From IMG/VR virus record IMGVR_UViG_3300014691_000062: a stretch of DNA of 19,618 nucleotides, one strand, 5' to 3'. The position numbers were made by a program, and so were the translations under genes. Shown in pieces: positions 1-19,618 of this stretch (positions within the stretch are counted from its first letter, which is position 1; every line of letters starts with the position of its first letter). The DNA comes from a virus (taxonomy: Duplodnaviria; Heunggongvirae; Uroviricota; Caudoviricetes). A model generated the notes under the pieces. That model saw only the letters and a list, made by a program, of their open reading frames with translations, was not told the origin of the DNA and searched no databases.

Positions 1-78
1 ATAAATCAGCCAGGCACCATACGCCAGCAAAAGCGCCCCCAGCACGCCCACCAGAGGCGCGAGAATCAGCATGATCAT
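1..78 (-). CDS. Partial ORF, hydrophobic N-terminus of a small protein (runs off the window)
   Basis: ATG at 78 with GAGGT about 5 nt upstream and 12 nt after the TerL stop; translation [26 protein letters not shown] is strongly hydrophobic. Truncated by the window edge. Confidence 0.3.
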
Positions 79-89
79 AATTACCTCAG

Positions 90-1816
90 TTAAAGCGAGC
101 GGATCCCATAGGACTCAATGTGGTCAGACAGCGTGTCTTCTTTCTCGTACAGCATGGCTCTGCCAACCGCCATAATCAGCGCAACTGCACCATCGATTTT
201 GTTTTCCGCCTGCTCTTTGACGGGCTTCACCACATCATCGTTACCCGGAATGGTTTTGCCGACCACGTTGCCGATACACCAGGTCATGATGGGATTGCCG
301 TCATGATGAAAACGTCCCGATTCANNNNNNNNNNNNNNNNNNNNNNNNNNNNNNNNNNNNNNNNNNNNNNNNNNNNNNNNNNNNNNNNNNNNNCATCAGC
401 AAGGTCATGTGACAACCCGGTCGCCCCGAAGGGGTCGATGGGTGACTCACTGACCGGGCTGATTTTGTTCGCCGCTTTGGCCTCCTCGAGGATGTAGCGA
501 TAATCCACTTCCGCACCATCGGTAACGGTCAGAACGCCCATTTCCACCCATTTCTGAAAGCGTTCGGCTGTCCGTCGATCTTCATTTTTCTCGACGCTGT
601 ACACCGTGTCATACGGTACCCAGAAACGCGGGGCCACACTGTAGTAATGCGTTTTACCGTCAATCTCGCGGGTATAAAGTCGCGCCATGCTGTTCATATC
701 CAGCTTACGCGCCAGGTCAAAGGCCAGAATGCACGGCTGCCCCTCGAACTGCTCAAGGGTCAGTGATTTATCCTCGCAGCTCTGCCAGCTCACCAGGTTG
801 AAATACGCCGAACGCGCCGACACCCAGATATTGAGGTGTTTTGTTTTAAAGACGTTTGCCAGACGGGCGTTATTTTTCGCACGCTGCTGCTGACTTAACA
901 AAAATTCGCGATAAACCGACACGCCAATATTTGGATTGGCTTTTTCCAGCACCTGCGGGTCGGTCCAGTCATCGCCTTCGTCAACGGTATAGATGATCCC
1001 GAACAGTTCATCGTTGGGTACCGAACCGTTGAGCATCTCGAGAACTTCCCGCCGCTTGTCGTAGCACGGCCCCTCAATGTTGTACCCGGCGGTGGTGATG
1101 GCCCACATCAGTGGCTGACGTCGCGCCCCCATCCCGGTAAGCATCGTGGTGTAAAGTGCATCGGTGGCATGCTCGTGATATTCATCCACCACCGCACAGT
1201 GGGGTGATGAACCATCACCGGGGTTACCGATCAGCGGCTCAAACCGCGCGCCATCCTCCGGACGGTTCATGTTTGAGGCGTTAACCTCAATCCCGAACGC
1301 TTCCGTCAGCATGGGTGTGCGTTTACACATCAGTCGCGCCGGGCGAAAGACTTCCCACGCCTGTTTCTCTGTCGTGGCACCGGAATACACTTCCGCGCCA
1401 AACTCGTTATCACAGGCAAAACAATACAGGGCGACACCGGCAGAGATTGCCGATTTGCCGTTCTTACGGGGGATTTCGGTATACACCTCCCGGAAGCGGC
1501 GCAGCCGGGTACCTTTATTGACCCAGCCAAACGCACAGCAGATCACAAAGAGCTGCCACGGCTCCAGCGTGATGGGCATCCGTTTGAATGCCCACTCACC
1601 CTTGGTATGCGGCAACAGCTGAATAAATTTGGCGGCCCGTTCAGCCAGGTCCTTGTCGAAGCGGTAACGAAACGACTTACTTTTTTCCGCCATCAGGTCA
1701 TCAAGATGGCGCTGGCAGGCCTGAATCACAAACTGGCAGGCCACAATCTTTCCGCGAACGACATCCCGGGCATACTGATTGGCAGCATTTACGTTGGGGT
1801 AAGATTTCCGGCTCAT
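90..1816 (-). CDS. Terminase large subunit (TerL), interrupted by an N-run
   Basis: 510-aa ORF 284..1816 with terminase-like ATPase/nuclease character; C-terminal continuation is ORF 90..287 (…[13 protein letters not shown]…). N-run 325..393 breaks the frame. ATG overlaps the TerS stop (ATGA). Confidence 0.8.
325..393. other. Run of 69 N (gap or masked sequence) inside TerL
   Basis: Literal n characters in the sequence. Confidence 1.
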
Positions 1817-2307
1817 GATTCGATAATTTTCAGAAACGGGTTAGTGGCTTTCTTCTGCCCCGCCAGGCCAATCAGACGCTGGCGGCTGCTGGGGTCGAGT
1901 CCGAGCATTGCCCCCGTACTGCTCATCTCGGACTCCTGTTCTTTTTTGGCGGTCAGCTCAGGATTTTTGACCATACCGCCCATTGCACCGGTGATGGTGT
2001 TGCCCTGTCTGGCAATATTTTTCACGGCACGTCGCCAGAACTCATAGGCCACACACCACCGCTCAAGCACCGCGAGGTCAGTCACGCACAGCAGGCCCTG
2101 ACCGCAGAGTTCTTTGGTTGTCAGTTGCCACATGATCGTGGCGAGAGGGAGATCTTCTTCAGCGAACCACTCCGGTGGCTCAACACCTTTGATGGGCGTA
2201 AAAACAGGTTCATCTTTATTCAGGGCTCGCTTGCCGGGGTTTCCGGCCAGCGCCTTGCGCGCCGTTGGCTTGGGGCGACGCCCGGAACGCCCCGCCGTTC
2301 CAGCCAT
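1813..2307 (-). CDS. Terminase small subunit (P27-family-like)
   Basis: Basic N-terminus, size and position immediately upstream of TerL with ATGA overlap. Preferred start is the ATG at 2307 with AGGAG 8 nt upstream; the track start at 2316 is a GTG inside that SD. Confidence 0.75.
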
Positions 2308-2432
2308 ATGCGGCACTCCTGGTTAAATTTCATTTTTCGCGGGTATAAAAAAACGATGGGGCGGGCAGTCCGGAAGACGTCAGGTCACAGGGATTTGACC
2401 CGCCCCTCCCCTCTGGCAGTGGGAACTGGTTC

Positions 2433-2783
2433 TTACTTCAGCCGTTCACGGGCCGTCTTCGCCTTATGACACGGCCAGCACAAACTCTGCAGATTACTGT
2501 CGACATCAGTGCCGCCATGCGATTTAGGGATGATGTGGTCAACGGTCTTCGCCTCACGCACCACACCAGCACGCAGACATAACTGACACAGGCCTTTGTC
2601 ACGCTTCAGGACACGCGCGCGGATACTGTCCCACTTCGAACCGTAGCCGCGCTGATGACGGGATTGTCCAGGTTTGTATTGCTTCCAGCCTTCGCTTTTG
2701 TGGCTTTCGCAGTAGCCTGAAGGGTCCGTGGTTGTAAAGCGGCAGCCGCGAACACGGCAGGCTTTTGGGGTTCGTGGGGGCAT
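2433..2783 (-). CDS. HNH endonuclease (terminase-associated)
   Basis: 116 aa with Cys-rich zinc motif and HNH-like C-terminus (…VDHIIPKSHGGTDVDSNLQSLCWPCHKAK…); GGAG SD 6 nt upstream; sits just upstream of TerS/TerL as in HK97-like cos phages. Confidence 0.85.
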   Translation of the reverse strand: MPPRTPKACRVRGCRFTTTDPSGYCESHKSEGWKQYKPGQSRHQRGYGSKWDSIRARVLKRDKGLCQLCLRAGVVREAKTVDHIIPKSHGGTDVDSNLQSLCWPCHKAKTARERLK

Positions 2784-3307
2784 ATGTACTCCAATGAAGA
2801 AACCAGCGAAATAGCTGCCTTCATTCGTAGTAAACCTTTTTCATCAACGCAGTAATGGATTCTTTGAAGAGTCGCAATCAATACAACTCACTAATGGAGA
2901 GACTTGTCTCACGCATGAGACAAATTTCCCGTTTGATTTAATGGACACTATAGAGGGACAGAATGCCTTCCTCACTCGAATCACATCAATTAAGGAGGTT
3001 CAACATGTTTCATTCCACAAGTCATCAGGCTGTAATTATGGCAGCATCAGTTTGTGCCACAGACCTTTTCCGCTTCAATTTGAGCCTGATTCATTTCTAC
3101 CTGACCGGCTCGCCTCTATCTTTTTAATCCCCGCTTTATCCAAATTGCATTGCCAGAATGCCGACAACAGACTGACATTCAAATCCTGACTACCTCCAAT
3201 AGTCTGACCGTACACCTATATAGTTTTAATTTTCATCAATCCATTTAACTATCGTTTAATTGTTGTCACATAGGATTCTGCCGTTTTTAACAATGCAGGA
3301 TAATAAG

Positions 3308-3601
3308 ATGAAAAAAATGTTGTTTTCTGCCGCTCTGGCAATGCTTATTACAGGATGTGCTCAACAGACGTTTACTGTTGGAAACAAACCGACAGCAGTA
3401 ACACCAAAGGAAACCATCACCCATCATTTCTTCGTTTCGGGAATTGGACAGCAGAAAACTGTTGATGCAGCCAAAATTTGTGGCGGCGCAGAAAATGTTG
3501 TTAAAACAGAAACCCAGCAAACATTCGTAAATGGATTGCTCGGTTTTATTACTTTAGGCATTTATACTCCGCTGGAAGCGCGGGTGTATTGCTCACAATA
3601 A
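3308..3601 (+). CDS. bor: Bor outer-membrane lipoprotein (serum-resistance lysogenic-conversion protein)
   Basis: 97 aa from the internal ATG (MKKMLFSAALAMLITGCAQQTFTV…EARVYCSQ), near-identical by recall to lambda Bor; lipobox LITGC; opposite strand to and just downstream of Rz, as in lambda and DLP12. Confidence 0.9.
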   Translation: MKKMLFSAALAMLITGCAQQTFTVGNKPTAVTPKETITHHFFVSGIGQQKTVDAAKICGGAENVVKTETQQTFVNGLLGFITLGIYTPLEARVYCSQ

Positions 3602-3611
3602 TTGCATGAGT

Positions 3612-3629
3612 TGCCCATCGATATGGGCA
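3612..3629. terminator. Hairpin between convergent bor and Rz (candidate bidirectional terminator)
   Basis: Inverted repeat tgcccat-cgat-atgggca lying between the two convergent stop codons. Confidence 0.45.
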
Positions 3630-3632
3630 GCT

Positions 3633-4116
3633 CTATCTGCACTGCTCATTAATATACTTCTGGGTTCCTTCCAGTTGTTTTTGCATAGTGATCAGCCTCT
3701 CTCTGAGAGTGAAATAATCCCGTTCAGCGGTGTCTGCCAGTCGGGGGGAGGCTGCATTATCCATGCCGGAGGCGGTGGTGGCTTCACGCACTGACTGACA
3801 GACTGCTTTGATGTGCAACCGACGACGACCAGCGGCAACATCATCACGCAGAGCATCATTTTCAGCTTTCGCATCAGCTAACTCCTTCGTGTATTTTGCA
3901 TCGAGCGCAGCGACATCACGTTGGCGCACCTGCATGTCAGTAATTGCCGCGTTCGCCAGCTTCAGTTCTCTGGCATTTTTNNNNNNNNNNNNNNNNNNNN
4001 NNNNNNNNNNNNNNNNNNNNNNNNNNNNNNNNNNNNNNNNNNNNNNNNNNAGCCAATGACATGCAGACGATGATGCAGATGAGCAGAGCGGAGATAATCG
4101 CGGTTAATCTGCTCAT
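3633..4116 (-). CDS. Rz: Rz i-spanin (inner-membrane spanin subunit), interrupted by an N-run
   Basis: C-terminal part (ORF 3633..3935) matches lambda Rz by recall; N-terminus [18 protein letters not shown] is read from the ATG at 4116, which overlaps the R stop (ATGA). N-run 3981..4050 lies inside, so the length is not a multiple of 3. Confidence 0.85.
3692..3874 (-). CDS. Rz1: Rz1 o-spanin lipoprotein, embedded in Rz in the +1 frame
   Basis: 60 aa [24 protein letters not shown]…[15 protein letters not shown]…, lipobox and proline-rich body as in lambda Rz1. Confidence 0.85.
3981..4050. other. Run of 70 N (gap or masked sequence) inside Rz
   Basis: Literal n characters in the sequence. Confidence 1.
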
Positions 4117-4589
4117 ACCTCAATCTCTCTGACCGTTCCGCCTGCTTCTTTGAATTTTGCAATCAGGCTGTCAGCCTTATGCTCGAACTGGCCATAACCA
4201 GCGCCCGGCAGTGAAGCCCAGATATTGCTGCAACGGTCGATAGCCTGACGGATATCACCGCGATCAATCATCGGTAAAGCGCCACGCTCCTTAATCTGCT
4301 GCAGTGCAACAGCGTCCTGGTTTTTCGGAGAGAAGTCTTTCAGGCCAAGCTGCTTGCGGTAGGCATCCCACCAACGGGAAAGAAGCTGGTAACGTCCAGC
4401 TGCGGTTGATTTAAGTTGCGGGTTTAGCGTGACAAGTTTGCGAGGATGATCGGAGTAATCCGTGAATAGCTCACCACCTACAATAACGTCGTAGCCGTGA
4501 TTGCGGGTTGGCTGTCGCCCGTTATCCGTTCCTTCTGACCACGCCAACATATCGAGAAAAGCTTTACGCTGGGAATTTAGTACCTGCAT
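4113..4589 (-). CDS. R: Endolysin, lambda R-type lytic transglycosylase
   Basis: 158 aa, near-identical by recall to lambda R (…QRKAFLDMLAWSEGTDNGRQ…TRNHGYDVIVGGELFTDYSDHPRK…). Confidence 0.9.
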   Translation of the reverse strand: MQVLNSQRKAFLDMLAWSEGTDNGRQPTRNHGYDVIVGGELFTDYSDHPRKLVTLNPQLKSTAAGRYQLLSRWWDAYRKQLGLKDFSPKNQDAVALQQIKERGALPMIDRGDIRQAIDRCSNIWASLPGAGYGQFEHKADSLIAKFKEAGGTVREIEV

Positions 4590-4592
4590 AAA

Positions 4593-4919
4593 TTACTCCT
4601 TAGAGCCACCAAACTTGTTACCGATTACTCGCATTGCAGCCCCACGAATAGCATCGACACCGATCAGCCCCACCCCACCACCAATGGCAACAGATAGTGA
4701 TTTAGGCCATCCGACATACTCAAGCGCGGATGCAAATGTCAGCGTCAGAGCGCCACAGAGTAAAATCTCAAGCGTTTTTCGCTTCCAGCCACCACCACCG
4801 CCAAAATAGGCAATGCGCAAGCCAGCCATAACGATCGACATAATCACTGCGCCCAGTGGTGTGTCTCCACGCCACCAGCTCTGGACCAACTCCAGCCAGG
4901 TATTTGGGTTATGAGGCAT
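4593..4919 (-). CDS. Putative holin (not lambda S-like or S21-like)
   Basis: 108 aa directly upstream of the endolysin; two to three hydrophobic segments, Gly-rich stretches and a charged C-terminus; GAGGTGAG SD upstream of the ATG. Assigned on position and topology only. Confidence 0.55.
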   Translation of the reverse strand: MPHNPNTWLELVQSWWRGDTPLGAVIMSIVMAGLRIAYFGGGGGWKRKTLEILLCGALTLTFASALEYVGWPKSLSVAIGGGVGLIGVDAIRGAAMRVIGNKFGGSKE

Positions 4920-5071
4920 TTGTAGTTATCTCTCACCTCGCTGATACAGCAGGTGCAAATTGAGGGAACATCATGTACAGCAAATTAGAAGCGGAAACGT
5001 CAAAGAAGCCGAACCAATGGATAACTGCGGAATAGACCAGGACCAACGAATCCCCAGCCCCAGAAACGACA

Positions 5072-5093
5072 AAACCCGCTCAACGGCGGGTTT
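5072..5093 (-). terminator. Intrinsic terminator-like hairpin upstream of the holin gene (tR'-like position)
   Basis: Stem aaacccgc/gcgggttt (8 bp); on the minus strand it is followed by a T-rich tract (TTTTGTCGTTTCT). Confidence 0.5.
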
Positions 5094-5209
5094 AAGCTGT
5101 GTGGCGAAGTAACCACTCTTAACAGAGTACTGTATTTTTTGCGTACGCATTAGTATTTTTTGAAGTATTATCAACACCAATTGTTCAAAACCATTAAAAG
5201 GATGTTGTT

Positions 5210-6244
5210 ATGACTGCATCAGCGACCCCCACTAATATCACTCATAAGTTTATTGTTCACATTATGAACAAGGAACAACAGGGGTTAGCCACCATTATTC
5301 CTTGTCCTTCAGAAAAACCTGTTCAGCAAGCATCAAAAGACCTCTCTAACGCACTTACTGAAAGGTACTCTGGGAGAGCAGGTAAAGGATATGGGAAATT
5401 TGAAGATGACCGCGATAGTTACCCTATGGGTAATATCGTTGATGATTATTTCGTAAATAAAACACATAGTTTTTATGATACTAGTATCCGAATGATCAAT
5501 CATTTAAAAGCCAGAGCCGATGATGAATCAATGTCTACTGGTGGTTATGTAATAATTGCCCATAATGAGGTAAATGGAAATCATTATTTGATGGTTGCAA
5601 TCCTAACTTCAGCAGTTGGCTCTTCAGTCCACGATTTTGAAATTCAAGAAAGTGAATATCTAGACATTGCTAAACTTCGAGTAGCGGGACGAATTGACTT
5701 AACTGGGCGCCAGAATGGCAAAGAGAGATATATTAGCTTTCTAAAGGGGCAAAATTCAGTAGCAGGTTATTTCAAAAAGTTTTTAGGTTGCAACGATATT
5801 CTAATTGCCAAACAAGAAACAACAAAATTACGGAATGCACTTTTAGAATTTGCTACTGAAAGAGGTTTTGAACCAGAGGCACGTGAAGAGTTCCTAAATA
5901 AGGCTCATGAAAAATTAAAAAATTTAAATCGTTCTGGTGAAACTTTCGACACTCAAATTTTTGCAAACGAGATATGGCCAACTGCTCCTGAGTTGTTAGT
6001 TGAAAAGTTAACCAATGACGATCTGGAGTTCTCTGATGGGTTCGTGCCTGATGGCAACGTTATACGTGGGCTTGTTAGTTTCAAAGGAAAGTCCAAACAT
6101 TGGTCTCTGAAATTCGAGCGTGCGGCCTTGCATGATGGCAGCGTTCTTTATGATTCAGAAAACGATAAATTGATACTTACCGAGATTCCGGATACGCTAA
6201 GATCAGAGATTTTATCAGAATTAGGTGAAGAGGATGAGCAGTAA
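5210..6244 (+). CDS. YejK/NdpA-like (NA37 family) nucleoid-associated-protein homologue, cargo gene
   Basis: 344 aa; AAGGA SD 7 nt upstream of the ATG. By-eye alignment to E. coli YejK along the length ([22 protein letters not shown] / [38 protein letters not shown]…RYISFLKGQ / YLDINHADIVARIDLT…RYLTFLKGR). AT-rich relative to the phage backbone. Confidence 0.75.
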   Translation: [344 protein letters not shown]

Positions 6245-7412
6245 AAATCAGAGAACCTTCAAAGACTTAGTGACTATTTACAAGGCCGCTACATTTGCAG
6301 GTACCCTATCTGAAGCATCACTCATTCTTTCAAACGAGGAGCTCTGTGACATCATCAACGATATCACAGAGAATCCCCATGATTTTGGCATCACCCTTGA
6401 ATCTGGCAACATTGAGTTAGGCCAAACTATAACCTTACATATAACCCCCCCCAAATTACGATTGGGGCAGCTACATTTCTCTTTTAATGAGTATTTAAAA
6501 AATCCTAAAAATAGGATAAAGGAAGCCAGTAACTTCTTTATAATCGAACTTAATTATCACAACAGGGATAAAAAGTCGCCTGCTATTATATCCAAGTACA
6601 GAGATGTTTTGAGCTTAATTACTTTATTCAAAGATTGTTCTGCTTATTTAGATGAAACAAATTTTGAATTGGTATTCGTCGAATCCAACGTACTAAAAAT
6701 TCCAGTAAATTATTCTAGCGATGATCTTATGAATGTTAATGGAGATCTGATTCATAATTTGATCGCAAACTTTGCAGAAGATACGCATAAAGATCAAAAA
6801 CTTACTATTTTAGCAAGTAGTATAAAATCATCATGTGAATCTAAAACTAAAGAAACCTCTTTTTCCTTCATGTTAAGGGATTTAGGACAACTTTATGAAA
6901 GTTATCAAAAAGGATACAAAGTATTCGTTTCTGGTTTTTCTTACGAGAAAATACTAGATCAGTTACGAGTAGCCAAAATAGAAGAGATGGGGAAAATACA
7001 TAAAGTATTCAGTGACATACAAAATCAGATATTAGGTATCCCCGTCGCAACAATTATCGTTGCGACTCAAATGAAGCAGGCTAATGGTTGGGATAGTCAA
7101 GCATTAATAAACACAGCTGTAGTGTTGGGTGCATTGTTCTTCACTATTATGATTATATTTGTTCTATTTAATCAATGGCAAACTTTAACAGCAATAAATG
7201 ATGAGTTAAATCATAAAAAACAACAAGCAGAATATAACTTCAAGGCTATTTACGAAGATATAAAGGATACATTTGATAGTTTAACCACAAGATTGCTTGT
7301 TCAGAAAGTTGTTTTTGCCTCATTAGGAATTATAGTTTTATGTGGCTTATATCTTACATTTAGATTCTACTTTTTACTTACACCTTATGCTATTACATAT
7401 TTATTTAGCTGA
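6234..7412 (+). CDS. Membrane protein with a large N-terminal soluble domain and two C-terminal transmembrane helices, cargo gene
   Basis: ORF 6225..7412 (GTG); preferred ATG at 6234 with AGGTGA SD, overlapping the upstream stop by 11 nt. Hydrophobic helices ALINTAVVLGALFFTIMIIFVLF and VVFASLGIIVLCGLYLTFRFYFLL. Very AT-rich. No family recognised. Confidence 0.75.
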   Translation: MSSKNQRTFKDLVTIYKAATFAGTLSEASLILSNEELCDIINDITENPHDFGITLESGNIELGQTITLHITPPKLRLGQLHFSFNEYLKNPKNRIKEASNFFIIELNYHNRDKKSPAIISKYRDVLSLITLFKDCSAYLDETNFELVFVESNVLKIPVNYSSDDLMNVNGDLIHNLIANFAEDTHKDQKLTILASSIKSSCESKTKETSFSFMLRDLGQLYESYQKGYKVFVSGFSYEKILDQLRVAKIEEMGKIHKVFSDIQNQILGIPVATIIVATQMKQANGWDSQALINTAVVLGALFFTIMIIFVLFNQWQTLTAINDELNHKKQQAEYNFKAIYEDIKDTFDSLTTRLLVQKVVFASLGIIVLCGLYLTFRFYFLLTPYAITYLFS

Positions 7413-7429
7413 CGGCCAATATGGCCGTC
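7411..7429. terminator. Perfect hairpin between convergent Q and the cargo cassette (candidate bidirectional terminator)
   Basis: gacggcc-aatat-ggccgtc, 7-bp GC-rich stem, in the 24-bp gap between the two convergent stop codons. Confidence 0.55.
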
Positions 7430-7436
7430 TAATAAA

Positions 7437-7784
7437 TTACCCATGTATTATATATATAACTGCATCAATAAATCCCAATGCAGCTTGCAACTTTTTTCTT
7501 ATAGTCCCATCAGAGCATTTTCTCTTCTTCGCAATAGTGCGTAATGAGATACCGATAACATAGTGAGCAATGATTAGCTCATATTCTTCAGGCCTATATT
7601 TACGCAACCGAGCCACACAACTGTCTATCATAATGCCTTCGTCATCATCACACTGAATCCGGGACTTTTTGCCATGAGGTAAAAGTCCCTTGAAGCCAGC
7701 GGCTACCGGTTGCCAGTCCACTCCGCTATTGTCTGAAGCAGCCCAAGCTCCCCAACGATCCATTACTTCATACATATCACGCAT
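7437..7784 (-). CDS. Late-gene antiterminator Q (QuuD / phage-82 type)
   Basis: 115 aa from the ATG at 7784 (track start 7799 is TTG); GGAGAAAG SD. Matches DLP12 QuuD by recall (MRD…RWGAWAA…AAGFKGL…KSR.QC.DDD…CSDG.I.K.LQ). Confidence 0.8.
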   Translation of the reverse strand: MRDMYEVMDRWGAWAASDNSGVDWQPVAAGFKGLLPHGKKSRIQCDDDEGIMIDSCVARLRKYRPEEYELIIAHYVIGISLRTIAKKRKCSDGTIRKKLQAALGFIDAVIYIIHG

Positions 7785-7801
7785 CAACTTTCTCCACAAA
7801 A

Positions 7802-8797
7802 TCAGGCCAGCACACCAATTGCCAGCGCACGATCGATAAAACGAAATATCAGCTCCAGCTGGGAGCCATACATCTCTTCAAATGCCACGGTATCCGCATG
7901 CAGCTCGTCGTGATGCTTTCTGCACAAAGGCAACACAAAGAGGTCATGCGCTTTTGTCCCCATTCCACCCTGACCATGGCCTATCAGGTGGTGGGGATCA
8001 TCAGCGGGCTTTCCACAACATGCACACGGCTGTGTCTTAACCCAGCGCGTGTACTTTTCATTAACCCAGCGGCGACGTTTTGGGCGTAACATAAAAGACT
8101 CCGGTGACTCCGGATCCACTTTCAGCGCCAGCACCTTTTTCGCCTTATCCTGGATGATGCTGGTGGCAGGAACCGAAGGAACAAGGTCACTTTCCCGGGT
8201 GACAGACGGCACAACAGGCTTCGGTAATCTCAGTGCCTTACGGGCTGCACTTTCCGGTAAGGCATCCGCCAGGTCATTACGAACCAGCCACCAGCACAGT
8301 TCCGGCATTGTCACAACGTGACTATCATCAAAACCGAGATCACGGCGCACAACAGATAACACCCAGCGGGCACAGTTATCCGTTGCCATTGATTCCAGCC
8401 GTTCCGTGAACTGGTCACGCAACTGGTTATCGCAGTGCCAGCACAGACGGATTGCGCCCGGCGCATGGCGCGTTGTGGTCATGTTTTCGCTGTGCCAGTC
8501 GGAGTGAGGCCACTGACAGCCTTTTTCACGAAGTAACCAGCTTTCAAGACATTCCACGCCACCAGCACGACGGATCACTGCCTCATTGCGGAACACGGCC
8601 CGAACGGCAGGATCATCCGCCAGCGGTTGTGATGCTGCCGGAACGGCACCACTGGCGAAAGATGAATAACGTTCCGGCTCAGGCTCCAGCAGGACACGCC
8701 CCTGCATAAACAGGGGCATCAGTTCTGAACCTGGTCTGAACAATACGATCCCCATACGCGGGGCAATTTCAGGGGTCAGTAGTGCTCTCACGGTCAC
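7802..8797 (-). CDS. DUF968-like protein with C-terminal Cys/His-rich (HNH-like) motif
   Basis: 331 aa; C-terminus …CACCGKPADDPHHLIGHGQGGMGTKAHDLFVLPLCRKHHDELH…; immediately upstream of Q as in other lambdoid nin regions. Start uncertain (GTG at 8797, or GTG at 8791 with GAGG 5 nt upstream). Confidence 0.6.
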   Translation of the reverse strand: MTVRALLTPEIAPRMGIVLFRPGSELMPLFMQGRVLLEPEPERYSSFASGAVPAASQPLADDPAVRAVFRNEAVIRRAGGVECLESWLLREKGCQWPHSDWHSENMTTTRHAPGAIRLCWHCDNQLRDQFTERLESMATDNCARWVLSVVRRDLGFDDSHVVTMPELCWWLVRNDLADALPESAARKALRLPKPVVPSVTRESDLVPSVPATSIIQDKAKKVLALKVDPESPESFMLRPKRRRWVNEKYTRWVKTQPCACCGKPADDPHHLIGHGQGGMGTKAHDLFVLPLCRKHHDELHADTVAFEEMYGSQLELIFRFIDRALAIGVLA

Positions 8798-8798
8798 C

Positions 8799-9608
8799 TC
8801 AATGAACGGTATCGAGCAGCTTTAACAGCTCAGGGAATCGGGATTCGAAGAAATGCGGCTGCGTCTCGCGCGGATTTGCGGGACTGGTGATGTTCTTGCC
8901 GAACATGCAGCCTTTCGCTGTCAGCGACCAGAATTTTTTGATGTTGTTAATCGCGGTACGGCTGTATCGTTCGCGTTGTTCAACGATCCCCAGCTTCACC
9001 ATCTGGTGATATGCCTGATTAGCCGTCAGGCGGATACCATACTGCTTCAGCAGTGCACTCAGCGACAGCGTGGGGCGACTTGAGCCATCGTGTGCATCAG
9101 CAGGAGCATCAATGGCATAGCGCGGTGCCAGATTCGGTAAGCCAACAGCCTCCTGGAGTTTCTGACAGGCCCCAAGCACTGAAGAGTTAGACAGGTTTAA
9201 CTCCCTGCGCATAAAGTCCAGCAGAATCACTCCAGCCTGCATCTTGTCAGCAGCCTGCCCGGATAATTTTTCCGGTGCGCTGGTTACCATATCGAAAGTA
9301 CGGATCACCTTCAGATGGAATGACGGGCTGATCCACATTGCATAGGCATACACCAGTTCCTTGCAGACATAAGTTCCCCGTTCATTTCCCCCATGAATCA
9401 CACTCACCGGGTCAACACCCAAATTCTGGGTGTTGGTCAATTCATGAACAAGTTCAACAGTTTGTTGGCTGGAAAGAAACTTTCCTGGCTCCTTGGTTCT
9501 GGCATTTGCACCAGATGCTACTGCTGCGCGATGCAGATCGTTCAGGCTGTAACGCCCATAAGCATCACGACGAACTTCAATACCATCAATGACCATCAGA
9601 TTATTCAT
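8799..9608 (-). CDS. KilA-N domain protein
   Basis: N-terminus MNNLMVIDGIEVRRDAYGRYSLNDLHRAA… from the ATG at 9608 with AAGGAG SD (track start 9641 is GTG and overlaps rusA). Confidence 0.6.
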   Translation of the reverse strand: MNNLMVIDGIEVRRDAYGRYSLNDLHRAAVASGANARTKEPGKFLSSQQTVELVHELTNTQNLGVDPVSVIHGGNERGTYVCKELVYAYAMWISPSFHLKVIRTFDMVTSAPEKLSGQAADKMQAGVILLDFMRRELNLSNSSVLGACQKLQEAVGLPNLAPRYAIDAPADAHDGSSRPTLSLSALLKQYGIRLTANQAYHQMVKLGIVEQRERYSRTAINNIKKFWSLTAKGCMFGKNITSPANPRETQPHFFESRFPELLKLLDTVH

Positions 9609-9627
9609 ACTTCGTTTCTCCTTTTGC

Positions 9628-10017
9628 TCAGGCAGCTGCACCCGCCGTTTTCTCGTACTTACTGATAGTGATCTCGACCTTCCCTTCCGGGATAACCGGT
9701 CCCCACTCCACCAGCATTCTTTTCACCTGACTGTCGTCTTCCCACACCCCCGCGTGGGTCAGGGCGTCAAACAGCGCCTTGTTATAGTTGTCCAGATCGC
9801 GGATCCGGTTATCCGGAGGAAACAACACGATCTCCACTGAAGCAGGTGCCGACGTTGGTTTCGGCAGACGACGTAGCTGCTCAACTATTGCTGCGCACGC
9901 CGCACTCTGGAATTTTCGCCCCGCCGCGCTTATCAGGCTCTTACCAGCAAACGCCCCTTTGTTGGGGTGTCGCCAGTACGTGTTCACGCTGGGCGGAAAA
10001 GGCAGAATCAGCTTCAT
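9628..10017 (-). CDS. rusA: RusA Holliday-junction resolvase
   Basis: 129 aa with the RusA signature (…PPSVNTYWRH…DLDNYNKALFDALTHAGVWEDDSQV…); ATGA overlap with the upstream gene. Confidence 0.85.
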   Translation of the reverse strand: MKLILPFPPSVNTYWRHPNKGAFAGKSLISAAGRKFQSAACAAIVEQLRRLPKPTSAPASVEIVLFPPDNRIRDLDNYNKALFDALTHAGVWEDDSQVKRMLVEWGPVIPEGKVEITISKYEKTAGAAA

Positions 10018-10340
10018 ACTTTCAGGCCCCTCTCATGTAACCAGTGGGCTGCACGCAGCCTGGCGTTTTCCTCACCGGCAAGCAGTGAGCGGATAATCCC
10101 GACCGCCTCGCTGTCGTCGTCCTTCACCGCGGTATGAAGCGTTATCCCCCGGGCCACGCCACGCTTTATCGTGATGACGCCTTTTTTCTCCAGCGCACGA
10201 AGATGCTCCACCGCTGCATTCACCGAACGGTATCCCAGCATGGTTGCCACCTCCTGATTGGTTGGCGGGAAACCACGTTCTTTCTGATAAGAAATCAGCA
10301 TATCCAGCACCTGCTGCTGGCATTGAGTTAACGTCGTCAT
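10014..10340 (-). CDS. LexA N-terminal DNA-binding-domain protein lacking the S24 peptidase domain
   Basis: 108 aa; first ~70 residues align with the LexA winged HTH (QQQVLDMLISYQKERGFPPTNQEVATMLGYRSVNAAVEHLRALEKKGVI vs LexA RQQEVFDLIRDH…[34 protein letters not shown]). ATGA overlaps on both sides. Confidence 0.7.
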   Translation of the reverse strand: MTTLTQCQQQVLDMLISYQKERGFPPTNQEVATMLGYRSVNAAVEHLRALEKKGVITIKRGVARGITLHTAVKDDDSEAVGIIRSLLAGEENARLRAAHWLHERGLKV

Positions 10341-10990
10341 GCCGCCATCTCCCTGACCAGTTTTTCCGCCTGCTGACGAACCTGCTCCAGAAACGCCTCA
10401 CCACATGCCTCAAGTTCATCGCGCCCGATGTAGCTGATTGCCGGTCCCTTCCAGGTCTTGTCGAAAACAGCAATAGCACCAGCGAAGAAAGCGCCTGTCG
10501 GCACCTGCTTCTCATCCTTCGGGATAAACCAGGCAGGCAGTTCAAAACCAATACGCCCGCGAATAAAAGCAATATGATCTGCATCTTCCGGCCACCACAC
10601 TTCGCTGGTGGCAGCTTTGATCAGGAAAACATAGCGCCCGCCCTTATCACGCATGGCACTGGCATGTTTCATGATGTAACGCATGCCGGTGATGTATTGC
10701 CCCTCATGCTGACTGGCGCGGCTGTATGGGGGATTACCAAAGGCAGCACCTTTTAGCTCCGCAAGACGTTCTGACCAGTCATGCGCCAGCGCGTTGTCTT
10801 CCGCCGTGTAATACGCAGCACATTTGGCGTTATCACCGTCAGTGAACAGATCCAGAACAAACGGGCCAAACAGGGTGTTAATTCCCCAGAAAATGTTGTC
10901 CGGCGTGCGCCACTGATCGCCCACTTCCTTCAGTTCATGGGCTGGTTTGTTCCGCAGTTCCACCAGCGCCTGGCAATATTTATTACTCAT
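10337..10990 (-). CDS. Phage DNA N6-adenine methyltransferase (Dam-like orphan MTase)
   Basis: NPPY motif (AFGNPPYS); preferred ATG at 10990 shares one nt with the upstream stop (TAATG); track start 11023 is GTG. Confidence 0.8.
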   Translation of the reverse strand: MSNKYCQALVELRNKPAHELKEVGDQWRTPDNIFWGINTLFGPFVLDLFTDGDNAKCAAYYTAEDNALAHDWSERLAELKGAAFGNPPYSRASQHEGQYITGMRYIMKHASAMRDKGGRYVFLIKAATSEVWWPEDADHIAFIRGRIGFELPAWFIPKDEKQVPTGAFFAGAIAVFDKTWKGPAISYIGRDELEACGEAFLEQVRQQAEKLVREMAA

Positions 10991-11478
10991 TAAGCCCCCA
11001 CGTAATTCCCTGACAGATACCACTCTTCACCCGATGCAGCGCGCTTGCTGCTTTTCTGTAAGCACTGCTCACGACGCGCCAGAAAATTGTTTCGTTCTGG
11101 CTGGGAGTGGCTTTCACGGAATGCCGCCATCCACACCGTTGCAGCACGACGGTATAGGCCCCTGGACTCCAGTTCTTCAGCCTGGCGGGTCAGGCACAAA
11201 ATCACCCGTGGATCGTTAGTGCCGACATAGAAATTGCGCACAGGTCTGGTTTCACGAACTGGTTGTGGTTCCGGCTCCTGCGCTCTCTCAGTCAGGCGCG
11301 GGAAATGTCTGCGTGTATCCCCTTCACAACGGTGAGCCACACGCCCACTCTGACGTAACTTGCTTGCTGACTGCAGAACGCGCTGCCGTGAGTAACCTGC
11401 AAAAGCATCCGCAATATCTCCGGAAGTACAGCCCGGATGGGCTTCAATGAATTTCTGAACTTCATTCAAAAGACTCAT
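10990..11478 (-). CDS. Hypothetical protein, possibly PerC-like
   Basis: About 162 aa; C-terminal …GLYRRAATVWMAAF… is reminiscent of PerC/Pch-type regulators. Weak assignment. Confidence 0.45.
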   Translation of the reverse strand: MSLLNEVQKFIEAHPGCTSGDIADAFAGYSRQRVLQSASKLRQSGRVAHRCEGDTRRHFPRLTERAQEPEPQPVRETRPVRNFYVGTNDPRVILCLTRQAEELESRGLYRRAATVWMAAFRESHSQPERNNFLARREQCLQKSSKRAASGEEWYLSGNYVGA

Positions 11479-11480
11479 GC

Positions 11481-12313
11481 TCACCCCCTGAATCCTGCCG
11501 GGATCTGGCTGTAGTCCACGTTGTCGTAACTGGATTTGAAATACGGGTCTTCGCGTTTTTCTGTGTATGTGCTGATGGACGGCGATAAGCGCAGGGAAAG
11601 CTCATCCCATTTTTCCCGCAGCTTCGACGGGCTGAGCACGTTACGGCACCAGAACGGATCGCGGCTGACGCGGCTGTACATCTCGCAGATTTGTTTGTGA
11701 GTACGACCATCCTGCACACACATCAGGCGAATTTCGTTTGCCCAGGCTGTCCAGTTCGGTTCTTTGGGACGAACCACCTCGCCGTCACATTCGGCGGCCT
11801 GCTCGTACAGGGCGATGANNNNNNNNNNTGCTGGGTTGGGAAACCGCCGGAACGAGAAGGTTTTTTATCTGACGGATCATGTTTTGATTTTACTGACGGA
11901 TCCCCGCCAGATTCTGACGGGTGAAAACCCGCTTTTTTGCCAGATTTCGACGCATCAAATTTTGACGGGTCAGATTTTGATGCGTCAGATTTTGACGGGT
12001 CAGAATCTGACAGTTGAGAAAATGCCGCTGCCTGAAGCTTCGCAACGTTAAGCTGATAAACATTCGACGCATTGCGGTTACCCTGGCGACGCGCCTTACG
12101 CGTTAACCAGCCTTCTGCTTCCAGCCGTGCGATAGCCGTTCTGACGGTACTCATCCCCGCGCCAATCTGGCGGGCAATGGTTTCAATTGATGGCCAGCAC
12201 ACACCTTCGTCATTACTGAAATCAGCCAGGCGGGCCATAATTGCCACGCTGGATAATTTCATGCCTGATGCAGCGCAACCATCCCATACATAGCCGGTTA
12301 ATTTAGTGCTCAT
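11481..12313 (-). CDS. Replication initiator (lambda O-like organisation, HTH N-domain) with the origin iterons inside the gene; interrupted by an N-run
   Basis: N-terminal HTH domain (…WPSIETIARQIGAGMSTVRTAIARLEAEGWL…), then a repetitive SKSDASKSDPSKFD linker encoded by iterons; C-terminal part is ORF 11481..11777. N-run 11819..11828 inside; GAGGT SD. Confidence 0.7.
11819..11828. other. Run of 10 N inside the replication gene
   Basis: Literal n characters in the sequence. Confidence 1.
11866..12012. repeat. Origin-like iteron array
   Basis: About 8 tandem copies of a ~12-15 bp unit built on TGACGG (cagattttgacgggt, cagattttgatgcgt, attctgacgggt, tactgacggatc …). Confidence 0.7.
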
Positions 12314-12322
12314 GACCGACCT

Positions 12323-12661
12323 CTATTTCCCTGAATTTACGACGAAACTGTTCGAGCGGGCTGAAGCACTCATGCTCATAGCCTTCGCGGAGGTAGATAA
12401 CTCGTTGTGTTTCCGGCTCCCAACGAATGACTCTGACGGGCACTCCGTAGTGATCTTTGAACCAGCGGTTAACTTGTCGCAAAGGACTGTCTCCTTCTGC
12501 CGGTTGAAATCACCCACAGCCCACTCAGCAAAGCTGTGGGTTACAATTTCCCTGTCACCTGGTACATTAACTGCATAGCAATACTCCACCTTCGCTTTTC
12601 CACCCGGTACAGGAAGCGCAATCAGTTGCGAGCGACGGTAGTGTGTTGTTAAACTGTTCAT
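12323..12661 (-). CDS. Hypothetical protein between the cII-like gene and the replication gene
   Basis: ATG at 12661 overlaps the upstream stop (ATGA), supporting translation; the C-terminal half is low-complexity, so the true extent is uncertain. Confidence 0.45.
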
Positions 12662-13266
12662 GCGTTAGTTTCTCCACAGTCACGACACGCCACGGCGCCC
12701 GGAGCTGCACACTCGCGGGCGTCATTACTTTCTGAAATGCAAAAGATTTTGTAGACCAGTGCTGCATGCTCCTGCAGCTTCGAAATTGAGAGATACAGCT
12801 CGTCGTTAATTGCTGTCTTCTCATGCGGTTCCACCACACCGTCTTCGATTGCCGAACGAATCTGTCTGGAATAACTGCCAATCTGTTCAATGACTTCCAG
12901 CAGGCGCTGGTTAATATCGGCGTTGTCCACATCCTCGACGTCAGGAAGAGACACAAAGACGCCATTTGCAGACTGCGCCACAGCGTCAGCAATGAAGTGA
13001 GTTCCACCAGCACGTTGCAAAATCATTGCCCATCCCAGCGGGAAAATCTGATCGCCATCGGCACGAAGGCGGTTAAATAATGCGTTTTCTGTTACATCCA
13101 GCCAGTCAGCTGCTTCAGCGTAACCACCCGGCAACGCTGCGATAGTTTTTCTGACAGCTTTCACGTACCACTCAGGCTGTTTTTCTACTTTCCAGTGATG
13201 CTTACCCACGGTTAGCCTCATCGTTCTGTGGTTTCTGTTAATCGATTTATCCATTAGATTTTTCAT
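12658..13266 (-). CDS. Putative CII-like / YdaT-family regulator
   Basis: Long ORF immediately downstream of a YdaS-like cro. The track start at 13323 would overlap cro by 77 nt; plausible ATGs are at 13266, 13254 and 13221. Family assignment is from position and partial recall. Confidence 0.45.
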
Positions 13267-13447
13267 AAAGCTCAGGTTTAAATGGCAACCGTCCGCAAGT
13301 TCTATATGCAGCTTCTGCTGCACGTCCTTTTGGAATTAACTGGCCCGGACGGTTTCGCCACTGATAAACGGCTTCAGTTGTTATGCCGAAAAAAGCAGCA
13401 ACTTTCTCAATACTGCCGAAGTAGCTTTCGATATCGTCAGTTGTCAT
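13247..13447 (-). CDS. cro: Cro-like repressor (YdaS-family HTH)
   Basis: 66 aa, divergent from cI across an operator region; HTH …SIEKVAAFFGITTEAVYQWRN… resembles YdaS/Cro. Confidence 0.75.
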   Translation of the reverse strand: MTTDDIESYFGSIEKVAAFFGITTEAVYQWRNRPGQLIPKGRAAEAAYRTCGRLPFKPELYEKSNG

Positions 13448-13544
13448 ACGCCCTCCAAACTAAGTTTTATTAGATGCTAATTACAAATCTATCTTTGGTC
13501 AATAAAAACTAAGATTACTTAGCAATTCAAGAAATGGTGCTCCT
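13448..13544. promoter_or_regulatory. OR-like region: divergent promoters with two operator palindromes
   Basis: CTAAGttttaTTAG at 13460..13473 and CTAAGattaCTTAG at 13509..13522 between divergent cro and cI. Confidence 0.6.
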
Positions 13545-14171
13545 ATGGAAACGGTTGGTCAGCGTATAAAAGCTCTGAGAAGAGTTACCGGAACGTCCCA
13601 GAAAGAATTGGGTAAATTTTGTGGAGTAAGCGACGTTGCTGTGGGGTACTGGGAGAAAGACATCAATACCCCTGGTGGGGAGGCACTTTCGAAATTAGCG
13701 AAGTTCTTCAATACGTCAATAGATTACATTCTTTATGGTGCTGAGTTTGAAGGCAAACTCGTCACAAACATGCGCAGAGTTCCTGTAATATCGTGGGTTC
13801 AGGCTGGGCAGTTTACTGAATGCAGGGCAGCAGAAGTGTTTAGTGAAGTGGACAAGTGGGTAGATACATCATTAAAGATTGGTGATAACTCATTTGCATT
13901 AGAGGTTAAAGGTGACTCCATGACTAACCCTAATGGCCTCCCAACAATACCAGAAGGCGCAACAGTGATTGTAGATCCAGATGCAGAACCTCGTCATGGA
14001 AAAATAGTCATCGCTCGACTTGATGGAACAAACGAAGCTACAGTAAAAAAATTAGTCATCGATGGCCCTCAAAAGTTTTTAGTGCCATTAAATCCTCGGT
14101 ATCCCAACATCCCTATCAATGGTAATTGCCTTATCATTGGTGTAGTCAAAGGAGTTCAATACGAACTCTAA
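13545..14171 (+). CDS. cI: CI-type prophage repressor (HTH plus S24 LexA-like autopeptidase domain)
   Basis: 208 aa; HTH …GTSQKELGKFCGVSDVAVGYWEKD…; S24 motifs GDSM and …ATVKKL…; overall similarity to P22 C2 / lambda CI by recall. Confidence 0.9.
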   Translation: METVGQRIKALRRVTGTSQKELGKFCGVSDVAVGYWEKDINTPGGEALSKLAKFFNTSIDYILYGAEFEGKLVTNMRRVPVISWVQAGQFTECRAAEVFSEVDKWVDTSLKIGDNSFALEVKGDSMTNPNGLPTIPEGATVIVDPDAEPRHGKIVIARLDGTNEATVKKLVIDGPQKFLVPLNPRYPNIPINGNCLIIGVVKGVQYEL

Positions 14172-14184
14172 GACCTCTCTTCTC

Positions 14185-14255
14185 TAACTAAGGCACCGAA
14201 CTAAGAAAAGTTTGGTGTTTTTTCTTGCCATAATAACTAAGTTAAGTTAGATTTT
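14185..14255 (+). promoter_or_regulatory. OL/PL-like region: operator repeats and a candidate sigma70 promoter
   Basis: CTAAG…CTAAG at 14188..14205 and CTAAGttaagTTAG at 14237..14250; TTGCCA (14225..14230), 17-nt spacer, TAGATT (14248..14253). Confidence 0.5.
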
Positions 14256-14361
14256 ATATCAAAGATAACGAACAGGCAGGACGCCCACGAAGTAGCCGCC
14301 TGGGGCATATAAAGTCTAGGGTGATTCGTTAGCAACAAAAAAGCGCCCTACAGGACGCTTA

Positions 14362-14374
14362 GCTCTTTAACAAT
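14362..14374 (+). promoter_or_regulatory. boxA-like element (rrn-type GCTCTTTAACAAT) in the early-left leader
   Basis: 13/13 identity with the E. coli rrn boxA core as I recall it; about 110 nt downstream of the putative PL and 45 nt upstream of the first early-left ORF. Confidence 0.45.
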
Positions 14375-14418
14375 CTGGTCCCCATCAACAAGTAACTGAT
14401 AACTTGAGGAGGTGTGAA

Positions 14419-14625
14419 ATGCACAAAACAGAACCCAAAATCGTCGCGCCCGGATACACAAATGAGGAAATTTACGAGTGGATGGCAAAGAAGCTGGCAG
14501 CTATAAACCAGCTTCGTGAAGTGCTGTCTTATCGACAGGAAACAATAGACTCCTTAAAAAAACTGGATCAGGAAATCACGGTTTTATCACAGGATGTTAC
14601 TTTAGATATTGTGCAGACAAATTAG
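14419..14625 (+). CDS. Small hypothetical protein in the position normally held by N
   Basis: 68 aa from the ATG at 14419 with GGAGGTG SD (track start 14404 is TTG). No arginine-rich motif, so not N-like. AT-rich. Confidence 0.5.
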   Translation: MHKTEPKIVAPGYTNEEIYEWMAKKLAAINQLREVLSYRQETIDSLKKLDQEITVLSQDVTLDIVQTN

Positions 14626-15031
14626 GATCCCATTCATTTTCGTCAAAATCATCAAAGTGATGAATTTGTGATCTCCAGTCTCGATAATCTAAAAATTTCT
14701 GGGCGGTTACGCTTATTTTATCAAGTGTGAGTTCATCCTGAATTGAAAGAAGAAGTTCATCAAATTTCATCTCATTAATCTGTTTTGGCATCCAGTGATG
14801 CTTCATCAGAATAAGGTGAACCAGAGCCTTTTTCCCATTCAACTGATTATAGGGAGTGCCGAATTTCTTCCGGTGCTCATGTAAGACAAGGTCCAGAAGA
14901 GTAAGTAATGTTGCCCTTGATTCCACTTTGCTTATTTCGACTGATGACACTACCCCACTGATTTCAATGCCCCGATACTTTCCAACATTTTCACAGTGGG
15001 ATTTGTACAGCGTGTAGATATTACCGGACAT
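14597..15031 (-). CDS. Hypothetical protein, convergent with and overlapping the preceding ORF
   Basis: 144 aa, ATG with AGGA-type SD; acidic C-terminus (…HHFDDFDENEWDPN…); AT-rich; antisense to the early-left operon. Confidence 0.55.
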   Translation of the reverse strand: MSGNIYTLYKSHCENVGKYRGIEISGVVSSVEISKVESRATLLTLLDLVLHEHRKKFGTPYNQLNGKKALVHLILMKHHWMPKQINEMKFDELLLSIQDELTLDKISVTAQKFLDYRDWRSQIHHFDDFDENEWDPNLSAQYLK

Positions 15032-15046
15032 TTCTTTTCCTTTTGC

Positions 15047-15098
15047 GTTGTTGGGGATAACCAGATTAACCGAATCCTTGTTGTTGGGGAATAACCAG
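15047..15098. repeat. Direct repeat GTTGTTGGGGATAACCAG / GTTGTTGGGGAATAACCAG upstream of the 14597..15031 gene
   Basis: Two copies (15047..15064, 15080..15098) differing by one inserted A; on the minus strand they read TTATCCCCA, one mismatch from a DnaA-box consensus. Confidence 0.5.
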
Positions 15099-15104
15099 GT
15101 CCAC

Positions 15105-15545
15105 CTCGCCTGATGTGGCTAAAAGCAGGCACATAACAGCTAAGTATTTTTAACCAGAGAGAATCCTTAGCGTTGTGGTGAATGCGGCTCAGCGCACGCG
15201 GGTTAAGGTTGAGGCTGACAGTCGACCTTCTGTGGATACCCACCCGTCTGGTGTGCAACCTTCGCCAGGCACCGGGAGGCACCCGGCACCACAACTTTAT
15301 GCTGTGTGTAGTCCTGGAGGTACCAGTTTGTACCCTTGCTTCCGGCTGGTACCGTCCTTTTTACAAAACAGAGAAGAGCATCACCGGACGACGGGCTCAT
15401 AACCCAATCCATCCGGGCGGCTGCCACCGCAGGTGTTCTTCTCTGTTTTGTGGAGAAACTAACCGCCCCTACGGGGGCATTCATGGAAATGTAATTGACT
15501 CAATAATCGCCGGACGGTGAGGGCTTCCTTTTACCCGAATTCAGC
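15105..15545. other. GC-rich, ORF-poor, self-complementary segment (candidate structured RNA or decayed remnant)
   Basis: Only short ORFs with R/P/G-rich nonsense translations in several frames; nested inverted repeats (ggtaccag…ctggtacc 15320..15353; aacagagaaga…tcttctctgtt ~15367..15446; gcccctacgggggc ~15465..15478). Confidence 0.35.
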
Positions 15546-15575
15546 GCGGTGCAGCGCATATACGTGGAGAACAAA

Positions 15576-16112
15576 ATGTCATTTATTAAAACTTTTTCCG
15601 GGAAGCATTTTTATTATGACAGGATAAATAAAGACGACATCGTTATTAACGATATCGCGGTTTCCCTTTCAAATATCTGTCGCTTTGCAGGACATCTTTC
15701 ACACTTCTACAGTGTCGCCCAACATGCGGTGCTTTGCAGCCAGCTGGTGCCGCAGGAATTTGCTTTTGAAGCTTTAATGCATGATGCAACAGAAGCATAT
15801 TGCCAGGACATCCCCGCACCACTGAAACGACTTCTTCCTGACTATAAACGTATGGAAGAAAAAATAGACGCCGTAATCCGTGAGAAATACGGGTTACCTC
15901 CTGTTATGAGCACGCCAGTGAAATATGCCGATCTCATTATGCTGGCAACCGAACGCCGCGATCTCGGGCTTGATGATGGCTCTTTCTGGCCTGTACTGGA
16001 AGGTATCACGGCAACAGAGATGTTCAAAGTGATTCCACAGGCACCGGGCCATGCCTACGGGATGTTTATGGAACGTTTTAACGAGTTATCGGAGTTACGC
16101 AAATGCGCATGA
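15576..16112 (+). CDS. HD-domain phosphohydrolase
   Basis: H…H and HD motifs (…RFAGHLSHFYSVAQHA…LMHDATEAY…); ATG at 15576 with GGAGA SD (track start 15549 is GTG). Confidence 0.75.
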   Translation: MSFIKTFSGKHFYYDRINKDDIVINDIAVSLSNICRFAGHLSHFYSVAQHAVLCSQLVPQEFAFEALMHDATEAYCQDIPAPLKRLLPDYKRMEEKIDAVIREKYGLPPVMSTPVKYADLIMLATERRDLGLDDGSFWPVLEGITATEMFKVIPQAPGHAYGMFMERFNELSELRKCA

Positions 16113-16465
16113 ATGTTTTCGAAATGGAAGGGTTTCTTCGTGGGAGATGTGTACCGCGAGATCTGAAAGTGAATGAAACAGATGCTGAATACCTGGTACG
16201 TAAATTCGATGCGCTTGAAGCTAAATGTACAGCACTGGAAAACAAAGTAATACCAGTGTCAGCTGAACTGCCGCCAGCAAATGAAAGTGTTCTGTTATTT
16301 GATGCTAATGGAGAAGGCTGGCTGATTGGCTGGCGTTCTCTCTGGTACACCTGGGGACAAAAAGAAACCGGAGAATGGCAGTGGACATTTCAGGTCGGGG
16401 ACCTTGAAAACGTCAATATCACTCACTGGGCAGTAATGCCAAAAGCACCGGAGGCTGGAGCATAA
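16103..16465 (+). CDS. DUF551-like phage protein
   Basis: 120 aa, Trp-rich C-terminal half (…GWLIGWRSLWYTWGQKETGEWQW…); GGAG SD; start overlaps the upstream stop. Confidence 0.55.
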   Translation: MRMNVFEMEGFLRGRCVPRDLKVNETDAEYLVRKFDALEAKCTALENKVIPVSAELPPANESVLLFDANGEGWLIGWRSLWYTWGQKETGEWQWTFQVGDLENVNITHWAVMPKAPEAGA

Positions 16466-16770
16466 TGACCACTTTTACCGACAAAGAACTGATTAAAGAA
16501 ATTAAAGAGCGTATCAGCAGCCTTGACGTGCGAGACGATATTGAGCGCCGTGCTTATGAAATCGCACTCCTATCTCTGGAAGTAGAACCAGATGAACGCG
16601 AAGCTTATGAATTATTCATGGAAAAGCGTTTCGGTGACTTAGTAGATCGTCGGAGAGCAAAAAACGGCGATAACGAATACATGGCATGGGATATGACTCT
16701 CGGTTGGATCGTCTGGCAGCAACGAGCTGGTATCCATTTTTCAACAATGTCACAACAAGAGGTGAAATAA
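16465..16770 (+). CDS. Hypothetical early-region (ea-type) phage protein
   Basis: 101 aa; TAATG overlap with the upstream gene and ATGA-type overlap with xis. Confidence 0.55.
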   Translation: MTTFTDKELIKEIKERISSLDVRDDIERRAYEIALLSLEVEPDEREAYELFMEKRFGDLVDRRRAKNGDNEYMAWDMTLGWIVWQQRAGIHFSTMSQQEVK

Positions 16771-17120
16771 TGGAGCCATACAGCCTCACACTCGATGAGG
16801 CCTGTCATTTTCTCAAGATATCCAGACCGACTGCCATTAACTGGATACGCACAGGGCGTCTTCAGGCAACACGTAAAGATCCCACTAAGAATAAATCTCC
16901 TTACCTCACAACACGACAAGCCTGCATTGCGGCTCTTCAGTCTCCGCTGCATACTGTCCAGGTGAGCGCGGGTGATGGCATAACAGAGGAAAGAAAATGT
17001 CACTCTTCCGCAGAGGTGAAATATGGTACGCCAGTTTCACATTGCCGAACGGTAAAAGATTTAAACAGTCTCTTGGAACAAAGGACAAAAGGCAGGCGAC
17101 AGAACTCCATGACAAGCTAA
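16770..17120 (+). CDS. xis: Excisionase (P22-type Xis)
   Basis: 116 aa from the ATG at 16770 ([33 protein letters not shown]…); HTH and position immediately upstream of int. The ORF overlaps the int start by 124 nt, so the true C-terminus may differ. Confidence 0.8.
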
Positions 17121-18160
17121 AGGCTGAAGCATGGCGGGTCAGCAAACTTGGTGAAATACCTGATATAACGTTCGAGGAAGCTTGTGTCAGGTGGCTTGAA
17201 GAGAAAGCACATAAAAAATCACTGGACGATGACAAAAGCCGGATCGGATTCTGGCTTCAACATTTCGCAGGAATGCAACTAAGAGACATTACTGAATCAA
17301 AAATTTATTCAGCAATGCAGAAAATGACGAACCGGCGTCATGAGGAAAACTGGAAACTCAGGGCAGAAGCATGCAGAAAAAAAGGGAAACCTGTTCCAGA
17401 ATACACGCCAAAACCAGCGTCCGTTGCAACGAAGGCTACGCATCTTTCATTTATAAAGGCCCTACTAAGAGCCGCAGAGCGTGAATGGAAAATGCTGGAT
17501 AAGGCACCAATTATTAAAGTGCCTCAACCAAAGAATAAACGGATCCGCTGGCTGGAGCCCCATGAAGCACAAAGGCTGATTGATGAATGTCCGGAGCCAT
17601 TAAAGTCTGTTGTTGAATTTGCACTGGCAACAGGCTTAAGACGCTCGAACATCATCAACCTTGAATGGCAACAAATAGATATGCAGCGCCGGGTGGCATG
17701 GATAAACCCGGAAGAGAGTAAATCAAACCGCGCAATTGGCGTTGCGCTGAATGATACTGCATGTCGCGTATTGAAAAAACAAATCGGGAATCATCACCGT
17801 TGGGTATTTGTGTACAAGGAAAGCTGTACCAAACCAGACGGAACGAAAGCGCCAACAGTAAGGAAGATGCGGTATGACGCAAACACAGCCTGGAAAGCGG
17901 CGCTGAGACGGGCTGGTATTGATGATTTCAGATTTCACGACTTGAGACACACCTGGGCAAGTTGGCTGGTTCAAGCCGGAGTCCCGTTGTCAGTGTTACA
18001 GGAAATGGGAGGCTGGGAGTCTATCGAAATGGTTCGTCGATATGCTCACCTTGCACCTAATCACCTTACCGAACACGCACGGCAAATAGACTCGATCCTG
18101 AACCCATCGGTCCCAAATTTGTCCCAGTCAAAAAATAAGGAAGGTACTAATGATGTGTAA
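16997..18160 (+). CDS. int: Tyrosine site-specific integrase (P22-type Int)
   Basis: 387 aa; catalytic region …[16 protein letters not shown]…MVRRYAHL…; high similarity to P22 Int by recall; ends 14 bp before the 3' end of thrW. Confidence 0.95.
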
Positions 18161-18250
18161 CTTATTGATTTTAATGGTGCCGATAATAGGAGTCGAACCT
18201 ACGACCTTCGCATTACGAATGCGCTGCTCTACCAACTGAGCTATATCGGC
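18161..18250. other. Putative attL (core expected to overlap the 3' part of thrW)
   Basis: Junction between the int stop and the tRNA; P22-type integrases are known to target the 3' end of thrW. Exact core boundaries cannot be set without attR or attB. Confidence 0.45.
18175..18250 (-). tRNA. thrW: tRNA-Thr (anticodon CGU)
   Basis: 76-nt minus-strand sequence GCCGATATAGCTCAGTTGGTAGAGCAGCGCATTCGTAATGCGAAGGTCGTAGGTTCGACTCCTATTATCGGCACCA: cloverleaf, CGT anticodon, encoded CCA end. Confidence 0.95.
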
Positions 18251-18364
18251 CCTGAAAGGACATGTTCACGAACGTGAATCACGGTGGACAAGGTTAAAAC
18301 TAACCGGGCGATGCGTCAATGGCCTTGTGAATCAAATGGCTACTTTTGCATCACCCGGTTTTAT

Positions 18365-19618
18365 TTACGCACGAATGGTGTAATCACCAATGCCGATCCA
18401 CTTGTAAGTGGTCAGTGCTTCCAGCCCCATTGGGCCACGCGCGTGGAGTTTTTGTGTGCTTACCGCCACTTCCGCACCCAGACCAAACTGGCCGCCGTCG
18501 GTAAAACGCGTAGAGGCGTTAACGTAAACAGCGGACGAATCCACTTCGTTAACAAAACGCTGGGCGTTGCGCATATCGCGGGTCAGGATCGCATCGGAGT
18601 GTTGTGTGCCGTGTTCACGAATATGGGCGATGGCATCGTCAAGATCGCTGATGATTTTGGCGTTCAAATCTAATGACAGAAACTCATCGTCATACTCTTC
18701 GGCTTTAACAGCAACCACCTTCGCAGGGCCTGCCTGCAACTGCGCCAGTGCAGCTGCATCTGCGTGTAATGTCACGCCGCTTTCCGCCATTTGTTTGCTT
18801 AATGCGGGCAGGAAGCTATCGGCGATGTTTTTATTCACCAGCAACGTTTCAACCGTATTACATGTGCTCGGACGCTGAGTTTTCGCGTTGACGATCACTT
18901 TTAATGCTTCAGCGATCTCTACACTTTCATCAACGTAAATATGGCATACGCCTATACCACCTGTGATCACCGGGATTGTCGACTGTTCACGGCACAGTTT
19001 ATGCAAACCAGCGCCACCACGCGGGATCAGCATGTCGATGTATTTATCCATACGCAGCATTTCACTGACCAGCGCACGGTCAGGATTATCAATCGCCTGC
19101 ACGGCACCCGCCGGTAAGCCGCAGGATTTCAGGGCGTCCTGAATCACCGCCACCGTTGCAGCGTTAGTGCGACACGTTTCTTTGCCACCGCGCAGGATCA
19201 CCGCATTACCGGTTTTCAGGCACAGCGAAGCGACATCAACCGTCACGTTCGGGCGCGCTTCATAAATCACGCCAATAACCCCCAGCGGTACGCGACGACG
19301 CTCAAGACGCAGGCCGCTGTCCAGTACGCTGCCATCGATTACCTGCCCCACCGGATCGGCGAGGTTACACACCTGGCGCACATCATCGGCAATGCCTTTC
19401 AGCCGTGCGGGCGTCAGTGCCAGACGGTCAAGCATCGCTTCGCCAAGGCCATTGGCACGCGCGTCAGCAACATCCTGGGCGTTAGCGTTGAGGATGATTT
19501 CGCTTTGTGCTTCCAGTTCATCGGCGATTTTTTCCAGCACGCGATTTTTTTCGCGGCTGGAGAGTTGCGCTAATTTATACGAGGCTTGCTTCGCGGCAAT
19601 GCCCATTTGTTCCAGCAT
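18365..19618 (-). CDS. proA: Gamma-glutamyl phosphate reductase
   Basis: Complete 417-aa ORF, start codon at the window edge; matches E. coli ProA by recall ([21 protein letters not shown]…). Confidence 0.95.

What the first reader, a model, noticed from the sequence alone, without database searches (positions are those of the whole stretch)
15047..15098. Tandem 18-bp direct repeat with a DnaA-box-like core in front of the minus-strand 144-aa gene
GTTGTTGGGGATAACCAG occurs twice, 33 bp apart (the second copy has one extra A), 16 to 70 bp upstream of the start codon at 15031. On the coding strand the core reads TTATCCCCA, one mismatch from the DnaA box TTATCCACA. Repeated sites at that spacing suggest a dimeric regulator binding site, or host DnaA control of this lysogen-expressed gene.
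Basis: seen in the sequence. Interest (0 to 1): 0.4.

Follow-up and report, generated by a model that had tools for sequence, protein, structure and literature searches.

The report
Conserved sieB-type promoter/antisense-RNA repeat
The repeat is real but is not a DnaA site: it is this prophage's copy of a block that in phages P22 and lambda holds the promoter of the exclusion gene sieB on one strand and the antisense RNA sas on the other, here attached to a different gene of unknown function.

Summary
GTTGTTGGGGATAACCAG lies at 15047-15064 and GTTGTTGGGGAATAACCAG at 15080-15098, upstream of the minus-strand 144-aa gene.

The window is a SfII/SfIV-like lambdoid prophage at thrW. The repeat sits in the "sieB slot" of the early-left (PL) operon and aligns with the P22/lambda sieB promoter. 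There the equivalent motif, CCCCTACAG, also occurs twice, 34 bp apart.

By that homology:
- The -10 hexamer is TAATCT (15068-15063, minus strand), between the two copies.
- The upstream copy covers the -35 region.
- The downstream copy is the first ~10 nt of the mRNA.

On the plus (PL) strand the same block matches the sequenced P22 sas antisense RNA. It contains an anti-start-codon/anti-SD segment with copy B. Copy C follows as a covarying hairpin with a GGGG tetraloop. After that comes a covarying H-type pseudoknot.

The two copies change together between phage lineages, and the hairpin copy is complementary to the mRNA 5' end and SD.

The DnaA reading fails. TTATCCCCA misses the TTWTNCACA consensus, the extra A breaks the second copy, and the TTAT part is not conserved in homologues.

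This is a new member of a known regulatory block, carrying an ECs1072-family gene instead of sieB.

The parts
14597..15031 (-). Cargo gene: 144-aa ECs1072-family phage-associated protein of unknown function. It occupies the slot that sieB occupies in lambda/P22.
   Evidence: ORF. NCBIfam NF033230 scores 157.8 bits against a cut-off of 70. PHROG 5286, unknown function. No Pfam or PADLOC hit. Annotated 'ECs1072 family' in E. coli genomes.
15032..15057 (-). Predicted 5' leader of the cargo mRNA: AUCCCCAACAACGCAAAAGGAAAAGAA, with SD AAGGA at 15042-15038. The transcription start is predicted near 15056-15058.
   Evidence: Inferred by alignment to the P22 sieB RNA start annotated at 29727. The leader is essentially unstructured, -1.6 kcal/mol. 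No experimental start exists for this sequence.
15047..15064 (.). Repeat copy B (proximal). On the minus strand it spans the end of the -10 hexamer to about +10 of the mRNA. On the plus strand it is the part of the sas-like RNA that is antisense to the mRNA 5' end.
15063..15068 (-). Predicted -10 hexamer TAATCT of the sieB-type promoter, lying between the two copies.
   Evidence: It aligns with the P22 promoter feature, which ends in TAAACT. In alignment A1 the three positions corresponding to -12 T, -11 A and -7 T are each kept in 31 of 32 sequences, while the positions in between vary.
15080..15098 (.). Repeat copy C (distal). On the minus strand it covers about -24 to -42, and the -35 hexamer would be TTCCCC at 15091-15086. 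On the plus strand it forms most of hairpin 2.
15076..15099 (+). Hairpin 2 of the sas-like RNA: CCU-u-GUUGUU-GGGG-AAUAAC-c-AGG, with a GGGG tetraloop.
   Evidence: Predicted at -7.2 kcal/mol on the plus strand against -2.2 on the minus strand. Class A homologues average -8.2 against -2.9, with the plus strand more stable in 18 of 18. RNAalifold predicts it. Pair counting gives 8 of 10 pairs with compensatory changes and 89% of cells paired, against 31-41% for the whole structure when partners are slid.
15101..15130 (+). H-type pseudoknot. S1 is CCAC (15101-15104) with GUGG (15115-15118). S2 is GCCUG (15108-15112) with CAGGC (15126-15130). Loop 3 is the A-rich CUAAAAG.
   Evidence: 24 of 27 distinct variants, collected without constraining this region, keep both stems. 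Examples are CACGC/GCGUG, CGCGC/GCGCG, ACCGC/GCGGU, GCCGG/CCGGC and GCCCGG/CCGGGC, plus G.U variants. Only 2.9% of shuffles do so. No Rfam family matches.
15027..15150 (+). Inferred sas-like antisense RNA carried on the PL transcript. It contains anti-start-codon, anti-SD and copy B, then hairpin 2 (copy C), then the pseudoknot.
   Evidence: The 127-nt P22 sas RNA sequenced in PMC13397905 maps to P22 29636-29762 on the minus strand. It aligns with this stretch. The RNA ends in the window are inferred, not observed.
14341..14360 (-). Intrinsic terminator of the minus-strand cargo transcription unit: AAGCGUCC-UGUA-GGGCGCUU followed by UUUUGUUG.
   Evidence: It is shared with PhiR29, which carries a different cargo gene.
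14372..14392 (.). Third copy of the repeat in inverted orientation (AATCTGGTCCCCATCAACAAG on the plus strand). Its role is unexplained.
   Evidence: I4, I7. In PhiR29 the left and right copies both carry GGATATCC. It is absent from lambda and P22.

Best explanation
The two copies belong to a conserved two-strand regulatory block of lambdoid phages. In P22 and lambda this block controls sieB.

Minus strand. The block is the promoter and leader of the gene in the 'sieB slot', here an ECs1072-family gene expressed from the prophage. The -10 hexamer (TAATCT) lies between the copies. The distal copy overlies the weak -35 region. The proximal copy is the first ~10 nt of the mRNA, followed by the SD and AUG.

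Plus strand. The early-left (PL) transcript reads this strand once the prophage repressor is gone. Here the block is the homologue of the sas antisense RNA. Its 5' part is antisense to the start codon, the SD and the mRNA 5' end (copy B). Copy C then folds into a hairpin with a GGGG tetraloop. An H-type pseudoknot follows.

Copy C and its TCCTT flank repeat copy B and its anti-SD. The hairpin unit is therefore a second sequence complementary to the mRNA 5' end and SD.

Proposed action: during lytic growth or infection the sas-like RNA pairs with the leader and shuts off translation of the cargo protein, as sas does for SieB. Convergent PL transcription also interferes with the promoter.

Shown: the homology, the position, the conserved -10, the covarying hairpin and pseudoknot, and the concerted change of the two copies.
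Inferred: the transcription start, production of the RNA in this prophage, translational repression, and the role of the second copy.
For: Context. The window is a SfII/SfIV-like prophage with int and tRNA-Thr at its end. cI is at 13545-14171. AACTAAG operators and a PL-like promoter lie at 14186-14253. The cargo gene lies opposite to PL.

Homology. BLAST of 15036-15145 finds the same block upstream of annotated sieB genes in ev207 (77.8% identity, E 5e-5) and Pocitis76 (86%). It also finds it upstream of other genes in PhiR29, Kp4882-1 and F1055.

P22 annotation. P22 RefSeq annotates the sieB promoter at 29690-29720, the RNA start at 29727 and the CDS at 29758. P22 and lambda carry CCCCTACAG twice, 34 bp apart, at the -35 region and at +2. 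The window aligns column for column.

Conserved -10. TA...T between the copies is kept at each of the three positions in 31 of 32 sequences. The alternative TAnnnT (mostly TATNCT) next to the pseudoknot is present in 38 of 52 single-hairpin blocks and in 0 of 37 two-copy blocks.

sas. The sequenced P22 sas RNA (PMC13397905) maps to 29636-29762 and covers both copies plus the pseudoknot.

Hairpin 2. 8 of 10 pairs covary and it is stable only on the plus strand in class A.

Pseudoknot. 24 of 27 variants keep both stems, against 2.9% of shuffles.

Concerted change of the copies. The motif is GTTGTTGGGGA x2, CTGTAGGGGT x2, TTGACTGTGGAA x2 or TTGTGGGGG x2. Mean within-genome identity is 9.66 of 12, against 8.12 +/- 0.25 when copies are permuted.

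Complementarity. The leader pairs with the hairpin-2 unit at -23.8 kcal/mol (window) and -25.9 (P22). Shuffles give -7.5 +/- 2.6 and -10.0 +/- 2.9, with 0 of 500 as good.

Portability. Two-copy blocks precede at least 10 unrelated protein families.
Against: - No transcript data exist for this prophage. The start site and the antisense RNA are inferred from P22.
- The cargo is not sieB, so sas-type control may not have been retained.
- Folds of the window sequence alone are not better than shuffles. All structural support is comparative.
- The comparative sets were collected with sequence patterns and contain related sequences, so the shuffle controls overstate independence.
- The proximal copy has no conserved hairpin geometry.
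- Likeness of the copies could also come from repeated duplication, or from a DNA-level constraint such as protein binding at -35 and +1.
- The original P22 papers (Ranade and Poteete 1993) could not be read. The -10 mutation result is from my memory of the abstract.
Confidence: 0.62

Rival explanations
1. The copies are operators for a DNA-binding protein, host or phage. It binds two direct repeats three helical turns apart, at -35 and at +1, and represses or activates the promoter of the 144-aa gene.
For: - Direct repeats 33-35 bp apart bracket the -10 in every two-copy block.
- The -35 is poor (TTCCCC; TACCCC in P22), which would suit an activator.
- The copies change together between lineages, as expected if each lineage had its own protein.
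Against: - No candidate protein tracks the motif class. Class A occurs with at least two immunity regions (window versus SfIV/PhiR29) and with several cargo families. One cargo family occurs with classes A, B and E.
- A single host factor would not be expected to accept GTTGTTGGGGA, CTGTAGGGGT and TTGACTGTGGAA alike.
- The distal copy's variation obeys RNA pairing rules, with many G.U pairs on the plus strand only.
- Single-hairpin relatives manage with one copy.
Confidence: 0.12
2. The repeat is the leftover of a tandem duplication of about 33 bp of promoter and leader. The duplication moved the promoter closer to the gene. The repetition itself has no function: the distal copy is kept only because it is hairpin 2, and the proximal only because it is the leader.
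For: - The repeat unit includes the anti-SD TCCTT and part of the -10 position (ACCTGG versus ATCTGG).
- Single-hairpin blocks have a TGGTATNCT extended -10 beside the pseudoknot, which all 37 two-copy blocks have lost. That fits a promoter relocation by duplication.
Against: After divergence of classes A, B and C, whose spacers are still alignable, independent drift should have made the copies different. Instead they share the lineage-specific substitutions, and the complementarity to the leader extends to the SD. This origin is compatible with the best explanation. Only the 'no function' part is in competition with it.
Confidence: 0.18
3. Host DnaA binds the TTATCCCCA cores and controls the 144-aa gene.
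For: There is one 9-mer with a single mismatch to TTATCCACA at 15052-15060. Near-boxes with up to 1 mismatch are more frequent in the window than in shuffles, 13 against 4.4. Some homologues have a perfect TTATCCACA formed by the pseudoknot arm (GTGGATAAAAG; for example Pocitis76).
Against: - The mismatch is at a defining position (A7 of TTWTNCACA; established consensus, from my own knowledge).
- The second copy is disrupted by the extra A.
- None of the 13 near-boxes fits TTWTNCACA (read off the list).
- The TTAT part is not conserved among homologous blocks, and lambda and P22 have CACCCCTAC / CAACCCCTAC instead.
Confidence: 0.03
4. The copies are leftward operators (OL) of the prophage's own CI repressor.
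For: They lie to the right of cI, in the direction of the early-left operon.
Against: The cI-cro intergenic region and the region just after cI carry a different repeated motif, AACTAAG. Five of the six copies in the window lie at 13458-13513 and 14186-14241, next to a PL-like promoter at 14225-14253. The GGGG motif is absent from the cI-cro region. The same GGGG block also occurs with other immunity types.
Confidence: 0.02

Closest known systems
P22 sieB promoter and sas antisense RNA (Ranade and Poteete 1993; P22 RefSeq NC_002371 features; sas sequenced in PMC13397905)
   Same: - Same place in the early-left operon, on the strand opposite to PL.
- Alignable sequence.
- Tandem motif 33-34 bp apart at the -35 region and at +1.
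- A -10 between the copies.
- A GGGG-loop hairpin followed by the CCAC/GUGG and GCCUG/CAGGC element on the PL strand.
   Different: - The motif is GTTGTTGGGGA(A)T instead of CTGTAGGGGT.
- The gene behind it is an ECs1072-family protein, not SieB.
- The SieB/Esc two-product switch is therefore not expected.
- No N gene precedes it in this prophage.
- Nothing is known experimentally for this variant.
Lambda sieB promoter region (34,400-34,481) and the Rac prophage sieB upstream region of E. coli K-12
   Same: The block has the same architecture. In Rac an annotated sRNA (kilS) follows the block, just as an STnc100-like element follows it in the window.
   Different: In Rac the proximal copy is degenerate (TGTAAGGG) and the pseudoknot stems are changed in a compensatory way (GCCCGG/CCGGGC). 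The cargo is sieB in both.
Cis-antisense RNA control with loop-mediated recognition (P22 sar/ant, lambda OOP/cII, R1 CopA/CopT)
   Same: A short structured RNA from the opposite strand covers the ribosome-binding region of its target. A hairpin loop is complementary to the target.
   Different: Here the RNA appears to be cut out of a long operon transcript rather than made from its own promoter. It also carries a second, non-overlapping copy of the anti-leader sequence. The kissing-type mechanism is my inference.
DnaA box (TTWTNCACA)
   Same: 8 of 9 letters match in one copy.
   Different: It fails at a defining position, is not repeated intact, and is not conserved in homologues.
Prophage 'morons' (autonomous promoter-gene-terminator units inside phage operons)
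   Same: The unit has its own promoter and terminator, is antisense to the surrounding operon, is expressed from the prophage, and its cargo is swapped between phages.
   Different: The control block, not just the slot, is conserved across at least 10 cargo families. It also encodes an RNA on the other strand.

Membership tests
sieB-promoter / sas block of lambdoid phages | Lies in the early-left operon downstream of the repressor gene, driving a gene on the strand opposite to PL | tested here: met
   cI is at 13545-14171 (+). A PL-like promoter lies at 14225-14253 (+). The cargo gene is at 14597-15031 (-). yfdR, xis and int follow on the + strand.
sieB-promoter / sas block of lambdoid phages | Sequence homology to the P22/lambda block | tested here: met
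   blastn matches blocks upstream of annotated sieB genes: ev207 at 77.8% (E 5e-5) and Pocitis76 at 86%. Five-way alignment A2 has 69% mean column identity.
sieB-promoter / sas block of lambdoid phages | -10 hexamer at the position of the P22 promoter, between the two motif copies | tested here: met
   TAATCT at 15068-15063. Each of the three TA...T positions is kept in 31 of 32 aligned blocks.
sieB-promoter / sas block of lambdoid phages | Transcription start just before the proximal CCCC (P22: 29727) | not testable with these tools
   Only predicted by alignment. This needs 5' RACE or dRNA-seq.
sieB-promoter / sas block of lambdoid phages | The controlled gene is sieB (Pfam PF14163) | tested here: not met
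   The 144-aa protein has no Pfam hit and belongs to NF033230 (ECs1072 family). This is why I file it as the same block with a different cargo.
sieB-promoter / sas block of lambdoid phages | A stable antisense RNA is made from the PL strand and represses translation of the cargo | not testable with these tools
   The homologous P22 RNA has been sequenced. The structural elements are conserved and covary. No expression data exist for this prophage.
DnaA box | 9-mer fitting TTWTNCACA | tested here: not met
   TTATCCCCA has C at position 7. The second copy reads TTATTCCCC. None of the 13 near-matches in the window fits the consensus.
DnaA box | Box positions conserved in homologous control regions | tested here: not met
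   The TTAT part varies or is absent, while CCCC(A/T)ACA is conserved.
DnaA box | DnaA binding | not testable with these tools
   Needs EMSA or footprinting.
CI operator (OL/OR) of this prophage | Same motif as in the cI-cro intergenic region | tested here: not met
   The operators are AACTAAG-type at 13458-13513 and 14186-14241. The GGGG motif is not found there.
H-type RNA pseudoknot (for 15101-15130) | Two interleaved helices, each supported by compensatory changes | tested here: met
   There are 21 distinct stem combinations. 24 of 27 variants keep both stems, against 2.9% of shuffles. The three-dimensional fold is not testable here.
Any Rfam family | Covariance-model match over 15027-15140 | tested here: not met
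   Nothing at gathering score. At E up to 5 there are only chance-level hits there: Afu_309 at 11.4 bits, and ftsZ-DE (18.3 bits, E 1.4) on the minus strand touching the edge at 15140.

The most novel reading that the evidence does not exclude
The sas-type block may be a general, portable self-immunity device of lambdoid phages. It would consist of a conserved RNA scaffold (GGGG-loop hairpin plus A-rich H-type pseudoknot, with no Rfam family) joined to a variable anti-leader segment.

The tandem repeat would exist because the scaffold hairpin must stay complementary to the 5' end and SD of whatever mRNA the block controls. That would give the antisense RNA two recognition sites.

If so, the ten or more unrelated genes found behind the block, including the ECs1072 family, would be prophage-expressed exclusion or abortive-infection toxins. 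The phage would silence them by RNA during its own lytic growth.
Probability: 0.3. Interest if true: 0.6.

Novelty: new member of a known kind. Interest (0 to 1): 0.35.

Why it matters
The repeat itself is an ordinary, widespread piece of lambdoid phage regulation. The cassette is found at least in part in 1123 of 5426 complete E. coli genomes.

Recognising it has three uses:
- It replaces a DnaA speculation with a testable promoter and antisense model taken from P22.
- It marks the uncharacterised ECs1072-family gene, and the other genes behind the same block, as candidates for prophage-encoded exclusion or abortive-infection functions that need to be switched off by the phage's own early transcript.
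- It shows that sas has a conserved hairpin-plus-pseudoknot architecture that is not in Rfam and could be used to annotate this element in prophages.

Tried and rejected
- CI operator. Rejected: the operators are AACTAAG-type.
- Terminal inverted repeats of a mobile or invertible cassette, suggested by the inverted copy at 14372-14392. Not supported: the inverted copy is limited to one left-junction module (window, SfIV, Kati, PhiR29) and is absent from lambda, P22 and most IMG/VR loci. No recombinase is nearby.
- nutL. An rrn-boxA-like GCTCTTTAACAA lies at 14362-14373, but no boxB hairpin follows and no N gene is present. Left as an aside.
- NarL heptamer (TACCCCT in P22/lambda), sigma-32 (-10 CCCCATNT) and CsrA (GGA in loops). 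Each fits only one motif class or conflicts with the mapped P22 start. Rejected by inspection.
- Single-sequence folding of the window block. Not better than shuffles, so only comparative evidence was used.
- A conserved hairpin around the proximal copy. None with fixed geometry.
- The original P22 papers and the P22 genome paper are not held.
- Two literature searches returned irrelevant papers. Searches added nothing on lambda sieB transcription.
- PADLOC, Pfam and PDB sequence searches gave no function for the 144-aa protein.

Full report
**1. The observation**

One search shows GTTGTTGGGGATAACCAG at 15047-15064 and GTTGTTGGGGAATAACCAG at 15080-15098, 33 bp start to start. The second copy has one extra A. 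The minus-strand 144-aa ORF (14597-15031) starts 16 bp from the near copy.

The repeat is longer than reported. With a 4-nt gap it runs from TCCTT through CCAG(A/G)T (15038-15066 and 15075-15100). A 17-mer with up to three mismatches is expected 0.03 times in the window. TTATCCCCA is on the minus strand at 15052-15060.

**2. Context**

The window is one end of a SfII/SfIV-like lambdoid prophage.
- tRNA-Thr lies at 18175-18250 next to int.
- Shigella phage SfIV matches 14300-15900 at 98.5% identity, apart from 1.3 kb (yfdP/yfdQ) that the window lacks, as SfII does.
- cI is at 13545-14171 (+) and cro at 13247-13447 (-).
- The motif AACTAAG clusters in the cI-cro gap and just after cI (five of the six copies in the window). 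It sits beside a PL-like promoter at 14225-14253.

The early-left transcript therefore runs on the plus strand, through a 68-aa ORF (14419-14625), then antisense through the 144-aa gene, then through the repeat and on to yfdR, xis and int.

The 144-aa gene has its own minus-strand terminator at 14360-14341. It is a unit transcribed against the operon. Its product belongs to the ECs1072 family (NF033230; PHROG 5286) and has no known function.

**3. Homology**

A sensitive BLAST of 15036-15145 finds the block, starting exactly at copy B, in many phages.
- With a different gene: PhiR29 (PHROG 1244), Klebsiella Kp4882-1 and Salmonella F1055.
- As a CTGTAGGGGT x2 variant upstream of annotated sieB genes: ev207 and Hafnia phage Pocitis76.

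Lambda and P22 have the same arrangement. P22's RefSeq record annotates the sieB promoter at 29690-29720 (TGTACCCCTACAGCGAGAAATCGGATAAACT). It puts the sieB RNA start at 29727 and the CDS at 29758.

In P22 one CCCCTACAG lies in the -35 region and the other begins one base after the start site. The -10 lies between them. The window aligns to this column for column:

GTTATTCCCCAACAACAAGGATTCGGTTAATCTGGTTATCCCCAACAACGCAAAAGGAAAAGAAATG

This gives a -10 of TAATCT (15068-15063), a predicted start near 15056-15058 and a 26-nt leader with SD AAGGA.

In an alignment of 32 distinct two-copy blocks (A1), each of the three positions equivalent to -12 T, -11 A and -7 T is kept in 31 of 32 sequences. The bases between them vary: TAATCT, TAAACT, TAAAAT, TATAAT, TATATT, TACGTT.

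From memory of the abstract of Ranade and Poteete (J Bacteriol 1993), the P22 start was mapped by RNase protection and a two-base change in the -10 inactivated the promoter. I could not read that paper.

**4. The other strand**

A 2026 small-RNA study lists the sequenced P22 sas RNA, 127 nt (PMC13397905). It maps to P22 29636-29762 on the PL strand. It begins at the complement of the sieB start codon and runs through both motif copies, the following CCACC...GTGG element and AAAAGACAGGCAC. The conserved block is therefore the sas RNA, and 15027-15150 (+) is its homologue here.

Sas is the antisense RNA that, in P22, blocks SieB translation during the phage's own growth (summarised in PMC12197685).

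**5. Comparative structure**

A scan of IMG/VR for the CCACC...GTGG element gave about 90 distinct blocks.
- 37 have two copies of a motif 32-35 bp apart. The motif comes in four forms: GTTGTTGGGGA (window type), CTGTAGGGGT (lambda/P22), TTGACTGTGGAA and TTGTGGGGG.
- 52 do not have the tandem motif. Most of these have a single hairpin.

*Hairpin 2.* The distal copy is always the 5' arm and loop of a hairpin placed 0-3 nt before the CCACC element. In the window it is CCU-u-GUUGUU-GGGG-AAUAAC-c-AGG (15076-15099). In P22 it is UUCUCG-c-UGUA-GGGG-UACA-CGAGAA.

RNAalifold predicts it. Pair counting shows 8 of 10 pairs with changes on both sides. 89% of cells in this helix are paired, against 31-41% for the whole structure when partners are slid. 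Many pairs are G.U, so in the window-type class the hairpin is stable only on the plus strand. The mean is -8.2 against -2.9 kcal/mol, with the plus strand more stable in 18 of 18. This is the signature of an RNA read in the PL direction.

*Pseudoknot.* The element after the hairpin is best read as an H-type pseudoknot. In the window S1 is CCAC/GUGG, S2 is GCCUG/CAGGC and loop 3 is the A-rich CUAAAAG (15101-15130).

Blocks collected through the hairpin motif alone, plus the Rac prophage of K-12, give 21 different stem combinations. 24 of 27 variants keep both stems, against 2.9% of shuffles. Rfam has no family there.

**6. Why two copies**

The copies share lineage-specific substitutions. The base pair closing the GGGG loop is U..A in both copies of the window type, A..U in both of the lambda type and G..C/U in the fourth type. 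The third type has replaced the whole motif in both copies.

The spacers of the classes are still alignable. The duplication is therefore old and the copies have changed together.

The repeat unit also includes the anti-SD (TCCTT). As a result the hairpin-2 unit can pair with both the 5' end and the SD of the leader. The energies are -23.8 kcal/mol in the window and -25.9 in P22. Shuffles give -7.5 and -10.0, with none of 500 as good.

Single-hairpin relatives, including SfII and SfV, have the gene's start codon immediately beside the hairpin. On the minus strand 38 of 52 of them have a TAnnnT hexamer, mostly TATNCT within GGTGGTATNCT, an extended -10 built on the pseudoknot arm. None of the 37 two-copy blocks has it.

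My reading is as follows. An ancestral promoter and leader were duplicated in tandem, moving the promoter towards the gene. The old leader survived as the scaffold hairpin of the antisense RNA. Selection has kept it matched to the new leader, perhaps as a second recognition site. This last step is inference.

**7. Rivals**

*DnaA.* The core fails the TTWTNCACA consensus. The second copy is disrupted by the extra A. No site in the window fits the consensus (read off the list). The TTAT part is not conserved in homologues.

*CI operator.* The motif is different.

*A dedicated DNA-binding regulator.* Nothing tracks the motif class. Class A occurs with at least two immunity types. Two-copy blocks precede at least 10 unrelated protein families, and one family occurs with three motif classes.

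*A functionless duplication relic.* This remains possible for the repetition as such.

**8. Verdict**

The repeat is real and functional-looking, and belongs to a known kind of element. It is the sieB-type promoter on one strand and the sas-type antisense RNA on the other. Here it serves an ECs1072-family gene.

It is common: part of the cassette occurs in 1123 of 5426 complete E. coli genomes, and at least 80% of it in 410.

What is new is modest. The block is portable across cargo genes. It has a covarying GGGG hairpin and pseudoknot that are not in Rfam. The tandem copies evolve in concert. All functional statements for this prophage rest on homology and comparative analysis, and no transcript data were available.

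Noticed in passing
window 15142-15364 (+): An STnc100/PasD-like sRNA element lies directly after the sas-like block. It matches Rfam RF02076 at 38.4 bits (E 2e-6), below the gathering score of 47. In K-12 Rac the same relative position holds the annotated sRNA kilS, which shares UGCUGUGUGUAGUCCUGG and a terminator with the window's 15300-15364. A 2026 preprint links STnc100 and PasD as one family.
   Followed up: partly
window 15101-15130 (+): A conserved H-type pseudoknot with an A-rich third loop lies here. It is found in well over 100 IMG/VR phage contigs and has compensatory changes in both stems. It has no Rfam family. In some phages (L036, L055, L101) it lies right after PL or the PL leader with no cargo gene in between.
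   Followed up: yes
window 14372-14392: A third, inverted copy of the repeat (AATCTGGTCCCCATCAACAAG) sits next to the minus-strand terminator at 14341-14360. In PhiR29 the left and right copies both read GGATATCC. It could pair with copies B and C in the PL transcript, or with the mRNA's own 5' end. Its role is unexplained.
   Followed up: partly
window 14362-14373 (+): GCTCTTTAACAA is an exact match to the core of the rrn-type boxA, and it lies downstream of the PL-like promoter. It is expected 0.1 times at up to 1 mismatch. No boxB-like hairpin follows, and no N-like gene is evident between PL and the cargo unit.
   Followed up: no
window 14271-14330 (+): The leader of the PL transcript (AACAGGCAGGACGCCCACGAAGTAGCCGCCTGGGGCATA...) is conserved in SfII, SfV, PhiR29 and IMG/VR locus L101, whatever the immunity region upstream. 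In L101 it abuts the pseudoknot directly. The stretch 14331-15100 therefore behaves as an inserted cassette.
   Followed up: partly
window about 15465, compared with L001 (SfIV) 4560-5580: The window and SfII lack about 1.3 kb carrying yfdP (the 120-aa form) and yfdQ (DUF2303), which SfIV, SfV and PhiR29 have. The long ORFs annotated over 15182-15520 in some records overlap the STnc100-like RNA region and are probably not genes.
   Followed up: partly
window 15363-15451: A 25-nt inverted repeat with 84% complementary arms and a 39-nt gap (ACAAAACAGAGAAGAGCATCACCGG / CCGCAGGTGTTCTTCTCTGTTTTGT) lies after the STnc100-like element. It may be a further structured RNA.
   Followed up: no
window 13458-13513 and 14186-14241: AACTAAG repeats flank cI on both sides. 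They are the likely OR and OL operators of this prophage's repressor, with a PL-like promoter at 14225-14253.
   Followed up: partly
whole window: Near-DnaA boxes (TTATCCACA with up to 1 mismatch) number 13, against 4.4 expected from shuffles. Four lie on the minus strand within 15052-15457. None fits TTWTNCACA. This is possibly a compositional effect.
   Followed up: no
window 14419-14625 (+) and 14597-15031 (-): The 68-aa ORF (PHROG 1744, good SD) and the 144-aa gene converge and overlap by 29 nt at their 3' ends. F1055 has a similar pair of a small plus-strand ORF and a minus-strand cargo gene.
   Followed up: no

Follow-up and report, generated by a model that had tools for sequence, protein, structure and literature searches.

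What is a GC-rich segment of about 440 bp doing among AT-rich genes in the early-left operon of a lambda-like prophage? The segment (positions 15105–15545) lies in a phage sequence of 19,618 nt, the IMG/VR record IMGVR_UViG_3300014691_000062 (Caudoviricetes), which we refer to as the window. The original prediction saw several inverted repeats and no credible reading frame in it, and offered a structured RNA of the HK022 put type, a small regulatory RNA or a decayed gene remnant as explanations. Here we report that the segment is a conserved chain of folded RNA modules in the early-left transcript and not a gene remnant. Its sense is the plus strand, the same as that of the predicted pL promoter. 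To the complete reading, that of a non-coding, highly structured plus-strand leader of the pL operon of an SfII/SfV/ST64B-type lambdoid prophage acting by the mechanism proposed below, we assign a probability of about 55%. The features are compiled in Table 1.

Table 1. Features of the segment and of its upstream region, in coordinates of the window.
Feature	Position	Strand	Remarks
Predicted pL promoter TTGCCA-17-TAGATT	14225–14253	+	Overlaps operator-like repeats AACTAAGTT
Perfect rrn-type boxA GCTCTTTAACAA	14362–14373	+	Sole copy with 0 mismatches in the window
M0, conserved block CCACCTCGCCTGATGTGGCTAAAAGCAGGCAC	15101–15135	+	
M1, STnc100-like pseudoknotted domain	15172–15295	+	Rfam match, pair counts
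M1 helix P1, GTTGTGGTG with CACCACAAC	15172–15180 with 15287–15295	+	
M1 helix Pa	15198–15202 with 15243–15247	+	
M1 helix Pb, AAGGTTG with CAACCTT	15205–15211 with 15256–15262	+	Pseudoknot
M1 helix Pc	15248–15253 with 15263–15268	+	
M1 hairpin Pt, CCGGGAGGCACCCGG	15272–15286	+	
Linker TTATGCTGTGTGTAGTCCTGG	15296–15316	+	Predicted single-stranded
M2 hairpin, core GGTACCAG/CTGGTACC	15317–15363	+	Followed by TTTTT, 15359–15363
Stem 1, ggtaccag with ctggtacc	15320–15327 with 15347–15354		
M3, three-way junction	15358–15456	+	Closing helix of about 25 bp; ends in GGAGAA
Stem 2, aacagagaaga with tcttctctgtt	15368–15378 with 15438–15448		59 nt enclosed
M3 tip CGGGCTCATAACCC	15392–15405	+	Three G-C pairs and 7-nt loop CUCAUAA
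Deletion junction and yfdR 5′ region	15463–15575	+	Homologue in K-12 and SfIV: yfdQ-yfdR intergenic region
Stem 3, gcccc with ggggc	15466–15470 with 15475–15479		

The three stems noticed at the outset are real, each to within 1–2 nt of where it had been placed, and the sharp contrast in composition was borne out as well, with a GC content of 0.54–0.55 over 15100–15549 versus 0.36–0.43 in the flanking 14500–15100. Compared with dinucleotide shuffles, both strands are predicted to fold more stably and the plus strand more so: z was −2.56 (plus) and −2.06 (minus) for 15130–15365, and −4.75 (plus; none of 200 shuffles was as good) and −2.73 (minus) for 15355–15545. In two independent domains we saw compensatory changes as well as G-U pairs compatible with the plus strand only, upholding the idea of a structured RNA. 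The literature search found no paper containing sequence strings of the segment.

The chain begins with M0, which always adjoins the start of a divergent minus-strand gene and directly abuts the linker in relatives without M1; it may be a promoter or regulatory region for that gene or an RNA hairpin. M1 is a divergent pseudoknotted domain of the STnc100 superfamily. It matched the full-length model of Rfam family RF02076 with 38.4 bits (E = 1.1e-6 in an 801-nt search), below the gathering threshold of 47 bits; a scan of the whole window at the gathering threshold returned no hit, nor did three other type-A loci yield an RF02076 hit at that threshold. Pairing in the proposed structure including the pseudoknot reached 98–99% compared with only about 30–47% in slid controls, the tested structures being derived from the same sequences on which the pairs were counted, and none of 500 shuffles reached the covariation score. 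Compensatory changes were found in P1 (GC↔AU, CG↔UA) and in the pseudoknot helix Pb (UA↔CG, UA↔GC/AU, AU↔UA). For the pseudoknot these column-wise pair counts were used instead of a longest complementary run statistic, which was discarded as undiscriminating (within-sequence runs of 6–11 nt; shuffles, mean 5.6 and 95th percentile 8). The closing helix has the form GGUG.../...CACC, and the conserved hairpin Pt abuts its 3′ strand, as in STnc100.

No sigma-70 promoter was found upstream of M1 in the window. Among relatives, the sequence TANNNT precedes 11% of the type-A M1 copies versus 67% of the canonical STnc100 copies, and GCTCT[TC] precedes 59% versus 0%. Most relatives carry this boxA-like GCUCU(U/C) immediately 5′ of M1; in the window the motif is degenerate, AATCCTTAG. 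The suggestion of a small regulatory RNA thus holds in part: M1 is a sub-threshold relative of STnc100 followed by a terminator-type hairpin, but the promoter of the canonical genes is absent. The linker that follows is conserved across loci with different M1 types and, because it is also predicted to be single-stranded, it is a candidate seed or processing region.

M2 has the form of an intrinsic terminator, a GC-rich hairpin directly followed by a U-tract, and we read it as a putative one. A simple terminator scan did not call it because its loop exceeds 8 nt. In ST64B and phiES15 the sequence of M2 is replaced while hairpin and T-run are kept, and a hairpin closing within 3 nt of a T-run lies just 5′ of M3 in 87 of 92 distinct upstream flanks.

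M3 is a previously unclassified, widely conserved motif that is missing from Rfam; searching it there gave no significant family. Its closing helix spans 24–26 bp in all six variants folded and shows compensatory changes. In total, 98% of the pair cells were paired, five pairs had double compensatory changes, 46 cells were compensated, and the observed score was reached by none of 500 shuffles, the structure again being derived from the sequences counted. About 15% of the pair cells are G-U, corresponding to A-C mismatches on the opposite strand. The closing helix includes the U-tract of M2, and because of this pairing the long helix can form only in read-through transcripts. It is a near-perfect duplex of at least ~20 bp, as in RNase III hairpins, and is a predicted cleavage site. 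A mere RNase III site does not explain the strong sequence conservation of the M3 apex.

The tip of M3 is an exact 14-nt match to positions 29–42 of E. coli metZ, the anticodon stem-loop of initiator tRNA-fMet; the local alignment score was reached by none of 2000 shuffles, and the tip hairpin was predicted in every fold. The tip is invariant in alignment A2, the loci of which were selected on that core, and most loci were retrieved by exact-pattern scans, which inflates the apparent invariance of these patterns; it is present in 68 of the 80 loci retrieved through a neighbouring protein. Some M3 variants carry other loops, and two identical loci have the apex inverted between the stem arms. 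Judged from sequence identity, the tip might be a functional mimic of the tRNA-fMet anticodon arm, with abundant early pL RNA serving as decoy or ligand for a partner that recognises this arm, but we consider this rather improbable. Candidate partners would be VapC/MvpT-type toxins of Shigella and Salmonella, the 30S P site with IF3, or MetRS. Toxins of this type cut tRNA-fMet within its anticodon stem-loop (PMC5408214).

Apart from tRNA-Thr at 18178–18250 the window contains no tRNA, and the Rfam search of 14900–15700 found none at E ≤ 10. In two related loci, L199 and L193, the M1 slot is occupied by elements with a tRNA score (43.9 and 29.5 bits), the tRNA-like acceptor stem of L199 being the same helix as M1 P1; a third hit, of 40 bits, lies ~310 nt upstream of M3 in L181. 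ARAGORN called no tRNA in the loci with T-arm-like motifs, three of which were hit by the Rfam tRNA model. If the mimicry were true, the early-left leader, with the tRNA-like elements of the M1 slot, would be a cassette site for tRNA-mimicking, possibly anti-defence RNAs.

The segment or parts of it are widespread. Among 5426 complete E. coli genomes 3017 match part of it and 412 match at least 80%; matches were also found in 65 phage records. The M3 core occurs in 23 species-level genomes, all but one of which bear the label of an Enterobacterales genus. Many phage contigs from enterobacteria likewise have the modules 3′ of cI and 5′ of yfdR. Of the 151 M3-bearing stretches collected, 82 have a relative of the window's cI ~1.5 kb upstream, 109 one of yfdR ~1.5 kb downstream and 117 one of ymfL, each on the expected strand. 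Relatives exist that lack M1 and have M2-M3, and modules have been shuffled between phages.

In the window, cI is on the plus and cro on the minus strand; onward follow yfdR-yfdS-yfdT-xis-int and then the tRNA-Thr gene. The operator-like repeats at pL recur in the cI-cro intergenic region (13457–13522). About 100 nt downstream of the predicted pL and ~800 nt upstream of M1 lies the perfect boxA, preceded by a hairpin (14341–14360) which, on the minus strand, has the form of an intrinsic terminator. This boxA was found in just 12 of 107 related loci and was rejected as a general feature. The 73-aa ORF after boxA matches only phrog_1744, a phrog without assigned function; neither this ORF nor the ECs1072 gene was retained as a partner protein of M3, as only 17–18 of the 151 M3 loci carry them.

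At the 3′ end of the segment, a clean deletion has removed the homologues of yfdP and yfdQ that SfIV, ST64B and K-12 possess. Stem 3 is the GC hairpin of the yfdQ-yfdR intergenic region and marks the deletion. Two genes are indeed missing here, but the segment itself is not a gene remnant. K-12 CPS-53 was set aside as an annotated reference: its yfdO-yfdP spacer is without any module, and the K-12 annotation is inapplicable.

Most likely, the segment functions as an attenuator and processing leader that would yield stable small RNAs. After induction, transcripts starting from pL (~14260) would fold M1. Unmodified polymerases would stop at M2 and release an RNA with a 3′ end like that of Hfq-type sRNAs, consisting of M1, the single-stranded linker, the terminator hairpin and a U-tail; M2 would thus act as an attenuator shielding the genes that follow (yfdR ... 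xis, int). With a boxA-nucleated Nus complex on board, polymerases would read through M2, M3 would fold, and RNase III would cut its long duplex, comparable to its action on the lambda N-leader hairpin and the rrn processing stalks. Cleavage would then part stable structured RNAs from the downstream mRNA. Where the RNAs begin and end, that transcription stops at M2 and that RNase III cuts M3 are all inferred. Against this mechanism count the missing call of M2 in the terminator scan, the degenerate boxA-like motif at M1, the distance and rarity of the perfect boxA, and the conservation of the M3 apex beyond what an RNase III site needs; moreover, the known effect of rrn-type boxA complexes is mainly on Rho-dependent, not intrinsic, termination.

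Passage of M2 could also be explained if M1, or M1 together with boxA, were a new cis-acting processive antiterminator, functionally like HK022 put or lambda nut, that associates with RNA polymerase, by itself or together with Nus factors or a phage protein, and carries it past M2 and later terminators. No N-like gene is annotated in the prophage, M1 precedes a putative terminator within the pL operon and has a complex, conserved fold, the boxA-like motif abuts its closing helix in most relatives, and other phage contigs have the M1 leader directly before genes or tRNA clusters without a terminator. We nevertheless regard this as unlikely: the boxA consensus next to M1 has been lost in the window, M1 is present once and has no partner on the pR side, similarity to the HK022 put region is lacking, and relatives without M1 retain M2-M3. 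Moreover, each of the canonical STnc100 relatives is a gene by itself, complete with promoter and terminator, and these are expressed in lysogens (PMC5331693). That M1 and M2 could likewise be an ordinary stand-alone gene for a trans-acting sRNA of the STnc100/PasD family situated between genes, with M3 an unrelated hairpin, is suggested by the end-to-end match of the STnc100 model, terminator included, and by the description of the family as PasD-related sRNAs of prophages. Transcription of STnc100 copies in EHEC lysogens, for one copy backed by a Northern blot (PMC5331693), also counts for this alternative; the supplements of the EHEC RNA-seq/Ribo-seq paper list only canonical STnc100 copies and no M3. 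The sub-threshold score, also of other type-A loci, the missing sigma-70 promoter, the early-left leader context instead of a late region, the coupling of M2 to M3 and the covariation of M3 in its own right make a stand-alone gene quite unlikely. PasB was rejected as an identity, as it lies within a structural-gene operon.

Readings that do without an RNA fare worse. Inverted repeats could serve at the DNA level as recombination, cruciform or replication signals, and it fits that the yfdP-yfdQ deletion ends at hairpins, that the M3 apex is inverted in the two identical loci and that modules are shuffled; yet the G-U pairs of M3, which occur also in M1 Pa and Pc, are strand-specific and meaningless for duplex DNA, the U-tract follows M2 on one strand only, and the M1 pseudoknot has no DNA rationale, rendering such an element very improbable. 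A protein-coding region or pseudogene is largely refuted and has the smallest probability of all. PGAP annotates a plus-strand 'frameshifted hypothetical protein' at the segment, ORFs are annotated there in SfII and SfIV, and the minus-strand ORF 15203–15484 hits phrog_3651 at 1e-56, belongs to a 270-member cluster of 'hypothetical proteins' and happens to be open in both E. coli and ST64B despite a net indel of 21 nt. ORFs of 52–114 aa in fact cross the segment on both strands, in which respect the statement that it has no credible reading frame was too strong, but a coding signature is missing, as that statement implied. ORFs crossing the segment have no Pfam or NCBIfam match, the annotated lengths in the cluster vary from 64 to 93 aa, and the open plus frame differs between SfIV and ST64B. 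Substitutions between the window and ST64B are spread 17/22/17 over the codon positions in every frame, with indels of 1, 1 and 20 nt; M3 varies in length from 104 to 131 nt in steps that are not multiples of three, the apex is inverted in one relative, and the invariant nucleotides coincide with paired RNA positions.

The segment, present at least in part in over half of the complete E. coli genomes examined, is called hypothetical ORFs or a pseudogene by pipelines, and reading it as RNA does away with spurious proteins, among them phrog_3651 and the PGAP pseudogene. The abundant STnc100 family, which is without assigned function, splits into stand-alone genes that have promoters and a pseudoknotted leader form that is coupled to boxA and has none, giving a concrete handle on what the fold does. 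With M3, a new motif is defined and a testable link between early transcription of temperate phages and initiator-tRNA mimicry is raised. For phages without an annotated N gene, the leader shows where to seek how early-operon terminators are passed.

Among known systems, HK022 put, an RNA that suppresses termination in cis through the zinc-binding domain of the RNA polymerase β′ subunit, had been proposed as the model. The put elements, one in each early operon, are ~70 nt long, form two stem-loops and are located shortly after the promoter (PMC9378689). Like putL and putR, the segment is a structured RNA of an early-left transcript in a lambdoid phage without an annotated N, and the cI of ST64B is annotated as HK022-cI-like. 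The put type was nevertheless abandoned. Aligning M0-M1, M2 and M3-M4 to the HK022 immunity region (27.5–30.2 kb, both strands) gave best local scores of 15–23, which is noise; motif and mismatch searches of the window, pR operon included, found one locus only and no putR-like second copy. The architecture also differs, with M3 downstream rather than upstream of the putative terminator and a perfect rrn-type boxA already in place.

The lambda pL leader comprises nutL with boxA and boxB, an RNase III hairpin before N and the terminator tL1, and rrn leaders combine boxA with a processing stalk. The leader in the window has no recognised boxB, no annotated N protein, a different order of elements and no sequence similarity to these, but it resembles them in its place immediately downstream of pL, its boxA, a putative terminator gating the downstream early genes, a long duplex before the first ORF and a structured RNA within a helix next to boxA. 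In comparison with STnc100 (RF02076)/PasD, M1 scores below the family threshold, has the first hairpin GCGGCUCAGCGC instead of CCCCCUGUGCGGAGGGG, lacks its own promoter, has relatives with an upstream boxA-like motif, and is part of the pL leader, whereas STnc100 follows Q, stx or the lysis region; common to both are the 5′ GUGGUGAAU and 3′ CACCGGGAGGCACCCGGCACCA(C) motifs forming the closing helix, the internal hairpins, the downstream terminator hairpin and residence in lambdoid prophages. The thrS operator of E. coli mimics a tRNA anticodon arm in an mRNA leader. M1 and M3 of the window do not score as tRNA and M3 loops vary, but the 14-nt identity of the M3 tip with the tRNA-fMet arm resembles mimicry of the thrS type, and the tRNA-scoring elements in the M1 slot of related phages resemble tRNA-like elements in phage transcripts.

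The window represents a lambdoid prophage that has integrated beside tRNA-Thr (18178-18250) and proA; a prophage of E. coli ECONIH1 is identical to it and the Shigella phages SfII, SfIV and SfV are close. Since cI lies on the + strand and cro on the - strand, the + strand corresponds to the 'leftward' early direction. The operator-like repeats AACTAAGTT... of the cI-cro spacer were found again over a promoter-like site that is taken to be the early-left promoter pL. The boxA downstream of it, the sole exact copy within the window, points to a Nus/boxA-type antitermination in a phage without annotated N. The order following boxA is a 73-aa ORF, the ECs1072-family gene (-), the GC-rich segment, yfdR, yfdS, yfdT, xis and int.

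The exact boxA is present in only 12 of 107 related loci. The hairpin directly 5′ of it (14341-14360) can be read as an intrinsic terminator of the minus strand, where a T-run follows. The 73-aa ORF and, on the minus strand, the ECs1072-family gene form a cassette flanked by a 20-nt inverted repeat (75% complementary, 14372-14391 vs 15048-15067) and by direct repeats GTTGTTGGGGA(A)TAACCAG (15047-15057 and 15080-15090), which could be moron-insertion scars, protein-binding sites or a long-range RNA stem beginning just after boxA. The longest yfdR ORF starts from GTG 15549; PGAP and the homologues use ATG 15576, preceded by GGAGAA, and in the long ORF the initial 9 codons are probably untranslated. 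Matches to isrK and the C4-antisense RNA family (L004 21-97 (-), L130 2538-2726 (-), L131 5052-5240 (+)) lie on the pR side in ST64B and its relatives, a few kb away from the leader.

All three stems of the original prediction are real (15320-15327/15347-15354, 15368-15378/15438-15448 and 15466-15470/15475-15479), and the segment is indeed GC-rich (0.54-0.55 vs 0.36-0.43 on the upstream side). Folds were more stable than dinucleotide shuffles on both strands, with the larger margin for the + strand (z = -2.56 and -4.75, versus -2.06 and -2.73 for the - strand). The claim that there is no credible reading frame needs qualification: ORFs of 52-114 aa span the segment on both strands, PGAP annotates a 'frameshifted hypothetical protein' and a minus-strand ORF matches phrog_3651. 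Searches of the segment ORFs against Pfam and NCBIfam found no family, and the minus-strand ORF clusters with 'hypothetical proteins' whose lengths range over 64-93 aa and whose starts are inconsistent. When SfIV and ST64B are aligned, they differ in which frame runs open into the downstream gene. Whichever frame is assumed, the 56 substitutions between the window and ST64B are spread 17, 22 and 17 over codon positions 1, 2 and 3; indels measure 1, 1 and 20 nt, and the M3 module varies from 104 to 131 nt across loci by increments not divisible by three. The evidence against coding outweighs the evidence for it; the segment is non-coding, and a coding explanation is unlikely.

A reference alignment of the window, SfIV, ST64B, 118970_sal3, phiES15, F1055 and one Stx2c phage, to which ~350 further loci were added by pattern scans of viral and genome collections, resolves the segment into a chain of modules that are exchanged independently between relatives. 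The genomic context of M3 is constant, with cI relatives ~1.5 kb upstream in 82 and yfdR relatives ~1.5 kb downstream in 109 of 151 M3-bearing stretches, on the expected strand. An enterobacterial M3 core was also seen in a contig labelled Chryseobacterium sp. (L354, CACSKA010000005.1), probably a contamination or mislabelled assembly.

Features of the early-left region (window coordinates) and of tRNA-like elements in related contigs
Feature	Position	Strand	Remark
cro	13247-13447	-	
LexA-type cI	13545-14171	+	
Promoter-like site, predicted pL	14225-14253		TTGCCA-17-TAGATT; overlapped by operator-like repeats 14235-14252
rrn-type boxA	14362-14373		perfect GCTCTTTAACAA; ~100 nt downstream of predicted pL
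ECs1072-family gene	14597-15031	-	divergent
M0	15101-15135		conserved block
M1	15172-15295		variable structured insert, closed by GUUGUGGUG/CACCACAAC
M1 helix Pa			GCGGG/CCCGU
M1 helix Pb	15205-15211 with 15256-15262		pseudoknot: AAGGUUG with Pc hairpin loop CAACCUU
Linker	15296-15316		conserved
M2	15317-15363		hairpin and U-run
M3	15358-15456		
M3 apex	15392-15405		CGGGCUCAUAACCC; near-invariant
M4			relatives only; small GC hairpin just 5′ of next gene's ribosome-binding site
tRNA-like element, L199	1077-1203	-	~125 nt
tRNA-like element, L193	4364-4488	-	~125 nt
tRNA-like element, L181	1800-1925	+	~125 nt

The consensus of 47 distinct M3 sequences is a three-way junction with a long closing helix, paired in 98% of 1410 pair cells. 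Double compensatory changes occur at five pairs (e.g. CG<->AU in 16 sequences, GC<->CG in 16), and the covariation score was matched by 0/500 shuffles. G-U pairs make up ~15% of the pair cells and would be mismatches on the other strand; hence, the RNA is the + strand. All folded variants, a 'type 2' with unrelated apex among them, have a helix of 24-26 bp. It ends in GGAGAA and starts in the U-tract of M2, so read-through transcripts alone can form it. M3 has no match in Rfam 15, and its core sequence was not found in the literature searched. The folds, compensatory changes and strand-specific G-U pairs back the predicted structured RNA, on the + strand, and an explanation at the DNA level is unlikely.

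By its sequence, M3 is best described as an unclassified motif that matches the anticodon arm of the initiator tRNA strikingly well. Its apex matches 14 nt of the anticodon stem-loop in the E. coli tRNA-fMet gene metZ exactly, with three consecutive G-C pairs, loop CUCAUAA and anticodon CAU. The wider match covers 16/17 nt, an alignment score reached by 0/2000 shuffles, and we estimate the chance of a 14-mer match anywhere in the window at ~0.01. The match falls on the best-conserved hairpin of M3. Because the first loci had been selected on the apex core, M3 loci were re-sampled via the neighbouring Sb37-like protein: GGGCTCAT[AT]ACCC was present in 68 of these 80 loci, and the rest were point variants, the truncated L425 and a family with GGG-AACUAA-CCC. 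We take the likeness to tRNA-fMet as a resemblance only, not as one of function. In L435 (two identical loci), the apical part of M3 is the exact reverse complement of that in L431 with stem arms unchanged, a DNA inversion mediated by the inverted-repeat arms.

In related phages, other folds fill the M1 slot. Occupants in L199 and L193 score as tRNA (43.9 and 29.5 bits) and contain CAU-type loops (GGUUCAUAACC and GGAUCAUAACC, respectively); in L199, the acceptor stem (UGUGGUU/AACCACA) and the closing helix of M1 are one and the same. The L181 element reaches a tRNA score of 40 bits. All three carry a large insertion at the expected place of the anticodon arm, and ARAGORN called no tRNA in L199 and L193.

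The M2 hairpin is wholly different in sequence in ST64B and phiES15, and a hairpin followed by CUUUUU is retained. A T-run directly abuts M3 on its 5′ side in 90 of 92 distinct upstream flanks, and in 87 a hairpin closes ≤3 nt from this run. This is the signature of a putative intrinsic terminator, which a simple terminator scan missed because the loop exceeds 8 nt. Further downstream, the yfdQ-yfdR intergenic region of K-12 and SfIV can be aligned to 15463-15575; its hairpin AAAUGCCCCUGCGGGGGCAUUU, which is the third of the original stems, is part of the alignment. Two genes (yfdP- and yfdQ-like) separate M4 from this hairpin in SfIV and ST64B, K-12 has the yfdP/yfdQ genes without the RNA modules, and the window and SfII lost both genes by clean deletion. 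Therefore, the segment borders a deletion but is not itself, as had been suspected, a remnant of decayed genes.

A permissive Rfam scan gave one meaningful match, of M1 to STnc100 (RF02076), full-length with E = 1e-6, at 38.4 bits under the gathering score of 47 bits; three other loci with the same variant (type A, 5′ sequence GAAUGCGGCUCAGCGCACGCGG) likewise did not reach this threshold. Helices Pa and Pb are missed by the MFE fold and were inferred by comparing five type-A subgroups. Two subgroup alignments show 98% and 99% pairing over the full structure, counted on the sequences from which it was derived, and slid controls pair to only ~30-47%. Compensatory changes support P1 (GC<->AU, CG<->UA) and Pb (UA<->CG at two positions, UA<->GC/AU, AU<->UA), and here, too, 0/500 shuffles matched the covariation score.

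The locus is a real, conserved and mis-annotated RNA. Besides its non-coding status, strand, folds, module order and context, which the comparisons establish, a most likely mechanism can be proposed. After induction, transcripts from pL would fold M1, and polymerases without antitermination modification would stop at M2; the RNA released would resemble an sRNA at its 3′ end, and the early-left genes further downstream would stay silent. Those polymerases that a boxA/Nus complex has modified would read through M2; M3 would then fold and its 25-bp duplex be processed by RNase III, which would free stable structured RNAs and set the 5′ end of the downstream mRNA. RNase III processing is known at the lambda N-leader hairpin and the rrn stalks. 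One weak point is the poor performance of rrn-type complexes at intrinsic terminators. Another is the degenerate boxA-like motif adjacent to M1 in the window, decayed to AATCCTTAG, and the mechanism leaves the conservation of the M3 apex unexplained.

In other phage contigs, type-A M1 stands directly before genes or a three-tRNA cluster, without a terminator; that M1 and boxA form a new antiterminator RNA is a less probable alternative. A plain stand-alone sRNA gene, the other form of the small regulatory RNA envisaged originally, could draw on the sub-threshold STnc100 likeness of M1 and the terminator-type M2 after it, but is less likely still because a promoter was not found. Membership in the HK022 put type, also suggested initially, was rejected by sequence, copy number and architecture. 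Identity with PasB was rejected as well; PasB is located elsewhere, in a structural operon.

The STnc100 family consists of prophage sRNAs; its transcription in EHEC lysogens has one Northern-blot confirmation (PMC5331693), and the family was lately tied to PasD (bioRxiv 10.64898/2026.05.13.724894). It usually resides in the late region, close to Q, stx and lysis genes. In the viral contigs L033, L070, L087 and L031, canonical copies occur in tandem, 270-500 nt apart and each followed by a terminator, and the canonical set as a whole shows a clear TTGAC-17-TAAATT-type promoter. In a 74-kb phage contig, L253 (4566-4809, -), a type-A M1 with an upstream boxA-like motif lies directly before three tRNA genes; the downstream sequence of L314 (110 kb) is near-identical, and many other large contigs carry the type-A domain directly before protein genes, without a terminator. 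In canonical copies, GGUGAAU is preceded at ~8 nt by the end of a clear sigma-70 promoter, and a boxA never occurs, whereas type A lacks the promoter and has GCTCT[TC] directly 5′ of the closing helix in 59% of its copies. M1 is a divergent, operon-embedded variant of this known family.

Follow-up and report, generated by a model that had tools for sequence, protein, structure and literature searches.

A probable SfII/SfV/SfIV-type lambdoid prophage end in thrW, with a low-GC gene pair between Q and the holin gene

Genes and features of the window

The window, by which we mean the whole 19,618-bp stretch of DNA analysed, contains 18,220 bases of phage sequence that meet host sequence within thrW, with proA as the flanking host gene (Table 1).

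Table 1. Coordinates of features in the window (positions and strand as in the window)
Feature	Position	Strand	Assignment or relatives
cos packaging module	90..2783	-	Pfam, SfV/SfIV genome ends
TerL (N mask at 325-393)	90-1816	-	
TerS, P27 family	1813-2307	-	PF05119
cos junction	2374/2375		SfV/SfIV genome ends meet here
HNH	2433-2783	-	PF01844
Lysis module, S-R-Rz/Rz1-bor	3308..4919		Pfam, protein comparison
bor	3308-3601	+	PF06291
Rz/Rz1 (N mask at 3981-4050)	3633-4116	-	PF03245
R transglycosylase	4113-4589	-	
S holin	4593-4919	-	PF05106
Low-GC two-gene cargo, slot between Q and holin	5210..7412	+	
NA37/YejK-like protein	5210-6244	+	
395-aa membrane protein (orf395)	6225-7412	+	
Early-right operon, CII-like protein to Q	7437..13209	-	
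Q	7437-7784	-	QuuD family
DUF968/HNH	7802-8791	-	
KilA-N	8799-9608	-	
RusA	9628-10017	-	
LexA-N protein	10014-10340	-	
Dam	10337-10990	-	
PerC/YfdN	10990-11484	-	
Replication protein (N mask at 11819-11828)	11481-12313	-	
orf112	12323-12661	-	
CII-like CP76/YmfL	12658-13209	-	
Immunity region	13247..14260		Proteins 100% aa identical to vB_EcoM-689R6; unlike SfII and SfV
cro	13247-13447	-	
Operator repeats, ACTAAG-N4-CTTAGT-like	13459, 13508, 14236		
cI	13545-14171	+	HTH + S24 peptidase domains
Small PL-proximal ORF	14419-14625	+	Common to SfIV and vB_EcoM-689R6
ECs1072-family gene, reverse-oriented	14597-15031	-	Common to SfIV and vB_EcoM-689R6
Truncated ORF of SfIV gp34 / SfII_35 type, across yfdP/yfdQ-less junction (15465)	15182..15520	+	
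Early-left cluster	15576..16770	+	All 97-100% aa identity to SfV, SfII, SfIV
yfdR-type HD 5'-deoxynucleotidase	15576-16112	+	
DUF551 protein	16103-16465	+	
YfdT	16465-16770	+	
xis, 116 aa, HTH_17 domain	16770..17120	+	P22 Xis 87%, SfV/SfII 98-99% identity
int, tyrosine recombinase, 387 aa	16997..18160	+	P22 90%, SfV 98%, SfII 99%, SfIV 100% identity
att core (attL), 46 bp	18175..18220		Same in P22, SfV, SfII, SfIV attP
thrW, tRNA-Thr(CGU), intact	18175..18250	-	ARAGORN; 100% identity to K-12 thrW
proA, glutamate-5-semialdehyde dehydrogenase, host gene flanking prophage	18365..19618	-	

The packaging module shares with HK97 the order HNH-cos-TerS-TerL and the Pfam families HNH, Terminase_4 and TerL_ATPase/nuclease, in agreement with an earlier sequence-only reading of this DNA that had described the packaging genes as HK97-like (an HNH gene with a P27-type TerS); PGAP names a protein 99% identical to TerS 'P27 family'. 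The sequences themselves differ from HK97, with TerL at just 24% aa identity and HNH at 42% over 41% of its length, and the close relatives are in the SfV/SfII/SfIV group (99% aa identity for TerS and TerL and 93-94% for HNH).

The lysis cassette has a lambda-type composition, with a class I S, R, Rz with embedded Rz1, and further downstream bor on the other strand; near-identical loci have an annotated Rz1 (PF06085). The lambda- or DLP12-like character previously suggested for the lysis genes and bor is upheld at the protein level, Rz being 98% identical to lambda and DLP12 alike, Bor 87% identical to lambda and 89% to DLP12, and R 94% identical to lambda R and 96% to HK97. The likeness is local and restricted to the Rz-Rz1-bor module: the segment at 3254-3980, which SfII, SfV and SfIV lack, has 93.6% nucleotide identity to lambda and 93.0% to DLP12. 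The holin is a member of the Pfam lambda-S family, with SfII S as its nearest relative (98%). The same origin had been proposed for Q, and here only the DLP12 part stands: Q belongs to the QuuD type (PF06530, E = 5e-45), sharing 47% identity with DLP12 QuuD, and it lies outside the lambda Q family (PF06323), with no tblastn match to lambda Q in the window.

The early-left arm is short. BLAST, Pfam and PHROGs comparisons identified no exo, bet, gam, erf, abc, kil, cIII or N gene in the window, and the arm itself gave no recombinase, Kil, CIII or N in Pfam and PHROGs scans, consistent with the lack of erf/abc, bet/exo, kil and cIII remarked on before. Among 35 early-left and regulatory proteins of lambda, P22 and HK97 searched by relaxed tblastn, the sole real match in the window is that of the HK97 gp37 N-terminus to the DUF551 gene, and the others have no credible match. 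A lambda CII match at 18194-18322 (E = 5e-5) was discarded as spurious, the region being thrW and host spacer identical to K-12, and a promoter scan of 13200-15600 gave a count no higher than the shuffle level. Relative to SfV, SfIV and strain A65EC, 1,304 bp containing yfdP and yfdQ are missing; the resulting ~1.3-kb yfdP/yfdQ-less junction (15465) is present in SfII (99.1% identity) and phage SKA5 (98.6%), and is contiguous in 413 of 5,426 complete E. coli genomes; an exact search of genome contigs with 33 nt across the junction gave no match. Because the SfV YfdQ and YfdP proteins fall in PHROGs 210 and 204, both annotated 'unknown function', the absence of these genes points to no particular loss of function. 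From cI to int, SfII has 2.6 kb and SfV 3.9 kb, compared with 8.3 kb for lambda and 8.5 kb for P22, whose arm carries erf, abc, kil, c3 and gene 24.

Integration module and attachment site at thrW

ARAGORN predicts a single tRNA-Thr(CGT) at 18175-18250 on the minus strand; over this tRNA and the spacer that separates it from proA, identity to K-12 proA-thrW (b0244) is 100%. The 46-bp core TGGTGCCGATAATAGGAGTCGAACCTACGACCTTCGCATTACGAAT occurs once in the window (0 of 200 shuffles matched) and exactly in the attP regions of P22, SfV, SfII and SfIV. Homology to SfV and P22 stops at 18220, in the anticodon loop of thrW, and the gene is composed of a phage-derived part (18175-18220) and a host-derived part (18221-18250). 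The location in thrW and the P22-like integrase and excisionase, both recognized in the sequence-only reading, are borne out. Int aligns with P22 Int without gaps at 348 of 387 positions (90%) and matches Pfam Phage_integrase (PF00589) over the full domain (E = 3e-48), and Xis, a member of PHROG 2907 (excisionase), matches P22 Xis at 101 of 116 positions (87%), also ungapped; the 124-nt overlap of xis and int is the same in P22. Residues R215, H314, R317 and Y349 of Int can be read off the P22 alignment in the pattern R..HxxR..Y, and from knowledge of the tyrosine recombinase family we take these to be catalytic.

In the most likely course of events, a P22-type integrase would have recombined the 46-bp attP core with the same 46 bp at the 3' end of thrW; the copy brought in by the phage would rebuild an intact tRNA gene, and therefore the host would lose nothing, and Xis would direct excision. 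This arrangement is of an already known type, and nothing novel is left in it: thrW is the integration site of SfI, SfII, SfIV and SfV (PMC3851460) and is used by P22-like phages (PMC2629481), and 1,101 of the 5,426 complete E. coli genomes carry the int-xis module.

Relationship to the SfII/SfV/SfIV phages

Of the 18,220 phage bases, 13,904 (76%) align collinearly with SfV, SfII or SfIV, at about 88-99.5% nucleotide identity per aligned segment, and the SfV and SfII annotations have the same gene order as the window. SfII is the best single phage (12,709 of 18,220 phage bases, 70%, by blastn), and in protein comparisons 21 of 31 are at least 90% identical to SfII with their order kept. In megablast comparisons of the whole 19,618-bp window, vB_EcoM-689R6 covers 60%, and SfII and SfIV cover 50-51%. 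We found no single sequenced phage that matches end to end, and no complete E. coli genome that does so (best coverage 89%); the full-length collinear match to one known phage, named earlier as the result that would count against a mosaic, is thus not literally present, the nearest being the 70% of SfII.

SfII (NC_021857 / KC736978) shares with the window int and xis (99% aa identity), the exact core, the identical yfdP/yfdQ-less early-left arm (99.1% nucleotide identity across the junction), the gene order including a two-gene cargo in reverse orientation between Q and S, and TerS/TerL, HNH, S, R, DUF968, RusA, Dam, PerC, the replication protein and orf112 at 91-100% aa identity. It differs in the cI/cro immunity region and two adjoining ORFs, in Q (just 75% identical), in having its own Rz/Rz1, no bor and another Q-S cargo, and in carrying IS elements that are absent from the window; its gtrII cassette and Mu-like tail map to the region beyond the window. 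SfV (NC_003444) and SfIV (NC_022749) have the same architecture and thrW attP, with Int at 98-100% identity, yfdT, DUF551 and yfdR at 97-100%, and the terminase at 99% to SfV. Both keep yfdP/yfdQ and have immunity regions and Q genes unlike those of the window; in addition, the SfV replication genes are different and SfIV has no Dam. Phage vB_EcoM-689R6 (ON470584) shares the TerL-to-yfdR backbone at 92-100% aa identity, with cro, cI, the CII-like gene and the ECs1072 gene identical and the ORF beside the latter at 97%, but it has an e14-type integrase next to icd in place of the P22-type module at thrW, keeps yfdP/yfdQ, and has a different Q, Rz and cargo.

TerL is split into two ORFs in different frames (284-1816 and 90-287). 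The 69-N mask in this gene stands for 76 nt in relatives, the 70-N mask in Rz for 48 nt, and the 10-N mask in the replication gene for 125 nt; because the masks alter length, the breaks in these three genes are only apparent. Decay as an explanation of the TerL split was rejected, since the mask is not length-preserving and the nearest contig, L020, which is 99.97% identical over window positions 1-7756, encodes TerL as an intact 577-aa protein. The window shows no visible lesion, neither an IS element nor a truncation. Beyond TerL, L020 continues with portal, HK97-type protease and capsid genes and then Mu-type sheath and tube genes, and an HK97-type head with Mu-like contractile tail genes is present in the nearest contigs (L013, L018-L020). 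The close E. coli relative A65EC has the same left half joined to a lambda-type siphovirus tail, and its two att cores are separated by 43.0 kb. Contig L016 has two att cores just 13 kb apart and is a decayed thrW element. In the APEC20/16 relative, a baseplate gene is frameshifted.

With the sequence identities, collinearity and att junction observed directly, the window very probably contains the attL side of a lambdoid temperate phage of the SfII/SfV/SfIV type that is inserted in thrW beside proA. It has the Int, Xis and core of that group, which comprises Shigella serotype-converting phages and E. coli relatives, together with cos packaging, the short early-left arm, and a collinear early-right, nin and lysis backbone. 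A gtrA/gtrB/gtr(type) O-antigen modification cassette, which adjoins attP in the group, would be located at the attR end, beyond the window. Outside the integration module, the window would correspond to the family backbone, with a short PL arm (yfdR, DUF551, yfdT), a cI/cro switch, the replication and 'nin' region, RusA, a QuuD-type Q, the Q-holin cargo slot, S-R-Rz/Rz1 with bor, and HNH-cos-TerS-TerL. Judged from its sequence, the present copy may encode active Int and Xis and may be inducible.

A different view, advanced from the sequence alone, takes the prophage for a distinctive mosaic of several parents and reads its pruned early-left arm as the sign of a partly defective, cryptic element. 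We consider this possible but unlikely. It draws on the missing 1,304 bp with yfdP/yfdQ and the ORF truncated at 15465, whose equivalent PGAP flags as frameshifted in other genomes, on the lack of recombination, kil and cIII genes, and on the existence of decayed thrW elements such as L016 and of the APEC20/16 baseplate frameshift; the phage part of the window also ends in TerL, with the remainder of the prophage beyond it. However, the same junction and arm occur in SfII, which was induced from a lysogen and infects several serotypes (PMC3772137), as well as in the 413 complete genomes. The SfV/SfII/SfIV family is characterized by short arms that have no N, cIII or recombinase, and cII, cIII and N are absent from SfII, SfIV and SfV (PMC3851460), viable members of that family. 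The entire visible 18.2 kb is collinear and full-length in comparison with functional phages, and N masks account for the seeming breaks in TerL, Rz and the replication gene. The affinities assigned gene by gene do hold, and what falls away is the particular multi-parent mosaic, the architecture being the published one of SfV/SfII/SfIV. Mosaic make-up and a short early-left arm are normal for this family and therefore do not point to a phage that is new or broken, and the differences from the sequenced Shigella phages in immunity, Rz-bor and Q-S cargo are normal module swaps.

A P22-like (Lederbergvirus) podovirus prophage would account for the Int and Xis identities, the identical att core and the shared tRNA target, but it is extremely improbable and is refuted for the visible part. 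Nucleotide similarity to P22 amounts to just 1,451 nt (16770-18220), from the start of xis to the end of the core, and beyond int/xis there is no P22-specific protein (Cro 30%, cI 47%, Rz 52%). The terminase is of the cos/HNH/P27 type, not P22 gp3/gp2; erf, abc1/2, arf, kil, c3, gene 24 and sieB were not found; and the pac terminase, immI and podovirus tail are features of P22, which resembles the window in its integration module only. Derivation from lambda or DLP12 with secondary acquisition of a P22 integration module has hardly any probability either. The ~93% Rz-bor segment, the 94% identity to lambda R and the QuuD-family Q point in that direction, but the segment map refutes it: lambda covers just 1,248 of the 18,220 phage bases and DLP12 2,300, much of the latter being the 72%-identical int region, and neither of them has counterparts of the replication, nin, packaging and early-left genes.

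The correct label is accordingly an SfII/SfV-like prophage at thrW, rather than a new mosaic or presumed cryptic phage, and this has little importance beyond correct annotation. It does illustrate that a P22-like integrase does not make a P22-like phage, that missing lambda-style early-left genes are no criterion for defectiveness in the SfII/SfV/SfIV family, and that frameshifts beside N masks should not be taken as decay. The interest of the family lies in its lysogenic-conversion cargo, represented by gtr cassettes in Shigella and by bor and other morons here.

The gene pair between Q and the holin gene

The cassette of an NA37-like gene and a membrane protein gene is the only feature of the window with discovery potential. 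The YejK/NA37-like product is a predicted DNA-binding protein. The orf395 product has two C-terminal membrane helices, no Pfam family and no PDB sequence match, and its AlphaFold model (pLDDT 80.5) gave no Foldseek PDB match better than E = 0.25. PADLOC found no match in the Q-S cargo, and in the literature we found no paper naming NA37 together with prophage. The cassette (5210-7412) could conceivably be an undescribed phage-borne exclusion or anti-phage module, a proposal that we regard as quite doubtful. Klebsiella and Sinorhizobium phages, Morganella prophages and a Methylotenera genome also have the two genes side by side in this order, and in the Morganella prophages the pair is again located between Q and the holin gene.

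Integration module and attachment site

The window extends from the interior of the phage morphogenesis operon to host proA, with prophage DNA making up all sequence left of 18220. At the right end of the prophage the xis and int genes are followed by thrW, the sole tRNA gene in the window (see table), and the tRNA together with the spacer to proA is 100% identical to the proA-thrW region (b0244) of E. coli K-12. Int and Xis align without gaps to their P22 counterparts (348/387, 90%, and 101/116, 87%, identical residues respectively), and the two genes overlap in P22 by the same 124 nt. The 46 bp core at the 3′ end of the tRNA is present in a single copy, is matched in none of 200 shuffles, and is shared without a mismatch by the attP region of P22 and those of the Shigella thrW phages SfV, SfII, and SfIV. 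When the window, SfV, and P22 are aligned together, similarity to the two phages' attP flanks ends at 18220 within the anticodon loop, with host tRNA sequence beyond. This is the classic layout of tRNA-gene integration, the phage bringing a new 3′ portion of the gene. Nucleotide similarity to P22 (80.5%) is confined to 16770–18220, placing the module boundary at the xis start codon.

The att junction and module boundaries are thus located, Int, Xis, and the core match experimentally studied systems, and the sequence-only reading was correct in describing a P22-type int-xis module attached at thrW. By analogy with P22 and lambda-type site-specific recombination, Int would recombine attP with the 46 nt at the 3′ end of thrW, and Xis with host bending proteins would run integration backwards; alignment with P22 Int predicts R215, H314, R317, and Y349 as catalytic residues. 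A P22-type int-xis module (coverage of at least 80%) is present in 1,101 of 5,426 complete E. coli genomes.

Features of the window and stretches not covered by SfV, SfII, or SfIV
Coordinates	Feature	Strand	Remarks
325–393	N run		69 nt; not covered
3195–4104	Not covered		Holds the Rz-bor piece
3254–3980	Rz/Rz1-bor segment		
3981–4050	N run		70 nt
5175–7464	Not covered		Low-GC two-gene cargo
5210–7412	Two-gene cargo	+	Between Q and holin; 31–39% GC
10337–10990	Dam-family N6-adenine methyltransferase gene	−	
11819–11828	N run		10 nt
13235–14266	Not covered		Immunity region
13459–13523	Operator-like repeats		Two, between cro and cI
14225–14253	Sigma-70-like hexamer pair	+	Candidate PL
14236–14251	Operator-like repeat		One, just downstream of cI
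14419–15031	Small PL-proximal ORF and ECs1072-family gene		Overlapping; ECs1072-family gene reverse-oriented
15182–15520	gp34-type ORF		Cut short at 15465
15464–15479	GC-rich hairpin		CGCCCCTACGGGGGCA
16770–17120	xis		116 aa; HTH_17 domain; PHROG 'excisionase'
16997–18160	int		387 aa; Pfam Phage_integrase, E = 3e-48
18175–18220	att core		46 bp
18175–18250	thrW, tRNA-Thr(CGT)		
18365–19618	proA	−	Host gene

Relationship to the Shigella thrW phages

The combination of P22-like integration genes with lambda- or DLP12-like late functions and HK97-like packaging had been read as a multi-parent mosaic, and most of its components are confirmed. Bor (PF06291) has 87% and 89% amino acid identity to lambda and DLP12 Bor, Rz is 98% identical to both, R is 94% identical to lambda R and 96% to that of HK97, and the holin belongs to the lambda-S family, in agreement with the proposed lysis and bor assignments. 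Q is a QuuD-family protein (PF06530) with 47% identity to DLP12 QuuD, and does not belong to the lambda Q family. The packaging genes (HNH, TerS [Terminase_4; PGAP 'P27 family'], and TerL) are HK97-like in strategy and protein family but not in sequence, TerL being 24% identical to HK97 TerL.

As a novelty, however, the mosaic is not sustained. The sequenced phages recovered by megablast with the whole window fall into two groups: serotype-converting phages of Shigella flexneri (SfIV, SfII, and SfV) and induced coliphages (vB_EcoM-689R6, 720R4, and SKA5). Of the 18,220 phage bases, 13,904 have a collinear match in at least one of SfV, SfII, and SfIV, and 21 of 31 protein entries have at least 90% identity to SfII with order preserved. 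The SfV and SfII annotations have the identical layout: P27-type TerS, TerL, HK97-type head, (tail), (cargo), attP, int, xis, yfdT, DUF551, and yfdR, then cI, cro, replication, RusA, DUF968, Q, cargo, S, R, Rz, HNH, and cos. The element is an E. coli member of this already known phage type, differing in its immunity region, lambda-type Rz-bor, and cargo between Q and S. Phage vB_EcoM-689R6 has cro and cI proteins 100% identical to those of the window and the same backbone, but an e14-type integrase adjoining icd; integration modules are evidently swapped freely within the family.

The Rz/Rz1-bor segment has ~93% nucleotide identity to lambda and DLP12, while the adjacent S gene has its nearest relatives in the Sf phages and R resembles both groups closely; the segment is a sharp local recombination patch within the lysis cassette. 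The Dam-family gene is also present in SfV, SfII, and 689R6, is missing from SfIV and the closest E. coli prophages (A65EC, L011–L019), and so acts like a cassette that is either present or absent between the PerC and LexA-N genes.

The early-left arm and integrity of the prophage

Recognizable recombination genes, kil, and cIII had been noted as missing, and this is borne out: neither relaxed tblastn with 35 lambda, P22, and HK97 proteins nor Pfam and PHROGs searches of every ORF in the arm find exo, bet, gam, erf, abc1/2, arf, kil, cIII, N/24, ral, or sieB. The cI–int distance is 2.8 kb, compared with 2.6 kb in SfII, 3.9 kb in SfV, 8.3 kb in lambda, and 8.5 kb in P22; cII, cIII, and N are absent from SfII, SfIV, and SfV (PMC3851460). 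Relative to SfV, SfIV, and the A65EC prophage, the window lacks 1,304 bp containing yfdP and yfdQ. SfII has no homologue of SfIV orf33 (PMC3851460), which corresponds to yfdQ. The junction at 15465 is also present in SfII (99.1% identity) and SKA5 (98.6%), and as a contiguous match in 413 of 5,426 complete E. coli genomes, which marks it as one old deletion that spread, not as recurrent decay. YfdQ and YfdP fall in PHROGs of unknown function, so no functional loss can be named. The junction is clean and lies in a GC-rich hairpin.

A partly defective prophage, as had been suggested, is not supported. SfII, with the same junction, was recovered from a lysogen by induction, proved to be a myovirus on imaging, and infects several serotypes (PMC3772137); the short arm is accordingly consistent with full viability. 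All genes in the visible 18.2 kb are full-length relative to counterparts in functional phage, the cos junction is unbroken, and no IS elements are found there, although SfII and SfIV do carry them. In near-identical contigs, TerL is followed by genes for portal, protease, capsid, connector, sheath, and tube proteins. TerL, Rz, and the replication gene look split because the N runs shift reading frames; these runs stand in for 76, 48, and 125 nt in close relatives without preserving length, and are masking or assembly artefacts. They do not mark pseudogenisation; in contig L020 (99.97% identical to window positions 1–7756) TerL is intact at 577 aa.

Elements of this type at thrW vary among E. 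coli genomes. The closest complete-genome relative, A65EC (NZ_CP182331.1 3630894–3673927; 89% of the window at 98.1%), carries two cores separated by 43.0 kb. Its early, lysis, packaging, and head genes are the same, but its tail is of the lambda/HK97 non-contractile (siphovirus) type, unlike the Mu-like tail of SfII and SfV, so that the window is no guide to tail type. The tail of APEC20/16 is Mu-type, with a frameshift in one baseplate gene. In L016 (GCA_030384885.1 CP128613.1, 4352–17652) two exact thrW cores 13 kb apart enclose P22-type int, a lambda-type nin/Q region, lysis genes, HNH, TerS, TerL, and then non-phage genes; this is a decayed chimeric remnant and a model of a genuinely defective thrW element.

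Immunity region and cargo genes

Operator-like near-palindromes of the form ACTAAG-N4-CTTAGT flank cI on both sides, with four matches in the window against 0.34 expected, and the nearby hexamer pair could act as PL. The small ORF and the overlapping ECs1072-family gene (PHROG 5286, unknown function) lie just past the OL-like operator, a position that rexAB/sieB-type exclusion genes occupy in lambda. The pair has no PADLOC match, and is common to SfIV and vB_EcoM-689R6 but not present in SfII or SfV.

The first cargo gene between Q and S encodes an NA37/YejK-like nucleoid-associated protein (PF04245, E = 8e-69; PDB 9BE2, E = 2e-19). The second overlaps it and codes for a 395-aa protein with two C-terminal hydrophobic (TM) helices, no sequence match in Pfam, PADLOC, or PDB, and a confident predicted model (pLDDT 80.5) for which Foldseek against PDB gives nothing better than E = 0.25. 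Our guess is that the cassette may be an exclusion or defence module of a kind not yet described. It is rare in E. coli (16 of 5,426 complete genomes); homologues of the 395-aa protein form at least 360 clusters, and the gene pair stays together with its order unchanged in Klebsiella phage Kp4865-4, Sinorhizobium phage phi2LM21, a gut phage scaffold, a Methylotenera genome, and Morganella prophages, where they again occupy the antiterminator–holin slot.
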